Positions 1-64,000 of a stretch of 64,000 nucleotides of DNA are shown here, one piece after another. The position numbers were made by a program, and so were the translations under genes. The stretch covers positions 1,289,188 through 1,353,187 of the forward strand of contig OZ244563.1 in NCBI GenBank assembly GCA_965217715.1, read 5' to 3'. The notes beneath the pieces are model-generated. The model was not told the DNA's origin. It searched no databases and was given only the letters and a program-made list of their open reading frames with translations. Numbering within the stretch: the first letter of the stretch is position 1; every line of letters starts with the position of its first letter. Origin of the DNA: Candidatus Poribacteria bacterium (lineage in GTDB: Bacteria; Poribacteria; WGA-4E; WGA-3G).

Positions 1-2
1 TG

Positions 3-1553
3 AAAGCGATTCATTGGGATGAGACTGACCAAGGGAAGACATACCAAGAAGTAGATATCCCACCAGAATTCCACGAGGCAGCGAACGCCGCACGCGAATT
101 CCTTGTTGAGAATGTAGCGTCTGAAGATGATACACTCCTTGAAAAATATCTTGAAGGTGACGAGATTACTGCAACTGAATTAGTTACAGGCATTCGAAGT
201 ACTACTTTGAACGGAAGTATAGTGCCAATACTTTGCGGAAGTTCCCTAAAAAATCAGGGAGTTCAGCCGCTTCTTGATGCGGTGATTGATTTTTTACCCT
301 CCCCTATTGATGTGCCGCCAATTGAAGGTGAAATTCTAAAAACTTCTAAAGGAAAATCCTCTAAACGCGATTCTTCTGACACTGTAGATAAAGTAATTCG
401 TCAAGCAGACGATACGGAACCCTTTTCCGCATTAGCGTTTAAGGTTGCAAGCCATGACACTGTGGATAAACTGGTGTACTGCCGCGTTTATTCTGGCACG
501 CTCAAACGGGGTGAAGTTGTCTATAACGTGGCGACAGAAAAGCGGGAACGAGTCAATCGTATTCTGCAGATGCACGCCAATAAAGAGGCGAGTTGTGATG
601 CCGCTTATGCAGGTGATATTGTAGCACTCATCGGGATGCACAGTACAAAAACAGGACACACTTTGAGCGATGTTGACCATCCACTGTTGTTGGAATCAAT
701 TGAATTTCCACCGCCGGTTATCTCTGTCGCCATTGAACCTGAACGCGCCAGTGATACGGACGCATTAGAAGAAACGCTTGAAAAACTAATGGACGAAGAC
801 CCGACATTTACCGTTGGTATTGATAAGGAGACGGGACAACGGATTATTTCTGGTATGGGGGAACTCCATTTAGAAATACTTACTGACCGCATGATCCGAG
901 AATTTGGTGTGAACGCACGGGTGAGTAAGCTACAGGTAGCGTATCGCGAGACGATTAGCACGACTGCAGAAGCACGTGGTACACATATCCATAAAACTGA
1001 TGAAGAAGGCATTTACGGGGATGTGGTGCTTACTGTAACACCTTTGGAGCGGGGTGAAGGATTTCAGTTTACAGATAAAACCGATGAGACGCAGATTCCA
1101 CGGCAATATATTCAGGCTATTGAGAAAGCTCTTGAAGGTGCAATGGGAACAGGTGTGCTTATGGGATACGCATTGCAGGACATTAAGGTGACGCTTACCG
1201 GTGGCTCCACACATCCGACTGATTCATCGAAAATAGCTTATGAAGGGGCAGCTGTGATCGCTTTTGAAAAGGCTGTTAGGCAGGCGAATCCGCTACTCCT
1301 TGAACCGATTATGCAAGTACATATCACTGTGCCAGATGAACATCTTGGGAAGGTCATCGGTGACTTGAATTCACGCCGCGCACAAATCAACGAGACCAGT
1401 TCTCAAGACACATCTAACCTTATCAATGCCATTATCCCATTAGCAGAGACATTTCAATATACAACCCGACTTCGTTCCATGACACAAGGACGCGGTGCAT
1501 TTACGTTAGAGTTTTCGCATTACGATGTTGCGCCATCGTCTGTCAGCACATAA
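3..1553 (+). CDS. fusA: Elongation factor G (translation GTPase), 5' end outside the window
   Basis: Frame 3 is open from nt 3 (KAIHWDETDQGKTYQEV...) and runs into the listed ORF. The translation shows EF-G hallmarks (LLDAVIDFLPSP, EPFSALAFKV, RVYSGTLKRG, GMGELHLEIL, LLEPIM, MTQGRGAFTLEFSHY). It is not followed by tuf, so it may be an EF-G paralogue. Confidence 0.85.
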   Translation, partial: KAIHWDETDQGKTYQEVDIPPEFHEAANAAREFLVENVASEDDTLLEKYLEGDEITATELVTGIRSTTLNGSIVPILCGSSLKNQGVQPLLDAVIDFLPSPIDVPPIEGEILKTSKGKSSKRDSSDTVDKVIRQADDTEPFSALAFKVASHDTVDKLVYCRVYSGTLKRGEVVYNVATEKRERVNRILQMHANKEASCDAAYAGDIVALIGMHSTKTGHTLSDVDHPLLLESIEFPPPVISVAIEPERASDTDALEETLEKLMDEDPTFTVGIDKETGQRIISGMGELHLEILTDRMIREFGVNARVSKLQVAYRETISTTAEARGTHIHKTDEEGIYGDVVLTVTPLERGEGFQFTDKTDETQIPRQYIQAIEKALEGAMGTGVLMGYALQDIKVTLTGGSTHPTDSSKIAYEGAAVIAFEKAVRQANPLLLEPIMQVHITVPDEHLGKVIGDLNSRRAQINETSSQDTSNLINAIIPLAETFQYTTRLRSMTQGRGAFTLEFSHYDVAPSSVST

Positions 1554-1565
1554 AGGACAATTTAA

Positions 1566-1973
1566 TCAAGATTCGCTGAAAACCTCCATACCCGCAGCCC
1601 CATCTGCAATTTGCCGAATCTGCTTTTCAAAGCCGGGCGGTGAAAGTGTCCATGTAATCCAGAGCGGTTCATCGCCCGTGTTGACAAAGCGATGTTCAAC
1701 GTTGGGTGGAAGGTAGATCACTGTCCCGGGTTTCAACTCTGCCACCTCATCATCAACGAACGCCTTTCCTTTCCCGCCAAACACAAAAATAATCTCCTCT
1801 GCTTCACTATGTGAGTGCATTGGTATTTCGCTATTCGGGTCAATTTCCTCTAATCCCATTGCGAAGTTTTCTGTATTCCGGATGTTCGGTTCAATGAGCG
1901 TATACAGTGTGCGCGGCGCATCGCCTTCAATCCTAACGACTTCGGCATCTTCTTTGTAATAGATGTATTTCAT
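1566..1973 (-). CDS. Cupin domain protein
   Basis: 135-aa ORF with a two-motif cupin pattern (MHSHSEAEEIIFVFGGKG ... PPNVEHRFVNTG). It converges on the EF-G gene with a 12-nt gap. Confidence 0.7.
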   Translation of the reverse strand: MKYIYYKEDAEVVRIEGDAPRTLYTLIEPNIRNTENFAMGLEEIDPNSEIPMHSHSEAEEIIFVFGGKGKAFVDDEVAELKPGTVIYLPPNVEHRFVNTGDEPLWITWTLSPPGFEKQIRQIADGAAGMEVFSES

Positions 1974-2158
1974 TGTCTTTCCTTTTCAGTTGATTCAGGT
2001 TGGACGTTTGCTATGCTAATGTATTGATCAGGGCAGGAGCGGGGTGCGTCTGTTTCAAGTGGTCGGTAAGGAACAGTGAGGTGGTGTACATAGATGTTGT
2101 TTTCCTTTGAATTCCAGTGTGGGTATAGGAATTCCTTTACTGTAGTGCAAGATTGTTT

Positions 2159-2587
2159 TTAGCTTTCCTCCGAATCAAAGGGCGAATCAAACTTCATTGG
2201 TATTTCCCCCTCTTTTATTGACTGATTCAGTGCTTCAATGTCTTCCTCAGTGAGATGTGGTGGTTTTTCCATTGCCTTGATCAAGCGTTGTGCTGCCGCG
2301 TTTGCTTTTGTCGGTTCAGGTGGAAGCACATTAAGTTGAGACGCAAGGAAACTGGTACACTTATACATTTGTCCATTGTCATCGCTGAATTCTACCTCAA
2401 ACGTTTCACCTTCCGAAAGGATTTCAACGACTGTGCCGACTTCTCCACGCTTAAGATTATGTTCAGGTATGTCCTGTATGAGCTCAACGACATCCAGAAG
2501 TTTGATTTTACCTTTTTCTTCAGGTTCTTGGTTGTGTTCAGGCGAGCCATCTACGCGTGAGATGCCATCGGAAGATTTATTTTTCAT
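2159..2587 (-). CDS. DUF4926-like small protein with an extra acidic C-terminal tail
   Basis: The core LLDVVELIQDIPEHNLKRGEVGTVVEILSEGETFEVEFSDDNGQ matches my memory of the DUF4926 SH3-like pattern. Its ATG overlaps the upstream gene's stop as ATGA (2584-2587). Confidence 0.55.
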   Translation of the reverse strand: MKNKSSDGISRVDGSPEHNQEPEEKGKIKLLDVVELIQDIPEHNLKRGEVGTVVEILSEGETFEVEFSDDNGQMYKCTSFLASQLNVLPPEPTKANAAAQRLIKAMEKPPHLTEEDIEALNQSIKEGEIPMKFDSPFDSEES

Positions 2588-2933
2588 TGTACATCCTTAC
2601 GTATCAATGGAAACGCTGTTGTCAATTTTGGGACATCAGAATTCGTTTCAATAATCCATGCACTACGAATTGTTGCTTGTTTGTCCTTCCAATTCAACGT
2701 AAAATCAAGCGTATAACGTTGTCCATAGGCGTTCTTTTCAGCTAATTGTGCGTCTTGTTCCTTCACTGCTTCTAATAAAGCATTATATAACCCTTCTGCA
2801 TCATCAGAGCTCATACCGAGCAAGGAAGCAAATAGCGGGCTTTATGTTTTCCTTTATTATGCTGTGGATTAAGACAATAATCTCGTAACTTGTAAATGTC
2901 TACAATAGCGCGTTCAGCATTTGGTATTTTCAT
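2584..2933 (-). pseudogene. DUF6883-like gene split by a 1-nt frameshift near nt 2835
   Basis: The minus-strand ATG at 2933 gives MKIPNAERAIVDIYKLRDYCLNPQHNKGKHKAR, then runs out of frame to a stop at 2811. The listed ORF 2584-2823 continues in the adjacent frame as (L)FASLLGMSSDDAEGLYNALLEAV... The two frames share nt 2835 (cgc|cta), which is consistent with loss of one C. Confidence 0.6.
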
Positions 2934-3154
2934 GAAATATCTTATATTGTGCCCACCAATTGTATTCGCGCTAAAGGTTTTTAGGGAACTCCGCTAAAAA
3001 AGATAGTGACTCACAAGTTGAAGTTTAACATAAATTTGCATTGGATATCAAGCAATTTTCAGGATCGCGAGCAAGAACTCGTTCCTATAGGAAGGGTGGT
3101 TTACAAAGCACCACACCTCACAAATAATTGAAACGCATAACCCGTATTAAACAA

Positions 3155-4345
3155 TCAACGCCCATACTGTTTCATAATCTGTTTCAACCTGTCCAGTGGA
3201 ATAGCGGGCATTGTCCGACCATTACGTCCCGTCATGGTCGTTGCCATTGTCATTGAATTTATAACTGCCTCCTCAGTTGCCTCAATAGCTGCCTCAAAGA
3301 GTAAACTCAGACGTCTATTAACGACCATCTGAATCTGAAAAGTGCCATTTTCGGTGTTACTCGGAAAGACATTTGCTGTTGAAAACGCAATTACGAACTC
3401 ACCGCTGCTGTCTGTGCTTGGTGTGCCTGTGCGGGCAAGTCCGTGTGTCGCACGAATAGCCAACTGCTTCAACTGACGGTGTGTCAAAGGTGCATCCGTT
3501 GCGATAACAATAATGAATGACCCATCTCTCCCCGGTTTCAATTGATCATCTTCCAACGCTTTACCGACTGGTACACCGTCAATGCGTAATTGATGTTGTC
3601 TTCCACCATTGGAATTTACCAACACACCGACTTTCCATCCGCCTCTGTTCAACGGAAGAACTCGCGAAGCAGTGCCTATACCTGCTTTGAACCCGTAGCA
3701 TCGCATGCCTGTTCCACCCCCGACACACCCTTCTGCTACTGGACCAGATTTTGCCTTTTCGATTGCCTCAATTGCGTGCTCCGGTTTTACATGGAGTCCA
3801 CTGATGTCGTTCAACCCGCCATCATAGCATTCTGCCACAATCGGAAGCACAATGTTGTCATCAGGGTATCGCTTCACAATATATCGCACAACGCCATCGT
3901 GAACAGTACCAACACTCAGCGTATTTGTTAGTAAAATAGGAGATTCAATCCATCCCGCCTGATTAATTCTGGCAATACCGGTGGCTTCACCATTACCGTG
4001 GATGGTATGCGCCGCACCAAACAATCGCACCTTCCAAATATTATCGTGTGGAAGGATTGCGGTAACACCAGTGCGTATTGAATCACCCTCGTTTAGAGTA
4101 ACGTGTCCGACTTTGACACCGGGAACGTCAGTGATAGCATTATGTTTGCCTGTAGGAAGCGTTCCGATATGAATTCCAAGTTCGCGCGCTCGTGCTCTCG
4201 GTGTTTCTGCCTCTTGCGCACCAGTAAAACTTAAAAACTGTATCAAAAAAGCACAGAAAATCAAAAAAACAAGGATTTTAGTGCGTACGGAGAAGGAGAT
4301 AACCACCACATTAGGTTTTTTGATTAACGAAATATATGTGTTCAT
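3155..4345 (-). CDS. P1/DmpA-family aminopeptidase (peptidase S58), probably exported
   Basis: 396-aa ORF with a hydrophobic N-terminal segment (KILVFLIFCAFLIQFLSFTGAQE). DmpA-like blocks are present: ITDVPGVKVGH, TGVTAIL, GGTGM, IIVIATDAPL. The true start could be internal. Confidence 0.75.
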   Translation of the reverse strand: MNTYISLIKKPNVVVISFSVRTKILVFLIFCAFLIQFLSFTGAQEAETPRARARELGIHIGTLPTGKHNAITDVPGVKVGHVTLNEGDSIRTGVTAILPHDNIWKVRLFGAAHTIHGNGEATGIARINQAGWIESPILLTNTLSVGTVHDGVVRYIVKRYPDDNIVLPIVAECYDGGLNDISGLHVKPEHAIEAIEKAKSGPVAEGCVGGGTGMRCYGFKAGIGTASRVLPLNRGGWKVGVLVNSNGGRQHQLRIDGVPVGKALEDDQLKPGRDGSFIIVIATDAPLTHRQLKQLAIRATHGLARTGTPSTDSSGEFVIAFSTANVFPSNTENGTFQIQMVVNRRLSLLFEAAIEATEEAVINSMTMATTMTGRNGRTMPAIPLDRLKQIMKQYGR

Positions 4346-4932
4346 ATCTTGAGCTGCTCCCTATAGATTGTGCGGATATGATTGAAAATAGTGATGTAAG
4401 TAGGGGACCGATAATCTGGATACGTCCATTCCCATGGTTGGAACGTTTTACGATAAAAACGGAGTGTTATCTCTGCATAGATGCCGTCACGGAGATAGAT
4501 ACGGTGCGCGTGGTCCTTGGTTGATGCAAGCACTAGCTTTGCCATGCAGACGTAACCCACATCTAAATTGACAAGCCTCCGTCCGGTATCTTTTTCAGCA
4601 AATGCTTGCTCTACCCCATTCGTCCAGAGTTTTCTGTCTGCCAATGTCCCCGCATCAATTAGGTCTCCAAAACTAATAAACTGACGTTGAAGTACTTTCC
4701 CCATCTCGGCTTCGTAATAATTTGTGCTGGTAAACGGTAAAAGTTCACTGGTATAGTCAATGGGACCAAATTGTTCTGTCAGTTGTTCATAGACAGTTGA
4801 CAGGATCGACGGTTTTGCTGTCAGAACGCCGATAATTGCTTTGACAGGTAGCCGTTCTATAAGTGTTCCCATAATTCCGCGTGCCAGACAATTTAATGAG
4901 GTTTTGTGTAATGTAACGTTAAATTTATACAT
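4342..4932 (-). CDS. DUF4416-family protein
   Basis: 196-aa ORF whose pattern (PF..TNYYE.EMG ... NLD.GY ... LVLAS.KD..HRIYL..GI.AE.TL.F ... PW.WTYPDY) fits my memory of DUF4416. ATGA overlap with the downstream peptidase gene. Confidence 0.55.
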   Translation of the reverse strand: MYKFNVTLHKTSLNCLARGIMGTLIERLPVKAIIGVLTAKPSILSTVYEQLTEQFGPIDYTSELLPFTSTNYYEAEMGKVLQRQFISFGDLIDAGTLADRKLWTNGVEQAFAEKDTGRRLVNLDVGYVCMAKLVLASTKDHAHRIYLRDGIYAEITLRFYRKTFQPWEWTYPDYRSPTYITIFNHIRTIYREQLKI

Positions 4933-4991
4933 CTTTAAAAAAGCAAAATGTACGCCAAATTGAAAAAATATACAATTTTATGTGTTTTTTC

Positions 4992-5021
4992 TTGACATTT
5001 CTGTAAACCTTAATGTATAAT
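4992..5021 (+). promoter_or_regulatory. Near-consensus sigma70-type promoter (TTGACA-N18-TATAAT) facing the rpoB leader
   Basis: TTGACA at 4992-4997 and TATAAT at 5016-5021, with TG immediately 5' of the -10 hexamer. There is no ORF of 60 aa or more on the + strand until rpoB at 5762. Confidence 0.45.
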
Positions 5022-5338
5022 TATACGTTACGCCTTTAAGAAGTTACCAGAGTGTGTCTTAAAGTGACTTTTAGGAAGTATATAACTTCCTCAAAAAATA
5101 GGCAACTGTTTTTGAAATTAAAATGAAGAATGTTCATAATTGTTGGGTGTTGTGCTACAGCACAGATTGTCAGGCACTTTGCATGTTTCTTTTTTAAGAT
5201 GTGTGAGGTCAAGGGTTTTTTCGCGCCTATTACCTGATAGTGAGCGATAAATCGTATGTATCGCATTCACTTCACGAACTGCTGAGTAAGAGACTAAGGC
5301 AACGAAAAAGACATATCCGATTGATCGGTGATACCTTT

Positions 5339-5426
5339 CAACTATGAACCTCAACATTAACAACTATGAACCTCAACATTAACAACTATGAACCTCAACA
5401 TTAACAACTATGAACCTCAACATTAA
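5339..5426. repeat. Perfect tandem repeat, 4 x 22 bp (CAACTATGAACCTCAACATTAA)
   Basis: Read directly: four identical head-to-tail copies at 5339-5360, 5361-5382, 5383-5404 and 5405-5426, about 340 nt upstream of the rpoB start. Confidence 0.95.
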
Positions 5427-5761
5427 AATCATTGATATTCTGTCTTCTGCGAATTCGTATTCTCTTTGAAGAATACCCGAATCCAACACATTGTTAGTTG
5501 TGTGAACCGATATATTGCGAACTATTCGCAATTCAACAGAATGTTTCACTACCCCAAGCAGCATTGCACGTTTAAGCACAGAAACAACAGAAGTCGTGAA
5601 AGCAGACCCAATAACAAGTAATGAGAATTGTTTTCAAGTATCTGTTATCGGTAAGACCTCTTTCTGATAAAAGAAAATATTTCTCTGTAAACGAGTTCGG
5701 TGCAGCAGCCTAATCGGACAAACCTTTCAACCCATCCGCTACCCACGCAAGGTGAAAATTT

Positions 5762-8700
5762 ATGCCCAATACTACTCAAACTAATGGAAGTGCATCAGAG
5801 TTACGACAACGTGTCTCCTTTGCCAAAACTCCATCGGCACTTGAATTGCCCGACTTAATTGAGACCCAAAAGCGATCCTACGCCGCATTTATGCAGCGTT
5901 TTGTCCCAGAAAATGAACGCGAGTCAAAGGGACTTCAGGCACTGTTCAAGGAAGTTTTTCCGATTTATGATTTTAAAGAAACTACAAGTCTGGAATTTGT
6001 CAGTTATACGCTCAGTCCACCGACACATGATCTTTCGGATTGTCAGGCACGCGGACTGAACTATCAGATGCGGTTGCAAGCCCGTCTGATGTGCGTCGAA
6101 CGCGAAAAAGATGAAGACACAGGGCAGACGCGTGTTTTAGATATTACTGAATCTGATGTTTACCTTGGTGATATTCCGTTGATGACTGAGAATGGAACTT
6201 TTATCATCAATGGATCCGAACGTGTAATCGTAAACCAGTTACATCGGTCTCCCGGTGTAATTTTTCTTGACAAATCGCATTCAGCAAGTACACAGAAACT
6301 CCCAACAGGACAGATAATCCCCTACCGCGGGGCATGGATAGAGTTTGAATTCGATTCAAAGGATTGCATCCACGTCCGGTTAGACCGTAAGAAAAAACTA
6401 TTAGCCACCGTGTTATTACGTGCACTCGGTTGGGCAACAGATGCACAAATCCTAAAACTTTTCAGCAGCACAGAGATCGTTCCGATGACACAAGATGTTA
6501 TCGGACGTGTTATCGCTGAACCTGTGGTTGATACCGATTCGGGTGAAGTCCTGCTTGAAGCAAACACAAAGTTGTCTGAAATAGAATTTGATCGACTCAC
6601 CGAGGCTAAGGTGTCAGAGGTAGAAGTGTTGGTGGAATCAGATGAACAAGAACTCCGATATTTGCGGAATACGCTTTCGCGTGACACCGTCAAGGCTTAT
6701 GCAGGAGGGACATTGCAAGAGGGCGCACTGCTTGAGATATTTCGGACCTTAAGACCTGGTGATGCGCCGACACGCGAAGCAGCGACAGCCTGTTTGGAAC
6801 GCCTCTTCTTTGATGGCGCACGTTATGACTTAGGCACCGTTGGAAGATATAAAGTGAATTCAAAATTTAGTGACATGTCTATCTATCTTGATGAATCTGG
6901 TGAGATGCCATCAGAAGAGATAAAGGTGCTTCGGAAAGAAGATATTGCTGCTACCTTGCAACATCTGATGCGCATCCGAAACGGACATCAAGAGGTAGAT
7001 GATTTAGACCATCTCGGCAATCGACGGGTGCGTGTCATTGGGGAACTTCTTGAGAATCAATTCCGTATTGCACTCCTACAAATGCGTCGGGCAGCGCGAG
7101 AGAAATTGAGCACTACTACCGACGCTCAGCTGAAAAATCCGAAGAATTTGGTGAATCCGAAGCCACTCATGATGTCACTCCGAGAGTTTTTCGGGTCTAA
7201 CCAACTTTCCCAATTCATGCAACAGATAAATCCGTTGGATGAACTTACCCATAAACGACGGATTTCAGCGATCGGTCCTGGCGGATTACATCGTGACCGT
7301 GCCACCGCAGCGGTCCGAGATGTCCATCGCACACATTATGGACGTGTCTGTCCTTTAGAAACGCCTGAGGGGCCCTCTATTGGTCTTATCGTCTCCTTAG
7401 CAACTTTTGCGCGTGTTAATCCGTACGGATTTTTAGAAACACCCTACCGCGCCGTTCGTAAAGGCAAAATTACCAAAGATGTTGAATATTTAACAGCAGA
7501 TGCAGAGGACAAATACCACATTGCCCCTGCAGATGCAATCTCTTCTCGTAACAAAGCGAAAACCATACGCACCCGTAAAGGGGAAGAAGTGCATCCGCGC
7601 GAACTTAAAGAGATTGACTACATCGGGATCGCCCCGCAACAAATTGTTGGTGTTTCTGCTGCACTCGTACCTTTTTTAGAGCATGAAGACGCTAACCGTG
7701 CGCTTATGGGTGCTAACCACCAACGACAAGCTGTGCCGCTAATCCGTCCAGAGGCACCATGGGTTGGCACCGGTATGGAACATCGCGCAGCGCGTGATGC
7801 AAATGCCATGGTCATCGCACAACGTGGCGGTATCGTTTCCAGTATTGATGCCGAAGAGGTCCTGATCCGGACTGGTCAAGCACTTCATCTTGAAGAAGGT
7901 GAGCATGGTTTCAGTGAAATGGGGTATGATGTTTATAAACTGAAAAACTTCAAACGGAGTAACAGTGGCACCTGTATCCACCAGCGTCCACGCGTTAATA
8001 TCGGGGATGTTGTTGAAGCAGGCGATGTTATTGCTGATGGCACAGCAACTGAAGGCGGGGAACTTGCACTCGGAAGAAATGTCTTGTGTGCCTATATGCC
8101 GTGGGGCGGACACAACTTTGAGGACTCAATCCTCATCAGCGAGTCGCTTATCAAGGATGATACATTTACCTCTATCCATATTGAAGAATTCGAAGTCGCC
8201 GCGAGGCAGACAAAGATGGGAGACGAAGAGATTACCCGCGATATTCCAAACATGTCTGCCCGTAGTCTTGCACAACTTGATGACGAAGGAATCATTCGGA
8301 TAGGTAGTGTCGTGGGAACCGGCAGTATTCTTGTTGGAAAGATTTCACCGAAAGGTGAAAGTGAATACGGCCCCGAAGAGAAACTGCTACGCGCGATTTT
8401 CGGGGAAAAAGTCAAAGAGGTCAAGGACGCTTCTGCCTACACCCGCCCAGGTGTAGAAGGCGTTGTCATTGACGTAAAGGTTTTCTCTCGCCACGCTACT
8501 CCGAGTAGCGAGCAAACCGCATGGCGACAAGAGGCATTCCGCAAGCAAATTGAACAGACATGGCAGGAGCAGTGTGAACAGGTCTCTGAACGTTTAACGG
8601 AAGAACTACGTGAAACTTTGGTCAACAAAGAACTCGCGTATCCTACGACCTTCGAGAATGATGCAGAAACTGGAGATGAGGACAACGCTGAGTCACCAAA

Positions 8701-9787
8701 GCAGTTAGAAGCAGGTGCCGTGTTGACACGTGAATATCTGGATATACTGTCGCGAAACGAACTTGAAGCACTTCAGATTACAGATGTAGATGCAGTCTCA
8801 TACATCAAGAACCTTCAAGAACTCGCCACCGGTAGGATTAATGCCTATACGCAGGAAAAAGAGGATGCGTTGGAGAAACTCGCTGCAGGCGAAGAGTTGA
8901 AACCAGGGGTTTTGAAACTTGTCAAAGTCTATGTTGCCACTCGTCGTACGATCTCCATCGGCGATAAAATGGCAGGACGCTACGGGAACAAAGGCGTTGT
9001 TGCCAAGATTCTGCCCGAAGAAGATATGCCATATCTACCAGATGGCACCCCTGTTGATATTGTTTTAAATCCTCTTGGTGTGCCTTCTCGGATGAATGTT
9101 GGTCAGATCCTTGAAATACATTTAGGTTTGGCATGCAAGGAACTCAGCTTGCATGTTGCCTCACCTGTATTTGACGGTGCTACAGAGGAAGAGGTTTTCG
9201 ACATGTTGGCGAAAACAGATTTACCTGAAAAAGTTAAACAAACCGGCAAAAGTGTGCTTTACGATGGACGAACTGGGGAACCTTTCGGACAGGAAGTAAC
9301 ATTCGGTTATGTTTATTTCCTCAAGTTAAATCACCTTGTTGCAGATAAAATGCATGCACGTTCAACCGGACCGTACTCCTTGGTGACACAGCAACCATTG
9401 GGTGGAAAGGCACAACACGGAGGACAACGCCTCGGTGAAATGGAAGTTTGGGCATTAGAAGCTTACGGTGCAGCCCACACACTTCAAGAGATGCTGACTA
9501 TTAAGTCGGACGATGTAAAAGGCAGGACTAAAATCTATGAATCTATTGTGAAGGGGCAAAGTCCCTTAAAACCCGGCACCCCTGAATCTTTCAACGTGTT
9601 AGTGAGAGAATTACAAAGTCTGGGCTTAAATGTGGAGTTATCTGAAGGCGATCCTGCGGATGCCGACTCAGAACAAGTAGGTCTACATGAAGCAGGATTC
9701 CCACTCTTGCACACGTTGGATACAATGGATCCCATAGATGAGGAACCACCCTTAAAACTCACTTGGGACACCGATGATGCCGAATAG
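5762..9787 (+). CDS. rpoB: DNA-directed RNA polymerase subunit beta
   Basis: 1341 aa with canonical blocks (FMQRF, GTFIINGSERVIVNQLHRSPGV, QFMQQINPL.ELTHKRRISA.GPGGL, HYGRVCP.ETPEG, NMQRQAVPL-like HQRQAVPL, GDKMAGRYGNKGV, HLVADKMHARSTGPYSLVTQQPLGGKAQHGGQR.GEMEVWALEAYGA). SD AAGGTGA lies upstream. Acidic C-terminal tail. Confidence 0.97.
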   Translation: MPNTTQTNGSASELRQRVSFAKTPSALELPDLIETQKRSYAAFMQRFVPENERESKGLQALFKEVFPIYDFKETTSLEFVSYTLSPPTHDLSDCQARGLNYQMRLQARLMCVEREKDEDTGQTRVLDITESDVYLGDIPLMTENGTFIINGSERVIVNQLHRSPGVIFLDKSHSASTQKLPTGQIIPYRGAWIEFEFDSKDCIHVRLDRKKKLLATVLLRALGWATDAQILKLFSSTEIVPMTQDVIGRVIAEPVVDTDSGEVLLEANTKLSEIEFDRLTEAKVSEVEVLVESDEQELRYLRNTLSRDTVKAYAGGTLQEGALLEIFRTLRPGDAPTREAATACLERLFFDGARYDLGTVGRYKVNSKFSDMSIYLDESGEMPSEEIKVLRKEDIAATLQHLMRIRNGHQEVDDLDHLGNRRVRVIGELLENQFRIALLQMRRAAREKLSTTTDAQLKNPKNLVNPKPLMMSLREFFGSNQLSQFMQQINPLDELTHKRRISAIGPGGLHRDRATAAVRDVHRTHYGRVCPLETPEGPSIGLIVSLATFARVNPYGFLETPYRAVRKGKITKDVEYLTADAEDKYHIAPADAISSRNKAKTIRTRKGEEVHPRELKEIDYIGIAPQQIVGVSAALVPFLEHEDANRALMGANHQRQAVPLIRPEAPWVGTGMEHRAARDANAMVIAQRGGIVSSIDAEEVLIRTGQALHLEEGEHGFSEMGYDVYKLKNFKRSNSGTCIHQRPRVNIGDVVEAGDVIADGTATEGGELALGRNVLCAYMPWGGHNFEDSILISESLIKDDTFTSIHIEEFEVAARQTKMGDEEITRDIPNMSARSLAQLDDEGIIRIGSVVGTGSILVGKISPKGESEYGPEEKLLRAIFGEKVKEVKDASAYTRPGVEGVVIDVKVFSRHATPSSEQTAWRQEAFRKQIEQTWQEQCEQVSERLTEELRETLVNKELAYPTTFENDAETGDEDNAESPKQLEAGAVLTREYLDILSRNELEALQITDVDAVSYIKNLQELATGRINAYTQEKEDALEKLAAGEELKPGVLKLVKVYVATRRTISIGDKMAGRYGNKGVVAKILPEEDMPYLPDGTPVDIVLNPLGVPSRMNVGQILEIHLGLACKELSLHVASPVFDGATEEEVFDMLAKTDLPEKVKQTGKSVLYDGRTGEPFGQEVTFGYVYFLKLNHLVADKMHARSTGPYSLVTQQPLGGKAQHGGQRLGEMEVWALEAYGAAHTLQEMLTIKSDDVKGRTKIYESIVKGQSPLKPGTPESFNVLVRELQSLGLNVELSEGDPADADSEQVGLHEAGFPLLHTLDTMDPIDEEPPLKLTWDTDDAE

Positions 9788-9795
9788 TTTGAAAC

Positions 9796-9887
9796 ATGGC
9801 TATCGGCTATCGGCTATCGGTAAGGGGAACTGATCTACATCACATATCTCTTATACTGAAAGCCGATGGCTAATTGCCGATAGCCAT
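9796..9887. other. Imperfect inverted repeat in the rpoB-rpoC spacer, including 3 x GGCTATC
   Basis: ATGGCTATCGGCTATCGGCTATCGG (9796-9820) pairs with AAGCCGATGGCTAATTGCCGATAGCCAT (9860-9887). The outer 12 nt are perfectly complementary. It ends about 15 nt before the rpoC SD. Confidence 0.6.
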
Positions 9888-9915
9888 TCCTACAACCATT
9901 AAAGGAGCAGAAAGA

Positions 9916-12900
9916 ATGGCAGACAAAGAAAAGCGATTTAATCGTATCTCTATCAGTATCGCCTCGCCTGAACAGATAAAGGATTGGGCAAAACGGACAT
10001 CCTGTAGACGGAGGAATCCAGCAAGCGATACATGGTCGTGTCCCGAGAGAGGCACCTGTGATTGCGGTGAAATCAAAAAGGCAGAAACGATTAACTACCG
10101 TAGTTTTCGCCCTGAAAATCAAGGTTTATTTTGTGAATCGACATTTGGTCCACAAAAAGATTTTGAGTGTAGTTGCGGTAAGTATAAACGGATTAAGCAT
10201 AAAGGGCTTATTTGTGACCAATGCGGGGTTGAGGTGACAAAATCACAAGTTCGAAGAGAACGGCTCGGTTACATCAAACTTGCCACCCCAGTTTCCCATA
10301 TATGGTTTTTTAAAGGGATCCCATCGCGCCTTGGCACGTTCCTTGAACTTGCTTCCCGACAGGTTGAGCGAGTTCTTTACTTTGAAGCGTTTATTGTCAC
10401 AGAGGTCATTGATGACAGTTGTGGTTTGGCTGAAAAAGATATCCTTACAGAAGCAGAAGTGAATGGTAAGCTACGTGAACACCCGGATTCGTTCCGGGCG
10501 GGAACAGGGGCTGAGGCAATTCAGGAACTGCTGCGTAAAATTGATCTGCCAGAAGATGTAAAAAAGTTCACAGAAGAACTTGAGGCAACTTCCAGCCACC
10601 AGAAAAAAGTTAAACTCTCAAAACAACTTAAGATGGTGGCAGGCTTTGACAAAGCAGAGATGCATCCTGATTGGATGATCCTTGATGTGCTGCCTGTGAT
10701 TAGTCCTGATCTTCGACCCTTAGTTTCTCTGGAAGGGGGGAGATTCGCAACGAGTGATCTCAACGATCTATATCGCCGCGTAATTAACCGAAACAACCGA
10801 CTGCAAAAACTTATTGATCTCCGGTCCCCCGAAGTCATCCTCCGAAACGAAAAGCGGATGCTCCAGGAATCCGTTGACGCATTTTTGGATAATGGCAGAC
10901 ACGGACGCCGCGTGACTGGACCTGGCAAACGTGCCCTCAAATCCTTATCCGATATCCTCAAAGGTAAAGTTGGACGTTTTCGACAAAACCTCCTCGGAAA
11001 ACGCGTTGACTATTCAGGTAGAAGTGTTATTGTTGTCGGGCCCGAACTTGAACTCCATCAGTGTGGGGTGCCTAAATTGATGGCTGTTGAACTTTTCAAG
11101 CCATTCATTATTGAGAAACTTTTGACAGCCGGAAAAGTGCAGACTATCAAACGTGGGAAATATCTGACCGAACACGTTACGCCGGACTCACCCATTTGGG
11201 AAGCATTAGAAGAAGTCATCGCTGACCATCCGGTTTTGTTAAATCGTCCGCCGACACTCCACAGGCTCGGAATTCAGGCGTTTATGCCAGTACTTGTTGA
11301 AGGGAAGTCAATTCGGATTCCACCGCTTGTTTGTAAGGCATTCAATGCTGATTTTGATGGTGACCAGATGGCAGTTCATGTACCGCTGTCTATTGAGGCC
11401 CGTACAGAGGCGAAGATGTTACTGCTCAGTAGCGGTAATATTCTCAAACCTTCGCATGGTGAACCGATTACGGTGCCGGAACTTGATATGATTTTAGGCG
11501 CAAGTTTTCTAACAAAGGCACTACCAGAACACCAAGAACGAGCAGCACAACTCCACGCTGCTTATGCTGAAAAATCACAAGATGCCGAATCAGGTAATGT
11601 TTTCGCATCACTGGAAAGTGAAGTATGGGCGAAGCGCCGTTTTACATCTGTGGATGAGGTGACACACGCACACGGGTGTGGAACACTTAAACTACATGAT
11701 TCGGTTCTACTGTTTTTCAAAGAACATCACGAACCGATCCTCACGACCGTCGGACGTGTTATTTTCAACGAGGTTCTTCCACATACAAACGGAACTGCCT
11801 CACTTACTTGGAAAGATGAGGCTACAGGTCTTGAATTGCCATTTTTCAACGAGGAAGCACGTAGCAGACGTTTGTCACAACTCGTCAAACGCTGTTTTAA
11901 CGAACTTGGTACCGCAGAAACTGTTGCGTTGTTAGATCGGTTACAGAAACTTAGTTTTGAGTACGCAACTCGCAGCGGAATTTCTCCTGGTATAAAGGAT
12001 TATTTGATACCGTTTGACAAAAAGGTTATTGTTGAGTTGACAGATAAACGAATTAAGTTTCTTGACGCAGAGCAAATACTTATAGACAGCCTAAATAATA
12101 TAAGTGCCTTGCTTGAAAGTCTCGAAATACGGCAAACCCAGCTTGAAAATCACGAAATACGGCTAGAAGAACTGTCAAAGCGCATGGATAACCTTGATGA
12201 TGAACTTGATGAAGAATTATCAAAGTCTAAGACCATCCGTGATGAGGTAAGTCAACTGTTTCAACATCTCAACGATCTACCAGAAGAATTATCAAAGTCT
12301 AAGACCATCCGTGATGAGGTAAGTCAACTGCTTCAACATCTCAATGATCGGCACAAAGAACTGCTAAAGTTTATTACCAACCTTGATGAAGAACTGCCAA
12401 AGCTCAAGACCATCCGTGATGAGGTAAGTCAACTGCTTCAACATCTCGATGATCTGCCAGAGTTTATGGGTAACCTTGATGATGAACTTGATGAAGAACT
12501 ACCAAAGCTCAAGACCATCCGTGATGAGGTAAAGGAATTACCAAAGGAACATTTTAAGGATCTATCAAAGTTTATGGTCAATCTCAATAAGGCAAGTCAA
12601 CTGCTTGAGCATCTCAATGATCTGCTTAAGCATCATAATGATCTGCCAAAGCGCATGGATAACCTTAATGATGAACTTGATAAAGAACTGCCAAAGCTCA
12701 AGACCATCCGTGATAAGATAAGTGAATTGCCAAAAAAACATCTTAATGATCTGCCAGAGCTTATGGGTAATCTTGATGATGAACGGCAAAAGTTTAAGAT
12801 CATCCGTGATGAGGTGGATCAACTGCTTCAACATCAGTCTATGGGCAATCCTGATGATGAACGGAAAAAGCTTCCTGATGATGAACGGAAAAAGCTTAAG

Positions 12901-15900
12901 ATCATCCGTGATGAGGTGGATCAACTGCTTCAACATCTCAATGATCTGCCAGAGTCTATGGGCAATTTTGATGGGATCAGTAAAGAAATTAAGCGTCTCA
13001 AACCTAAGGTAAGTGATCTGCTTAAGCGTCTCTCACAACAACTTGAGCGTCTTCCACTGCCAACACTTATGGACAATCATACTAAGGTACGTGAACTGTT
13101 TGTGCAGCGTGACGTAGAAGAAGTAGAGAACGAAAAGATTGGGATATGGTTTGTTGCTGTCACAGCAATTGAAGAACAACTGTTCACCGAACTTCCGACG
13201 ACAGAAACGTATTTGGTTGAACAAGATAAAGAGGTAGAAGGGTTTAGTCCGGTGCATCTGATGGCAGATAGTGGTGCCCGCGCGCGCAAAAATCCGTTCA
13301 TACAAATTAGTGCTATCGTCGGATTGAAGTCTAAACAGAGTGGTGAGATTCTGCCTACGCCGATCCAATCCTCCTATCGGGAGGGTTTGGATGTGCTGGA
13401 CTACTTTACCTCAACCTATGGATCACGCAAAGGGTTGGTGGATACCGCTATGAAAACCGCTGCCTCTGGATACCTCACGCGAAAACTGGTCGATGTTGCG
13501 CAAGATGTGTTGATTACCGAAGAGGATTGCGGCACAACGCATGGCATCCTCAAATTTACCACAAACGCTGGCTCCATTGGGTTCAAGATTAGTGGTCGTG
13601 TTACCGTGGAACCTGTAATACATCCCACGACAGAGGAAACACTGGTTGAAAATGAGACATTAATTACACCGCAGATAGCAGAAATTATTGAGGGTGCTGA
13701 AGTTCCGAGCGTTCGAGTCCGATCTATACTCACTTGCGAGGCAGAGAAAGGGGTCTGTGTTGCCTGCTACGGCGCTGATTTGACATCAGGACATCTCGCC
13801 AATGTTGGAGAAGCTATCGGCATCATCGCAGCGCAATCTATCGGCGAACCCGGGACGCAGTTGACAATGCGTACCTTCCATACAGGTGGTGTGGTTGAAG
13901 ATATGAGTGAACGCCTTGCACGTAAGATTATGGCAAAGGCTACAGGGAAAGTGCGGTTTCGTGATTTCATTCCCGGACGCACCGTCCGTGAAGAAGATGG
14001 ACTCTGGATTGTACAACAGGTTGCTGAACACCTTGACCAACCCAAATATAAGGTTAAAACCGTCCAACATCCTGAGTGCAAACTACAACCAGACGAACTC
14101 CTCACAGAGAAACAGCATCAAGAAAATCTTGAGCGCTTTCCTGGGTTTGCGGTAGAACCTATTGCCTATGAAGTTAGCAAAGTGACTCGACCGGATGTCA
14201 TTGAGGCAAACGGCGGAGAAGACTTCCCGTTGCAAGAAGGACAGTATCTAACGGAACACGAATACAACGCCTATTTTCATAGATTCTCACCGTTCCGATG
14301 TTCTGAACCGCACTATCGTGTGAAAAGTGTAAAACATTCGGATACTTTGCTGAAGGAAGGCACATTGCTGACAGAAAGCGAAGCAGAAACATGGCGCGCC
14401 GAAATCCGACCGTTTGACGGCGAATGGGTGTATGAAACGAAAAAGGGTACTATCCTTACCGAAAGTGAATATCTACAGAAACAGAACAGTGTTAAAGCGG
14501 AGATGAAGTATCAGATTCAGAAGGTAACGCATCCGAGTTGCCCGTTTAAGGAAGGGAAACTACTTTCTCCAGAGGAAGAGAGCCAATACCACATGGAACT
14601 CGATGAGCCGGTATATACCGTAACAGAAGTCAGCGATGATATTGACTTAACTGTGGATCAAGAATTGACTGCTGCAGAATTCCGACGTGCACAGGAGATG
14701 TTTAGAACATTTGACGTGCAACGTCCGTCAACGGCGTGGTGTCGTGTTACACAAGTCATGCACCCTGAATGTCCGCTAAAGCCTGACGAACTCATTGAGG
14801 TCGAGAAATTAGAAACGCTTCGAAATAAATTCAGTGGATTTACCGCAGAACGCCTCAAATATCGAATCACTGCTGTGCATCATCCGAATTGTAATCTGGA
14901 ACCTGAAACACTGCTCACCGAAAATGAGAAAAAAGCAATATTGAAGGAATATCCCGGGTTTGAAGTTGATGTCACTAAGAATGAAGAAGGGTTTGAGGTT
15001 GAACGGCTTTACCGCATTATTGCCTCACATCATCCTGAATTTCCTGGTGCTGTTGATGAATACATCACACAATCGGAGTCCAATCGATTCCGGCGAAACT
15101 ATAAGGGATTTGATTTTGAGAAACTTTACCTTCACGTACCTGAAGGGACTGAAACTGAAGAGACTTTGACAGAAGCGGACTACAAGGCACTTGTTAAACA
15201 GCATCGAGACACGGATACGCCCCCACCTAACATAAAACTGGTGTATCACGTCCTTGCCGTTCACCACGCTGAGTGTCCTTTTACTGCTGGACAACGGATT
15301 GATGAGGGTGAATATAAACGCGCACAACGGCTTTATAAAGGCTTTGATACTGAACGGGCTTTTAAGGTAACAGGTGTCGCTGAAACTGATTCCGAGATTG
15401 CTGTAGGCGATATTCTCAGTGATGCCGACTATAAAAAAGAAACGGCTTCCACTTCAAAGAATACCTACCGAGTGGAGAAGGTGATACATCCGAACTGTAC
15501 GCTTACTGTCGATCAAGAGTTGAAAGACTGGGGATATGCAACTGCCCTTGAACAATATACAGGTGTTGATGTAGATGGATTAGTTGAGACTTTCCGAATT
15601 GATGTTGATATTGCAGGTGGCGGGAGTGTGTCACACCTTATTCCCGCAGGTTATTCGGTTTCTGTTAAGGATGAACAACGCGTTAAAGCACAACATTCGT
15701 TAGCAGAATTGCAAGAAAAAACTACCAACCTTGACATTGTTGCTGGGATTCCGCGTGTGACGGAACTTTTTGAAGCGCGGCGTCCAAAACGCGAAGATGC
15801 TGCTGAAATTGCTGAAATCGATGGGTACGTGCAACTTACTGGACAGAAAGCTGGCGTGCCTCAATATCGAATCGTAGACGGTGCTACCAAAAGCCGTCTA

Positions 15901-16569
15901 TATTCTATTCCGGACGAAAAACGCCTACCTGAGGTTGACGATGGCGAGTGGGTCAAAGCTGGGGAACCACTGACAGAAGGATACCTCAACCCACATGACA
16001 TTCTTACCATTGGTAGAACTACCCTTAATGGACATTCTTTGGAAGGTGAAGAAGCACTTTGGGCATACCTTGTGGATGAGGTTCAGACAGTCTATCCGAC
16101 TGACAGCATTAACGATAAGCACGTGGAAGTGATTGTGCGACAGATGCTTCAAAAGATACGCATCCTATCTGTTGGGGACACAAAATTCTACGCGAACGAT
16201 GAAGTCAGCCGACACAAGTTCCACGCCGAAAATAGGCGCGTTGAACAAGATGGCGGCACCCCCGCAACTGGTGAACCTGTCTTACAGAGCATTAGTAAAG
16301 CATCACTCAGCACAGATAGTTTCATCTCTGCAGCGAGTTTCCAACAAACACCCAAGGTCCTCACAGATGCTGCTGTTGAAGGGCAAACAGACCTACTTAC
16401 TGGTTTGAAGGAAAACGTCATCCTTGGACGTCTTATCCCCGCAGGTACGGGGTTCGCTGAGTGGCAGGAACTTCAAGTATCACGTGACGCAATCGCTAAT
16501 CCAGATGCAGAAGAACTACCTGAACCGATTGTTGAACCAGAAGCGATTGCTGAGACGGTTGAGGAATAA
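9916..16569 (+). CDS. rpoC: DNA-directed RNA polymerase subunit beta-prime, giant form (2,217 aa) with lineage-specific insertions
   Basis: Start chosen at the ATG at 9916 (MADKEKRFNRISISIASPEQIKDW), preceded by AAAGGAG. Canonical blocks are present: CSCGKYKR.KHKG.ICD.CGVEV, NADFDGDQMAVHVPLS, MADSGAR, GYLTRKLVDVAQD, GEPGTQLTMRTFHTGG, GIPRVTELFEARRPK, INDKHVEVIVRQM. Three extra segments are described separately. Confidence 0.95.
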   Translation: MADKEKRFNRISISIASPEQIKDWAKRTSCRRRNPASDTWSCPERGTCDCGEIKKAETINYRSFRPENQGLFCESTFGPQKDFECSCGKYKRIKHKGLICDQCGVEVTKSQVRRERLGYIKLATPVSHIWFFKGIPSRLGTFLELASRQVERVLYFEAFIVTEVIDDSCGLAEKDILTEAEVNGKLREHPDSFRAGTGAEAIQELLRKIDLPEDVKKFTEELEATSSHQKKVKLSKQLKMVAGFDKAEMHPDWMILDVLPVISPDLRPLVSLEGGRFATSDLNDLYRRVINRNNRLQKLIDLRSPEVILRNEKRMLQESVDAFLDNGRHGRRVTGPGKRALKSLSDILKGKVGRFRQNLLGKRVDYSGRSVIVVGPELELHQCGVPKLMAVELFKPFIIEKLLTAGKVQTIKRGKYLTEHVTPDSPIWEALEEVIADHPVLLNRPPTLHRLGIQAFMPVLVEGKSIRIPPLVCKAFNADFDGDQMAVHVPLSIEARTEAKMLLLSSGNILKPSHGEPITVPELDMILGASFLTKALPEHQERAAQLHAAYAEKSQDAESGNVFASLESEVWAKRRFTSVDEVTHAHGCGTLKLHDSVLLFFKEHHEPILTTVGRVIFNEVLPHTNGTASLTWKDEATGLELPFFNEEARSRRLSQLVKRCFNELGTAETVALLDRLQKLSFEYATRSGISPGIKDYLIPFDKKVIVELTDKRIKFLDAEQILIDSLNNISALLESLEIRQTQLENHEIRLEELSKRMDNLDDELDEELSKSKTIRDEVSQLFQHLNDLPEELSKSKTIRDEVSQLLQHLNDRHKELLKFITNLDEELPKLKTIRDEVSQLLQHLDDLPEFMGNLDDELDEELPKLKTIRDEVKELPKEHFKDLSKFMVNLNKASQLLEHLNDLLKHHNDLPKRMDNLNDELDKELPKLKTIRDKISELPKKHLNDLPELMGNLDDERQKFKIIRDEVDQLLQHQSMGNPDDERKKLPDDERKKLKIIRDEVDQLLQHLNDLPESMGNFDGISKEIKRLKPKVSDLLKRLSQQLERLPLPTLMDNHTKVRELFVQRDVEEVENEKIGIWFVAVTAIEEQLFTELPTTETYLVEQDKEVEGFSPVHLMADSGARARKNPFIQISAIVGLKSKQSGEILPTPIQSSYREGLDVLDYFTSTYGSRKGLVDTAMKTAASGYLTRKLVDVAQDVLITEEDCGTTHGILKFTTNAGSIGFKISGRVTVEPVIHPTTEETLVENETLITPQIAEIIEGAEVPSVRVRSILTCEAEKGVCVACYGADLTSGHLANVGEAIGIIAAQSIGEPGTQLTMRTFHTGGVVEDMSERLARKIMAKATGKVRFRDFIPGRTVREEDGLWIVQQVAEHLDQPKYKVKTVQHPECKLQPDELLTEKQHQENLERFPGFAVEPIAYEVSKVTRPDVIEANGGEDFPLQEGQYLTEHEYNAYFHRFSPFRCSEPHYRVKSVKHSDTLLKEGTLLTESEAETWRAEIRPFDGEWVYETKKGTILTESEYLQKQNSVKAEMKYQIQKVTHPSCPFKEGKLLSPEEESQYHMELDEPVYTVTEVSDDIDLTVDQELTAAEFRRAQEMFRTFDVQRPSTAWCRVTQVMHPECPLKPDELIEVEKLETLRNKFSGFTAERLKYRITAVHHPNCNLEPETLLTENEKKAILKEYPGFEVDVTKNEEGFEVERLYRIIASHHPEFPGAVDEYITQSESNRFRRNYKGFDFEKLYLHVPEGTETEETLTEADYKALVKQHRDTDTPPPNIKLVYHVLAVHHAECPFTAGQRIDEGEYKRAQRLYKGFDTERAFKVTGVAETDSEIAVGDILSDADYKKETASTSKNTYRVEKVIHPNCTLTVDQELKDWGYATALEQYTGVDVDGLVETFRIDVDIAGGGSVSHLIPAGYSVSVKDEQRVKAQHSLAELQEKTTNLDIVAGIPRVTELFEARRPKREDAAEIAEIDGYVQLTGQKAGVPQYRIVDGATKSRLYSIPDEKRLPEVDDGEWVKAGEPLTEGYLNPHDILTIGRTTLNGHSLEGEEALWAYLVDEVQTVYPTDSINDKHVEVIVRQMLQKIRILSVGDTKFYANDEVSRHKFHAENRRVEQDGGTPATGEPVLQSISKASLSTDSFISAASFQQTPKVLTDAAVEGQTDLLTGLKENVILGRLIPAGTGFAEWQELQVSRDAIANPDAEELPEPIVEPEAIAETVEE
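12070..13130 (+). repeat. In-frame imperfect tandem repeats inside rpoC encoding a ~350-aa coiled-coil-like insertion
   Basis: The motif EL(S/P)K(S/L)K(T/I)IRDEV.QLLQHLNDLPE recurs at least 7 times. At the DNA level, 12211-12282 and 12283-12354 are near-identical 72-bp units. Flanks align to the two beta-prime rim helices (...DKRIKFLDAEQ / ...NEKIGIWFVAVTAIEEQL). Confidence 0.85.
13891..15741 (+). other. ~615-aa insertion in the beta-prime trigger loop made of ~13 degenerate 35-50-aa modules
   Basis: It lies between TFHTGG and IVAGIPRVTELFEARRP. The module signature Y(R/K)V..V.HP.C.L....LLTE.E......F.GF is visible in KYKVKTVQHPECKL, YRVKSVKHSD, YQIQKVTHPSCPF, CRVTQVMHPECPL, YRITAVHHPNCNL, YRIIASHHPEFP, YHVLAVHHAECPF, YRVEKVIHPNCTL and others. 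Confidence 0.8.
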
Positions 16570-16584
16570 CCGTAGTTGTTTATT

Positions 16585-16790
16585 GTAGAACCTAAAAATA
16601 TGTGAACACTTCCTTGGTAGGTGCGGTTTCCTAACCGCACCATGAGTGTCAATTTAGTGATAGATTTTCTTGTTGGAGGGGTTTCTAACCCGATTATATC
16701 AGTGTATCGGGGTTGAAAACGTCTCCAACAATGTAAGAGGTGCGGTTTCCTAACCGCGTCTACCAAGGTGTGTTCACGTAATTTGGGTTG
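16585..16790. repeat. Composite palindromic REP/MITE-like element between convergent rpoC and fumC
   Basis: The left arm GTAGAACCTAAAAATATGTGAACACTTCCTTGGTAGGTGCGGTTTCCTAACCGCACC is an imperfect inverted copy of the right arm GGTGCGGTTTCCTAACCGCGTCTACCAAGGTGTGTTCACGTAATTTGGGTT. The centre holds an inverted pair of TGTTGGAGGGGTTTCTAACCCGAT-type units. Confidence 0.85.
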
Positions 16791-16797
16791 CATTACA

Positions 16798-18189
16798 TTA
16801 TAAATTCGGTGCAACCATCTCACTCGGCACAACAAGCTCATCAAACTCCTCCGCTGTTAACACACCCTCTTCAACCGCTACTTCGCGGAGTGTAGACCCT
16901 TCCCGATGTGCCTTCTGTGCAAGTTTTGCCGCCGCATCGTAACCTATCCGTGGTGTTAGTGCTGTCACCAACATCAACGATGCTTCCAGATAACCAGCAA
17001 TTACTGATGTGTTCGCTTCAATTCCAACAACGCAATGCTGACGGAACGCATCACACGCATCTGCTAACAACCGAATCGATTGCAAACTGTTAAAAGCAAT
17101 CACAGGCATAAAAACGTTCAGTTCAAAGTTACCTGCACTACCAGCGAGTGAAATCGTGGTATCATTGCCAATCACCTGTGCACAAACCATTGTCATCGCC
17201 TCACACTGTGTCGGATTGACTTTCCCAGGCATAATAGAGCTTCCCGGTTCATTCTCCGGCAAAATCAATTCACCGATACCACATCGGGGACCGCTACCTA
17301 ACCAACGAATGTCATTAGCAATTTTATACAATGCGCAAGCCAACCTTTTCATAGCACCGCTTGCGGATACGAGTGCGTCTCGACTTCCCAACGCTTCAAA
17401 CTTATTTGGGGCACTCACAAACGGATGTCCAGTCCGTTCAGCGATACGAGATGCTGCCGCGTCCGCGTAATCTGGGTGTGTATTCAATCCTGTGCCGACA
17501 GCAGTTCCACCAATGGGGAGTTCATAAAGATGTGGCAACGTATTTCTAATCGCTTCCTGTGCATGTGCTACCTGTTGCGCATACCCACTGAATACTTGTC
17601 CTAACGTCAAAGGTGTCGCATCCATTAGATGCGTTCTCCCCGTTTTTACAATATCCGAAAATTCCTGCGCCTTATCCTCCAATGCACTTTGTAATGCCGC
17701 AGCGGCGGGCAACAAACGTTCAACGCACTGTGTCACAACCGCTATGTGAATGGCGGTTGGAAAAACATCGTTTGTTGACTGCGAACGGTTCACATGGTCA
17801 TTCGGATGCACGGGGGATTTCATACCACGACTACCACCTGCCAGTTCATTCGCACGGTTTGCGAGAACTTCGTTGATATTCATGTGTGTCTGTGTGCCAC
17901 TGCCTGTTTGCCAAATCCGAAGCGGGAACTGGTCTGCAAGTTTGCCATCAGCAACTTCATCTGCAGCACGGCAGATAAGGGCAGCGATTTCTGAGGTAAT
18001 TCCACCGAGTTCGGCATTGACAGTGGCAGCAGCATGCTTAATAATGGCAAGTGAGCGGATGAATGTAAGTGGAAAATGTTCGTCTCCGATGTCAAAATTG
18101 AGGTTTGCACGCTGTGTTTGCGCACCCCAATATGCTTCCTCAGGCACCTCTACATCGCCTAAACTATCTTTTTCTATTCGTGTTTTCAT
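16798..18189 (-). CDS. fumC: Class II fumarate hydratase
   Basis: N-terminus [23 protein letters not shown], the fumarase/aspartase signature [16 protein letters not shown], and the [11 protein letters not shown] block. ATG at 18189 is preferred over the TTG at 18192. Confidence 0.9.
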
Positions 18190-18369
18190 CAAAATCCTCT
18201 TTATTAATAATTGCGTTTTATGTTGACGGGAATTATCTTTTTGATTGCGCGTAAAATTCCGTCCGTTCTATTTAGCGATTTCAATTTTAACGCAAAAACA
18301 GGCGTGTGTCAAGCAGTGCGTTTTTATAGTGTGAAAGTTTTCGTATTAACCGCTTTTTCCTATCGCCTA

Positions 18370-18431
18370 TTGTAGGAGGGCTTTAGAAACCCGATTCTTT
18401 TTTCTTGTAGGAGGGTTTTTCAGCCCCTAAC
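18370..18431. repeat. Two direct copies of the second REP type (TTGTAGGAGGG-N-TTT..A..CCC)
   Basis: TTGTAGGAGGGCTTTAGAAACCCGATTC and CTTGTAGGAGGGTTTTTCAGCCCCTAAC. The same family occurs at 16669-16730, 27757-27785, 36787-36856 and 45452-45545. Confidence 0.8.
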
Positions 18432-18489
18432 AGACATATTCTGTATGCCTTAACCGTGTTTATAGTCGCAAATTTATTAATGTATTTCC

Positions 18490-18595
18490 ACTATAGTGAA
18501 ACCTAAAAATATGTGCACACTCCCGGTAGATGCGGTTTCCTAACCGCATCTATGAGACTGAATAAACACCGGTTCGGTTAGGAAACCGAACCCGC
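18490..18595. repeat. Composite double-hairpin repeat, inverted copy of the 147-bp unit at 42.2-42.5 kb
   Basis: CTATAGTGAAACCTAAAAATATGTGCACACTCCCGGTAGATGCGGTTTCCTAACCGCATCTATGAGACTGAATAAACACCGGTTCGGTTAGGAAACCGAACC matches the reverse complement of 42361-42475 with a few mismatches. Confidence 0.85.
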
Positions 18596-18801
18596 CAAAT
18601 GCCTTACGCGCATTTGGCGTTGATTCGTAGTGTATAAATAATTATGGTTTTTACTATAAACAACTTTTTTAGTGAAAGCGAACTTCACCTCAAGATTTTT
18701 CCCAAATCCGCGATTCAGATAGAAAAAGTAATGATACCTAAATTAACACGCTCCAACCTGAATTTTGACAAATGTTTACACACTTAATTCAGCGATTTAA
18801 C

Positions 18802-18830
18802 TTGCCAAAGCCGTTGAAACATGGTATATT
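18802..18830 (+). promoter_or_regulatory. Candidate promoter TTGCCA-N17-(TGg)TATATT for the 18877 gene
   Basis: TTGCCA at 18802-18807 and TATATT at 18825-18830, with an extended -10 TG at 18822-18823. It lies about 47 nt upstream of the GTG start. Confidence 0.4.
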
Positions 18831-18876
18831 TTAAGATAAAGTATTTTGAATAGAGATTTATACCAAAAAGGTACAA

Positions 18877-19959
18877 GTGGAATTAACATTAGTCAATCCG
18901 TACTTGACGCATCAGCAACCACCGCCAGCGCACAGTTACCGATACCGACAATGGCGTGCAAGGGGTTATCAATCAGGTCTGCATCCCATTTCACCTGACA
19001 GTGAATTAGGCACATGTATTGGGCAAATGGGATGGGTAGGGGCACATGCCCATGCTCACGACTACCTTTGGGCTTCGGCTGGTAATATGGGGGTGATACT
19101 ATCAGAACCGGTAGACGCAAAATGCCTTATCGCCTATGAAGACGCGCCACGGCATACATTACCTGCATCAATTGTCGTAAAAGGGTTAGCAGGCAGACAT
19201 GTGCTTTTGACCAAATCAGGTTCGCGCTTAGACATGGTAGGAATAGAACACCCCGCGCTAAATCTTACGGTAATTGAAGTGGAACCGGATGGAACACATT
19301 ATCGCATGCGCTTTGGCACGCAAACACAGTCTGAAATAGGAAATTCTTCAGAGTCCGAAAATGCCTCACAGTCTTGTGTTCCAACGAGTGAAATGTTCCA
19401 TTACCTCTTGATTTTTGAGCAACTTGAAAAACACGGATTTCAAACGTTAGTCCACTTGCAGCCGAAGTTTCTAAACCTAATCTCACGTACAGAACACGGT
19501 CAACCTGATCGTTTTTATAGTTTTCTAAAAGGGTATGAACCGGAAACCCCGATCATTTATGACGCATCTGGCGGGATTGGATTTGTTCAAGAACGGGTAC
19601 CTGGGATACCAGAATTATCTTATGAGAGTTTACGGCTCTTTGAAAACGGTTCTGCTCCAATGCGCCATATTCTTTACTGGATTGGACACGGCACTTTTTC
19701 ACGCGGGGCAGACCTTTTAGAAGCGTATAAACATGCCGAATACTTTGAAGCAGTAGCTCGAATGGCATGGGAGGCAAATCAAAAGCAAGTCTCTGCAGAA
19801 GCATATAGCGAAGAAATTGTTAACTGTATTCTCCGCGAATTTAACGCCAGCCGTACGCAGTCAAATAATGAACCTGTAGAACCAAGTGAACCTGCCACAG
19901 TGCCATTGGACATTGAACAAGAGAACCGGACACCAGAAAACCTGTACAACTACCCATAA
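18877..19959 (+). CDS. Hypothetical protein; the C-terminal half weakly resembles a class II aldolase/adducin fold
   Basis: 360-aa ORF with a GTG start. The segment LVHLQP...GIGFVQERVPGIPEL...ILYWIGHGTFSRGADLLEAYKHAEYFEAVARMAW resembles the aldolase-II layout, but the usual His ligands are not obvious. Confidence 0.4.
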   Translation: MELTLVNPYLTHQQPPPAHSYRYRQWRARGYQSGLHPISPDSELGTCIGQMGWVGAHAHAHDYLWASAGNMGVILSEPVDAKCLIAYEDAPRHTLPASIVVKGLAGRHVLLTKSGSRLDMVGIEHPALNLTVIEVEPDGTHYRMRFGTQTQSEIGNSSESENASQSCVPTSEMFHYLLIFEQLEKHGFQTLVHLQPKFLNLISRTEHGQPDRFYSFLKGYEPETPIIYDASGGIGFVQERVPGIPELSYESLRLFENGSAPMRHILYWIGHGTFSRGADLLEAYKHAEYFEAVARMAWEANQKQVSAEAYSEEIVNCILREFNASRTQSNNEPVEPSEPATVPLDIEQENRTPENLYNYP

Positions 19960-20020
19960 TACGCTAAAACCGAAAGTTGGCTTCACGCTATATTAGATAA
20001 ATCTTAGATAGGATGCATAG

Positions 20021-20335
20021 TACTGCGTAGGTTGGGTAGAACGCCGTGAAACCCCATAGGTGGCAACTTAAGAGGAGAAAACCACGTCACACTTAACACG
20101 ACACAAACTGGTAGGAGCGGTTTCCTAACCGCTCCGTATTATCCCAAAGCAATCTTATGGGAAACGTTTTCAACGCCGATATATCGCTCCTACAAAGATG
20201 TCTTGCCAATTAGTGGTTATTAACTAAAGTAAGTCCGGTGCGGTTAGGAAACCGCACCTACCGTACTTGCGAGTACTCCTTAAATTGACACCTATGGGTT
20301 TCGCTATCGTTCTACCTGACCTACGAACTTTACTA
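20021..20335. mobile_element. MITE-like element (~315 bp) with ~55-bp imperfect terminal inverted repeats, flanked by 27-bp direct repeats
   Basis: The left end TAGTACTGCGTAGGTTGGGTAGAACGCCGTGAAACCCCATAGGTGGCAACTTAAGAGGAG matches the reverse complement of the right end, TAGTAAAGTTCGTAGGTCAGGTAGAACGATAGCGAAACCCATAGGTGTCAATTTAAGGAG. The interior carries two opposed GCGGTT-loop-AACCGC hairpins. Flanking direct repeats are at 19994-20020 and 20336-20362 (24/27 identical). A second copy is at 55700-55963. Confidence 0.7.
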
Positions 20336-20396
20336 TAGATAAACCTTAGATAGGATCTATAGTCTTAAGCACTAAGATTTGCGAAGGAGATATTTT

Positions 20397-20867
20397 ATGA
20401 AAGAAACACAGCAACCACCTGCGATTGAGGAGACAGAAGAATCACAACAAACAAAACCGCAGAACTTAGAAGCCTATCTTAGGGACAGTATATTTGGAGA
20501 TGACCTTCGTAATTACGATGAAAAACTTGAAAAATTGACCCAAGAACTTGAAAATGCCCAACAGAGTATTGTTGAAATGGAAACAAGGTTGCTGAAGGAA
20601 GTCGCAGCTGTTAAAGCGCAATACGGTGATATACCAGATAATATAGCACAGCGCGTTGATAATCGTATTGACGAACTTATTAGTCGTAGTGAAAACGATC
20701 TTGAAAAATTGTCAATGCTCATCAATGAGTTTGCAACTGATTTTCAGGCACAAATTGATGCACTTCGTACGGAAACGCAAAAACTCCAAAATGACGGACA
20801 GTCCGACCGACAAGCACTCGCAAATGCTTTGATAACGATCGGCACGCAACTGAAAAAAGAATCATGA
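20397..20867 (+). CDS. Hypothetical coiled-coil protein
   Basis: ATG at 20397 follows GAAGGAG. The sequence is Q/E/K/L-rich and heptad-like (KLEKLTQELENAQQSIVEMETRLLKEV...). ATGA overlap with the downstream CapA-like gene. Confidence 0.5.
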   Translation: MKETQQPPAIEETEESQQTKPQNLEAYLRDSIFGDDLRNYDEKLEKLTQELENAQQSIVEMETRLLKEVAAVKAQYGDIPDNIAQRVDNRIDELISRSENDLEKLSMLINEFATDFQAQIDALRTETQKLQNDGQSDRQALANALITIGTQLKKES

Positions 20868-21979
20868 AAAGCAAAACATATTTCCTCATTTCTGTGTTTC
20901 TACTTATACCGTGCAGCATTACATTAGTAGCATCACCTCTCGCGTCGGACTTAGACACCGAAGAAATTTCGATCATTGCCGTTGGTGATATAACAATAGG
21001 AAGCAACTTGACACCACTCATTGAACGACAGGGTGCGGGTGTGTTTTTTGAAGGCACAGCCTCGGTCATTCAATCAGCGGATGTTGCCACAGTATCCCTC
21101 AACACCAGCATTTCAGACAGGGGAGAGCCAGACCCAAAGCAAGAATTGCGTTTCCGAGCTGCCCCCGGACTTGCACGCGCACTCGCAAATGCGGGGTTTG
21201 ATGCGGTTTCGTTAGCGACACCACATATTATGGATTTTGGAATCGAAGCTCTTGAAGATACGGTAACCAATTTGGAGTGGTATAACGTTAAATCTATGGG
21301 TGTAGGAATATCGCCCGCTGCGGCAAATGCACCTGCATGGTTGGACGTGAACTCTAAAAAAATTGCTCTGTTCGCGTATTTGCGCGGGAATGAATTCAAT
21401 ATGGCATCGTTAGACCTTGTTGCTTCTGCTGCCTATAGCCAAATGGTGAGTGCTGTTCAAGAGGTAGATGCTGCTGCTGAACTTATCATTGTTTGGCTCC
21501 ATTGGGGTAAAAAGGACGCAGAACTCACGGCACAACAAGCGAGTATTGGTCGCCAACGCATTTTTGCGCAAGCACTTATTGATTCTGGTGCTGATCTGGT
21601 TTTATGTCAACAACTCCATACACTTGGTGGGATTGAACTCTACAAAGGAAAACCGATTGTCTACAGCTTAGCAGACTTCATCTATGATACCTATTCATTA
21701 CAGCATGCGCGCGCAATTATTCCTAAAGTGACTTTTGTGAAAGAAGGTCTCAAATCTATTGAATTAATACCTATATTGGTAGATAAACAGGGACAGTCAA
21801 TTCCTCAACCGAGCCTTCTCAAAGCCAAAGATGCTTCCGCAGAGACTAACGATAAAAATTGGGAAGAATCTGCCATAGAGACATTGCAAAATTATCAGAA
21901 AAGGTGCGCTCAACTCAATACAGAAGTAATTATTGAAGGAGAACGCGGATGGATCAACTGTGTAGATAAGTCCCAGTAG
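20864..21979 (+). CDS. CapA/PGA_cap-family metallophosphatase-like protein, exported
   Basis: Signal-like N-terminus, IIAVGDITIGSNL, SLATPHIMDFG, and WLHWGKKDAELTAQQ..FAQALIDSGADLVLCQQLH, which is typical of the CapA layout. Confidence 0.65.
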   Translation: MKSKTYFLISVFLLIPCSITLVASPLASDLDTEEISIIAVGDITIGSNLTPLIERQGAGVFFEGTASVIQSADVATVSLNTSISDRGEPDPKQELRFRAAPGLARALANAGFDAVSLATPHIMDFGIEALEDTVTNLEWYNVKSMGVGISPAAANAPAWLDVNSKKIALFAYLRGNEFNMASLDLVASAAYSQMVSAVQEVDAAAELIIVWLHWGKKDAELTAQQASIGRQRIFAQALIDSGADLVLCQQLHTLGGIELYKGKPIVYSLADFIYDTYSLQHARAIIPKVTFVKEGLKSIELIPILVDKQGQSIPQPSLLKAKDASAETNDKNWEESAIETLQNYQKRCAQLNTEVIIEGERGWINCVDKSQ

Positions 21980-22053
21980 AGCGTTTTGAACAGTGAATCA
22001 TCCAAAGAGTTAGCGATGCACCTGAGAGAAATAGGAAAGGAGAATAGATAGCA

Positions 22054-24495
22054 ATGGAAAACGAACACCAAACTATTACAGAACTTGAAAATCCTGATGA
22101 ACATGAGGATTCTGAAGAAATTTTAGAGACAGCGGAATTACCAATACTTCCGGTGAATGATCTTGTCATTTTTCCGTATATGCCACCGGTGCCACCTTTT
22201 CCGCCACATCATGTCGCGCTTTCAGGAAAGATGGTCATGGATGCCGTTGACGATGCAATGCTAAACGGCGAGCGGGTGCTCTGTATTTTCCAAACTAATT
22301 CGGGGCGCAGTTTGGACATAGACCCGCGCGCAGTCAAAGATATGACTCTGGAAGAATTAAGCCCCATCGGCAGCTTGATTCATATTCTCCGCGCGAAGAA
22401 AGATGATGAAGATGTACTGTTTCTTGCGAATGGTCGCGCACGGGTTCAAATTGAAGAAATACTGCACAATGAACCGTTTTTAAAAGCACGCGTCCGCCTT
22501 TTGGAAGACGAAGAAGAAGCTGAAGAGGTTACCGAAGATGATTTAGAGATTGAAGCACTTGTCCGAAGCGTTGACGAAATGTTCCAGCGCATTGTTCAGC
22601 TCTCCTCACGTTATCAAGAAGAACATGGGATTATGACCAAAAACATTGATGAACCTGGGCGATTAGCCGATTATATTGCCGCCGTCTTAGACCTCAAACC
22701 TCAAGAAAAGCAACAGGTTCTTGAGGCAATCTCTATTCCCGAAAGGCTTAATAAACTTGCTGTTATTCTTGCCAGGGAGGTTGACCTCCATGAGTTAGAA
22801 AGCAAAATTCAGTCTAATGCACAAGCCGTTATCAATAAAGGGCAACGTGAATACTTTCTACGTGAGCAACTTAAAGCAATTCAAACAGAACTCGGTGAGG
22901 CGGATGATTTAGCTTCTGATGTTGACGAAATGCGCGAACAGTTGAAAAAGGCAGATCTACCGCCAAAAGCACATAAAGCGGCTACCAAAGAACTCAATCG
23001 TCTTTCCAAAATGCAGTCCTATTCTCCAGAGTCGACCGTATCAAGGAATTATTTAGATTGGCTTCTTAATTTACCATGGTCTGTTCACACAGAGGATTCT
23101 ATAAACCTTACAAAGGCGATGAAAATTCTTGATGCAGACCACTATAATTTAACGAAAGTCAAAGAACGTATTGTTGAACATCTTGCTGTCCGAATCCTCA
23201 AATCTGACATGAAGGGGCCTATCTTTTGCTTCGTAGGTCCGCCGGGCGTAGGAAAAACATCTCTCGGTAAGTCTATCGCTCGCGCTATCGGTAGGAAATT
23301 TGCCCGTATCTCCCTTGGGGGTATGCACGACGAAGCCGAAATTCGTGGGCATCGACGCACCTACATCGGTTCAATGCCTGGTCGTATTATTAAAGGGGTA
23401 CGGCAGGCAGAATCCAATAATCCTGTCTTTATGCTTGACGAAATTGATAAACTTGGTTCCGATTTTCGAGGTGATCCGGCAGCTGCACTGCTTGAAGTCC
23501 TTGACCCTGAACAAAACCATGCATTTACTGACAACTATTTAGATGTCCCATTTGATCTGTCTCAGATAATGTTCATCACAACAGCAAACCAACTCCACAC
23601 AATTCCATCACCACTTCGCGACCGAATGGAAACAATTGAGTTACCCGGCTATACTTCAAACGAGAAAAAGCAGATTGCTAAACAGTATCTCATTCCGCGT
23701 CAACTTAAGGAGAACGGTATTACGAAGAAACAATTGAGTATCTCCGCTGCAGCAATTGGAAAAGTGGTCAAAGAATATACCCGCGAGGCAGGTGTTCGGA
23801 ATTTAGAACGCGAACTTGGTACCCTCTGTCGTAAATCTGCGCGCCGTGTGGCAGAAGGGCAAAACGGTCGCACCAAAATAGGAATTAAGGAAATACCTAA
23901 TTATCTCGGTCCTCCGAAGTTCGATTCTGAAATCGCTGGAAGAACCGCTGATGTCGGTGTTGCTACCGGTCTATCTGTTACACCGGCGGGGGGTGAAATC
24001 CTCTTTGTTGAAGCAACTGCCTCTCAAAAGCACAGTGGAAAAGGAGAACTCCTTATTACTGGGCAAATAGGTGATGTAATGCAGGAATCGGCACAGACTG
24101 CTCTCACTTATGTCAAATCCCAAGCATCTACCCTGGAATTTGACACACTCGCGCTCCAAGATGATATCCATATCCATGTGCCTGCCGGGGGTATTCCGAA
24201 GGATGGTCCCTCCGCGGGTATCACAATCGCCGCTGCACTGGCGTCCATCGCTACGAAGCAGGGAATTAATCCTGAAGTCGCTATGACAGGTGAATTGACC
24301 TTAAGAGGTAGAGTACTACCCATTGGTGGTATCAAGGAGAAAGTACTCGCTGCCAAACAGGCAGGCATAAAAAAAGTTATTGTTCCACAAGGCAATCAAA
24401 AAGACTTTGTTGAAATTCCAGAGGATATCCAAGAAGGGCTTGCATTCTTCTTTGTTGAAAATATGGACGAAGTCTTTTCTGAGGTTTTTGTATAA
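22054..24495 (+). CDS. lon: ATP-dependent Lon protease (endopeptidase La)
   Basis: 813 aa with Walker A GPPGVGKTSLGKSIA, Walker B VFMLDEIDK, sensor blocks, the proteolytic PKDGPSAGIT serine motif and GG(I/L)KEKVLAA. Confidence 0.95.
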   Translation: MENEHQTITELENPDEHEDSEEILETAELPILPVNDLVIFPYMPPVPPFPPHHVALSGKMVMDAVDDAMLNGERVLCIFQTNSGRSLDIDPRAVKDMTLEELSPIGSLIHILRAKKDDEDVLFLANGRARVQIEEILHNEPFLKARVRLLEDEEEAEEVTEDDLEIEALVRSVDEMFQRIVQLSSRYQEEHGIMTKNIDEPGRLADYIAAVLDLKPQEKQQVLEAISIPERLNKLAVILAREVDLHELESKIQSNAQAVINKGQREYFLREQLKAIQTELGEADDLASDVDEMREQLKKADLPPKAHKAATKELNRLSKMQSYSPESTVSRNYLDWLLNLPWSVHTEDSINLTKAMKILDADHYNLTKVKERIVEHLAVRILKSDMKGPIFCFVGPPGVGKTSLGKSIARAIGRKFARISLGGMHDEAEIRGHRRTYIGSMPGRIIKGVRQAESNNPVFMLDEIDKLGSDFRGDPAAALLEVLDPEQNHAFTDNYLDVPFDLSQIMFITTANQLHTIPSPLRDRMETIELPGYTSNEKKQIAKQYLIPRQLKENGITKKQLSISAAAIGKVVKEYTREAGVRNLERELGTLCRKSARRVAEGQNGRTKIGIKEIPNYLGPPKFDSEIAGRTADVGVATGLSVTPAGGEILFVEATASQKHSGKGELLITGQIGDVMQESAQTALTYVKSQASTLEFDTLALQDDIHIHVPAGGIPKDGPSAGITIAAALASIATKQGINPEVAMTGELTLRGRVLPIGGIKEKVLAAKQAGIKKVIVPQGNQKDFVEIPEDIQEGLAFFFVENMDEVFSEVFV

Positions 24496-24500
24496 ATTAT

Positions 24501-24807
24501 ACCGTGAGCTCGGTGTAAGAGATATGAAGTTCTTAATGCTGGAATCTTACTCTCATAACCGCGGTAGGTGCGGTTTCTAACCGCACTTTGAGCATCAAAC
24601 TTTTAGTTTGTGCATCCTGGAACGCAAACTAAAAGTTTGCGCTACAAAAGATTGTTTATACCGAGCTCACGATGCTGGAATCTTACTCTCATAACCGCGG
24701 TAGGTGCGGTTTCTAACCGCACTTTGAGCATCAAACTTTTAGTTTGTGCATCCTGGAACGCAAACTAAAAGTTTGCGCTACAAAAGATTGTTTATACCGA
24801 GCTCACG
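24501..24807. repeat. Tandem duplication (2 x 136 bp) of a double-hairpin unit, preceded by an inverted copy of its end
   Basis: Copies at 24536-24671 and 24672-24807 look identical by eye. Each holds GGTAGGTGCGGTTTCTAACCGCAC plus the 16-bp-stem palindrome CAAACTTTTAGTTTG...CAAACTAAAAGTTTG. ACCGTGAGCTCGGT (24501-24514) is the inverse of ACCGAGCTCACG at each unit end. Confidence 0.9.
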
Positions 24808-24839
24808 TTAAATATAGGAAAGTTTTAAGTCAGAAAAGG

Positions 24840-24869
24840 TTGACAATTGACCTTGCAGTAGTGTAGAAT
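24840..24869 (+). promoter_or_regulatory. Candidate promoter TTGACA-N18-TAGAAT for the DUF1549/DUF1553 gene
   Basis: TTGACA at 24840-24845 and TAGAAT at 24864-24869, about 90 nt upstream of the ATG at 24960. Confidence 0.4.
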
Positions 24870-24959
24870 TGCAACATTGAACGCCCGAGGTGTCATATAG
24901 CCTCGTAAAATTGGCGATCACAACATCGTGAATTCCTTGTAAAGGTAAGGAGAAATGAC

Positions 24960-27218
24960 ATGAAAAGCATTAGATGGAGCAGAATCGTTCCTTTCCTCAT
25001 AGTATGTGCCATTGCTGCATATACGACCATGTTAACTACCTCAACTTGTTGGGGAAATACAGAAAGTACCCAAATTGATAACGAGGCAAAAGATCGCGAG
25101 CCTCTTTTTCTAAAAGATATCGCACCTATCCTTGATAAGCGAGGGTGTTCCGCGGGGCTTTGCCATGGGAAATTCGGTGGACAAGGCGGTTTAAATCTAT
25201 CCTTGCTTACGCTGAACCCAGAAAGTGATTATGAACCGATTGTGCATCATAACCGGGGAAGACGGATCAATCTACTTGATCCTGAGCAGAGTCTCCTTTA
25301 TCTAAAACCAACTGGGCAGATTCCGCATGAGGGCGGTGTGAGATTTGGTGCTAACTCTGATGAAGCGGAAACCATTCTTCAATGGATCTCCGCTGGTGCT
25401 CCCTTTTCACCTGATGAACCCCGATTAGAAAAACTTGAAATTGAACCGAGCGAGTCTGCGTTCACTGCTGTTGGTGAAACGAAGCAGCTAAAGGCACTTG
25501 CACATTTTACTGATGGATCAGTGGAAGATGTTACAGAGCAGGTTGTCTATGAATCCAAAGATGAGCCGGTCGCATCTGTCACGGAATCTGGACTCGTAAC
25601 GAGTGAACGTTGGGGTGGAACTGCTATCTTAGCAAGATATTTAGGAGTTGTTTCCTCATCTTTCATAACCGTTCCGAGAGAATCTGATGAAAAACCTTTC
25701 CCGGAAGTTCTAACAAACAATTTCATTGATGAATTCGTTGCGGCGAAACTCAAAAAATTGAATGTCCGTCCGTCTGAACTCTCTTCAGATTCCGAATTCA
25801 TTCGGAGAGTTTATTTGGATACTATCGGAAAATTACCCACATCCGATGAGGTTACGGAATTCCTCGCTGATTCAGACCCAGAAAAACGTTTACGCTTGAT
25901 TGATACGTTGATGGAAACAGAAGAGTGGGTTAACCTGCGAACATTGAAATTAGCTGATATGTTGCGCGTACATCCACGGCGGTTAGGAAATGGTGAATTC
26001 GGTGAAACACCTGCCACGCTATTCCATGAGTTTATATGGAATTCTGTCGCCGAAAATAAACCGTATGACCAGTTTGTATACGACATTTTAACTGCCCGCG
26101 GCAGTACATATCTGCATGGACCCGCTAACTATTATCGGATTGAGCGCCAACCTGCTGGCAGAGCTGAAACCACAGCACAAGTATTTCTCGGCATCCGTCT
26201 CAGTTGCGCCCGATGCCATAAACATCCTTTTGATGAGTGGACAACTGATGATTATTGGAACTTTGCTGCATTCACAGGCAAGGTTAACACGCGCGGAGGC
26301 GAACTATACCAAGAACTGGTCGTCTACCACAACCCAGCTGGACGCGTCATCAACCAATCTGTCCAAGGCAACCGTGGACAGATCGCACAACCCACATTCC
26401 TTGGTGGAGAAACGCTTCCAGAGGCGCATAGAGCAGATGCGATTAAGCATCTCGCAGACTGGATGACCGCGGATTCTAATCCATATTTCGCAAAAGCGAC
26501 CGTCAACCGTCTATGGAGTTACTATTTCGGCAGAGGGGTTGTTGACCCTGTTGACGATATGCGCGCTACTACTCCCGCAAGTGTTGAAGGGCTCTTAGAA
26601 GCGTTGGCGGAAGAGTTTGTTCGAAGCGGGTATGATACCAAACATATTATAAAATTGATGCTTAATTCCCGAACCTATCAGCTTTCCGCAGCACCGAATG
26701 AAACGAATGAATTAGATGATAGATTCTTCTCTCGCTTCATGCCTCGTCCCTTGATGGCGCAAGTGTTGCTTGATGTCTTAAATGATGTTACAGGATCATC
26801 GGAGAAATATGGAAGGCTTCCGAAAGGTACGCGGGTTATTGAGCTGCCGCTCCCTGTGAATTCCCGTTTTCTTAATCTGTTTGGCCGTTCAGATAGGGAG
26901 TTCTTGGGCAACTTAGACCCTTTACTTGAACCAACGCTCACACAGGCACTACACATCATCAACTCTCGTTATGTGAACGACAAGTTGAAAAAAAGCGATG
27001 GCACAATTACCCAGCTTCTTGAGCCAAAGTCTGGGGAAAAGTTGCAACCGGCAGAATTGGTTAAGGAACTGTATTTAATGACTTTGAGTCGTCATCCCAC
27101 CGAAGCGGAACTTGAAACGGCTATAACACATCTTGCCGATAGTTCCACAAGGCGCGAAGACACAGAAGACCTACTCTGGGCACTGATTTCATCCCGCTCT
27201 TTCCTTTTCAATCGGTAA
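24960..27218 (+). CDS. DUF1549/DUF1553 domain protein with an N-terminal cytochrome-like CxxCH segment and an Ig-like domain
   Basis: Signal anchor, then CSAGLCHGKFGGQGGLNLS, a Big_2-like segment (KQLKALAHFTDGSVEDVTEQV), DUF1549-type RRVYLDTIGKLPT and RLSCARCHKHPFDEWTTDDYW, and DUF1553-type C-terminal blocks (NRLWSYYFGRG, LWALISSRSFLFNR). Confidence 0.8.
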   Translation: MKSIRWSRIVPFLIVCAIAAYTTMLTTSTCWGNTESTQIDNEAKDREPLFLKDIAPILDKRGCSAGLCHGKFGGQGGLNLSLLTLNPESDYEPIVHHNRGRRINLLDPEQSLLYLKPTGQIPHEGGVRFGANSDEAETILQWISAGAPFSPDEPRLEKLEIEPSESAFTAVGETKQLKALAHFTDGSVEDVTEQVVYESKDEPVASVTESGLVTSERWGGTAILARYLGVVSSSFITVPRESDEKPFPEVLTNNFIDEFVAAKLKKLNVRPSELSSDSEFIRRVYLDTIGKLPTSDEVTEFLADSDPEKRLRLIDTLMETEEWVNLRTLKLADMLRVHPRRLGNGEFGETPATLFHEFIWNSVAENKPYDQFVYDILTARGSTYLHGPANYYRIERQPAGRAETTAQVFLGIRLSCARCHKHPFDEWTTDDYWNFAAFTGKVNTRGGELYQELVVYHNPAGRVINQSVQGNRGQIAQPTFLGGETLPEAHRADAIKHLADWMTADSNPYFAKATVNRLWSYYFGRGVVDPVDDMRATTPASVEGLLEALAEEFVRSGYDTKHIIKLMLNSRTYQLSAAPNETNELDDRFFSRFMPRPLMAQVLLDVLNDVTGSSEKYGRLPKGTRVIELPLPVNSRFLNLFGRSDREFLGNLDPLLEPTLTQALHIINSRYVNDKLKKSDGTITQLLEPKSGEKLQPAELVKELYLMTLSRHPTEAELETAITHLADSSTRREDTEDLLWALISSRSFLFNR

Positions 27219-27243
27219 AACATGTCTATAGACACTAACCTTA

Positions 27244-27301
27244 AGGCAGGTGAAGATTGACGGAAACTCACATCCGTCCATCCTCACCTGCCTAATTTTT
27301 T
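27244..27301 (+). terminator. Rho-independent terminator candidate
   Basis: A 10-bp stem AGGCAGGTGA (27244-27253) / TCACCTGCCT (27285-27294), with an inner GACGGA...TCCGTC hairpin, followed by AATTTTTT. Confidence 0.6.
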
Positions 27302-27343
27302 ATAGTCACATCTAATCTAAATTCTATCCATTTCTCTCTTGTC

Positions 27344-27755
27344 AATACCTTCGCCAATTATCTGAGTTTGAGTTGAATGAGTATGTAATGAATAGCACCC
27401 ATAAGTGTCAACTTAGCGATCCTCCAGGGGCGGTAGGTTCGGTTTCCTAACCGAACCGGGTTTGTTCCAGTCCATATTCTCAGGTGCTCGTTAAGCAATC
27501 TTGCTTGGCATCCTGATGTTGAAGGATTTCATGAATAAAAATAGCTTCAGGTTTTTGCGGAAGTATTCTTAAATCATCTAAAGATTCAACATACGCCAGA
27601 CTGCCTTGAAGTCTAAGACGCTAAACTTAGCGTGTTCTAAGCAGAATGCGGGTAAGATTAACACTCTAATCTATCTGACATTTATTAATTTCATCACATC
27701 GTTCATAACGGTTTAGTTGACTTATGAAAAACCTGCCATTTTGGCGAAGGTATTG
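27344..27755. repeat. ~412-bp non-coding segment bounded by perfect 15-bp inverted repeats (CAATACCTTCGCCAA / TTGGCGAAGGTATTG)
   Basis: The inverted repeats are at 27344-27358 and 27741-27755. The interior has a CCCATAAGTGTCAACTTAG partial MITE end and the hairpin GGTAGGTTCGGTTTCCTAACCGAACC (27432-27457). A type-2 REP (27757-27785) abuts the right end. Confidence 0.6.
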
Positions 27756-27842
27756 TCTTGTAGGAGGGCTTTGTAAACCCGATCCATGATCAGTGTTCTA
27801 AAGTGGTTTCTTTGACACTATCAAAACCGTTGAACACACAGA

Positions 27843-27897
27843 AAATCTCAAAATCCGTGTAATCTGCAAAATCCGTATAATCCGAGATTCAGACAAA
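27843..27897 (+). promoter_or_regulatory. Phased 8-9-bp AATC(C/T)NNNN repeats ending in GATTCAGAC, upstream of the rhamnose-isomerase operon promoter
   Basis: AAATCCGTGT AATCTGCAA AATCCGTAT AATCCGAGA TTCAGACAAA. Related arrays are at 42127-42167 (minus), 42526-42566 (plus) and a single unit at 18703-18721. Confidence 0.4.
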
Positions 27898-27924
27898 TAA
27901 CACATCTCTGCTTCATAACAATCT

Positions 27925-27953
27925 TTACTTAAAAATTAGAACTATGGTATAAT
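27925..27953 (+). promoter_or_regulatory. Candidate promoter TTACTT-N17-(TGg)TATAAT
   Basis: TTACTT at 27925-27930 and TATAAT at 27948-27953 with an extended -10 TG. It lies 40 nt upstream of the ATG at 27993. Confidence 0.45.
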
Positions 27954-27992
27954 TATTCCCAGAACATGAACTGAAATCAGGAGAAAACATAT

Positions 27993-29210
27993 ATGAGCAG
28001 CAGTCCAGCTTATAACCTATTAGCCGAAACATTAGAAAAACAGGGAATTCAGGTAGAGGCAGTTAAGGCAAATCTCAAACAACAACATATTGAAACGCCT
28101 TCGTGGGGTTATGGTAATTCTGGAACCCGATTCGGCGTGTTTGAGCAACCCGGCGCAGCGAGAAACGCCGCGGAACGTCTTGAAGATGCAGCGACTGTAC
28201 ACAGATTCACCGGCGTTGCACCGACCGTAGCGCTTCATATTCCGTGGGATAAAACCGATGATTGGGAAGCATTGAAACAATATGCCGCAGATGTTGGCAT
28301 CGGAATAGGTGCAATTAACCCGAACGTTTTTCAAGACCAAGTGTATAAACTCGGTAGCGTCTGCAACCCGAATGCAGAGATACGCCGCCTCGCGATTGAC
28401 CACATGTTAGAATGTGTTGACATTATGGAGAAAACGGGGTCAGATTTACTTAGTTTGTGGTTTGCTGATGGCACGAACTTCCCCGGTCAAGCCAACTTCA
28501 GAAAACGCAAGCAGTGGATGACGGACGCATTAAGCGAGGTTTACGAGGCACTTCCTGATGCTACTCGTATGTTGATTGAGTATAAGTTCTTTGAACCAGC
28601 ATTCTATCACACCGATTTAGCGGATTGGGGTACCGCGTATCTGATGGCAACAAAACTGGGTCCGAAAGCACAAGTCCTCGTCGATCTCGGACATCATCCC
28701 CAAGGCACAAATATTGAATTCATTGTTGCATACCTAATTGATGAAGGTAAACTTGGCGGATTCCACTTCAACTGCCGAAAATACGCGGACGATGACCTGA
28801 CGGTTGGGTCTATCAACCCACAGGAACTTTTCCTAATCTACACTGAACTTGTCGCTGCAGAACTTGATCCCGAAACGGAAACCGAAATCGCTTATATGAT
28901 TGACCAAAGCCATAATTTGAAACCGAAGGTAGAAGCGAGCATCCAGTCGGTGTGCAACTTACAAAAAGCGTATGCAAAGGCACTGTTAGTTGACCGAGAT
29001 GCTTTGGCATCAGCACAAGACGCAACGGACTTGGTGGAAGCAGAGAGCATTCTCCAGCGCGCGTCCGAAACAGATGTGAACCCGCTACTTGAGCAGGTGC
29101 GTTTGGAGATGGGACGAGATCCACATCCATTGACAGCATACCGAAAGGGTGGATATTATGAAAAGATTAGTAAAGCGCGCGTCGGTGGCGAAAGTCAAGG
29201 CTGGGCATGA
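27993..29210 (+). CDS. L-rhamnose isomerase, Pseudomonas stutzeri-type (xylose-isomerase-like TIM barrel)
   Basis: The blocks [73 protein letters not shown] and [13 protein letters not shown] match my memory of the P. stutzeri L-RhI sequence. Confidence 0.75.
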
Positions 29211-30181
29211 GGAACATCAAAATCGGTATTATCGGCTCAGGAGGCATGGCGCGGCACCACGCTGAGCGGTTTTCATCAATGGAGAAAGTCGAAGTCGTAG
29301 CAATCGCCTCCAGAAATGAACAAACAGGGAGCCAACTTGCCGATAAACATGCTGCAACATTTATCTCCGGTTGGCAACGTTTAGTAGAACGAGATGATAT
29401 AGATGGCGTTGTGATCTGTACACATAACAACAGCCACGGTGAAATTGCGATCACAGCGTTGCAAGCGGATAAACATGTTTTTGTGGAATATCCACTCGCT
29501 AACGATGTTAATGAAGGTGATGAGGCTTTACATCTTGCCAAAATACGGCATCGTGTCCTCCGAGTTTCCCATCCAGAAGTGGTATCTAATACTCACACTG
29601 CACTCAAGCAGAAGATAAGTGAACTGGGTGAATTACTGCTTACCTCATTTGTGCGCTTAACACCTGGTCGTGGGGCACGCCCTGAAATCCTCTTTAACTT
29701 GTCTGTGTCAGGAACACCTGCACATTTCTTTATCTACCACATTTATCCTATTGTTGACCTGTTCGGCGTAGCTGCGTGGGTAGAAGGTGCTGCATGTTAC
29801 GAAGGCTTAACCGAATCTGGACAATACAACCGTTTTGTCAACACTGTCACCGTTGGATTCAAACGTGGCGGCATCGGGCAGTGGAGTTGGGCAGGCGGCA
29901 TCCCTCTTAACGCCTCTGAACAGCATGAGCGATATGTTCTCACAGAAGGCACATTAAGTAATGATGGGAACGGTTGGCAATGTTCAACACCATCGGGAGT
30001 TACAGAGTTGATGGCTACAAAAACACCTCAACCTACACTGCAAGAACTGTGGTTATCCGAAATTCAAAACGCAACACAGCATGCCCCCTATTTAGCGGAT
30101 GCTGAAGTGGCACTCTCCGCAATTCGGATAAGTCTTGCCTCATCACAGTCAGTCCGAGAAAATCGACGGATAGAGTTATAA
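29207..30181 (+). CDS. Gfo/Idh/MocA-family oxidoreductase
   Basis: N-terminal Rossmann [19 protein letters not shown] and the EYPLA motif. ATGA overlap with the isomerase gene. Confidence 0.7.
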
Positions 30182-30182
30182 A

Positions 30183-30857
30183 ATGAACACAGAACAACTG
30201 AAAAAGATTGCCGCAGAAAAAGCCACTGAGGAAATCCGAAACGGTATGGTTGTCGGATTAGGCACAGGTTCTACCGTCTTCTATGCGTTATTAAAACTCG
30301 GAAAGATGGTACGCGATGGACTCAACATCGTTGGAATCCCGACCTCTGATGGCACAGAGGAAATTGCCAAAGAGCAAGACATTCCGCTTTCAACACTGGC
30401 AGTTCACCCGACAATAGAATTAACAATTGATGGTGCTGATGAGGTGGATGCACACCTGAACTTAATTAAGGGTGGCGGTGCAGCACTTGTCAGAGAAAAA
30501 ATTATCGCCAATGCCTCAAAACGAATCTTAATCGTTGTTGATGAAAGCAAGGTTTCTCGTGTGCTTGGCACTTCGTTCGCGCTGCCGGTTGAGATTGTGC
30601 AGTTCGGATGGGAGGCGACACAGCGCGAAGTTAATAAAATCTGTGGAAAATCAGATTTACGAGGTGGAATTGAAAATCCATTGATTACGGACAACGGAAA
30701 CTATATTTTGGACTGCCATTTTGATGGAATCCCTGAACCTGAAAAGGTTGAGTTGCAGCTGAATAATATCCCTGGTGTCGTTGAGAACGGTATTTTTGTG
30801 GATCGCGCTGACAAAGTTATCATCGGCACGTCTTCTGGTATCAAATACATGGAGTAG
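30183..30857 (+). CDS. rpiA: Ribose-5-phosphate isomerase A
   Basis: GLGTGSTV, DGADEVD, LIKGGGAALVREKI and VPVEI..FGW are classical RpiA blocks. Confidence 0.9.
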   Translation: MNTEQLKKIAAEKATEEIRNGMVVGLGTGSTVFYALLKLGKMVRDGLNIVGIPTSDGTEEIAKEQDIPLSTLAVHPTIELTIDGADEVDAHLNLIKGGGAALVREKIIANASKRILIVVDESKVSRVLGTSFALPVEIVQFGWEATQREVNKICGKSDLRGGIENPLITDNGNYILDCHFDGIPEPEKVELQLNNIPGVVENGIFVDRADKVIIGTSSGIKYME

Positions 30858-30862
30858 CATCA

Positions 30863-31687
30863 ATGATCCGACATCTAATCTTGTTCTGTTTACTGATTTA
30901 TGCATTGCTCACATTTTCCGCTCCTGTTAGAGGGGAGATTTTTACGGAGAGTGGTTTGGTAGATATTCCAACAGGTGAGGTGCTAAAACACGGTATATTC
31001 GGTGTAGGGGTATATGCCCCTTTCCAAAATACAACATATTTCAAACGGGATCCTGTTGCGTTCCGTGTCAACTTCGGGATGTTTGATAGAATTGAGTTTA
31101 GCGCATCACACATACTCCCGCAGGACAATGATGCCTCGCGTTCTTTCTTAGGACACGTGAAATCACAACTTTTAAATGAAACTGGAAAAATACCGAATGT
31201 AGCAATCGGTATTGACAATCTCGGAGATAATGTTATACAAGAGTGGAATACCTATCATGCTAATTCAGCATATCTTGTAATCAGTAAGACTTTTAATCTG
31301 CCGCGAATTCACCTTATTTCAGGACACATTGGTGTTGGTAACCACCGTTTTGCTTTTGATGAGAACCCAATCGGACTGTTCGTAGGTGTAAGCACAGAAC
31401 TTCATCCTGCATTCGCAAGAGGTGATATTGCGCTCAGTTTGGAATTTGATGGGAAGGGTGTTAATGCTGGTGTGCAGCATACTGCCGATAGTGGACTTGG
31501 GGTTGCTCTTGGCGTTGAAACATTGAACAAACCTGAAGATATCCGTTATCTCGTGTCAGTTTCGTGGACGAATGCACAGATGATGGAACAGATTGACGGT
31601 GCAAAACGGCTTGCCCGACAAGCAGCGAAACTCGCAAGTCAAGCAAAGAGCAAACCAACGAAAGAAGCGGGAACATCAGAACAGTAG
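30863..31687 (+). CDS. Hypothetical exported protein, possibly an outer-membrane beta-barrel (YjbH-like?)
   Basis: Signal peptide LILFCLLIYALLTFSAPVRG, alternating-hydrophobic beta-like segments, and a K/A-rich tail. No firm family recognised. Confidence 0.4.
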   Translation: MIRHLILFCLLIYALLTFSAPVRGEIFTESGLVDIPTGEVLKHGIFGVGVYAPFQNTTYFKRDPVAFRVNFGMFDRIEFSASHILPQDNDASRSFLGHVKSQLLNETGKIPNVAIGIDNLGDNVIQEWNTYHANSAYLVISKTFNLPRIHLISGHIGVGNHRFAFDENPIGLFVGVSTELHPAFARGDIALSLEFDGKGVNAGVQHTADSGLGVALGVETLNKPEDIRYLVSVSWTNAQMMEQIDGAKRLARQAAKLASQAKSKPTKEAGTSEQ

Positions 31688-31702
31688 CCCCATTTTCCTA
31701 AT

Positions 31703-32599
31703 CTATTGCTTTACTTCAATAGATTCCATCACATTTTGAAGCGATTTGAGCAACTCCGTCAAAAAATCCTGCGGTGGCACAAGGATAATCTCAATTCGGC
31801 GATTTTTTGCCTTCGCTTCGTCTGTTTCTGCTATATCTATCGGTTGATAGAATGCATATCCCGTTCCCGATAAACGTTTTGGATCAATGCCAGCATTTTC
31901 CTGTAAATACTTCACCGCAGAAATTGATCGGTCTGTAGAAAGGTCCCAGTTCCGTAGTGCCGAACCCGCGATCGGGTTGTTATCCGTATGTCCTTCAATG
32001 TGGATCGCATAATTCGAATAATCTGCATTCAACAGTACCTCTTCTGCAATTGCGTCAAGGAGAGCTTTTCCCTCTTTACTAAGGGTTGCGCTACCTGTTT
32101 CAAACAGAATCTTGCCCTTTACATCAAGTGTCAACCGTCCTGCTTCGTCCAGCACAGCACCAACTGTATCTTTAAATCTTTCTTGGATAGCCGCGATGGA
32201 ACGTTGCGACTGTTCGCGAATTCGCTGTAATTCCGATTCAATCTCATTCAGTTTTGCACGGAGACTCTCCTTTTCTTGTTCAAGATTACTTTTGTCTTGC
32301 TGGAGTTTGTTCCGCTCAGCAGCGATTTTCCGCGCCGCTTCGCTTGCATTTTCCAAAATCTCCTTCGTTTGGTTCAGTTCGGTCTGTGTTTCTTTGAGTG
32401 TCTTCTCAGTTTCCGTTAACTTCTTTTTCAACCCAGTTTTTGCTGCTTCAGTCGTCTGTAGTGTCGTTTTTATGGTAGATAGCTCTGCTTCCGTCTGCTT
32501 GAGTTCGTCAGAAGTTGAATAGAGCAGAACCCCCAGAACAATAGCTGCAATAACAGCAACGACTATAGATATGATCGAAACAATTCCTTTTGTGCCCAT
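31703..32599 (-). CDS. Membrane-anchored coiled-coil protein with a C-terminal OmpA/MotB-like peptidoglycan-binding domain
   Basis: ATG at 32599 (MGTKG) is preceded by AAGGAGAA and lies 1 nt after the RNHCP stop (TAAcATG). TM segment IVSIISIVVAVIAAIVLGVLLY, about 110 aa of K/E/T/Q-rich heptads, then the OmpA-like domain IEGHTDNNPI...NWDLSTDRSISAVKYL...NRRIEIIL. Confidence 0.8.
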   Translation of the reverse strand: MGTKGIVSIISIVVAVIAAIVLGVLLYSTSDELKQTEAELSTIKTTLQTTEAAKTGLKKKLTETEKTLKETQTELNQTKEILENASEAARKIAAERNKLQQDKSNLEQEKESLRAKLNEIESELQRIREQSQRSIAAIQERFKDTVGAVLDEAGRLTLDVKGKILFETGSATLSKEGKALLDAIAEEVLLNADYSNYAIHIEGHTDNNPIAGSALRNWDLSTDRSISAVKYLQENAGIDPKRLSGTGYAFYQPIDIAETDEAKAKNRRIEIILVPPQDFLTELLKSLQNVMESIEVKQ

Positions 32600-32600
32600 G

Positions 32601-32897
32601 TTATTCTCCTTGTAAGCTAAGTATGGCATCAAACCTATCTTCTTTTGATACCTTATTCTTTTTTGTTATACCGCACACGGTGCAACGATGGATCAAAACA
32701 TAATCCCCTTGTTTCATGGTAAATCTGATCGGTTCCATCAGCCCCTTACAATCCTCAGCACGATCCCCCGGATTTACATCTACATGCTGACTCCAGAGAC
32801 ATTCCGGACAGTGATTGGTGTATCCATCTCCCTTCACGAATACCCTGCAATTTCCGCATGTAAAATCTTCAATGTGACGTTGGAATTTTTTGTTCAT
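32601..32897 (-). CDS. RNHCP-domain zinc-ribbon protein
   Basis: 98 aa with CGNC, the eponymous TNHCPEC motif and a C-terminal HRCTVCG. ATGA overlap with the upstream gene. Confidence 0.7.
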   Translation of the reverse strand: MNKKFQRHIEDFTCGNCRVFVKGDGYTNHCPECLWSQHVDVNPGDRAEDCKGLMEPIRFTMKQGDYVLIHRCTVCGITKKNKVSKEDRFDAILSLQGE

Positions 32898-33508
32898 GGG
32901 CTGCTACTTGTTTCCTTCACATACGCGATTCGGTCTAATGTTCGTTTTAGACTTGGAGATACGGAGGCAGCACGTTCTAAATCCCAACGGTCACGGACAA
33001 ATTCACTCAAGCGGGTATTATATTCATCTCCCACATTAAGTGTTGTGCCGTGGGATGGTACTAATGCTTCGCGTAATCTTTTGTTTTTACTCCTTCTGGC
33101 AAGCGAGATAAGATATTCTTTTGGATTAGGAATATTGTCGGTGGAAATTGGAATACGATGCATCGGTATTGATAAGAAGGCTGCAAGTGCAACCCGATCA
33201 GCCATTATCCAAGATTCAACTTCAATAACAGCAACGCGAAAGAAAAATCTTGGGTTGAGAGAACCTTTAATCCAAGATTGAATGAGTCTTGGTGGACAAT
33301 TTTGGATGGAATCTAAATCTGTTAACATAAAAATGCCGCACTCTTCATGCGCCGCTTCATTGAAACTCTGTGCTTTTTGTTGAAGGTAAGAATTTCCTTT
33401 ATATCCAGTTTTTCGCTCAATTTCTATTCCAAAATGCCCAAGAATTTTAGTCGCAACTGCATCGCTTAACCTATCCTCAACAGCGAGAATTACGCTATTT
33501 AACCTCAT
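32894..33508 (-). CDS. Small Toprim-like protein (DUF4276/DUF4435/OLD-Toprim class)
   Basis: 204 aa. E11 sits in ILAVEDR, D64-x-D66 in FMLTDLDS, and E96-x-E98 in VIEVESWIMAD. This is the acidic triad order of Toprim-type nucleases. ATGA overlaps on both sides. Confidence 0.55.
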   Translation of the reverse strand: MRLNSVILAVEDRLSDAVATKILGHFGIEIERKTGYKGNSYLQQKAQSFNEAAHEECGIFMLTDLDSIQNCPPRLIQSWIKGSLNPRFFFRVAVIEVESWIMADRVALAAFLSIPMHRIPISTDNIPNPKEYLISLARRSKNKRLREALVPSHGTTLNVGDEYNTRLSEFVRDRWDLERAASVSPSLKRTLDRIAYVKETSSSP

Positions 33509-34647
33509 TCCAATAAATCCAATTGTTCTGCATGTCTGGTGAGTGCAATTTCCCCCACTGTAAATCCGTTCTTAAGGAGCACACACACATCATCATAATC
33601 AGAGGAAGGTTTAACTACAGTTCCTTCTTTGCCAGGTGTGAGCATTAACACTTCCGTGCCATCAATGCCTTGTTCTGTGAGAAGAGCATCACTTTGCGTG
33701 CTAACTAATACCTGACATCGCCTATTTCTCCGCATCCGAGAAATTAAAGGGGCAAGTTGAGAAACAATTCCAAGGTTTAATGAGAGTTCAGGTTCTTCTA
33801 ACAAAACTACTGAGTCGTTTTCAAGAAGGGTCCACAGTAGTCCAATAAGTCGAAGCATTCCATCCGAAAATTGATCTTCTTGATGTGTCTCTTCACTTGA
33901 AACCCAGTGCGAATAACGTGCCTGTAAATGTGGGTGCCCTGTGTTTTTGTCGCGAACAAATTCCAATTTTTCTAACTGTGGCACTGCAATTTTAAGCGCA
34001 TGTTCAATCTTTTTGAGGCGGGAACGACGGGTGCTCGGATGCACACTCGCAACCCTTTCAAGAAATCCCTGTCCAAACGGATCGTCTTCAATTATTTTGC
34101 CTTGAATCGCATCCGCATATCGGATAAATTGCGGAACCAAATGAAGATATGTGACATTTCTGAGAAATTTGCCAATTTCACGAAATTTTGCATTGGTCGC
34201 ACTTTGTTCAAGAGCGGTTTGAGTGAGGCGATCAGAATCCTCGTTGTCGTCTGCATCGGGTCTATCAAGAATCAATTTTCCCTCTTGCCACACACGTTCA
34301 TGAGTAAGGAAAGTCCGACGGTGTCCACGAGGTTCTTGAGTAAATCCCATGACATATCGCCATGTTGTAGGTGCGTCTGGAGTATCCGCTATGTGAATCT
34401 CAATCGAAACTTCGGGACCTTGCCGTGCTGCTAAACACCGGATTTTGGAAACACCATCTCGATCCTTAACGGCTTTCTGAAATCCACCACCATCCACTTT
34501 GGCAATATCACGGAGGAAACGAAAAATATCCAGCAGATTTGATTTACCCGAAGCATTTGGACCTACGATAAATTGTCGTTCTCTAAGTGGAACATTTATC
34601 TGCTGAAAATTTCGCCAGTTTTTGGCAATAAGTCGATTGATAATCAT
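33505..34647 (-). CDS. ABC/SMC-type (AAA_15/21/23-like) ATPase
   Basis: 380 aa. Walker A is G29PNASGKS36 after the typical N-terminal beta-strand (IINRLIAKNWRNF). Signature-like FSDGMLRLIGLL, Walker B/D-loop VVLLEEPELSLN, and H-loop-like LVSTQS. Confidence 0.8.
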   Translation of the reverse strand: MIINRLIAKNWRNFQQINVPLRERQFIVGPNASGKSNLLDIFRFLRDIAKVDGGGFQKAVKDRDGVSKIRCLAARQGPEVSIEIHIADTPDAPTTWRYVMGFTQEPRGHRRTFLTHERVWQEGKLILDRPDADDNEDSDRLTQTALEQSATNAKFREIGKFLRNVTYLHLVPQFIRYADAIQGKIIEDDPFGQGFLERVASVHPSTRRSRLKKIEHALKIAVPQLEKLEFVRDKNTGHPHLQARYSHWVSSEETHQEDQFSDGMLRLIGLLWTLLENDSVVLLEEPELSLNLGIVSQLAPLISRMRRNRRCQVLVSTQSDALLTEQGIDGTEVLMLTPGKEGTVVKPSSDYDDVCVLLKNGFTVGEIALTRHAEQLDLLE

Positions 34648-34829
34648 AATGATAAGTTTCCTCTAAAATAGGTATGGACGCGAATGTGATATGAAAATAA
34701 TAACATGTTCGTAGAATGGATTCCAACCCAAAACACTTATAAGCATTATGGCAAATGTTAATACAATTAGATGATTCCAATTTCTACGCTGTGCTGAGGC
34801 ACAGAGACTTTGCGCTACATTGGTTTGGA

Positions 34830-36068
34830 TTATAACTCAGCTCGTGTCATGAAGGTTGCATAGATAGCAGAGGTCCGCACCAGATCGGGAATATGCACAC
34901 GTTCATTTATAGCATGTCCACCTTCACCCTTCGGCCCATAGCCAATTCCCGGCAAACCTATATTGACAAAATAGTGTAAATCTGTAAACCCAGCAGTACT
35001 CTTAAATTTCGGTTGATTGAAACGTACAGTACGCACTGCATCAGCAAAACCTTGTGCTAAAGGAGAATCAGTATCCGTTAGACATGGTTCAATTCTCAAG
35101 ATTGCTCGCACTTCTGCTTTCAAATCCGGATAATACTCACATGCCCCAGAAATTGCTTGTCGCAAGTCAAGTTCGGCAAACTCAAGTTTTTCATTCGGTG
35201 TAACCCGCCTGTCAATCGAGAACGTGAGATGTGCCGGAACAGTGTTCACTTTATCCCCCTCAGTACCACGGAACGTCCCACCAATATTCATAGTTGGAAA
35301 ACGTTCACCGCCATCAGGCAGTTTTAATGCGCGTTCCGGTGACTTCAAATCCCGTTTAACCCGTTGTAACGCAGATACAAGTTCGGCTGTTTTCTCAAAC
35401 GCATTTATCCCTTTGTCTGGTTGAGACCCGTGTGCTGCTTTTCCGTGAACGTCAATTTCTAACCATAGCACGCCGTTATGCCCGTTGCCGATATTCATCT
35501 CTGAACCACCTTCACAGTTGACAACATAGTCTGCTTTGACCAACCCCTTTTCAACAATATATCCTGCTCCTAACTGCCCACCAGTTTCCTCATCACATGT
35601 GAACGAACATTCAACGTTAAACAACGGTTTACTACCGCTCTCTTGAACAGCCTGAATCGCAAACAGAAGTGAAGCGATGGCATCCTTCATATCATCTGCC
35701 CCACGCCCGTAAAGCCATTCACCTTCAATCTTCCCGCTGAACGGATCATCAAAACGCCACTCCCCCGAAACTGGCACCACATCGTAATGGGCGTTAAAAT
35801 GCACCGTCTTTGCTGCGCCGACATCCCAGCGAGCAATCAGGTTTAACCTTGGATGGCTTGATGCGTTTGAAATCACCTGATCTGCACGCCGTTTTGGCAC
35901 CTTCACAATTTTCGTCTTCATTCCCAACGTCTTACATTTTTCCTCAAGCAGCGCAACAATCTCTGCGTAATTCTCACCCGGAGGATTAACGGTCGGGGTT
36001 TTGACAAGTTCTTGCAACAATCCACACAACGAATCTTGATTGTCCTTAATGTAACTTTGTACAGACAT
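34830..36068 (-). CDS. M20-family metallopeptidase (ArgE/DapE/ACY1-like)
   Basis: The blocks HYDVVP, GRGADDMKDA, DEETGG and HG.AAHGSQP are typical M20 metal-ligand motifs. Confidence 0.8.
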   Translation of the reverse strand: MSVQSYIKDNQDSLCGLLQELVKTPTVNPPGENYAEIVALLEEKCKTLGMKTKIVKVPKRRADQVISNASSHPRLNLIARWDVGAAKTVHFNAHYDVVPVSGEWRFDDPFSGKIEGEWLYGRGADDMKDAIASLLFAIQAVQESGSKPLFNVECSFTCDEETGGQLGAGYIVEKGLVKADYVVNCEGGSEMNIGNGHNGVLWLEIDVHGKAAHGSQPDKGINAFEKTAELVSALQRVKRDLKSPERALKLPDGGERFPTMNIGGTFRGTEGDKVNTVPAHLTFSIDRRVTPNEKLEFAELDLRQAISGACEYYPDLKAEVRAILRIEPCLTDTDSPLAQGFADAVRTVRFNQPKFKSTAGFTDLHYFVNIGLPGIGYGPKGEGGHAINERVHIPDLVRTSAIYATFMTRAEL

Positions 36069-36094
36069 TATACTGTCTCCTTCAGCAGTTCTCT

Positions 36095-36170
36095 TGTTTA
36101 CGATACAACTTTAAATCAGTGCGGTTGGGAAACCGCACCTACCAAGCGTTTTCCCTGTTTACGATACAAC
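36095..36170. repeat. 46-bp REP hairpin insertion flanked by a perfect 15-bp direct repeat
   Basis: TGTTTACGATACAAC occurs at 36095-36109 and 36156-36170. Between the copies lies ...GTGCGGTTGGGAAACCGCACCTACC... The right copy contains the stop codon and last codons of the cupin gene (..VVS*). Confidence 0.85.
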
Positions 36171-36572
36171 CGCTTGGTCGCCAGCAGACAGATGTCCAAC
36201 CGTTTCACCGGTCTCCGTAAAGGTGCGGGTTACTTCAACAGAAGTATACGTCCATAAAATCTTCATCGGGGCATCGCTTTCATTCCAAAACCTGTGCGGG
36301 ATGCCAGCAGGCACAAACGTTGTGTCGTAGGCATCCATTGTAAAGATTTCACCGTCAACTTCGCAGGTGGCTTCACCTTCAAGAATCGTCACAGATTCAT
36401 CGCAGTTGTGATAGTGGCGGGCAATGGCTGCCCCTGGTTCAAACATCGTTATGCCGTTGGTGAGTGATGTTGAATCAAGCCACTTACCTGCCAACGGCAC
36501 CGTTTTCACACCTGTGCCGCGGTCAATGGGGTTCTGTTTATCATAATCAATTACATGTGCTTTTGTACTCAT
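36159..36572 (-). CDS. Cupin domain protein
   Basis: 137 aa with GAAIARHYHNCDESVTILEGE ... VPAGIPHRFWNES. Confidence 0.7.
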   Translation of the reverse strand: MSTKAHVIDYDKQNPIDRGTGVKTVPLAGKWLDSTSLTNGITMFEPGAAIARHYHNCDESVTILEGEATCEVDGEIFTMDAYDTTFVPAGIPHRFWNESDAPMKILWTYTSVEVTRTFTETGETVGHLSAGDQAVVS

Positions 36573-36786
36573 TTGGTGGGTCTCTTTCAGTTTGGATTTG
36601 TCATAGTTTCACATAAATACACAATAATTTCAACAAGTAATTGTGTGATGGTAGTGTAGATATTTTGTTATAGAACACGTAAGCAAGGGGTTGATACGAA
36701 GATTATTAAATTATAAAAGGAAATGTCCTACAAATCAATTCACGTGTATAAATTATGGTGAAATATGGAAATAATTATACACCTCA

Positions 36787-36856
36787 CCTGTAGGAGCGAT
36801 CTCCGAATCGCGACTAATGCCACTCGTAGTCGGGAATCGGAGTTCCCTCCTACAGA
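36787..36856. repeat. Imperfect 70-bp palindrome of two type-2 REP-like units
   Basis: CCTGTAGGAGCGATCTCCGAATCGCGACT ... AGTCGGGAATCGGAGTTCCCTCCTACAG. Confidence 0.8.
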
Positions 36857-37062
36857 TAAACACGTCTAATTAATTCAATAATCTATCATAAAAAACGGTG
36901 AAAATATCCACAATTTTTCCCCAGAAAAACCAATATTTACCATAAAAAATAACATATTTTTTACTAAAAGTAATCTTTTTAGTCTTTTCCTACGACATGT
37001 AACGTGAAAACAGGATATTCTAAACGTGAAATATGAATATCCGCATGTAAGATGAGGTTCAA

Positions 37063-37623
37063 ATGTTATCTTTTCCTTCAGACACTATCTTGCTAAAACA
37101 GATTCAAAACGACTCTTTTGAGGCTGTTGGTATGCTGATTAGCAAGTATGAACGATTGTTACGGACAATCATCCGAAACGAAGTTGGCAATCCTGAAGTA
37201 GTTGACGATGTGTATGGTGAAACTTGCCTTGCTATTGTTCGACGGTTTCGCAACAAGGGCACTTCAGACATCAACACTGTTGACAAATGGCTGAAGCAAG
37301 TTGCTCGCAGCAAATGTGAAGACCAGCGGCAAGATGAGGATAAATACCGAGAACTCGCGGAACTTGTGCAAGAACACTGCGCAGCTGCCTTAGATCAGGA
37401 ATTGCTTAGGGTGTTACGTCATAACGAGGTGTTTGAGGTAATTGATGAGATGGATATCATCTATAAAGAGGTCGTTGAATTGTGGTTAGAGGGATGGACA
37501 TCCACAGAAATTGGTGAGAAGTTAGGCATCCCTGAAAGCACGGTGAAGTCTCGAAAACGTGCCATTATCAGAAAGGTGCGTGAGCACTTCGGTGTCTCTC
37601 TATTGCATAAGTCACAGAAATAG
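37063..37623 (+). CDS. ECF-type sigma-70 family RNA polymerase sigma factor
   Basis: 186 aa. Region 2-like FEAVGMLISKYERLLRTIIRNEVGN..VVDDVYGETCLAIV and a region 4 HTH EIGEKLGIPESTVKSRKRAIIRKVRE. Confidence 0.7.
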   Translation: MLSFPSDTILLKQIQNDSFEAVGMLISKYERLLRTIIRNEVGNPEVVDDVYGETCLAIVRRFRNKGTSDINTVDKWLKQVARSKCEDQRQDEDKYRELAELVQEHCAAALDQELLRVLRHNEVFEVIDEMDIIYKEVVELWLEGWTSTEIGEKLGIPESTVKSRKRAIIRKVREHFGVSLLHKSQK

Positions 37624-37795
37624 CGATAGTACTGTTTCAACGACGTATTGTTTGTTTACATAACAACGGGAGACGTGCTAAAATATAGTACATCTCCTTA
37701 TAGCACAATCAATCTTTGCTTGATTGTGAAAATCAATGTTCCAGACGTTGATTTTCAAAGAAAGACACCCAAGCGGTGTCATAGGAGATTTTAAA

Positions 37796-38698
37796 ATGTT
37801 TAAGGCAAAAACTTTCCTAATTGCATCTGCAAAGGAACTAAAATCAAAACTCACTTCCGGTTTTTTGGCGTTTGTATTAATAGTGCTGTCTTGTTTACTA
37901 ACGCTCCCTGTTTTCGCGCAGTTAGCGATAGATAATCACCCATCCGAAGAAGATGCTTGGGGCAATGCAAAGATCAATGTATACGTGTCCGCGAGTATTG
38001 ACTCACTCTACTATGATGGTATGAAACCCGGTGTTGCCTATGTCAGTGGTACGCTTGAGATGGTAAACTATGACGATGAAGAAAGTTACTCCTGGAACGG
38101 GGATCTTCGCCTTGATGTCCTTCCATCGGGAGACGATCCAAACCAAGGAGCTCCTTGCTGTGATGAAAAAGAACCCTTTTCTGGCACCCTTAATCCCGGG
38201 GATGTATTCTCCACAACTTATTACGCTTCCGTGCATGTTGACAGGACAGGCACACAAAGAGGGCAATGGTGGAGATTGAAGGGTACGATTACTGTCTATT
38301 TACCAGAGGATCAACAATGGCAAGCGGATTATGATGACGTTACATTTTTTCACGATCCTGGCGGATCGGTTGGCATTGGTCCCATGACAAACGGAGATTT
38401 CTCAGAGGATTTCACCGGTGATGTCGGCGATAGCTGGGATTCATTAATGATCACAGATGCTCCTTATGATGAGATATGGTGGTATGTCAAACCGCCCTGG
38501 GATACCAGTTATTACGGAACAGACGAGGAAATCGATGAAGGCAACGGTGAAGACAGACGGGCAACGATGACTTACACGTTCCCTGCGTACCCTGAAGATT
38601 ATGATGGTAATAATCGTTACTTTACAATAACTGCTTATGTTTACCGATGGGATGGATCTGTCTACGAGAAACACTATGATGTCTTGGTAAACCCATAA
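37796..38698 (+). CDS. Hypothetical secreted/anchored protein
   Basis: ATG at 37796 follows AGGAG with an 8-nt spacer. Signal anchor GFLAFVLIVLSCLLTLPVFAQ. D/E/Y/W-rich, with no recognised family. Confidence 0.5.
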   Translation: MFKAKTFLIASAKELKSKLTSGFLAFVLIVLSCLLTLPVFAQLAIDNHPSEEDAWGNAKINVYVSASIDSLYYDGMKPGVAYVSGTLEMVNYDDEESYSWNGDLRLDVLPSGDDPNQGAPCCDEKEPFSGTLNPGDVFSTTYYASVHVDRTGTQRGQWWRLKGTITVYLPEDQQWQADYDDVTFFHDPGGSVGIGPMTNGDFSEDFTGDVGDSWDSLMITDAPYDEIWWYVKPPWDTSYYGTDEEIDEGNGEDRRATMTYTFPAYPEDYDGNNRYFTITAYVYRWDGSVYEKHYDVLVNP

Positions 38699-38806
38699 TG
38701 TGCTGTTCTCATTTATATTTCAGTAGTCGAAGTTTCAAACTTCGACTACTGAAATATACCTACACTTAGGAATTGACAACGGACAAATGACGTGAGGAGA
38801 ACGATA

Positions 38807-39802
38807 ATGCCACAACTTAAACGTATTTTCACTTGCTGTATGTTCTTGTTGTTGGTACCGTGCTTTGCTACCGCGAAAATTGTTTTCATATCGAAACGTG
38901 GCGGTGCCAACGACGTTCATGTGATGAATGACGATGGAAGCAACGTCCAAAGATTAACATCCGCAAAACCTTTACAGTATGATATTGACCCCAAATGGGC
39001 ACCGGATGGTCAGCACATTGCATTTTTGAGACATCTGCCCCGAAACCGAATGCAAGAGTTTCAATTATTCGTAATCGCCCCGGATGGCAGCAATGCAAAG
39101 CAACTCACCTTTCCGCCTATGAAGAGTGGGGCATACCATACGTGGGGGCCAGATGGTCACCGCATCGCATTCAGTGGCCACCAAAATGGGACGACAGAAA
39201 TTTATGTAATGGACATCGTAACCCGAAAGACTCAACAACTCACGCACCTCGGAGGGGCTTGGGTACGCACTTGGTCTCCGGATGGTGAATATATTGCCTA
39301 CGAGCATGACCTTGCAAACGGAGGGAGCATTATTTCCGTGATGCGTGCAAACGGAAAAGGGACGCGGCCTTTCATTTCTATTTGGCAGGGAAACCTATAT
39401 CGTCAATCCTTTCAATGGTCGCCAGATAGCACTTCTCTTATGTATAGCGAAAGAGGTATCGGCGAAAATGGAAAACACCTCGGCAGTCAAGTCGTGATCC
39501 AGAAGTACAATCATGCTACAGGGAAAGGTGGTGAGAAGCAGCTTCTAAAAACACCTAAAGGTTGGTTGATCCATTCCTTAGCTTGGATCGACAGTGGTAA
39601 AGCGGTACTGATAACCGCAGAGGAACATGATACGCCGGTTCCGCAATATGATATCTATCGGTATAACCTGGCTAATGACAAGATAACTAACCTGACAAAC
39701 AATCCGAGGGATGACTTCTTTCCACATTGGATAAGTGATAGCACGTTTTCTGTGACCCCACGGAGTAAAAAAATACTACAGTGGGGAACACTAAAGAAAT
39801 GA
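38807..39802 (+). CDS. TolB-like PD40 beta-propeller repeat protein, exported
   Basis: ATG at 38807 follows GAGGAG. Signal peptide, then repeated PD40-type units (P.W.PDG..IAF; W.PDG.RIAFSG; WSPDGEYIAY; QWSPDSTSLMY). Confidence 0.7.
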   Translation: MPQLKRIFTCCMFLLLVPCFATAKIVFISKRGGANDVHVMNDDGSNVQRLTSAKPLQYDIDPKWAPDGQHIAFLRHLPRNRMQEFQLFVIAPDGSNAKQLTFPPMKSGAYHTWGPDGHRIAFSGHQNGTTEIYVMDIVTRKTQQLTHLGGAWVRTWSPDGEYIAYEHDLANGGSIISVMRANGKGTRPFISIWQGNLYRQSFQWSPDSTSLMYSERGIGENGKHLGSQVVIQKYNHATGKGGEKQLLKTPKGWLIHSLAWIDSGKAVLITAEEHDTPVPQYDIYRYNLANDKITNLTNNPRDDFFPHWISDSTFSVTPRSKKILQWGTLKK

Positions 39803-39826
39803 AACCTTGATCCTTATGCAACGATT

Positions 39827-39869
39827 GAAACGAAAGTCGCGCTATCTTTGGGAATGCGGCTTTCGTTTC
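39827..39869. terminator. Hairpin between convergent genes (10-bp stem GAAACGAAAG/CTTTCGTTTC)
   Basis: Perfect 10-bp stem with a 23-nt loop, nested in a longer imperfect palindrome. There is no clear U-tract, so terminator function is inferred from position only. Confidence 0.4.
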
Positions 39870-39912
39870 ACGGCAAGGACGAGTCGTTAAGCAATTAGCA
39901 ACATAAGCTGTT

Positions 39913-41088
39913 CTATTTGCCATAAATTAGTTTCCGCACATTTGCAAACCCATCTATCGCATGTTCTATGTCAGAATCTGTGTGCGTTGCCATTACGGTA
40001 ACGCGTAAACGACTTGTACCTGATGGCACTGCTGGCGGACGAATTGCAGGCGCAAACACATCTTCTGCAAGCAACGCCTCAGCGACATCTGTTGCGTGTT
40101 GCGGTTCCCCTAATATAACTGGCAAAATCTGTGTTTGGCTCGGTAATAAGGTATACCCTAAATCCATTAACGCTGCTTTCATGGTCTCTGCATGTTTTAG
40201 TAGCTGTCGCCGCAAATTCCGTGAAGAACGCATAACGTTGAGTGCCGCATCTGCAGCTGCTAACGTCGCAGGTGGAAGTCCTGTCGTAAAAATGAAGCCA
40301 CGCGCTCGGTTGATGAGTAAATCAATCAACAAACGACTTCCCGCGACATATCCTCCCAGTCCACCAATCGCTTTACTGAGCGTCCCCATCTGAATAATAT
40401 TTTCATCTTCAAGTCCGAAATGTGCTACGGTGCCACTTCCATCTTTTCCTAAAACGCCAAACCCATGTGCATCATCTATTAGAAGTACCGCTTCATATTC
40501 CTTAGCGACTTCATATATATCTGGTAACGGGGCAATATCACCGTCCATACTGAAAACACCGTCTGTCACAATGAGTCGCCGCTTAAAATCAGAAGACTCG
40601 GCTAATAATGTCTTTAGGTGTTCCACATCGCAATGTCGGTAGACCTTTTTGGTAGCACGACTGAGACGGCATCCGTCAATAATGCTCGCATGGTTGAGTG
40701 CATCGCTTAAAATAAGGTCACCTTCCCCTGCCAGCACAGGAATAATGCTCGTATTCACAGCATAACCCGAGCTAAAGACCAGCGATGCTTCAGTTCCTTT
40801 TGTTTTCGCTAAGTTGACTTCCAAATTTGTGTAGAGTTCGCTATTTCCTGAGATAAGGCGAGAACCGCTTGCACCTGTGCCATAAACTTGCGCTGCCGCA
40901 GCTGCTGCGGCAACAACCCTATGGTGCGTGCTTAAGCCCAAATAGTTGTTTGAGCCGAGGTTCACAACATAGTTTCCATCAAGAGTGATTAGACCTGTTG
41001 GCGGACTCATCACAGTGCGGAGGTGGCGCAACAATCCTGCTTCTTCAAGTTCCGCGTATTCTGTTTGTAGCCAGTCGTGATAGTTCAT
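39913..41088 (-). CDS. bioF: 8-amino-7-oxononanoate synthase-type class II aminotransferase (BioF/Kbl family)
   Basis: [36 protein letters not shown], the PLP lysine in [14 protein letters not shown], and [10 protein letters not shown]. The BioF versus Kbl call is tentative. Confidence 0.6.
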
Positions 41089-41092
41089 CTCT

Positions 41093-42007
41093 TCACCCGA
41101 TGAACTGTCTAAGAAAGATATGGCTCTGCTTTAAAGCACGTTGCCGTGTTTCCAACGTCGCTTCATAAGCGCGATCCTCAACCTCAACACAGACTGCACC
41201 CTCATAACCGGTATCGCTCAAGACAGAGAAAAAACGCCCCCAATCCACATCGCCAAGTCCCGGCAGTTTCGGTGTATGATACGCCAGCGGTGTTGCAAGA
41301 ATGCCTACCTCATCAAGCTTTGCCCTATCTAACCGTACATCCTTTGCATGCACATGGAAGATGCGATCAGCAAAAGTGACAAGCGGTTTCAGGTAGTCCA
41401 TCTGCAGCCATATAAAATGGGACGGGTCAAAGTTGAGTCCGAAATTTTCGGATGGAATCTCCTCAAACATCTGTTTCCAAATCGCAGGACTATACGCAAG
41501 GTTTTGTCCAGCAGGCCATTCGTCTTCGGTAAAAAACATCGGACAATTTTCAATGCCGATACGGATGCCCTGATCCGCAGCAAATTGGATAAGCGGTTTC
41601 CATACTCGCTTGAACCGTGCCCAATTGTCGTCTATTGTGCGTGTCTGATCCCTACCGATGAATGTGTTTACAATATCTACTGACAACCTTTTCGCTGCAA
41701 GTATCAGTTGTTTAAGATGTTCGCTATAGATATTTGCTTCTGTTTCGTTAGGTATGAGTGGGTTTGGGTAGTAGCCTAAGCCGCTAATCGTTATCCCCGC
41801 ATCCGTTACACACTGCAGGATTTGGTCTGCTTCTGCTTCGGAAAGTGCCGCTACGTCAACGTGTGTAACGCCTGCATAACGTCTCTCGGCTTTTCCTTTG
41901 GGCCAGCACATCAGTTCAACACAATCATAACCTGTGTCGGCAGCAAATTGGACAACCTCCGCCAATGTTTGGTCAGGCAAAATCGCACTCACAAATCCAA
42001 GTTTCAT
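41093..42007 (-). CDS. Sugar phosphate isomerase/epimerase (xylose-isomerase-like TIM barrel)
   Basis: ATG at 42007 follows GGAGG. The blocks GYDCVEL, IGIEN and HVHAKD are typical of AP_endonuc_2/TIM-barrel isomerases. Confidence 0.7.
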
Positions 42008-42126
42008 ACACAACCTCCATGTCGCTTTTCACCATTATACTACGCATCTTACAATTTTGGCATGTCTTTTGTTTAACCTACTTCAAAATCGTTTATAGGG
42101 CGGGGTCTCATGTGCTGCCTTTGTTG

Positions 42127-42167
42127 TCTGAACCAAGATTCACAGGATTATAGGATTTCCAAGATTG
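42127..42167 (-). promoter_or_regulatory. AATC(C/T)NNNN phased repeat array, minus orientation
   Basis: The reverse complement reads AATCTTGGA AATCCTAT AATCCTGTG AATCTTGGTTCAGAC. It lies 115-160 nt upstream of the isomerase start on the minus strand. Confidence 0.4.
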
Positions 42168-42172
42168 TCCTT

Positions 42173-42466
42173 ATCAAATCTTTTAACAAATTTATAGTAA
42201 AATCCATTATTATTTATACACTACGGTAGGTTCGGTTTCCTAACCGAACCGTGTTTATTCAGTTCCATAGATGCGGTTAGGAAACCGCATCTACCAGGGA
42301 GTATGCACATATTTTCAGAATCAAATCTTTTAACAAATTTATAGTAAAATCCATTATTATTTATACACTACGGTAGGTTCGGTTTCCTAACCGAACCGTG
42401 TTTATTCAGTTCCATAGATGCGGTTAGGAAACCGCATCTACCAGGGAGTATGCACATATTTTCAGA
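42173..42466. repeat. Tandem duplication (2 x 147 bp) of a composite double-hairpin repeat
   Basis: Copies at 42173-42319 and 42320-42466 look identical by eye. Each contains GGTAGGTTCGGTTTCCTAACCGAACC and GATGCGGTTAGGAAACCGCATCTACC. Confidence 0.9.
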
Positions 42467-42525
42467 TTTCACTATAAGCAGCAATGTTCTGGCAAAGTGA
42501 TGTGTTTTCTGCCGAAGATGCCAAC

Positions 42526-42566
42526 AATCCTGAAAATCTGGGAATCCTGAGAATCCTGGTTCAGGC
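42526..42566 (+). promoter_or_regulatory. AATC(C/T)NNNN phased repeat array, plus orientation
   Basis: AATCCTGAA AATCTGGG AATCCTGAG AATCCTGGTTCAGGC, about 105 nt upstream of the PhyH gene start. It is an imperfect inverted copy of 42127-42167. Confidence 0.4.
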
Positions 42567-42670
42567 AAATGGCGAGTACGAAAACCCACCACTACAAAAG
42601 ATATGAATTTTGTTTCAAAATATAAAAAATTATGATAGAATTCACTATATAAGCCTAAAAGGAGGGAATT

Positions 42671-43486
42671 ATGACTCCTAAACAACGATACCTATTTGAC
42701 TTGACGGGCTATATCCACCTGAAAAATGTTCTCAGCGATGCGGAATTGCAAAATGCTCAGAATGCTGTTGAACGATGCGTCCAAACACCTGAAGACGAAC
42801 TCCCGCCAGGTATTGGTTATGGCGGTGGCGGTTTTTCCAACGGTTTTTCATTTGACAAATCGCTTGAGGCACTCACACTTCACCCAAAAACCTGGCCCAT
42901 TGTAAAAGAATTGACCAGCAACAGACCGCTTTTCAATCGTGGGTCTCTGGTCGCAAAAGGTCCTGAACACGATCAGGTTATCGGCAAGCTGCACTGTGCC
43001 CGTGAAGATTGTGGATGGCAGACAAGACGCTACGTCGCTAAAAATGGAACAATTCACAACAACGACTTTGCAATCTTTTTCTATTTCACCGATGTCTATC
43101 CCGGCGAAGGCGGATTAGTGGTGTTACCAGGTTCTCACAAAGCCGGTTTTGAACGACCAGAAGGGATTTTCTTTCCAGACACAGAGAATCCCCCGGATGA
43201 ACTTCATCCTGCCCTCGTAAATGTTACCGCACGTGCAGGCGATGCGATTGTCATGTCCGAGTTACTGACACACGGCGTTTTAATATGGAAACCGAAGGAA
43301 CGGTATCGCCGATTTCTCATCTTGCGTTACAAAACGCAGTTTTTCCAAGATAATAGAGGACGCAGAGACCCGTTTCCACCTGAAGTGATGGAGCGGCTTT
43401 CTCCTGAAACCCGTGAACTTGCACAACCCGCACATTATACACATATCAAGGATATTGTTAAACAAGAACATGTCCAGTTAACCTAA
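42671..43486 (+). CDS. Phytanoyl-CoA dioxygenase (PhyH) family protein
   Basis: 271 aa. Strong SD AAAGGAGGG. Fe(II)/2OG-type layout with GGLVVLPGSHK and TARAGDAIVMSELLTHG. Confidence 0.7.
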   Translation: MTPKQRYLFDLTGYIHLKNVLSDAELQNAQNAVERCVQTPEDELPPGIGYGGGGFSNGFSFDKSLEALTLHPKTWPIVKELTSNRPLFNRGSLVAKGPEHDQVIGKLHCAREDCGWQTRRYVAKNGTIHNNDFAIFFYFTDVYPGEGGLVVLPGSHKAGFERPEGIFFPDTENPPDELHPALVNVTARAGDAIVMSELLTHGVLIWKPKERYRRFLILRYKTQFFQDNRGRRDPFPPEVMERLSPETRELAQPAHYTHIKDIVKQEHVQLT

Positions 43487-43496
43487 AGGAAGAGAA

Positions 43497-44336
43497 ATGA
43501 CACCAGAACAACGCTATCTATTTGACGTTACAGGTTATCTACACATAAAAAACGCTGTTACGGGAGACGCGCTGAAAGCAGCACAAGAGGCTGTTGATAG
43601 GTATATTCACATGCCACTTGACGAGCGTCCCGAAGGATTTACGACGCGTCCGCGCGAATTAGAACCCGGCAAAGGCGGTAGATATGAACACGGATTTGCG
43701 TTTGACCGATCGCTTGAAGCGATGACGGTGCATCCTACTATCTGGCCCCTTGTCAAAGAGTTCACCTTTGATATGCCGAGGTTTGTAACAGGCACGCTCA
43801 CACTCGAACAGCACAATCCCGACAGGCAACCGATGGGAACAAATCCTGCGGGGCTGCATTGTGCACGCGAGGGACGCCATTGGCTCACCCGATATGAAGT
43901 TAAGGATAGCCAAATCTACTGCAATGATTTTGTGGCGTTCTTTTACCTCACCGATGTAAATCCTGGCGATGGTGGACTCATTGTGATTCCGGGTTCACAT
44001 AAGAGTCAATTTGAACGACCTGAAGATCTTCTGATGCCCGGACCAGATGGCATTGATCCGGAACCAGATGAAGTTATTACCAACCTAACGCCGAAAGCAG
44101 GCGATTTTCTTGTTATCTCCGAACTCTTGACACACGGCGTTTTGCAGTGGAGACCAAAAGATCGAGATAGACGATTCCTTATTCTACGGTATCGTCCGCA
44201 ATATGAAGGCAGGTCCGGATTGCCAGAGCCAATCGTCAATCGCTTGTCACCAGAGGTGCAGGAATTAACACAATCCGCATCTTATGGACACATAAAGGAA
44301 GTTGTCAAACAGGATGTTGTCCAATTAACGGCTTAA
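43497..44336 (+). CDS. Phytanoyl-CoA dioxygenase (PhyH) family protein, tandem paralogue
   Basis: 279 aa and collinear with the previous gene (MTPEQRYLFDVTGYLHIKN versus MTPKQRYLFDLTGYIHLKN; GGLIVIPGSHK; SELLTHGVL). Confidence 0.7.
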   Translation: MTPEQRYLFDVTGYLHIKNAVTGDALKAAQEAVDRYIHMPLDERPEGFTTRPRELEPGKGGRYEHGFAFDRSLEAMTVHPTIWPLVKEFTFDMPRFVTGTLTLEQHNPDRQPMGTNPAGLHCAREGRHWLTRYEVKDSQIYCNDFVAFFYLTDVNPGDGGLIVIPGSHKSQFERPEDLLMPGPDGIDPEPDEVITNLTPKAGDFLVISELLTHGVLQWRPKDRDRRFLILRYRPQYEGRSGLPEPIVNRLSPEVQELTQSASYGHIKEVVKQDVVQLTA

Positions 44337-44379
44337 AGGGAAAACATCATCTAAGGCGAAATTTAATGGAGGAACTCCG

Positions 44380-45423
44380 ATGGAAACCACACAATACCGC
44401 GTTTGTATTGTTGGCTGTGGACGGATGGGCGGCACCATTGATGAGGAGGTGCGGGGAACACCCCACGGTGCGCTACCTTACTCACATGCTGCCGGCTACA
44501 CCGCTTTTGAACGAACAACAATTGTCGCTGGCGCAGATGTGGTTGAAGATAAGGCACAGTACGTTTGTGACAAATGGGACATCCCAAAATACTATCTTGA
44601 CTATCAAGAAATGATAGTGCAAGAGAAACCGGATATTATCAGCATCGCCACGCGACCGGGTAACCACGCCGACATCACACAATTTGCCGCAGAAAACGGT
44701 GTGAAAGGCATCTATTGCGACAAACCGCTCTGCGCCTCAATTTCAGAGGCGGACGCTATGCTTGAGGTATGCGAGGAATACAATATCAAGTTCAACCTCG
44801 GTACACAGCGTCGCTTTACTCCAGGCTATATTAAGATGCGTGAAATCCTTGAAAGTGGCGAATTAGGAGAGCGGCGTTCTATCATCTCCTATACAGGTGG
44901 TTCTGCCTTATGGGGCTACACGCACGCTGCTGACCTAATTCTCTTTTTAGCAAGTGATTCACCGATAGAATATGTCCAAGGCAACGTCGCTGTTGATGAT
45001 GCCGACTTTGAGGATAACCGCACCGATTCAGATCCGGGAATTGTGATGGGATTCATCCGTTTTCAGAACGGTATCAACGGCATCAGTATTCCCGGCACCG
45101 CTTACGAATTTGAAGTGAATTGCAGTGAAGGCACAGTCCGTTCTCTCAACAACGGTCTCGGTTTTCAACTCCGCAAACGGCAGGGACAGTTTAATGAAAT
45201 TTTAGACGCACAATTCCCATCTTTTGAACGGAAAAGCGGCACTGTAGGATGTATTGAGGACATCGTTGAAGCAATTGACACCGATACTGAGACGCAAGGC
45301 AACATTCAGCTTGCACATCGTAGTACCGAAATGGTTTTTGCTATCGTTGACTCGCAACGGCAGAAAGGCATTCGTGTGCCGATACCGATGGAAAACCGAG
45401 GTCTCTATCTCGGAAGGTGGTAA
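44380..45423 (+). CDS. Gfo/Idh/MocA-family oxidoreductase
   Basis: N-terminal YRVCIVGCGRMGG Rossmann motif, and CDKPL. Confidence 0.7.
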   Translation: METTQYRVCIVGCGRMGGTIDEEVRGTPHGALPYSHAAGYTAFERTTIVAGADVVEDKAQYVCDKWDIPKYYLDYQEMIVQEKPDIISIATRPGNHADITQFAAENGVKGIYCDKPLCASISEADAMLEVCEEYNIKFNLGTQRRFTPGYIKMREILESGELGERRSIISYTGGSALWGYTHAADLILFLASDSPIEYVQGNVAVDDADFEDNRTDSDPGIVMGFIRFQNGINGISIPGTAYEFEVNCSEGTVRSLNNGLGFQLRKRQGQFNEILDAQFPSFERKSGTVGCIEDIVEAIDTDTETQGNIQLAHRSTEMVFAIVDSQRQKGIRVPIPMENRGLYLGRW

Positions 45424-45427
45424 ACCG

Positions 45428-46303
45428 ATGATTACAAAATTTGACCACTCTTGTTGGAGGGGTTTGCAACCCCGAAATATCAATTGTTGGAGGGGTTTGC
45501 AACCCCGAAATATCAATTGTTGGAGGGGTTTGCAACCCCGAAAACTCACAAAGATTTGTGCCATCGTTGTTGGTATACTGTTTCTGCTAATCTATACAAC
45601 AACTTCACCGAAAGGTGATTCGCACTCAGAACAAGATAAGACACGTCCAGCAAGCACACGATACCAACAACGTGCTCCAAGCCGAGATGGTATCGGCAAA
45701 ATCTATATGGGCCGCGAAATATCGCAGGTCATGGGACATCTCGCTGCGGGGTGGTTAGAACGTCCTGAACGTGAACGCGAAGAGATGCCAAACACCCTCA
45801 TTGAATTGCTAAAACTAAAAGAAGGGGATGCTGTCGCGGATATTGGGGTTGGAACAGGTTACATTGCTCGGCGCATCTCACCCAAAATCGGCAAAACAGG
45901 TATCGTCTACGGCGTCGAAATTCAGCAGGAAATGCTAGACATCCTTGCCGAGAAAATGTCCGAGGAAGGTATTACCAATATCAAAGGCGTATTAGGCACG
46001 ATTACCGATCCGAAACTGCCACCGAATTCGGTCGATCTCGCCATTATGGTAGATGTTTACCATGAATTTTCGCATCCGTATGAGATGATGCAGAATATCT
46101 GCCGTGCCCTCAAAGTAGGCGGTAGGGTGGCTTTTGTAGAATACCGATTGGAAGATGACAGTGTGCCAATCAAACGTTTGCACAAAATGAGCGAATTGCA
46201 GGTGATGAAGGAAGCGACACCTCACCCGTTGTCTTGGGTAGAGACGCATGATGACCTGCCGTGGCAGCATGTTATCATTTTTGAGAAGGTTGCGAGAGAA
46301 TAA
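45428..46303 (+). CDS. Membrane-anchored class I SAM-dependent methyltransferase; N-terminus uncertain
   Basis: SAM motif I VADIGVGTGYIARRI, then VYGVEIQ. A TM segment ICAIVVGILFLLIY precedes the domain. The only in-frame ATG upstream of the TM is 45428 (5 nt after the previous stop), which makes the 3 x 33-bp REP array coding. In-frame TTG codons inside the REP units are alternative starts. Confidence 0.6.
   Translation: MITKFDHSCWRGLQPRNINCWRGLQPRNINCWRGLQPRKLTKICAIVVGILFLLIYTTTSPKGDSHSEQDKTRPASTRYQQRAPSRDGIGKIYMGREISQVMGHLAAGWLERPEREREEMPNTLIELLKLKEGDAVADIGVGTGYIARRISPKIGKTGIVYGVEIQQEMLDILAEKMSEEGITNIKGVLGTITDPKLPPNSVDLAIMVDVYHEFSHPYEMMQNICRALKVGGRVAFVEYRLEDDSVPIKRLHKMSELQVMKEATPHPLSWVETHDDLPWQHVIIFEKVARE
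45452..45545. repeat. 3 tandem type-2 REP-like units with a 33-bp period (TGTTGGAGGGGTTTGCAACCCCGAAATATCAAT)
   Basis: Units at 45452-45484, 45485-45517 and 45518-~45545. They translate in frame as CWRGLQPRNIN x3. Confidence 0.9.
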
Positions 46304-46339
46304 TACGTTTTTGATAGATTCGTTATAGGACCTACCCTT

Positions 46340-46828
46340 ATGACACGAGAACAGTGGAAAGCAGAACTCATTAAAGAAATCCGAGAGTTACAGACACCCG
46401 CTTCACGCCTTTATGCCTTATTACTATTGCACCCAGAAGAACAACACAGGGGACAGGATATAAGCGACACCCTTGATACTATAGAACATGAGGCATGGAA
46501 TCAAAACAAGGTCAATTACGGTGTTTCACTTTTGCAACAACTCCACGCTTTATTATCACTTCTACCTATACACCGATCGCAAAGGGAAATGATGATAGAA
46601 CACTATGAAGTAACTACGATACAAGAATTGGCAGTGACCGAACTTTTAGAGATGGGCATGCTTATCCCTATAGAACTTCCCCAACTCTCAGAATCAGGAA
46701 CTCGTGAAGCTTTAGATCAAATCTATAAAGTCTGTCTCCGATGGAAAGTCTTATTAGACCCAATGTACAAAGAAATAGAGCCATTTCGAGAGGAAATAAA
46801 GTTTATCTATAAGAGGTTTGACGAATAA
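46340..46828 (+). CDS. Hypothetical protein (162 aa)
   Basis: An open frame with an ATG start and no family recognised. It lies inside the segment bounded by the 117-bp direct repeats. Confidence 0.4.
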   Translation: MTREQWKAELIKEIRELQTPASRLYALLLLHPEEQHRGQDISDTLDTIEHEAWNQNKVNYGVSLLQQLHALLSLLPIHRSQREMMIEHYEVTTIQELAVTELLEMGMLIPIELPQLSESGTREALDQIYKVCLRWKVLLDPMYKEIEPFREEIKFIYKRFDE

Positions 46829-46948
46829 ATGACACTCTATATTATCATCTCATATTTTATTTTTATCGCTATCATACCGACACTTATATTTCTATTTGAT
46901 GTCCGTAAACGACTCATTCAAGTAGAAAATGCCAAGCAAGATGAGTGA
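46829..46948 (+). CDS. Possible 39-aa hydrophobic peptide
   Basis: The ATG immediately follows the TAA of the upstream ORF (TAAATG). Translation: MTLYIIISYFIFIAIIPTLIFLFDVRKRLIQVENAKQDE, with one predicted TM segment. It is short, so coding status is uncertain. Confidence 0.25.
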   Translation: MTLYIIISYFIFIAIIPTLIFLFDVRKRLIQVENAKQDE

Positions 46949-47057
46949 ATTGCAGGTGACAAAGGAGGCGACACCGCACCCATTGTCTTGGGTAGAGACG
47001 CATGATGACCGGCCGTGGCAGCATGTTGTCATTTTTGAGAAGGTTGCGGAGAAATAG
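46941..47057 (+). pseudogene. Orphan duplicate of the methyltransferase 3' end (last ~38 codons plus stop)
   Basis: It translates to MSELQVTKEATPHPLSWVETHDDRPWQHVVIFEKVAEK*, compared with MSELQVMKEATPHPLSWVETHDDLPWQHVIIFEKVARE* at 46187-46303. About 12 mismatches in 117 nt by eye. Confidence 0.8.
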
Positions 47058-47120
47058 GTAGGTATATCTTTTACTAACGCAATAGGTTGACAGAAGCTAA
47101 GCTTCTGTTCATAGAAGATA

Positions 47121-50078
47121 ATGAAAACTAATCAAGTCAAAACGCCTGATTCTGCTACTGATTACTTTCACCAGGGAGTGACAAACCACTATCTTGGTCA
47201 ATATGAAGCTGCTATTACTGACTATGGTACTGTTATACGACTCAAACCTGATTATGCGCTTGCTTACAACCATCGTGGATTGGCGAAGTATCATCTTGGT
47301 CGATACGAAGCAGCTGTTGCGGACTATGATACTGCTGTAAGACTTGAGCCTAATTTTGCAGGAGCCCATAGCAATCGTGGATTGGCGAAATATTATCTTG
47401 GTCAATATGAAGCTGCTATTGCAGACTGTGATAAAGCTATTTGGTTTGAACCTAATCTTGCAGAAGCCTATCATAACCGGGGATTTGCAAAAGTAGAACT
47501 TGGTCAATACAATGCTGCAATTACTGACTATGATAATGCCATTCGGCTTGATCCTAATGATGCAAAGACCTACTACAATCGTGGATTAGCAAAAGCAAAA
47601 CTTAATCAATGCGAAGCTGCTATTACTGATTATGATACCGCCGTTCAACTTGATCCTAATGATGCTAAAACTTACTACAATAGAGGAAACGCAAAGATAA
47701 AACTTGGTCAACACGATGATGCTATCGCTGATTATGATATCGCTATTCAGCTTAAACCTGATTATACAGAAGCACACAATAATCGGGGAACAGCAAAGTG
47801 CGATATAGGTCAATACGATGATGCTATTATTTCCCAAAACATTGCTATACAACTCGAACCTGATCATGCACCTGCCTATTACAATCGCGGATTGGCAAAG
47901 GAACAGCTCGGTCAAACTGAGGAAGCAGAGCAGGATTGGCGAACTGCATTAAAACTTGCAGTACAAACAGATAATGTAGAACTGAAAAATCATATTGAAA
48001 GCGAACTAAGTCGGTCTGGAGATCAAGCTAAAACATCTGAAGATGAAATCAAAACTTCTAATTCCGCAACTGACTATAGCAATCGAAAAAGAGTAAAGAC
48101 AAAATTGGGTCAAACTTGGAAAGCAGAACAGACTTCGGAACAGGAAGCCAGGGCGTTAGCCAACGAATGGATAGCAGAAATGATTGAGCAAGGTATTGAG
48201 GAGTTGAAAGCAAGACGCTACACAGAAGGTGTGGAATTTAGCGAGTTGAATGCAGAGATATTGGAAGTCCTACAAAATGATCCTGACGGTGAGTTAGCCT
48301 TAAGATGGAAAGCAAAAGCAATCAAGCTTGGTATAGAGGATTTGGAAACGAAACGCGATACAGAAGAATTAAAATTTGACGAGTCTGACGCAAAGATACT
48401 CGACGCTTTACAGAGTGTAAGTCAAGACTCTAATACAATCAGACCTGAACTTCAAGCCAAAGCAAAGAAGATTGCCCACCATTCTAAATTTCAAACCAAG
48501 ACATCTGCCTCTGCAACTGACTACTACAATCGGGGCAGGGAAAAGCATGATCTCGGTCAATATGAAGCTGCCATTGCGGATTATGATACCGTCATTCAAC
48601 TCAAATCTGATTATGTATATGCCTATTACAGTCGAGGGATAGCAAAAAGGAACCTTGGTCAATACGAAGCTGCTATTGCTGATTACGATACCGCTATACA
48701 CATAAAACCTGACTATGCAGATGTCTACTACGGTCGGGGGATAGCGAAATACTATCTCAGTCAATATGAAGCTGCTATTTCTGACTATGATACCGCTATA
48801 CGCCTAAAACCTGATTATGTAAATGCCTACTACAGTCGGGGGTTGGCAAAATATAAGTTCGATCAATGCGAAGCTGCTATTTCTGACTATGATACCGCTA
48901 TACGCCTAAAACCTGATTATGTAAATGCCTACTATGAACGGGGAAATACCAAATATATTCTTGGTCAGGATGAAGCTGCTATTTCTGACTATGATACCGC
49001 TATACGCCTAAAACCTGATTATGCAGATGTTTACTATGATCGGGCGTTGGCTAAATGTAATCTCGGTCGATATGCTGCTGCCGTTGTAGATTATGATACC
49101 GCCATTCGGCTTGAACCTGACGATGCATCTGCCTACTACGATCGAGGACTCGCAAAGGAGAAACTTGGCCAAACTGGGGAGGCGAAACAGGACTGGCAAA
49201 CCGCATTGAAACTTGCAACGCAAGCAGGTAATGTAAAACTTAAAGACGAAATTGAAAGTGTTCTACAAAAATCTGCTGATTCTCAAGTTGAACCGGACTT
49301 CAAGCCAAAACAAGAAAAGGTTGTTGACCATTCTGCAACTCAAGACAAAACATCTGAACCTCAAGTCAAAGCATCTGAATCCCTCACAGAAAAAGAAGTT
49401 AAAGAGATTGTTGCCGACTATTTTAAGTCACTTCGCATCTCTTCGCCAGGCTATAGTGTTAAGCGTGAGTATTTAATCCAAATGGGCAGCTCTCCACGCA
49501 GAGCGGACATCGTGTTTTTGAGAAACGGAAAACTTGTAGCAATTACGGAATGTAAGAGAACAGGACGTATAGAGAGCGGTCATGAACAGTTAAAGGCTTA
49601 TCTATGTGCAACCGATACTTTTTTGGGTATATTTGCTAATAATGGCGATCCCAATAAGTGGACTTTTTGGGAAAATCATAGACATAACAATTTTTTAGAA
49701 ATTGATCGTGAAACTTTTGAAAACTATGTTTATAATCACGATAAGACAATAAAGGATAGAGAAAACAAGATAAAAGAGGAAGTCCAAAGAGGAATAGACG
49801 CTGAAATAAGAGAGCGCGTGCGAAAAAACACTGATACGGATGCCGTAAGACAAAACGAAACGGATCGCATAAAACGAGAGATAATGGAAAATATTGACAG
49901 AACCGCGATAGTAAATAGTGTAAAATCGCAGATAGCACAGCAAGCAGAAAACAGATTGTTAAACGAAAGAGATAAAGCAAATCGTAAACTTGGACGCGAG
50001 CAAGGTTTTTGGTGGACTATCCTTAGTATTATTGGAATTGGAATTTTAATAGCACTGCTAATAACGTCAGCGGGGTAA
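47121..50078 (+). CDS. Large TPR protein (two duplicated ~8-TPR blocks) with a C-terminal HsdR-N-like PD-(D/E)xK domain, coiled coil and TM tail anchor
   Basis: 34-aa TPR units (..A..DYD.AI.L.PDYA.AYYNRG.AK..LGQYEAAI) occur in two blocks, each ending in Q(T)EEA.QDW.TALKLA.Q..NV.LK..IES.L. Then EIVADYFKSL...RRADIVFLRNGKLVAITECK...QLKAYL, K/E/R-rich helices, and WWTILSIIGIGILIALLITSAG at the C-terminus. Confidence 0.75.
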   Translation: MKTNQVKTPDSATDYFHQGVTNHYLGQYEAAITDYGTVIRLKPDYALAYNHRGLAKYHLGRYEAAVADYDTAVRLEPNFAGAHSNRGLAKYYLGQYEAAIADCDKAIWFEPNLAEAYHNRGFAKVELGQYNAAITDYDNAIRLDPNDAKTYYNRGLAKAKLNQCEAAITDYDTAVQLDPNDAKTYYNRGNAKIKLGQHDDAIADYDIAIQLKPDYTEAHNNRGTAKCDIGQYDDAIISQNIAIQLEPDHAPAYYNRGLAKEQLGQTEEAEQDWRTALKLAVQTDNVELKNHIESELSRSGDQAKTSEDEIKTSNSATDYSNRKRVKTKLGQTWKAEQTSEQEARALANEWIAEMIEQGIEELKARRYTEGVEFSELNAEILEVLQNDPDGELALRWKAKAIKLGIEDLETKRDTEELKFDESDAKILDALQSVSQDSNTIRPELQAKAKKIAHHSKFQTKTSASATDYYNRGREKHDLGQYEAAIADYDTVIQLKSDYVYAYYSRGIAKRNLGQYEAAIADYDTAIHIKPDYADVYYGRGIAKYYLSQYEAAISDYDTAIRLKPDYVNAYYSRGLAKYKFDQCEAAISDYDTAIRLKPDYVNAYYERGNTKYILGQDEAAISDYDTAIRLKPDYADVYYDRALAKCNLGRYAAAVVDYDTAIRLEPDDASAYYDRGLAKEKLGQTGEAKQDWQTALKLATQAGNVKLKDEIESVLQKSADSQVEPDFKPKQEKVVDHSATQDKTSEPQVKASESLTEKEVKEIVADYFKSLRISSPGYSVKREYLIQMGSSPRRADIVFLRNGKLVAITECKRTGRIESGHEQLKAYLCATDTFLGIFANNGDPNKWTFWENHRHNNFLEIDRETFENYVYNHDKTIKDRENKIKEEVQRGIDAEIRERVRKNTDTDAVRQNETDRIKREIMENIDRTAIVNSVKSQIAQQAENRLLNERDKANRKLGREQGFWWTILSIIGIGILIALLITSAG

Positions 50079-50079
50079 T

Positions 50080-51508
50080 GGGTGTGTAAAGTTTTTGTAG
50101 AAACACTGATGTCCAGAGAGGTTGCGGTTATAATAAAAATGGGTATCCTATCCTAATAAATTCAAAAAAGGAAGAGGATACCAATGTTTAATATATCATT
50201 AGAGAACCCCGAAGTCAAAGAGATTTTAGAAGATATTGCTCAGGTGGCAGGAGAACTTTTGTCTGAGCCTTGTGTTGAGTTGGAAGCAGCTGAGCCTTGT
50301 GTGCGAGACTTGATGAATAGAACGGGTCAAAAGTTGTTGGAAGTGTGTGTCTCAGAAGCAGCATCTCGGCAATCTGCAGCACCTGTTGAATGTCCACAAT
50401 GTGAACAAGCGTGTCGTCCGATACAGAAACGCGGCGTGAATATCACAACACTTTGTGGCAAGGTCCGTGTGCAGCGTTGGGTGTCCGAATGTGCGTCGGG
50501 TCATTATCATAGACCTTGGGATGCGTGTCAAAAGTTGAAAGGTAAATGGACACATCGTGTCGCAGAGCGGATGTGTTATCTGGCAGCACCTTTTGACTAT
50601 AGAGCCGCAGCGAAAGAGTTGTCTTTTCAAGGGATAAAAGTGAGCCACACGACATTGCACCAAAAAGTGCGTGAGTGGTTATCAGAACTGCACGCATCGG
50701 AACAAGTAGAACCGCAACAACTTGTGGCAAATCAGCGTTGGTATGTGGGGTGTGATGGGTGCTACACGAACTCGCCGGATGGGTGGAAAGAAGTGAAAGT
50801 CGGTTGTGTTTATAGAGATTATCCACAACTGGGTTCGGGGGCGACACCGAGTGCCAGAACAGAAAGTATTCGTTATGTTGCGGGGCGTGAGAATGCGGCA
50901 CAGTTTGGGGAAAAGTTATTTACGTTAGCAACGCAAAGTGGCATTTACCGAGACGATATAGATACCCAGGATGTTGTGTTTATTGGGGATGGTGCGGCGT
51001 GGATATGGAACTTAGCGGATGAATACTTTCCGAATGCCATTGAGATTGTGGATTACATGCATGCGAAATCCCATTTATATGAAGTGGCAAAACAGGCATT
51101 TGGGGAACATCAGACAACAACGATTGAAAAGTGGGTAGAGGCAACAGACTTTTTTCTTTATGAGGGAGACACGGCAGAAGTCGTTTTACGCATTCGGGGT
51201 TTAGGTATGGAAAATCCAGATGTTGTGAATATCTTAGACAGGAAAGCAGGCTATTTCGAAAAGCACGCTGAACGCATGCAATATAAAATGTTTCGGGAAA
51301 AAGGGTATCAAATCGGGAGTGGCGTGATTGAGAGTGCCTGCAAACATGTCGTGGGACAAAGGTGTAAACAAGCTGCTATGAGGTGGCAGAAGAAAGGTAT
51401 CAATCTAGTGCTTTCCGCACGATGTTTGATAAAAAATGGAGCGTGGGACACATATTGGAATGAACTCAAACAGGCAGCATGAACTTATAACCAAAACTTT
51501 ACACACCC
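50080..51508 (+). mobile_element. ISKra4-like insertion sequence (~1.43 kb) with 16-bp perfect terminal inverted repeats
   Basis: GGGTGTGTAAAGTTTT at 50080-50095 and its reverse complement AAAACTTTACACACCC at 51493-51508. It carries a single transposase ORF. GTAA is present next to both ends, offset by 1 nt on the left. Confidence 0.75.
50184..51482 (+). CDS. ISKra4/UPF0236-type transposase
   Basis: 432 aa with a zinc-finger-like CPQCEQ...C, YVGCDGCY, FIGDGAAWIWNLADEYFP and VDYMHAKSHLYE, which are typical of this DDE family as I remember it. Confidence 0.7.
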   Translation: MFNISLENPEVKEILEDIAQVAGELLSEPCVELEAAEPCVRDLMNRTGQKLLEVCVSEAASRQSAAPVECPQCEQACRPIQKRGVNITTLCGKVRVQRWVSECASGHYHRPWDACQKLKGKWTHRVAERMCYLAAPFDYRAAAKELSFQGIKVSHTTLHQKVREWLSELHASEQVEPQQLVANQRWYVGCDGCYTNSPDGWKEVKVGCVYRDYPQLGSGATPSARTESIRYVAGRENAAQFGEKLFTLATQSGIYRDDIDTQDVVFIGDGAAWIWNLADEYFPNAIEIVDYMHAKSHLYEVAKQAFGEHQTTTIEKWVEATDFFLYEGDTAEVVLRIRGLGMENPDVVNILDRKAGYFEKHAERMQYKMFREKGYQIGSGVIESACKHVVGQRCKQAAMRWQKKGINLVLSARCLIKNGAWDTYWNELKQAA

Positions 51509-51609
51509 GTAACTTGAATGAAATGGAAGTTGACTTCAACAAACCTATATGATATAATAACGTGAGTTTGAGAAATGAAATAGTATTGTGTGACAGAAGG
51601 TGAACCTGA

Positions 51610-52080
51610 ATGCGTAAAAAGTGGAATACTTTCATGATGATCTTTGTGCTTTGTCTTAACCCTATTGCGTACGGACAAGAAAAGATTCCAGAATCACAAG
51701 CAATACTTATTATTGAGAAAATGCACGAATTGGAAAATAGGCTCAGAGATCATATTGATAAAAAATTTGCTGAACAAAATAAAAATATAACTGACCTTGA
51801 AAAAGATGTTGCTGTAAATAGCAAACAAATTGAGTTAATGACTGAAGATATAAAAGAGTTGCAAGGAACTTTAACTTGGATATGGAGAACTGTAATCATA
51901 GGTGGAGCCGGGGTTATATTACTAAATATAGTGTGGTATTTGATTCAACATTTTGTTCTAAAAAAGCCTAACAATCAAAAACAGGATACCTCTGAATCGG
52001 CAAAAGACCAAGAAGCTACTGCAAAGTATCCAGATGATACACAAACTGACTTAAAAGAAGGTATGGGAGAAGCAGCCTGA
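51610..52080 (+). CDS. Hypothetical membrane protein (signal peptide, coiled coil, TM)
   Basis: 156 aa. MMIFVLCLNPIAYGQE, a heptad-like middle and WIWRTVIIGGAGVILLNIVWYLI. TGATG overlap with the downstream TPR gene. Confidence 0.5.
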   Translation: MRKKWNTFMMIFVLCLNPIAYGQEKIPESQAILIIEKMHELENRLRDHIDKKFAEQNKNITDLEKDVAVNSKQIELMTEDIKELQGTLTWIWRTVIIGGAGVILLNIVWYLIQHFVLKKPNNQKQDTSESAKDQEATAKYPDDTQTDLKEGMGEAA

Positions 52081-52985
52081 TGGAAAACGCCAACTTACCC
52101 ATAGAAGAAACACAAACTGCAGCAGGACACTATCAAACAGGTAACACTTTATATAATCAAGGAAATTATCAAGAGGCAATATTTGAGTTTGATAAAGCAA
52201 TAAAAATAAACCCGAATTATGCAGACGCATATAACAATCGAGGATTGGCGAAAAATGCTTTAGGACGATATTTTGATGCTATAGCAGATTATGACGAATG
52301 TATTGAGTTAAATGAAAGGGAAGCCCTTCCATATTATAACAGAGGTCTTGCAAAAGATAACTTAGGTCATCCTGAAGATGCTATATTAGATTTTAACATA
52401 GCGGTACACCTGGATTCTGCCTTTTCCCTTGCGTATTATAGTCGCAGTATTTCAAAACGTAAACTCAACAAATTAGAAGATGCTATTAAAGACTGTGATA
52501 TGGCTATAAAAATAAACAAAGACTATGTGGACGCTTATTATCAAAGAGGAATTCTAAAACGAGATCTTGGACAATATTTTGACTCCATCTCGGATTTCAA
52601 TAAGGTAATTCGCCTTAAATCTGATCACGTTCTGGCTTACTACAGCAGAGGATGTGCGAAAGGTAACTTAGGGCACCCTAACGATGCTATATTAGATTTT
52701 AGCAAAGCTATAAGCATTTCACCGGGTTATGCTCAAGCATACTATAACCGCGCTACTGCGTATAGGGAAATAAGACATTATGATGATGCTATCGCTGATT
52801 TTGATATAGTAATTCGTCTTCAAAAAGATAATTCTCAAGCATATTATGACCGCGGAATAACAAAGAAAATGATGGGACGCGCCAAAGAAGGAAAACAAGA
52901 TCTCGAACAGGCATTAGTTCTGTCAAGAAATGCATTGAATACATATTTAGAACAAGAAATTACAGACAAACTAAAAAATTGGTAG
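52080..52985 (+). CDS. TPR repeat protein
   Basis: 301 aa made of about 8 TPR units of the same flavour as the 47.1-kb gene (AI.DF..AI.I.P.YA.AYYNRG.AK). Confidence 0.8.
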   Translation: MENANLPIEETQTAAGHYQTGNTLYNQGNYQEAIFEFDKAIKINPNYADAYNNRGLAKNALGRYFDAIADYDECIELNEREALPYYNRGLAKDNLGHPEDAILDFNIAVHLDSAFSLAYYSRSISKRKLNKLEDAIKDCDMAIKINKDYVDAYYQRGILKRDLGQYFDSISDFNKVIRLKSDHVLAYYSRGCAKGNLGHPNDAILDFSKAISISPGYAQAYYNRATAYREIRHYDDAIADFDIVIRLQKDNSQAYYDRGITKKMMGRAKEGKQDLEQALVLSRNALNTYLEQEITDKLKNW

Positions 52986-53092
52986 AACTATTAATACAGA
53001 TAATATAATCCATCCTAAGGTTATAATATTCACATACAATTTAGGAACAAATTCAGAAACTTGGTGAACCTTGTTGATAGTTAAAAACACTT

Positions 53093-54022
53093 ATGAATTA
53101 CATCTTTACTTATATTCTGATCATAACTTCCATCCTCATTTGTATACCCGTTGCAGCTGATAGCACAGACATCCACGAAAACGCTGGAACTCGTGCGATG
53201 ACATTCCTTAAAATAGGTGTCGGTGCAAAGGCGATGGGAATGGGAGAGTCTCAGGTCGCTGCAACAGACGATCTTTACGCATCGTTTTGGAATCCCGCCG
53301 GTCTTGCAAGACTTCAAAAACCTCAACTTGCACTTATGCATAACGAATGGTTCGCTGGAATCAATCATGAGTTTGTAGCGTTTGCCCTTCCAATTGGAAA
53401 TAATACTGTTGGTGCAAGTGCTAATTTCTTATCCTTTGGTGAATTACAAGGTCGTGACCAAGAAGGAAATGAAACAACCCTTTTCCGCCCTTATGATTTA
53501 GCAGTGGTTCTCTCTTATGCACGTAGTATCGGACAAACATTAGCTTTTGGTGCGAATGCGAAATTCTTACGCGAACAGATTGCTGACGATAGTGGAAGCG
53601 GAATTGCATTTGATCTTGGTGGGTTATATACCTTTGCTAACGTTCCGCTTTCACTCGGTTTCAACGCGCAACATATTGGACCGCGAGTGAAATATGTTGA
53701 GGATGCATTTGAACTCCCTTTCACTTTAAGAATAGGCACAGCATATAGGCTTTGGAACGATGCGGTCATCTTAACGATGGATTTCATTCGTCCCACCGAC
53801 AACGATAATTCCATTGGGATAGGTGGTGCTTACACGTTAGCTAACGTATTGCAAATACGGACAGGTTATATATATAAACTCGGTGGAAATGATTTAGGGG
53901 CAATTTCTGGACTTAGAGGCGGTTTTGGACTAACCCTCCGACGTTTCCAAATTGATTACGCTCTAATACCGTTTGGTGATTTGGGTCTAACGCACCGATT
54001 TTCTCTGATTGCGAATTTTTAG
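53093..54022 (+). CDS. PorV/PorQ-family outer-membrane beta-barrel protein
   Basis: Signal peptide, then AGTRAMTFLKIGVGAKAMGMGESQVAATDDLYASFWNPAGLARL, and a C-terminal aromatic residue (..SLIANF). Confidence 0.65.
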   Translation: MNYIFTYILIITSILICIPVAADSTDIHENAGTRAMTFLKIGVGAKAMGMGESQVAATDDLYASFWNPAGLARLQKPQLALMHNEWFAGINHEFVAFALPIGNNTVGASANFLSFGELQGRDQEGNETTLFRPYDLAVVLSYARSIGQTLAFGANAKFLREQIADDSGSGIAFDLGGLYTFANVPLSLGFNAQHIGPRVKYVEDAFELPFTLRIGTAYRLWNDAVILTMDFIRPTDNDNSIGIGGAYTLANVLQIRTGYIYKLGGNDLGAISGLRGGFGLTLRRFQIDYALIPFGDLGLTHRFSLIANF

Positions 54023-54046
54023 TAAAACACCAATTTCTCAGCAGTA

Positions 54047-54763
54047 TTAGGCAGAGGCAGCCGTAATAAAAGCCTCAAATAACTTTTCTGCCTGTTCTTG
54101 AAGTTCAGACTTTTTAAGCATTCGTTCAGGATGATATTGCACACCTATCACAAACCGCTTTGACGGATCTTCCACTGCTTCAATGATACCGTCTGATGAT
54201 CGCGCAGTTACCACAAATCCTTCCCCAATATTGTCTAATGCTTGATGATGCGCTGAGTTGACTAATGCTTGATGTTCGTTTACAATTTCGCTTAACCGGC
54301 TATGGGGTATAATCTCAATTTCATGTTCAGAATCCCTTCTATCTTCATCTACCTTATGGTTTAGCGCCTCTCTTGGATATACTGATTCTATATCTTGGTA
54401 GAGACTTCCCCCCATTGCAACACTCATTACTTGGATACCACGACAAATTCCGAAAACGGGAATATCGGCTTTTAGAGCCTTTTGACACAACCGTAGTTCT
54501 AAAGCATCACGAGATCTGCTAACATAATTAACTTCTGGATGGCGTTTCTGAAAAAAATGGGTTGGATCAACGTCGCCACCTCCTGGCAGTAGAAGTCCGT
54601 CAATTTCCTCAAGATATTTGGGAATAGAGGCTAAATGTTCAGGTATGGTATTTTCAAGTGATGCGAATATGATTGGCTCTCCCCCATAATTTGCAATTGC
54701 ATCGGTATAGTTTTTCACATTTATATCATTTCGTTTACATGTTATTCCGATTTTCACTGACAT
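54047..54763 (-). CDS. Class I glutamine amidotransferase / gamma-glutamyl-GABA hydrolase family (peptidase C26)
   Basis: ATG at 54763 (MSVKIGIT) follows AAGGAG. GGGDVDP, the nucleophile elbow GICRGIQ, and VQYHPE. Confidence 0.75.
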   Translation of the reverse strand: MSVKIGITCKRNDINVKNYTDAIANYGGEPIIFASLENTIPEHLASIPKYLEEIDGLLLPGGGDVDPTHFFQKRHPEVNYVSRSRDALELRLCQKALKADIPVFGICRGIQVMSVAMGGSLYQDIESVYPREALNHKVDEDRRDSEHEIEIIPHSRLSEIVNEHQALVNSAHHQALDNIGEGFVVTARSSDGIIEAVEDPSKRFVIGVQYHPERMLKKSELQEQAEKLFEAFITAASA

Positions 54764-54864
54764 CTGTGTAATCTCCTTCATATATGTTTTTACAGATATA
54801 AAAAGTATACTTATTTTACAGCGGAATCGCAAGTCAATCTGAATTACGTTTGCATATTTAGGGC

Positions 54865-55671
54865 ATGCATGGTATAATTTACCACATGATATTTAGGTTG
54901 GACGAACTGTCTGGAAAAGAGGTATCCATAACAGAAGAGGGTGAGTCTGTTCTCACCTATTGCTATGGAGAATCGGTTTCGTCTCCACATTTTCATCCGG
55001 TCTATGCCGCAAATGGGCAAGTCGTAACAGAGGGAACTGAACAACGACATCCAACAGGTATCTATTTCACACTTGGCACAGTAAACGACGAGAGTGGAAA
55101 GCCTATTGAATTGTATAGAAGTAGTTCAACACTTAATCGTGAAAAATTTCAAGCTTCTGCCACTGAAGAATCTGTAAAATTCGTTAGTAAGACAACTTGG
55201 GAAGCTGCTAATCCTGTGTTGATGGAGATATGCAAAGTCAAAGTCTATCCACTTCAAAACGATGTTCGGATACTTGACTTAACAGTGATTTTAAACGTGC
55301 CTTCTAATCCTATAACGTTTGAAGGTGAAATTGGATTAGGTTACCATGCCGTTGAGATGGAGCATAGGAAAGCAGCCAACGCAAGCGGAAAAATTGGTGA
55401 ATTGGAAGTAAACGGGCAAGTATCAAAGTGGGCAACGTTGTGTGGTATTAATGGCGATGCTGCCATTGGCGTGGCAATCCTTCCACACCCTGAAAACGGA
55501 CAAACAGTTTTCCTCGTTGAGGATGCATACAAAGGGTCTTTATTCGCTCAAACACCACCGTTCTCCCTAAATGTTAACGAAAAACGGGAGTTAAATTATC
55601 GTGTACTTATCTATCTCGGAGACCTATTTACCTTTGATGTGTCGAATTATTACGAAAAATATGTCATGTAG
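54865..55671 (+). CDS. PmoA-like/DUF6807-family protein
   Basis: The PHFHPVYAANGQVVTE...HPTGIYFTLG pattern. The start may be the ATG at 54886. Confidence 0.45.
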   Translation: MHGIIYHMIFRLDELSGKEVSITEEGESVLTYCYGESVSSPHFHPVYAANGQVVTEGTEQRHPTGIYFTLGTVNDESGKPIELYRSSSTLNREKFQASATEESVKFVSKTTWEAANPVLMEICKVKVYPLQNDVRILDLTVILNVPSNPITFEGEIGLGYHAVEMEHRKAANASGKIGELEVNGQVSKWATLCGINGDAAIGVAILPHPENGQTVFLVEDAYKGSLFAQTPPFSLNVNEKRELNYRVLIYLGDLFTFDVSNYYEKYVM

Positions 55672-55699
55672 TATGGACAGTAGGGTTCTATGAACACGA

Positions 55700-55963
55700 C
55701 CCATAGGTGTCAACTTAAGGAGTACTCTTAAGTACGGTAGGTGCGGTTTCCTAACCGCACCGTACTTACTTTAGTTAATAACCTTACTTTAGTTAATAAC
55801 CACTAATTGGCAAGACATCTTTGTAGGAGCGATATATCGGCGTTGAAAACGTTTCCCATAAGATTGCTTTGGGATAATACGGAGCGGTTAGGAAACCGCT
55901 CCTACCAGTTTGTGTCGTGTTAAGTGTGACGTGGTTTTCTCCTCTTAAGTTGACACCTATGGG
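55700..55963. mobile_element. Second, inverted copy of the 20-kb MITE-like element
   Basis: Ends CCCATAGGTGTCAACTTAAGG ... CCTCTTAAGTTGACACCTATGGG. The interior is collinear with the reverse complement of 20050-20300, plus an internal 19-bp duplication (CTTACTTTAGTTAATAAC x2). The direct repeat TATGAACACGAC is present at both flanks. Confidence 0.75.
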
Positions 55964-56060
55964 TTTTATGAACACGACCCGCCAGTTGGACTGATAATTC
56001 ATGAAAGATAAATCATTTCTTCCCATCTATAATTCCCATCCCCCATTACCACTATCTGAT

Positions 56061-57398
56061 ATGAGTATCCGCACCGCAGGTGTCAATGGACAATCTGCGC
56101 GCAATGTCTATATTGAAACTTATGGATGCCAGATGAACGTCAGCGATAGTGAACTGATGGCAGGTATCTTGACGCAAGCAGGGCATCGGACTGTTTCTCA
56201 CATTGATGATGCGGATGTAATTTTACTCAATACTTGTGCAATACGGGAGAATGCTGAAACAAAAGTTATCAATCGACTTGAGCATTTGAATCATCGGAAA
56301 CGGCGAGAAGATAATCTAATTATTGGGGTTTGCGGATGTATGGCACAACATCTACGCGACAAACTTTTGAAAGCAGCACCGTATGTTGACCTCGTTATGG
56401 GGCCCGATGCCTATCGGAATTTACCGATGGCACTCAATGCTGTCGCCAGCGGCGATCCTTTTCTCGGTTTGCAGTTGGATAAAAGTGAAGATTATGCAGA
56501 CATAGCACCTATTCGTAAAGAGGGAATTCGGGCATGGCTCACTATTCAGCGCGGATGCGATAAGATGTGCACCTTCTGTATTGTCCCGTTTGTGAGAGGT
56601 AGAGAACGGAGTATACCACTGAAATTCCTTACAGATGATGTCAAAAGGCTTGTTGATGAAGGGTTCAAAGAAATTGTTCTACTCGGACAAACGGTAAATT
56701 CCTATTATGATGGTGAGCATGATTTTGGTAAACTCCTATGGACTATTGCTGAAGTTGACGGCGTGGAACGGGTGCGATTCACTTCGCCTCACCCTGCAGA
56801 TGCAACCGATAGCATGATTGATGCGATGGAAAATTGTCCGCAAGTCTGTAAACAACTCCATCTTCCGTTACAATCTGGCTCAACACAAGTATTAGAACGG
56901 ATGCGGCGTACTTATACAGCAGAAGAATATCGTGAACTGGTTTCAAAACTCAGGGAACGTATTCCACAGATTGCACTTTCAACGGACGTTATTGTCGGTT
57001 TTTGTGGCGAAACTGATGAAGATTTTATGCAAACCTATCAACTGATGGCAGATATCCGATTCGATTCAGCGTTTATGTTTAAGTATTCTGATAGAGAAGG
57101 GACTTTAGCGAACAAGTCATTGGAGGACGACGTTCTTGAGACTGAAAAAGCAAGACGACTAAATGAAATAATCAAGTTGCAAGAAGAAATTTCTGCAGAT
57201 ATCAATCAAGAGAAGGTTGGAACAACTGCTGCAGTTTTAGTAGAAGGAGATAGTCGACGTGACGCTCAGCAGTATCACGGTAAGACAGACACATTCAAAA
57301 CGACAGTTTTCCCAAAGGAGAACGCTCAAGTCGGTGACATTGTGAATGTTGAAATCCATTCTGCTACAGCGCATACGTTGATAGGCGAAATTGTTTGA
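56061..57398 (+). CDS. miaB: tRNA-i6A37 methylthiotransferase
   Basis: VYIETYGCQMN.SDSE, the radical-SAM motif GCDKMCTFCIVP, and a C-terminal TRAM-like segment. The start is set at the ATG at 56061 because upstream codons lie inside the MITE. Confidence 0.8.
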   Translation: MSIRTAGVNGQSARNVYIETYGCQMNVSDSELMAGILTQAGHRTVSHIDDADVILLNTCAIRENAETKVINRLEHLNHRKRREDNLIIGVCGCMAQHLRDKLLKAAPYVDLVMGPDAYRNLPMALNAVASGDPFLGLQLDKSEDYADIAPIRKEGIRAWLTIQRGCDKMCTFCIVPFVRGRERSIPLKFLTDDVKRLVDEGFKEIVLLGQTVNSYYDGEHDFGKLLWTIAEVDGVERVRFTSPHPADATDSMIDAMENCPQVCKQLHLPLQSGSTQVLERMRRTYTAEEYRELVSKLRERIPQIALSTDVIVGFCGETDEDFMQTYQLMADIRFDSAFMFKYSDREGTLANKSLEDDVLETEKARRLNEIIKLQEEISADINQEKVGTTAAVLVEGDSRRDAQQYHGKTDTFKTTVFPKENAQVGDIVNVEIHSATAHTLIGEIV

Positions 57399-57473
57399 TA
57401 GAAAATGGTTTTCAGTAAAGATTTTTAGCATAAATATTGCTTTTAATTCCATAACTATTTTCTAATAATAAAT

Positions 57474-58262
57474 ATGCAAAAGATTAGAATAAAAAACAAA
57501 TTAGAAATAAAAAAAATGAAGCGCAGCGGTCAAGCCGCGGCAAAAGTTTTGCAAGCAATTGCAGAGGCAATTCAACCTGGGATTTCCACTTACGAATTGG
57601 AAATGGTATCCCGCAAAACGATTGCTAATCTAAACGCAACATCATCATTTTTGAACTACGTAATTCCGGAACACAGTGCTTATCCCGCCACAATCTGTGT
57701 CTCTGTCAATGACAAAGTCATTCACGGTATCCCCGATAAATCAGAGGAGCTCACGGAAGGTGATATTATTGGTGTGGACACCGCTGTGAGCATTGACGGT
57801 TTTCACGGCGATAACGCCTTCACGTTTCCAGTAGGAAAAATATCTACCGAAGCACAAAGCTTACTGGATGCGACGAAAGCCTCGCTGTACGCTGCAATAT
57901 CAGAAGCAAAACCGGGGAACCGTATAGGCGATGTCTCTTTTCAACTCCAAAATGTTGCTGAAAGGGCAGGATTCTCCGTCATTCAGAATTTTTCTGGACA
58001 CGGTATTGGTCGAAACCTGCATGAAGAACCACAAATCCCCACTACTGGCAAACCGGGTCGTGGTGTCCGTTTACGACCAGGGATGGTGCTTGCCATTGAA
58101 GCAATGGTCAACGCAGGGCACCCTGGTGTGGATGCCTTGGAAGATGGGTGGAGTATTGTTACGTCAGATGGAAGTTTGTCTGCCCTCTTTGAGCATACGG
58201 TGGCTGTTCTTTCAGATGGACCTGAAATTCTAACTGGGAGTCCAATATGGGAAAATCCGTAA
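57474..58262 (+). CDS. map: Type I methionyl aminopeptidase
   Basis: The blocks VIHGIP, GDIIGVD, HGDNAFTF, GHGIGRNLHEEP, AIEAM and FEHTV are canonical MAP metal-ligand motifs. Confidence 0.9.
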   Translation: MQKIRIKNKLEIKKMKRSGQAAAKVLQAIAEAIQPGISTYELEMVSRKTIANLNATSSFLNYVIPEHSAYPATICVSVNDKVIHGIPDKSEELTEGDIIGVDTAVSIDGFHGDNAFTFPVGKISTEAQSLLDATKASLYAAISEAKPGNRIGDVSFQLQNVAERAGFSVIQNFSGHGIGRNLHEEPQIPTTGKPGRGVRLRPGMVLAIEAMVNAGHPGVDALEDGWSIVTSDGSLSALFEHTVAVLSDGPEILTGSPIWENP

Positions 58263-58921
58263 AAATACTTACGGTTGCCATTGCAATCTTACTATTCATT
58301 TCCCTTTATCTCATCTTCGGATATGCAGCGGTGGAAAAATCCATGCTGGAAGTCCAGAAGATTTTCTACTTACACGTTTCAGCTGCAATGATTGTATATC
58401 TGGCATTTGGTGTGAACTTCATATTTAGCATAAAGTATCTGATTAAACGCAAATCGAACGATGACCTACTGGCAGTATCAGCAGCTGAAATAGGTCTTGT
58501 TTTTTGTACTATTGTGCTTCTTTCTGGACCGATTTGGGCGAAATATGCTTGGAATACTTGGTGGAACTGGGAAGCACGACTCACAAGCACACTTGTTCTC
58601 TGGCTAATGTACGTTGGGTATTTCATTCTGCGTTCTGCTTTAGCTGAAGACAAACGCAAACTCTATTCAGCTGTGCTTGGAATTATCGCCTTTTTTGATG
58701 TGCCGATAGTCCATTTTGCCACGAAATTCTGGGAATCAAAACATCATCCAGAGCGTGGAGCAAAAGTCGATGTAGTTCCAACCATACTACATACATGGAT
58801 TGTGGTGCTGATAGCATTCATAATCTTGTTTACGCTGCTATTAATTTTGCAGTATCAGATCAAAAAGACGGAGTCACGGTATGAGGTGATACGCCGGAAA
58901 CATATAGAGGAGACATCTTGA
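58247..58921 (+). CDS. ccmC: Heme exporter/cytochrome c biogenesis protein CcmC family
   Basis: Polytopic membrane protein with the W-rich motif WAKYAWNTWWNWEARLTS. Confidence 0.75.
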   Translation: MGKSVKILTVAIAILLFISLYLIFGYAAVEKSMLEVQKIFYLHVSAAMIVYLAFGVNFIFSIKYLIKRKSNDDLLAVSAAEIGLVFCTIVLLSGPIWAKYAWNTWWNWEARLTSTLVLWLMYVGYFILRSALAEDKRKLYSAVLGIIAFFDVPIVHFATKFWESKHHPERGAKVDVVPTILHTWIVVLIAFIILFTLLLILQYQIKKTESRYEVIRRKHIEETS

Positions 58922-59277
58922 TGCGAATTGTTATTATAATTAGTTTTCTAATCGTCGTCGGTTTGGTATTCTTGGCGATTCAGGTGCCAACTATAGACAG
59001 TAAAAAGATTGACGCAGCTGTCAAGGAAGCAATATCGGAATCTCAAGTTACCACAGATGATGAAGATACCGTAAGACAAGCCGTTAACCTTTCAATCGAA
59101 AAACTGGAATTGGCACAACGCAAACGCCTTAAATACCTTGTCTCCGCATATCTCGTTATTTGGTTGGTTTTTATGCTCTACTTGTTGCGTTTGGGGAGGC
59201 AGCAGCAAGCATTAGATCAACGTCTTGCACAATTGGAGCATCAAACATCCGATAGCCAAGATGAATCCATAGGATGA
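58918..59277 (+). CDS. ccmD: CcmD-like small membrane protein with an N-terminal extension
   Basis: The second TM YLVSAYLVIWLVFMLYLLRL, followed by a coiled tail, resembles CcmD. ATGA-type overlap with ccmC. Confidence 0.45.
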   Translation: MMRIVIIISFLIVVGLVFLAIQVPTIDSKKIDAAVKEAISESQVTTDDEDTVRQAVNLSIEKLELAQRKRLKYLVSAYLVIWLVFMLYLLRLGRQQQALDQRLAQLEHQTSDSQDESIG

Positions 59278-59335
59278 TTCCGAATCTTCTACAGAATGTA
59301 TTTCTCCCACCCGAAGAAAGAGAAATCTAAAAGAG

Positions 59336-60967
59336 ATGACAAAAACAAAAGTCGCTAACTTTAGCGAACTCAAAGACCGTGTACCCGCCTACGCCCTTGT
59401 TGCAAATGTAGATTTAGTTGTAATCCGATATGATGACCAGATTTCTGTTTTATACGGAAGGTGTCATCACCGTGGTGCCTTGCTTGCCGATGGTTTTATT
59501 GATGGTGATAACCTAATCTGTGGTGTTCACTATTGGGATTACCGCTACGATACAGGGATAAGCGAGTATCTGAATTCTGAACGTCTCGAAAAATTTTCCG
59601 CATGGATTGAAGACGACGTTGTCTACGTTGACGAAGATGAAATCCGCGAGTGGGAAAGCCAGAATCCGCAGCCTTATCACCGTGATCAGTATCAGGGAAA
59701 TTACCAAGATATTCACGGGACAATAGAAGAACCTTATGTTGCTGAAATCCAGGAATTGGCAAGTAATGGACTTAACAAAGTTGGACATCATGGACAGACA
59801 GCAGCAATGGGAGTGCTTCGGAAAGACCTACCAAATTGGGATGATCTGCAGTTTGTCGTTGCACAACTTCACAAAACACCACTTCTTGACGAAACAGAAG
59901 TTAGCACTGAATTAGTTGTCGGTTCACGGGCAAAAAAACCGCTCAAGTTGAAGATTCCTATCTTTGTCTCTGATATGAGTTTCGGTGCGTTGTCGTCTGA
60001 AGCAAAAGTTGCATTGGCAAAGGGCGCAGAAATGGCAGGCACAAGTATCTGTTCCGGTGAAGGTGGTATGCTCCAAGCTGAGGCAGAAGCAAACAATCGC
60101 TATTTTTATGAGTTGGCATCCGCACGATTCGGTTTCTCTTTTGAAAAATTAGATAATGCACAGGCATTTCACTTCAAAGGCGGACAAGGGGCGAAAACCG
60201 GAACTGGTGGACATCTTCCCGGTGTTAAGGTGACTGAAGAGATAGCCGCGGTGCGTGGATTATCCGCGGGTCAACCTGCAATCTCCCCCGCACGGTTTCC
60301 TGATTGGGAAACGCTTGACGATTATGCAAAATTCGCTGAATTAGTGCGGAAGGAAACAGGTGGTATTCCAATTGGGTTTAAACTCTCTGCTCAACATATT
60401 GAGAAAGATATTGAAGCAGCCCTTAACATTGGTGTGGATTACATCATTTTGGATGGTCGCGGCGGAGGAACGGGTGCTGCACCACTTCTGTTCCGGGATA
60501 ATATCTCAGTGCCGACAATGCCTGCCTTAGCACGCGCACGCAAATATCTTGATGAGACAGGAAACAGCGACGTAACGCTTATTATCACTGGTGGTTTGCG
60601 GACAGCGGCGGATTTTGCTAAGGCGTTAGCACTCGGTGCGGATGGTGTTGCGATTGCAAATTCTGCAATGCAAGCAATCGGATGCATCGGGATGCGGGCA
60701 TGTCATACGAATAACTGTCCTGTCGGGATTGCTACGCAAAAAGAAAATCTACGGGCACGATTGAAGGTAGACATTGCATCACAAAGGTTAAATCGGTTTC
60801 TATCTGCTTCCGTTGAATTGATGCAGGTTTTAGCGCGTGCATGCGGACATAACCATCTGAACCAGTTGAAGGTTGATGACCTTACCACTTGGAAACGCGA
60901 GATTGCATATTTGACAGGTGTAAAATATGGAGGGGTAGTGCCGTTGTATCCTGAATCTACAAACTAA
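59336..60967 (+). CDS. Rieske [2Fe-2S] domain fused to an FMN-binding glutamate-synthase-related (GltB domain 2-like) protein
   Basis: CHHRGALL...CGVHYWDY is a Rieske motif. It is followed by SDMSFGALS, GEGG, KGGQGAKTGTGGHLPG, LDGRGGGTGAAP and CHTNNCPVGIATQ. Confidence 0.8.
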   Translation: MTKTKVANFSELKDRVPAYALVANVDLVVIRYDDQISVLYGRCHHRGALLADGFIDGDNLICGVHYWDYRYDTGISEYLNSERLEKFSAWIEDDVVYVDEDEIREWESQNPQPYHRDQYQGNYQDIHGTIEEPYVAEIQELASNGLNKVGHHGQTAAMGVLRKDLPNWDDLQFVVAQLHKTPLLDETEVSTELVVGSRAKKPLKLKIPIFVSDMSFGALSSEAKVALAKGAEMAGTSICSGEGGMLQAEAEANNRYFYELASARFGFSFEKLDNAQAFHFKGGQGAKTGTGGHLPGVKVTEEIAAVRGLSAGQPAISPARFPDWETLDDYAKFAELVRKETGGIPIGFKLSAQHIEKDIEAALNIGVDYIILDGRGGGTGAAPLLFRDNISVPTMPALARARKYLDETGNSDVTLIITGGLRTAADFAKALALGADGVAIANSAMQAIGCIGMRACHTNNCPVGIATQKENLRARLKVDIASQRLNRFLSASVELMQVLARACGHNHLNQLKVDDLTTWKREIAYLTGVKYGGVVPLYPESTN

Positions 60968-61820
60968 CAAGCCAATTTGATAATGATGCGACTTGATCAG
61001 CGTCTGTTAAGTTAGCTGCGTTCTTCAGCGTTCCTTCTTCAAGATGTCTCCAAATTTCCTGTGCCATGCTGTCAACAATAACAGCCCCGATAAAAAAGAG
61101 GTATGGCGATAAGTTTCTTGTTGAAAAAGCAGTTCTGATACGAGTTAATGCAGTTTGTGCAGTTTTCCAGTGTTCGTCTGCTCCAGCAGGATCAATTCCT
61201 CCTTTCAGTTCACCAAAGGCAATAAACTTTTCAGGAACTCTGAAAGTCGCTGACTTTATCTCGTCTGGACCACAGTGGAGTAGACATATATCAATGTTTT
61301 TACTTACTAATGGGATAGTTTTATTGTAAATCATTGTCCGTGTTTCATATTTCCTTTCCCAACTCAGTCCTTTAACGCTCAATTCTATATCTGCTTCACT
61401 ACTTTTTCCCATGATCCATGTGTTACTAACAGCGTTATACCACTGAAAACTGGTTTTGGTTAATGTCAGCGCAGAAATAATTGCTCGGGTGACTTTTCTT
61501 TCCGCTAACTTGCCCGCTATGTTTCGCATTGCACCGCCTAACGAATCCCCACGTGTCAACAAAAATCGATAAACTAATTCCTCAACAAACTTTGTCCCCG
61601 CCGGCTCTAAAAAATTTTCTATCAATAGTTCTATTGCTCTTATTTGATTGACTTCATCTGTATGTCCAACTGCCTTATCTGAAAACCCTGCAGCTGTCAG
61701 TAACGCGGGACGAATCTCATCAATTTTGAGCAAATCAGTAGGGGTTTTGGCTTGCAGTGCAAAAACTTTCAATGCCCTTGCTTGTTCTACAAAAGGAGTA
61801 GCTTGTCGGTTTCTTTCCAA
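60957..61820 (-). CDS. Putative type II restriction endonuclease (PD-(D/E)xK-like)
   Basis: 287 aa, immediately downstream of the methyltransferase. Candidate catalytic pattern NIDICLL...FGELKGGID. The family was not recognised. Confidence 0.45.
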   Translation of the reverse strand: MERNRQATPFVEQARALKVFALQAKTPTDLLKIDEIRPALLTAAGFSDKAVGHTDEVNQIRAIELLIENFLEPAGTKFVEELVYRFLLTRGDSLGGAMRNIAGKLAERKVTRAIISALTLTKTSFQWYNAVSNTWIMGKSSEADIELSVKGLSWERKYETRTMIYNKTIPLVSKNIDICLLHCGPDEIKSATFRVPEKFIAFGELKGGIDPAGADEHWKTAQTALTRIRTAFSTRNLSPYLFFIGAVIVDSMAQEIWRHLEEGTLKNAANLTDADQVASLSNWLVSL

Positions 61821-61904
61821 CGCAAGAGTGACAAAACCGGAACGAATTTCCTCAGGGGAAGTTATGAGGTCGGTACTACTGGATAAATGTTGAGTTATAC
61901 GACA

Positions 61905-63332
61905 TTATCTTTTTTTCCAGACATACACACATTTACGAAGCGGTATGCGACCGTATGTACCCATTTGCTGACTACTGTTCCCCTTTTTTTCAGGCACTAC
62001 AAGGATTTTTTCAACCTCAAACCCCAACGTTCTTGCTATATCTGATAAAATCAGGTCTATGGAAATGCCGACACCTGCGTAGCGAACATTGTCGTTTACC
62101 ATGAAAATGTTTGCATTCGGTTTTAGTACACGGAAACACTCTCCAATGACGCATGCCATCTCATAAAAATAGCCGCGGACCATTCTCGGAATACTGTTGT
62201 TGTTTAATGTTCCAACTGTTTTTTCGTGTTCAAGATAGATATTGATTGTTTTTAACAATTTCTGATTGTTGGCTGCTTCTATAAATGGAAACCAATTTGG
62301 GCAGATTTTCAATAAGTTCTTTTCTCGATTTTCTACCGTACAACTGAGCATTTCTTGTCGTAAACTGGTAACTTCCAGATGTGTCAAGCCCAACATTGCC
62401 AACTCAAGGGCATAAGTACGAGTATAATCATACCGGTTACAATATGGAGGTGAAGTCATGATCGCAGTATACGATGCGGTTTCTAAGGTGGGTAAAATTT
62501 CAAGACAGGATCCTTTGAACAACTCAATATCACAATCAGTTTGTTCTATAGGAAAGAGAGTTGTAGGTACATTGAGTGAAGTAACATCTGATAAAATCTC
62601 TTTTAGTTTAGCAGTTATCGCAGGCGCGAATGAAAGAATTTCACCTTTGTTGAACGGTTTTGTACCTGGTCGTATTTTGCCCGAACGTGCATCCCAACGT
62701 AGATATTGACCATCTTTTCGGGTATAACTGATTGATTCTAAAACGCATAACAATGCGAGACGAAGAATTGTCTGTATTTTTTCGTTTTCCTGGTGCAGTG
62801 CACCTCTAAAGCGTTCAATTGCTTCTACTGTTTCCGGGGAATAAGCTCCTTCTGTAATCCGAAATGTACTAAAAGGCACTCTTTCCGGGAATTCCTTCCA
62901 CGGTTGGGACGTTATCCAGCGTTCAACTGTAGCAATATCAGCGGAAGTCAACCCGTTTAGCAATAAGAGTCGTGTTTGGATAATTTCCTGTCCGATAGGC
63001 AACAATTCTATTCCATCAGCGTGAATACCTTGTTCACTTGCGGCAAACAGTGTTGTTCCTATACCTGAAAACGGGTCAAGCACCTTTCCGTTTATCCCAC
63101 CTTCATAACCACTGAGAAAATACCCAACAAGTCCTGCTGAAAATGCTTCCTTGTATTTATACCAATTATAAGCAGGTTTGTCTTTATTTCCTTGAAAACT
63201 CACAAGTTTCCGAGACAAAAATGGGGCTATTGACAATTGCGATTTGAAATCCTCAGTGAGTTCAGCATCAAGTGCAACAATTTTTTCACGCAATTCAGAG
63301 GTTTGTGATTCAAGTTTGTTTTTAAGAGTCAT
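61905..63332 (-). CDS. DNA N6-adenine/N4-cytosine methyltransferase, alpha-type motif order
   Basis: Motif I VLDPFSGIGTTLFAA sits near residue 85 and motif IV TSPPYCNRYDY near residue 295, with about 200 aa (a putative target-recognition domain) between them. Confidence 0.75.
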   Translation of the reverse strand: MTLKNKLESQTSELREKIVALDAELTEDFKSQLSIAPFLSRKLVSFQGNKDKPAYNWYKYKEAFSAGLVGYFLSGYEGGINGKVLDPFSGIGTTLFAASEQGIHADGIELLPIGQEIIQTRLLLLNGLTSADIATVERWITSQPWKEFPERVPFSTFRITEGAYSPETVEAIERFRGALHQENEKIQTILRLALLCVLESISYTRKDGQYLRWDARSGKIRPGTKPFNKGEILSFAPAITAKLKEILSDVTSLNVPTTLFPIEQTDCDIELFKGSCLEILPTLETASYTAIMTSPPYCNRYDYTRTYALELAMLGLTHLEVTSLRQEMLSCTVENREKNLLKICPNWFPFIEAANNQKLLKTINIYLEHEKTVGTLNNNSIPRMVRGYFYEMACVIGECFRVLKPNANIFMVNDNVRYAGVGISIDLILSDIARTLGFEVEKILVVPEKKGNSSQQMGTYGRIPLRKCVYVWKKR

Positions 63333-63340
63333 AAGGACCT

Positions 63341-64000
63341 CTACTGACTACTATCCAGTATCTCTTCCCAATTGTGTTCCGGCGAATATCCCAATTCCTC
63401 TTCCGCTTGTTTCCAATCAAAACGCGAATCTGATCTTCCCGCTACTGCATTATATGCGCCATAAGTAACGTTTTCAGTTTCAATCGCACGTTCCACACAC
63501 TGTGCGACATCCCTCGGATCAACATAGACAAACCAAGGATCAGTTACGATTTCAGGTGCTGAAGGACCAGGATTAAGTCCGTCACCTGCAATAACGCCCG
63601 GACGGACATGTATGACTTTCAAACCGTGTGCCTGATGGTAGGCTAAACCTATCTGCTCGCCGAGGTGTTTCGCCAACGCATAATAAAGGTCACCAGCGCC
63701 AAACTGAAATGCATCATCTACCTGATATGGCGATTTGGCTCCGGGAGCAGGTGGAGACGCAGAAATACTTGAGATGTTAACCAATTTTTGCACACCCTGC
63801 CGCGCGCATGCCTCCGCAACATTCCATGTTCCCTTCACCATCACATCAGCAAATAACGGGTGAGGTTTACCGTGACGTTCCCGCACCAAGGCGACGAGGT
63901 GAACAACTGCATCTTGTCCCGCACACGCCGCTTCAATTTCAGATGCATTTGTTACATCTGCTTTGATAAATGTTGTCTCATCAAAATCGCTTTTCGGTTC
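63341..64000 (-). CDS. NAD-dependent epimerase/dehydratase (extended SDR), 5' end outside the window
   Basis: The frame is open to nt 64000 (EPKSDFDETTFIKADVTNASEIEAACAGQDAVVHLVAL...). The YxxxK-type motif LYYALAKHLGE is present. Confidence 0.75.
   Translation of the reverse strand, partial: EPKSDFDETTFIKADVTNASEIEAACAGQDAVVHLVALVRERHGKPHPLFADVMVKGTWNVAEACARQGVQKLVNISSISASPPAPGAKSPYQVDDAFQFGAGDLYYALAKHLGEQIGLAYHQAHGLKVIHVRPGVIAGDGLNPGPSAPEIVTDPWFVYVDPRDVAQCVERAIETENVTYGAYNAVAGRSDSRFDWKQAEEELGYSPEHNWEEILDSSQ

Follow-up and report, generated by a model that had tools for sequence, protein, structure and literature searches.

A fast-evolving helical insertion at the rim-helix tip of the RNA polymerase β′ subunit of a Poribacteria-type bacterium

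The β′ subunit encoded by the rpoC gene of a sponge- and coral-associated bacterium of the Poribacteria type contains 346 additional residues which alignments place exactly at the rim-helix hairpin's tip, where the secondary channel opens; our estimate for the anatomical part of the explanation as a whole is about 0.9. The insert is accessory, fast-evolving and lineage-specific, since the closest relatives lack it, the known carriers have diverged and 80 listed β′ proteins are short in this region, and its site appears to be new among RNA polymerase (RNAP) insertions. The features found in the window, by which we mean the whole 64-kb stretch of DNA analysed, are collected in Table 1.

Table 1. 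Positions of rpoB, rpoC and the parts of the rim hairpin and its insert in the window
Feature	Position (nt)	Strand	Basis
rpoB, 1341 aa, immediately 5′ of rpoC	5762–9787	+	translation; canonical rpoBC operon
rpoC, β′ of RNA polymerase, 2217 aa	9916–16569	+	translation, Pfam, PDB matches, P0128 N-terminus
Rim helix 1, residues 699–720 (= E. coli P647–F668)	12010–12075	+	phmmer to E. coli β′; AlphaFold pLDDT ~80
Insertion, residues 721–1066, 346 aa	12076–13113	+	alignments to E. coli, P0001–P0005, L084, L082, P0129
N-terminal insert part, unrepeated, residues 721–765	12076–12210	+	DSSP, heptad register; predicted unbroken extension of rim helix 1
Tandem-repeat core, units U1–U7, residues 766–1012	12211–12951	+	Tandem Repeats Finder; unit comparison
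Perfect 24-nt tandem duplication (PDDERKKL twice)	12849–12897	+	Tandem Repeats Finder, 2.0 copies, 100% matches
C-terminal insert part, unrepeated, residues 1013–1066	12952–13113	+	collinear with C-terminal ends of L083 and P0128 inserts
Rim helix 2, residues 1067–1095, with E1069 and N1072	13114–13200	+	alignments

The ATG at 9916 is the true start of rpoC inside the open reading frame 9874–16569, in agreement with the N-terminus of the relative P0128, so that residue n corresponds to nucleotide 9916+3(n−1). The product contains Rpb1 domains 1–5 in order (Pfam PF04997, PF00623, PF04983, PF05000 and PF04998) and the catalytic motif NADFDGD (as FNADFDGDQM), and PDB β′ entries match it at E = 0. 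The gene order DUF4416, peptidase S58, rpoB, rpoC is common to the window, L085 and L086, with an rpoB of 1341 aa there too; by this synteny, the gene reads as the housekeeping copy. An Rfam scan of the window matched nothing. It should be noted that the same β′ also has a trigger-loop insert of 618 aa.

Alignment by phmmer gives the equivalences (E. coli = window) P647 = P699, F668 = Q720, E677 = E1069, N680 = N1072 and W686 = W1078. Because of this, the preliminary description, which had placed the insert in the rim hairpin at 12070–13130, proves right in its coordinates and flank alignment to within a few residues. The flanking helices, their position in the fold and the P647, E677, N680 and W686 equivalents are the same as in the canonical rim helices of E. 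coli β′ (about 649–703), Thermus and cyanobacteria, whereas the canonical tip, a loop of about 6–8 residues, is replaced by the insert. The latter displaces 4–6 residues of the loop (Q669–T674 in E. coli, NLEA or DLEP in insert-less relatives), and the segment from GISPGI to GFSPVH measures 415 aa in the window versus 72 aa in the short forms. An intein or other self-splicing or mobile element was rejected, as the junctions (...AEQ/ILIDS... and ...VQRDV/EEVEN...) lack the Cys/Ser required on the N-terminal side and the His-Asn plus Cys/Ser/Thr required on the C-terminal side, and Pfam gave no Hint or endonuclease match.

The rim helix is the primary binding site of Gre and DksA, and is shielded by Si3 in cyanobacteria (PMC10895346, PMC10120043); the "DksA-blind" substitution E677G abolishes DksA binding (PMC6488371). 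The E677 and N680 equivalents are kept just 3′ of the insert in the window, and in most carriers, and canonical docking may therefore still occur. No greA or dksA gene, and no GreA/GreB or DksA/TraR signature, was found in the window. A role of the insert in gating or recruiting secondary-channel factors, as suggested at the outset, is conjectural.

Seven copies of the motif K[TI]IRD[EK][VI] are found in the insert, at residues 772, 796, 831, 866, 929, 961 and 995 (spacings of 24, 35, 35, 63, 32 and 34 aa), in line with the earlier count of at least seven imperfect repeats, and the unit consensus reads EELxKxK(T/I)IRDEVxQLLQHLNDLP... Tandem Repeats Finder reports one array with a period of 72 nt (12211–12349, 97% matches, score 264) and one with a period of 105 nt (12283–12532, 84% matches, score 338). 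Over their 72 nt, units 12211–12282 and 12283–12354 have an identity of 92%, their mismatches being concentrated at the 3′ end, and identity among U1–U7 ranges from 60 to 92%. The differences among the units are mainly nonsynonymous, at about 3:1, a roughly neutral ratio, indicating little constraint on residue identity. The perfect 24-nt duplication is the freshest slippage event. These duplications bear out, for part of the insert, the recent expansion that had been suggested.

Hydrophobic residues of the insert give a single sharp periodicity peak at 3.50 residues (z = 20.8), indicating helices of the coiled-coil type. The heptad register is steady over stretches of 60–75 residues and continuous in residues 721–765, and a local periodicity of 3.45–3.50 is seen in 73%, 71% and 52% of 28-aa segments of the three insert versions, versus 10% in a globular control. 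Two AlphaFold runs gave low-confidence models (pTM 0.27 and 0.23, mean pLDDT 53–55) that are all-helical according to DSSP. In both of them a helix spans residues 702–787, that is, rim helix 1 extended as one helix of about 85 residues, and pLDDT reaches 76–83 over approximately residues 706–766 in run 2, the only part of the models that is not of low confidence; with high probability, the insert lengthens rim helix 1 by some 65 residues or more. A greatly elongated coiled coil had been proposed at the outset; its helical nature and heptad periodicity hold, but a single two-stranded form is uncertain in view of the 15 prolines at recurring DLPE/ELPK positions, the low pTM and the several helix breaks predicted, at low confidence, by AlphaFold. 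The insert is also strongly acidic (D+E 22.6%).

When the insert model was compared with the PDB by Foldseek, all matches were generic proteins with long helices (E > 0.9), none of them significant. A TPR or other alpha-solenoid identity, with two-helix units of 34–42 aa, was rejected, as no TPR family was found in the Pfam scan; the sole link of this type is a weak phmmer match (E = 4.7e-6) to a 42-aa-repeat protein with L(G/N)DLP in common. This match to a TPR-like protein and another weak one, to a repetitive coiled coil, were judged to be compositional or periodic similarity rather than homology.

Two relatives carry inserts without DNA repeats at the same site, L083 with 433 and P0128 with 415 additional residues. 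P0128, which is assembled identically in two Tara samples, was reached via P0010, found by a flank-only homology search that returned mostly short fragments; a search with the insert and its flanks gave five flank matches, low-complexity words having swamped the candidates. The L083 and P0128 inserts align with a Smith–Waterman z of 33, and the window insert aligns with either of them at z of about 8.3 (BLASTP E = 1e-8), its last 120 aa giving z of about 6. The unique N- and C-terminal parts of the window insert are collinear with the other two, and the alignment of the three inserts (A3) has the C-terminal columns LP, D, (I/F)K.L.P and (D/E)L in common, with almost no conserved residues common to all versions. 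Identity between carriers is 28% in the inserts versus about 92% in the flanks.

The closest relative of the window, L084 (96.5% identical in the N-terminal part), and L082, the sister of the second carrier, have ancestral-looking tips without an insert, and no compensating change was found elsewhere in the gene. L084 does have the trigger-loop insert, indicating that the two inserts are uncoupled. The anticipated variation between strains is much larger than had been foreseen, with sister lineages either insert-less or equipped with non-repetitive versions of 415–433 aa. Of the two observations which, if made together, had been named beforehand as one ground against the insert, close relatives without it and a second rpoC, the former was made, in L084; other relatives, however, have a homologous insert, rpoC is syntenic, and no second rpoC lies within the 64-kb window. 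Among seven lineage members the rim segment measures either 72 aa or 415–505 aa, with nothing between.

Quartet site counts favor the species topology (137 versus 19 and 18), and the presence or absence of the insert is at odds with it twice. Nucleotide identity is 52–73% in the hairpin versus 82–95% in the adjoining flanks, the excess divergence being limited to the hairpin. In rim helix 1, 15–19 of 27 residues are conserved among the short forms and 3–12 of 27 in the carriers, a divergence consistent with changed constraint on the surface where factors dock, and sites there group weakly by insert state (8 versus 4). The short tips look ancestral and vertically inherited. A simple mosaic origin of the window flanks was rejected, as L084 stays nearest on both sides, immediately beside the hairpin.

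The rim segment is 67–95 aa long in the 80 β′ proteins of many phyla that were listed as matches to the generic motif DFDGDQM (48–53% identical), and 421, 511 and 493 aa long in the insert forms. An exhaustive phmmer search of 1.84 billion representative proteins gave no homologue of the insert outside the clade, the two weak repeat-protein matches aside, and a homology search with alignment A3 found nothing. As expected of a lineage-specific insertion, three carriers have collinear, statistically related inserts that are absent from the 80 listed proteins; it is not fixed throughout the lineage, since L084 and L082, each the sister of a carrier, lack it. To our knowledge, no rim-helix insert is catalogued among the known lineage-specific RNAP insertions, although the catalogue of Lane and Darst (2010) could list one.

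Like the E. coli SI3, β SI1/SI2 and MtbRNAP β′-i1 insertions, the rim insert is a lineage-restricted surface domain in a loop. Long helical hairpins are also known from the mycobacterial clamp insert. In the nomenclature used here (Lane and Darst 2010), E. coli β′ SI3 lies in the trigger loop and β′-i1 is the MtbRNAP clamp insert. The rim-helix tip is a different site; furthermore, the insert is internally repetitive in one carrier, that of the window, and is present or absent among sequences 92–96% identical, whereas the known insertions are fixed across phyla or classes. The tail/fin of cyanobacterial Si3 likewise packs bulky additional material on the rim helix, shielding the Gre/DksA site (PMC10895346, PMC10120043), but that material consists of β-barrel (SBHM) domains of a trigger-loop insert, whereas the poribacterial one is a helical domain arising from the rim helix itself. 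Gre, DksA and TraR are coiled-coil proteins docked at the same place on the rim helices, yet each is a protein of its own whose tip is conserved, while the insert is covalently part of β′ and does not match them in sequence. Tandem-repeat coiled coils with slippage-driven length variation are familiar from streptococcal M-like surface proteins, which the insert resembles in having units in heptad phase (7 divides both 35 and 63 aa), in the near-identity of its DNA units and in its fast turnover; the former, however, are surface or virulence proteins under immune selection, and the latter belongs to an essential core enzyme.

In our reading, the tip loop at the secondary-channel mouth has received amphipathic helices with coiled-coil periodicity. 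They evolve very fast: in the window lineage through replication slippage or unequal recombination, and between close relatives through gain, loss or allele replacement. The insert is dispensable for polymerase function as such and for viability, because sister lineages do without it. Since three very diverged versions retain their size and helical periodicity, we infer that selection may maintain it in the form of a folded arm or bundle of helices. From its location, the most likely effect would be steric: the arm would remodel or shield the rim platform for Gre, DksA and TraR-type factors, may touch the neighbouring trigger-loop insert, and would hence modulate entry into the secondary channel, not the catalytic step as such. 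For this functional part, our estimate is lower, about 0.4.

The insert may instead be a slippage-prone, low-complexity helix tolerated at a permissive exposed loop, nearly neutral and with no function of its own. The lack of compensation in insert-less relatives, the near-neutral substitutions among units, the fresh duplications, the extreme divergence of the carriers and the want of homologues outside the clade all point in this direction; nevertheless, we consider it doubtful, as the bimodal sizes leave no intermediates and two carriers have old, non-repetitive inserts that retain the coiled-coil periodicity. Moreover, bacterial deletion bias should erode a useless 1–1.3 kb in a highly expressed essential gene. 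An assembly artefact, a chimeric join or mis-assembled repeat, is suggested by the repeats of 72–105 nt with 84–97% identity, which short-read assemblers can miscount, and by the absence of the exact window β′ from a large gene-position collection. It is highly improbable: the 1038 nt contain no stop in the coding frame, with 11 and 74 stops in the other two forward frames; independent assemblies have homologous inserts at exactly this position, and one of these inserts recurs unchanged in two samples; and the unique ends are collinear with them. The doubt is confined to the copy number of U1–U7; the insert as such is real and heritable.

Two further readings also assign the insert a function. 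Homologues of TraR from phages and plasmids attach to the rim helices (PMC9239242) and sponge metagenomes are rich in defence features (PMC5099237), which agrees with a hypervariable cassette of insert and rim helix 1, exchanged by homologous recombination among co-resident sponge symbionts and selected for blocking TraR/Orf73-like channel binders encoded by phages or plasmids, or channel-targeting inhibitors. Such a defence-like adaptation in the RNA polymerase core, with presence/absence and sequence polymorphism maintained, would account for the double conflict with the species topology, the divergence restricted to the hairpin, the weak sorting of rim helix 1 sites and the ancestral appearance of the short tips. 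We regard it as unlikely, since the donor allele is absent from the sampled sequences, the window is nearest to L084 directly outside the hairpin, the counts for rim helix 1 comprise very few sites, and we know of no phage factor for these hosts. Anchored to the rim of the channel, the acidic sequence of coiled-coil type could also partly fold into the secondary channel as a built-in mimic of Gre or DksA acting in cis on the active site, and cyanobacterial polymerases with giant trigger-loop inserts can do without trans-acting channel factors (PMC10895346). The chances of this are very small: the window β′ has no GreA/GreB or DksA Pfam match, the three versions share no acidic-tip motif, sister enzymes lack the insert, and a near-absence of conserved residues is unexpected in a segment reaching the active site.

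Taken together, these data concern a common landing pad for Gre, DksA/ppGpp and TraR-like factors whose length varies by fewer than 30 residues in the 80 listed β′ proteins. Near-identical polymerases that either lack an insert or have one of three different inserts of 350–430 residues constitute a natural experiment on what the rim platform tolerates and on the ways in which secondary-channel access can be adjusted. Even an enzyme that is essential and evolves slowly can evidently bear a fast-evolving, slippage-prone module, and if the reading of exchange or an arms race is true, hosts would here have a new means of protecting their transcription machinery.

The rpoC gene of the window encodes a β′ subunit whose best PDB matches are all bacterial β′ proteins. 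Solved structures offer no equivalent for two parts of it, residues ~716–1071 and a trigger-loop insert of 618 aa. The first of these contains the 346-residue rim insert, which the preliminary description had taken for a tandem-repeat coiled coil. The repeats are confirmed: the motif K[TI]IRD[EK][VI] occurs seven times in residues 772–995, with spacings of 24, 35, 35, 63, 32 and 34 residues, arrays with periods of 72 and 105 nt were detected, and the coding frame alone is open over the insert. The 24-nt duplication is the freshest sign of slippage in it. The rim insert is a real feature; an assembly artefact is most improbable, real doubt being confined to the number of units.

Coordinates of rpoBC, its inserts and other loci of the window
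Feature	Position (nt)	Strand	Details
DUF4416 protein and peptidase S58 (DmpA-like)	3155–5762	−	Upstream of rpoB, instead of rplJ/rplL
rpoB	5762–9787		Immediately before rpoC
rpoC	9916 (ATG)–16569		2217 aa; Rpb1 domains 1–5 in order (Pfam)
Rim insert	12076–13113		Residues 721–1066
Period-72-nt array	12211–12349		Tandem Repeats Finder, 97% matches, score 264
Period-105-nt array	12283–12532		Tandem Repeats Finder, 84%, score 338
Perfect 24-nt tandem duplication	12849–12897		Tandem Repeats Finder; PDDERKKL ×2, in rim insert
Trigger-loop insert	13891–15744		618 aa, rpoC residues 1326–1943; between MRTFHTGG and GIPRVTELFEAR
162-aa ORF	20379–20867	+	Weak match to Apolipoprotein A1/A4/E-type amphipathic-helix repeats at E = 3.5e-4, well short of the curated cut-off
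752-aa protein	24960–27218	+	PSCyt2 (DUF1549), PSD1 (DUF1553) and Big_2 domains
985-aa protein	47121–50078	+	Many TPR repeats; weak HSDR_N-like match near C-terminus
UPF0236-family ORF	50184–51482	+	After the 985-aa TPR protein gene

In phmmer alignments, P647, F668, E677, N680 and W686 of E. coli β′ match P699, Q720, E1069, N1072 and W1078 of the window, so the insert replaces the tip loop Q669–T674 of the rim-helix hairpin, and the proposed placement at the rim-helix tip is borne out, F668/Q720 and E677/E1069 being the flanking matches. The rim helix is described as the site to which Gre and DksA primarily bind (PMC10895346), the E677G substitution gives a 'DksA-blind' polymerase (PMC6488371), and the trigger-loop inserts of E. 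coli and cyanobacteria pack beside the position of the rim insert (PMC10895346, PMC10120043). The anchor-to-anchor distance of the hairpin is 67–95 aa (median 73) in 80 β′ proteins from many phyla among the matches listed, and 421 aa in the window versus 78 in its insert-less relatives. Nothing comparable to the rim insert was found in this survey of 80 loci.

The insert contains 19% Leu, 22.6% Asp+Glu, 16.5% Lys+Arg and 1.4% Gly, and its 15 prolines recur at DLPE/ELPK positions. Across the full 400-residue segment, hydrophobicity yields a single spectral peak, whose period is exactly 3.50 residues (z = 20.8); neither 3.6 nor the low harmonics of the 35-aa repeat show one. Heptad registers are unchanged over 60–75 residues, even across prolines. 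In the inserts of the window and of the related proteins L083 and P0128, the share of 28-residue windows scoring above the 95th percentile of shuffles is 73%, 71% and 52%, respectively (best period 3.45–3.50), compared with 10% in a globular part of the same protein. Two AlphaFold runs gave all-helical models (mean pLDDT 53–55, pTM 0.23–0.27), the only well-supported element being rim helix 1, unbroken to about residue 786, ~65 beyond the normal tip (pLDDT ~80); Foldseek found no significant match. The data support a coiled-coil-type helical domain. They do not establish a single, very long coiled coil of two strands, and a bundle of several helices is just as possible.

Relatives were collected by scanning JGI and WGS metagenomes for the lineage motif MA[DE]SGARARK[ND]PF, which gave four loci, and by protein searches. 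The insert-less loci L084 and L082 come from metagenomes of the sponges Petrosia ficiformis and Sarcotragus foetidus (PMC5099237). P0128, a full-length 2283-aa β′, belongs to the cluster of P0010, a relative named Candidatus Poribacteria bacterium at NCBI. Two Tara assemblies encode P0128 in identical form, and its gene order there is that of the window. The DUF4416/peptidase S58 order upstream of rpoB also occurs in L085 and L086, from Tara assemblies. Planctomycetes-like and poribacterial genomes typically have PSCyt2 paired with PSD1, and the 752-aa protein fits a Poribacteria-type genome.

The variation among related rpoC genes goes well beyond the strain-to-strain repeat number first suggested. 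Measured from GISPGI to GFSPVH in seven sequences, the segment spans 415, 505 and 487 aa in the carriers (window, L083 and P0128), versus 72 aa in L084, L082 and P0129; in P0130 it is 91 aa. A separate insertion of ~19 aa (ERADPRKIHPKIDAYGAEIRDKT) lies between rim helix 2 and GFSPVH in the deeper-branching P0130, P0002–P0004 and L081, and is absent from the sub-clade of the window. N-terminal β′ identity is 96.5% for window–L084, 95.7% for L082–L083 and ~92% across the two pairs; these four are 89–92% identical to P0128, 81% to P0129 and 71% to P0130. In quartet counts over 2079 nt, 137 sites support (window, L084)|(L082, L083) versus 19 and 18 for the alternatives, so each sister pair contains one carrier and one non-carrier.

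The excess divergence within these pairs is limited to the hairpin, where nucleotide identity is 63–73% for window/L084 and 52–73% for L082/L083, versus 88–95% and 82–88% in adjoining sequence; beyond the hairpin on both sides L084 is still nearest to the window. The short tips are similar to one another (70–77% nt; 19/27 residues of rim helix 1) and to that of the outgroup P0129 (15–16/27), whereas a carrier matches its own sister at 6–12/27 and another carrier at 3–8/27. This pattern makes the short form look like the ancestral state, passed on vertically. The carriers may have acquired the hairpin together with its insert from unsampled relatives through allele replacement; alternatively, both classes of allele may be old. 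A third history, in which two independent precise deletions each restored a tip of ancestral appearance, seems less probable, and none of the three is proven. Eight sites of rim helix 1 group by insert state versus four by species topology, which is only a hint.

The inserts of L083 and P0128 are clearly related (Smith–Waterman z = 33 over shuffles). The window insert scores z ~8.3 against either in residue shuffles, part of it possibly from shared periodicity, with 28% BLASTP identity at E = 1e-8, and the collinear C-terminal ends of all three have LP, D, (I/F)K.L.P and (D/E)L columns in common. We read the three as one family from these alignments; 1.84 billion representative proteins yielded no further homologue. 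Only the window version is repetitive at the DNA level; the insert is therefore old, its tandem units having expanded locally and recently, and the suggestion of recent expansion from near-identical units thus stands for those units. Codon differences between units are mostly nonsynonymous (in U6/U7, for example, 0 synonymous and 7 nonsynonymous), a split roughly at the neutral ratio.

Sister enzymes share the trigger-loop insert but lack the rim insert, which makes the latter accessory. Since the rim insert sits at the platform of the secondary channel on which factors dock, its most likely effect, with a probability of about 0.4, would be to remodel or shield this platform sterically, an outcome analogous to that of the tail/fin of cyanobacterial Si3, which is built differently. 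Tolerated neutral expansion is a less probable account: the three versions, though very diverged, all keep 346–433 residues and a common helical periodicity, and the seven lineage members measured include no intermediate lengths, as would be expected of a folded domain that is maintained rather than drifting. It is improbable that the insert is a cassette exchanged as a 'shield' against phage or plasmid proteins that bind the channel, in an arms race with them, and a Gre/DksA mimic acting in cis is as hard to credit as an artefact. Neither greA nor dksA was found in the 64-kb window or the related loci.

The trigger-loop insert consists of ~60–75-aa modules, each opening with Y(K/R)V..V.HP.C, has the same or a similar size (618–647 aa) in relatives without the rim insert, and gave no Pfam match and no PDB sequence match at E ≤ 1. 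Although it equals cyanobacterial Si3 in size, the window rpoC is unsplit.

Lineage-specific insertions in the large subunits of RNA polymerase are already known, and the rim insert is of the same kind; it differs from them in its site at the rim-helix tip, in being present or absent among sequences 92–96% identical, and in the tandem expansion ongoing in one of its carriers.

Follow-up and report, generated by a model that had tools for sequence, protein, structure and literature searches.

HEC-01 (Hma-embedded candidate 01 in PADLOC-DB v2) is a two-gene candidate system that combines an ABC ATPase with a TOPRIM protein (Payne et al., bioRxiv 10.1101/2024.01.29.577857). It gave no protection in E. 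coli K-12 in that study, and one representative was later reported to be protective in E. coli B against one or more of the phages T4, T5 and T7 (bioRxiv 10.1101/2024.09.26.614923), so that the defence role of this family is weakly established. Here, we compared with this family a block of four genes (g1 to g4) from the genome of a Candidatus Poribacteria bacterium, analysed within a window of 64,000 nucleotides. The original prediction had taken the block for an undescribed four-component defence system, in which an ATPase-Toprim pair is joined to an RNHCP zinc ribbon and an envelope-tethered coiled-coil protein. We find that g1-g2 is a member of the already named HEC-01, and it is likely that the locus is made up of two modules, namely this pair and a piece of chromosome backbone formed by g3 and g4, which share one direction of transcription and are probably cotranscribed.

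The first gene of the pair, g1 (33505..34647, minus strand, 380 amino acids), encodes a HEC-01A-type ABC ATPase of the AAA_21 class, and g2 (32894..33508, minus strand, 204 amino acids) encodes a HEC-01B-type, Toprim-like putative nuclease related to DUF4276. Both proteins match the HEC-01 models almost end to end: g1 aligns to PDLC04180 (HEC-01A) with residues 1 to 374 on model positions 1 to 372 of 382 (E 9.6e-142), and g2 to PDLC04194 (HEC-01B) with residues 1 to 199 of 204 (E 8.9e-60). The pair is thus not undescribed, and such identity with a system that had been named before is an outcome that the original prediction had itself listed as counting against it. Its broader assignment of g1-g2 to the OLD, PARIS and Gabija class of ABC-type ATPases with a small Toprim-like protein is supported by the match of g1 to Pfam AAA_21 (E 1e-31), the structural matches of g2 to OLD proteins and the invariant E, DxD and ExE residues of g2. 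All motifs proposed for g1 are present and conserved among 80 homologues, i.e., the Walker A motif (G29PNASGKS, G29 to S36), the signature F260SDGMLRL, the Walker B/D-loop V280VLLEEPE and the H-loop S316TQS. The H-loop position holds His in 55 of the 80 homologues and Gln in 24, the group to which the window's copy belongs.

The acidic constellation proposed for g2 (E11, D64xD66 and E96xE98) proved to be strictly conserved, with E11, D12, D64, D66, E96 and E98 invariant among 40 homologues. Its match to Pfam DUF4276 (PF14103) scores 22.6 bits, below the gathering cut-off of 30.2, and precomputed PF14103 matches exist for a few close homologues. In the AF2 model of g2 (pLDDT 82), which has strands at residues 5-10, 29-35, 57-64 and 88-93, E11 follows strand 1 and D64xD66 lies at the end of strand 3; as modelled, the protein combines the alpha/beta fold, the Glu after strand 1 and the DxD after strand 3 that are expected of a Toprim domain. 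The five best PDB matches of this model in Foldseek were all OLD C-terminal Toprim regions (E 2.5e-3), with probabilities of 0.69 to 0.99 (0.92 to 0.99 for four of the five) and low TM-scores of 0.35 to 0.39. A PDB sequence search with the g2 profile returned nothing significant (best E 0.69, RAG1).

The two downstream genes encode proteins of a different kind. g3 (32601..32897, minus strand, 98 amino acids) is an RNHCP-domain zinc-ribbon protein that scores 102.3 bits against RNHCP PF12647 (cut-off, 24; E 1.4e-29). The three CxxC pairs from which it had been predicted, C14xxC17, C30xxC33 and C72xxC75, are invariant among 40 homologues, as are G25-Y-T-N-H-C30 and C33, and P31 is kept in at least 90% of them. 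Homologues with 55 to 65% identity are found in CPR bacteria and other phyla in unrelated gene contexts, where they adjoin genes for TruB, TruA, an aminoacyl-tRNA synthetase (Pfam tRNA-synt_1b) and radical-SAM proteins. We obtained no PADLOC match for g3, nothing significant in a PDB sequence search with its profile (best E 0.023, the Sgf11 zinc finger), no significant Foldseek match of its model (best E 0.2, generic zinc-ribbon subunits of RNA polymerase I and ribosomal proteins) and only chemistry matches in a literature search for RNHCP. g3 belongs to a widely distributed, strongly constrained family of zinc proteins that probably has a housekeeping role. The last gene, g4 (31703..32599, minus strand, 298 amino acids from the ATG at 32599, with a TTG at 32632 as an alternative start), encodes a single-pass membrane protein with an N-terminal transmembrane helix, a coiled coil of ∼110 amino acids and a C-terminal OmpA-like peptidoglycan-binding domain, in agreement with the proposed architecture. 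OmpA PF00691 covers residues 176 to 278 of the 309-amino-acid open reading frame with 69 bits (cut-off, 27.2; E 4.6e-19), and NCBIfam gave partial matches to the PRK09039 peptidoglycan-binding protein and to MotB-family models, none of which comes near its cut-off. As a membrane-anchored coiled-coil protein, g4 would bind peptidoglycan through its OmpA-like domain.

The four genes follow each other without spacers on the minus strand, exactly as had been described. The start of g2 overlaps the stop of g1 by 4 bp (ATGA at 33508-33505), the start of g3 overlaps the stop of g2 by 4 bp (ATGA at 32897-32894), and the g3/g4 junction, with its TAAcATG, reads caAGGAGaaTAAcATG. Among 41 syntenic Poribacteria loci, the 4-bp overlap of g2 and g3 is present in 31, g1 and g2 overlap by 4 bp in 28 and by 10 bp in 8, and g3 and g4 overlap or abut in most. 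The recurrence of the g1/g2 and g2/g3 overlaps across these loci shows that the packing goes beyond chance. A scan of positions 31500-35000 for promoters and terminators found nothing beyond shuffled sequences (5 promoter-like sites versus 6.9 expected; 4 terminator-like sites versus 3.2). Since the g2/g3 overlap is conserved and the scan revealed neither an internal promoter nor an internal terminator, g1 to g4 probably form a single transcript in Poribacteria, with the operon structure read from gene geometry only.

Upstream of g1 lies a 182-bp, AT-rich spacer (34648..34829, minus strand) with a GC content of 35.7%, compared with 43.8% for the window. It contains a promoter-like TTGGAA-18-TATTAT at 34726-34697, not above shuffle expectation, and, at 34789-34804, the hairpin that had been noticed after the peptidase gene. 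This 6-bp hairpin (CTGTGC/GCACAG) is present but weak and not distinguishable from chance: the 76-nucleotide stretch around it folds with z = −1.4, equalled or surpassed by 19 of 200 shuffles, and the hairpin has no T-run and was not called as a terminator in the scan. The spacer corresponds to a variable slot, which in relatives is occupied by zero to three WD40-repeat genes, by insertion sequence (IS) elements or by a gene for a type III methyltransferase. We considered the large genes between the peptidase and g1 in relatives as defence cargo and rejected this, as they encode WD40-repeat proteins, except for the type III methyltransferase of one locus (L089). Beyond the spacer, an M20/M28-family peptidase gene (34830..36068, minus strand; Pfam Peptidase_M20, E 3.6e-34) serves as the upstream backbone anchor, at variable distance, in those syntenic loci whose flank reaches that far. 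On the other side, a YjbH-like gene (30863..31687, plus strand; Pfam YjbH, E 1.1e-6) converges with g4 and is followed by rpiA (30183-30857; Pfam Rib_5-P_isom_A, E 1.4e-62). The YjbH-like gene is the downstream anchor in 38 of 39 syntenic genome loci and also in L089; no match to it was found in the short flank of the remaining locus, L031.

The distribution of the four genes separates the two modules. Although g1 and g2 are adjacent in all 80 homologous genome loci, they are followed by g3 in no more than 39 and by g4 in 38, and these loci all represent one syntenic Poribacteria locus with the order M20 peptidase ... RNHCP, OmpA anchor, YjbH-like gene, RpiA. The pair stands without RNHCP and OmpA genes in the other 41 loci, including every lineage outside Poribacteria; about two dozen of these come from such lineages (Latescibacterota, Binatia, Entotheonella, Syntrophobacter, Acidobacteria, Thiotrichales and Pseudomonadales), the remainder being additional copies from Poribacteria. 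Conversely, among 80 metagenome loci anchored on RNHCP, the pair is present in 1 and absent from 79. Three Poribacteria backbone loci also keep RNHCP without the pair, two of them in the order M20-WD40-RNHCP-OmpA (L092 and L174) and the third, L089, as M20-CopG-type III methyltransferase-RNHCP-YjbH-RpiA, lacking g4 as well. The original prediction was to fail if the pair never co-occurred with RNHCP and OmpA genes in other genomes; such co-occurrence was seen, but it is confined to one inherited Poribacteria locus.

Sequence divergence draws the same boundary. Spearman correlations of pairwise distances are 0.67 to 0.81 among the M20 peptidase gene, g3, g4 and the YjbH-like gene and 0.65 between g1 and g2, but only 0.17 to 0.41 between these two sets. 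Thus, g3 and g4 coevolve with the flanking housekeeping genes and not with g1 and g2. Nucleotide identity to close relatives falls to 60 to 75% over g2 and either the whole of g1 or its 3′ part, and it recovers at the g2/g3 boundary to 78 to 88%. The 3′ part of g1 diverges together with the nuclease gene, and this suggests that a partner-specific interface is located in this part of the ATPase gene. In a tree of g1 and g2, the cassettes of the syntenic locus are paraphyletic with respect to pairs that stand alone in other loci and phyla. The HEC-01 subfamily to which they belong is 50 to 70% identical among Poribacteria, Latescibacterota, Binatia and Entotheonella, which are unrelated symbiont-type phyla, and this level of identity points to exchange within one habitat.

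A four-gene system specific to Poribacteria, in which RNHCP and the OmpA protein with its envelope-tethered coiled coil have been recruited by the HEC-01 pair and, as originally proposed, connect envelope events to nuclease activation, would explain why the four-gene order recurs in 39 genome loci (38 for g4), in the additional locus L091 and in the window, with conserved overlaps and a lack of detectable internal signals between 31500 and 35000. A role as zinc-ribbon sensor or adaptor would then be conceivable for RNHCP, for instance, and the zinc-ribbon and peptidoglycan-tethered proteins could modulate or localise the ATPase-nuclease, e.g., for envelope sensing. We regard this as very unlikely, because the association is confined to a single inherited locus with flanks that are conserved too, g3 and g4 carry the signal of the species and backbone rather than that of g1 and g2, and the pair behaves as a transferable unit without them in 41 loci and at least eight other lineages. 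The modules also come apart within Poribacteria: g3-g4 persists without the pair in two loci and g3 alone in L089, g1 to g3 are kept in L011, where g4 has been lost, and IS605-type elements split g2 from an intact g3-g4 in L050 and L076. Moreover, the occurrence of RNHCP proteins at 55 to 65% identity in unrelated contexts in CPR bacteria speaks against a dedicated function. Stand-alone pairs could in principle use RNHCP and OmpA proteins encoded elsewhere in their own genomes. Because the g2/g3 overlap is so frequent in Poribacteria (31 of 41 loci), we leave a small chance for a lineage-specific co-option of g3 and g4 by the pair; the four-component system as originally proposed does not agree with the separate distribution of its parts and with g3 and g4 following their flanks. 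We therefore consider g3 to be a Poribacteria backbone gene and not a dedicated HEC-01 component.

A separate question is whether g1-g2 is primarily antiviral at all, rather than a domesticated or selfish module, with an addiction-like or housekeeping nucleic-acid-processing role, that is kept vertically at a fixed site. The pair is stably retained at the one Poribacteria locus, with 65 to 88% protein identity, and it is surrounded by metabolic genes rather than defence islands, both in the window and at the majority of its stand-alone loci. In addition, the first test of HEC-01 gave no protection (bioRxiv 10.1101/2024.01.29.577857), a phage collection held no match to this subfamily, and a plasmid collection yielded a single distant match on a Ralstonia megaplasmid. 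Nevertheless, a role that is not primarily antiviral appears unlikely, given that a HEC-01 representative was reported to protect against at least one phage (bioRxiv 10.1101/2024.09.26.614923) and that the 3′ part of g1 and g2 show a mosaic divergence relative to their flanks, as is typical of immune genes that evolve fast or are exchanged. Several relatives also lie next to defence genes, with stand-alone pairs adjoining restriction-modification methyltransferases or an HKD+Snf2 helicase (L077, L062 and L042) and a PDC-S15-like FRG protein gene upstream of the pair in one clade, and the pair has spread among phyla with a common habitat. The restriction-modification and helicase neighbours fit the origin of HEC-01 as a candidate embedded in defence systems.

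In the two-module reading that we prefer, the first module is an ATPase translationally coupled to a putative, DUF4276-related Toprim nuclease of the HEC-01 candidate defence family. By analogy to OLD, Gabija and PARIS, ATPase-Toprim systems that have been studied by experiment, the ATPase may act as a sensor and scaffold that keeps the Toprim protein inactive, until a phage-derived trigger or aberrant nucleic acid sets off an ATP-dependent change, by which the nuclease is freed or activated. The metal-dependent nuclease, using E11, D64xD66 and E96xE98, would then cut nucleic acid and thereby halt the infection or the cell. The second module, g3-g4, would be conserved Poribacteria chromosome backbone, with the HEC-01 pair filling the variable slot directly upstream of RNHCP; over much of the radiation of Poribacteria, the pair has probably stayed in place there, with a divergence or recombination separate from that of the backbone. 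The long-lasting conservation of the four-gene arrangement could reflect function rather than inertia. More generally, the locus illustrates that tight packing, even with overlapping stop and start codons, is insufficient to infer a multicomponent system, and it draws attention to RNHCP, a small, uncharacterised zinc protein that is very well conserved and occurs widely in CPR bacteria. Should g3 and g4 indeed have been recruited functionally, the locus would exemplify the coupling of an ATPase-Toprim module to the cell envelope.

Among the known systems, Zorya had been invoked for g4, whose N-terminal transmembrane helix and C-terminal OmpA-like domain resemble ZorB and MotB; ZorB models match the C-terminal part (E 1e-17). 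However, the analogy with Zorya amounts to this shared OmpA-like domain only: a long coiled coil replaces the plug and linker, the transmembrane helix has no acidic residue in any of 39 orthologues, and no ZorA/MotA-like partner is encoded within 10 kb. We therefore rejected Zorya, and likewise MotB, whose NCBIfam family models score ∼97 bits against cut-offs of 283 to 301. Mad3/Mad4 of MADS and the DUF4276 variants of Menshen NsnC share with the pair an AAA-type ATPase and a DUF4276-class Toprim domain, but PADLOC mad3 matches g1 with E 6e-18, compared with 1e-141 for HEC-01A, the score with NCBIfam MAD3 (NF047739) is 71.2 bits (cut-off, 420), which excludes MADS, and no methyltransferase or other MADS or Menshen gene is adjacent to the pair in the window. 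OLD and GajA have the same ATPase-Toprim combination, and the best PDB matches of the g2 model are the C-terminal regions of class 2 OLD proteins (6njw and 6nk8); both domains are fused in OLD and GajA and split into two genes here. Gabija was rejected for this split, for a GajA match limited to residues 1-52 of g1 and for the lack of a GajB/UvrD helicase gene in the neighbourhood. PARIS shares the split organisation of an ABC ATPase and a small Toprim nuclease, and its AAA_21-type AriA model matches g1 (E 7.6e-28). Nevertheless, HEC-01A gives g1 a far higher score than AriA does, g2 has no AriB/DUF4435 match at E ≤ 0.1, and all nine PADLOC matches of g2 are to HEC-01 models, so that PARIS was rejected as an identity; it is the most likely mechanistic analogue, with an ATPase scaffold that frees the nuclease on a trigger. 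With HEC-01 itself, the pair shares the two-gene organisation of an AAA_21-like ABC ATPase and a small TOPRIM/DUF4276-like protein, the near-full-length model matches and the acidic metal-binding residues of g2, which are those reported for HEC-01B by comparison with BpOLD (Payne et al.). It differs from HEC-01 in lying outside an Hma system, in the housekeeping backbone of a sponge-symbiont-type genome, in its translational coupling to a downstream RNHCP gene and in having Gln instead of the H-loop His. The locus contributes a sponge-symbiont subfamily to a candidate defence system that had been catalogued before.

The four minus-strand open reading frames (ORFs) are present exactly as first described: g1, an ABC ATPase gene (33505-34647, 380 amino acids); g2, which encodes a Toprim-like protein (32894-33508, 204 amino acids); g3, which encodes an RNHCP protein (32601-32897, 98 amino acids); and g4, for a protein with a transmembrane (TM) helix, a coiled coil and an OmpA-like domain (31703-32599 from its ATG, with an alternative upstream start at a TTG at 32632). 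The ATGA overlaps at the g1/g2 and g2/g3 junctions were confirmed, the g3/g4 junction reads caAGGAGaaTAAcATG, as predicted, and the AT-rich upstream spacer measures 182 bp with 35.7% GC (versus 43.8% for the whole window). The hairpin proposed 3' of the M20 peptidase gene held up in part: a 6-bp stem exists, but the surrounding 76 nt fold no better than shuffled sequences (z = -1.4), with no T-run and no terminator call. Given that the 4-bp g2/g3 overlap is kept in 31 of 41 syntenic loci (those at the same site of the conserved Poribacteria order of M20 peptidase, RNHCP, OmpA, YjbH-like and RpiA genes, referred to as the backbone here), that 33 syntenic loci have a g3/g4 junction of -8 or +1, and that a weak scan detected no internal promoter or terminator among g1-g4, the four genes probably form a single transcript in Poribacteria, and their arrangement there is old. 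Elsewhere in the window, two neighboring and very large ORFs (1,341 and 2,231 amino acids) lie on the plus strand at positions 5762-16569.

The reading of g1-g2 as an ATPase with a Toprim-like nuclease proved right, as judged from profile matches, invariant residues and OLD-like fold matches. The g1 product is an AAA_21-type ABC ATPase (Pfam, E value of 1e-31), whose Walker A, signature, Walker B and H-loop motifs are all present and conserved across 80 homologues. The H-loop residue is histidine in 55 of these and glutamine in 24, including the window protein (33694-33705, g1 residues 315-318). For g2, the match to DUF4276, a family separately placed in the Toprim superfamily (PMC12065111), is subthreshold (22.6 bits against a Pfam threshold of 30.2), and the predicted acidic constellation is borne out by E11, D12, D64, D66, E96 and E98, all invariant in homologues. 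In the AlphaFold model of g2 (pLDDT of 82, pTM of 0.83), strands and helices alternate as expected, E11 follows strand 1, and D64xD66 lies where strand 3 ends. The top five PDB fold matches to this model all fall in the C-terminal Toprim region of a class 2 OLD nuclease, with probabilities of 0.69 to 0.99 (four at 0.92 to 0.99) and low TM-scores (0.35 to 0.39). Residue conservation supports both proteins being catalytically competent.

Contrary to what had been proposed, the pair is already described, since both proteins match a named candidate system nearly end to end: g1 matches one HEC-01A model of PADLOC-DB over positions 1-374 of 382 (E value of 9.6e-142), and g2 aligns with one HEC-01B model across positions 1-199 of 204 (8.9e-60). 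No match in PADLOC-DB was found for g3. HEC-01 (Hma-embedded candidate 01) was named by Payne et al. as a two-gene ABC-ATPase and TOPRIM candidate found inside Hma systems, and their E. coli assays showed no protection by it (bioRxiv 10.1101/2024.01.29.577857); one representative was later reported to protect E. coli B from one or more of the phages T4, T5 and T7 (bioRxiv 10.1101/2024.09.26.614923). We conclude that g1-g2 adds a new member to HEC-01, a known candidate family, and that the pair here adjoins, and probably shares a transcript with, two backbone genes.

To follow the pair across genomes, a genome collection was scanned with a profile of g2 homologues, yielding 80 loci (L001-L080) whose gene content was scored by tblastn with six window proteins. 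These come mostly from Poribacteria, but also from Latescibacterota, Binatia, Entotheonella, Syntrophobacter, Acidobacteria, Thiotrichales and Pseudomonadales. While g1 and g2 are adjacent in all 80, g3 follows the pair in 39 and g4 in 38 (L011 keeps g1-g3 and has lost g4), all of them Poribacteria-type. Every g3-bearing locus has a YjbH-like gene downstream, except L031 (no match, short flank), and an M20 peptidase gene upstream wherever the flank extends far enough; they therefore represent a single orthologous site in the chromosome. The remaining 41 pairs, which include all those from lineages outside Poribacteria as well as second copies within Poribacteria genomes, lack g3 and g4 and have ordinary metabolic or transport neighbors (GFO/IDH oxidoreductase, Rieske dioxygenase, ABC-2 transporter, SDR, TonB receptor), with a few adjoining restriction-modification methyltransferases or an HKD+Snf2 helicase. 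In one Poribacteria sub-clade of stand-alone pairs (L052:4631-6706, L056, L057, L059, L064, L072 and L075), a 660- to 705-amino-acid FRG-domain and TPR protein that matches the PADLOC candidate PDC-S15 (E value of 1.6e-17) is encoded directly upstream on the same strand; the arrangement may be a three-gene variant, or two candidates may simply lie side by side. Members of this HEC-01 subfamily come mainly from metagenome-assembled genomes of Poribacteria, Latescibacterota, Binatia and Entotheonella, typical sponge symbionts, with 50 to 70% protein identity between phyla, suggesting that the two-gene cassette spread horizontally within one habitat.

Seen from g3, the association is rare. The RNHCP domain (102 bits, Pfam) has the three invariant CxxC pairs originally described, an invariant G-Y-T-N-H-C core and a nearly invariant P31; the near-invariant motif GYTNHCPxCLWSxHVDVNPGDR marks a small, highly constrained zinc protein. 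Homologues number 412 at an E value of ≤1e-3, and between Poribacteria and CPR bacteria (such as Falkowbacteria, Paceibacterota and Moranbacteria) identity is still 55 to 65%; a structural or functional assignment for the family was sought and none was found. Among 80 loci from an RNHCP-anchored metagenome scan, only L091, a syntenic Poribacteria locus, contains g1-g2. Elsewhere the settings of RNHCP are unrelated: it adjoins TruB (overlapping by 4 bp), abuts TruA, or neighbors an aminoacyl-tRNA synthetase gene (Pfam tRNA-synt_1b), a CNNM protein, radical-SAM/SPASM enzymes (just downstream of it in seven loci), ABC transporters, DHH proteins or a reverse transcriptase (for contexts, see L086:5001-6118, L171:4242-5306, L084:5001-6377, L093, L098 and L102). 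Three Poribacteria backbone loci lack the pair: L092 runs from M20 (91% identical) through a WD40 gene to RNHCP and OmpA; L174 has the same order and continues to RpiA; and L089, also without g4, reads M20, CopG, type III methyltransferase, RNHCP, YjbH and RpiA. The slot upstream of RNHCP in L089 (2441-4990) holds the CopG-like gene and the 622-amino-acid type III DNA methyltransferase (PADLOC MTase_III, E value of 1e-173), with no restriction subunit evident nearby.

The proposed four-component system is hence not borne out by either survey or by these backbone loci. Over 27 fully covered syntenic loci, pairwise protein distances of g3 and g4 track the distances of M20 and the YjbH-like gene on either side (Spearman correlation of 0.67 to 0.81), and g1 tracks g2 (0.65), with weak correlations between g1 or g2 and the rest (0.17 to 0.41). 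Nucleotide identity between the window and L005 is 85 to 89% in the flanks, g3 and g4, 75% in g1 and 71% in g2; against L034, L068 and L031 it drops to 60 to 70% across the 3' end of g1 and all of g2, and it recovers at the g2/g3 junction in every comparison. In the latter three (window 32894-33800), the 3' third of g1 codiverges with g2 while its 5' two-thirds stay at 80 to 89%, which suggests either a partner-specific interface in the ATPase C-terminal region or a recombination breakpoint inside g1. In a neighbor-joining tree of g1 plus g2 (no bootstrap), the syntenic-locus cassettes form two groups, paraphyletic with respect to the stand-alone pairs found at other loci and in other phyla. 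Together, distances, identity profiles and tree indicate that the diverging, recombining and transferring unit is g1-g2, and that g3-g4 belong to the backbone. The conserved packing is compatible with incidental read-through, and in L092, L089 and L171-173 RNHCP likewise lies 0 to 33 bp behind whichever gene comes before it. A lineage-specific functional recruitment of g3/g4 is left some room, but appears quite improbable.

Mobile elements have inserted into or beside the cassette: an IS607-type element (serine resolvase and TnpB-like OrfB) splits g2 in L030 (5971-8001), g2 and g3 are separated by IS605 OrfB/TnpB-like genes in L050 (8600-9980) and probably L076 (8561-9985), and L040 has a DDE transposase upstream of g1 (5300-6463). 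In L030, L050 and L076, g3-g4 are intact despite the insertions. The slot between the M20 gene and g1 (homologous to window 34648-34829) carries zero to three tandem, same-strand genes for WD40-repeat proteins of ∼650 to 730 amino acids in Poribacteria relatives (e.g., L001:617-6719, L007, L010, L028 and L068) and none in the window; at this fixed site, eukaryote-like repeat proteins vary in copy number.

As predicted, g4 encodes a TM helix and coiled coil followed by an OmpA-like C-terminal domain (69 bits). We rejected its assignment as a stator subunit of the ZorB/MotB type: its neighbors within ∼10 kb (RpiA, an oxidoreductase, a sugar isomerase-like protein, a cupin and an ECF sigma factor) include no MotA/ZorA-like gene, the TM helices of 39 orthologues all lack acidic residues, and NCBIfam MotB-family scores reach about one-third of the cutoffs. 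The g4 product shares with Zorya ZorB and MotB the OmpA-like C-terminal part, to which its matches with PADLOC ZorB/MotB models are confined, but neither the ZorA/MotA partner nor the acidic TM residue. For the cassette itself, a mechanistic analogy is offered by PARIS, OLD and Gabija, established ATPase-Toprim systems; by this analogy, the g1 ATPase would probably sense a trigger and control g2, a putative metal-dependent Toprim nuclease.
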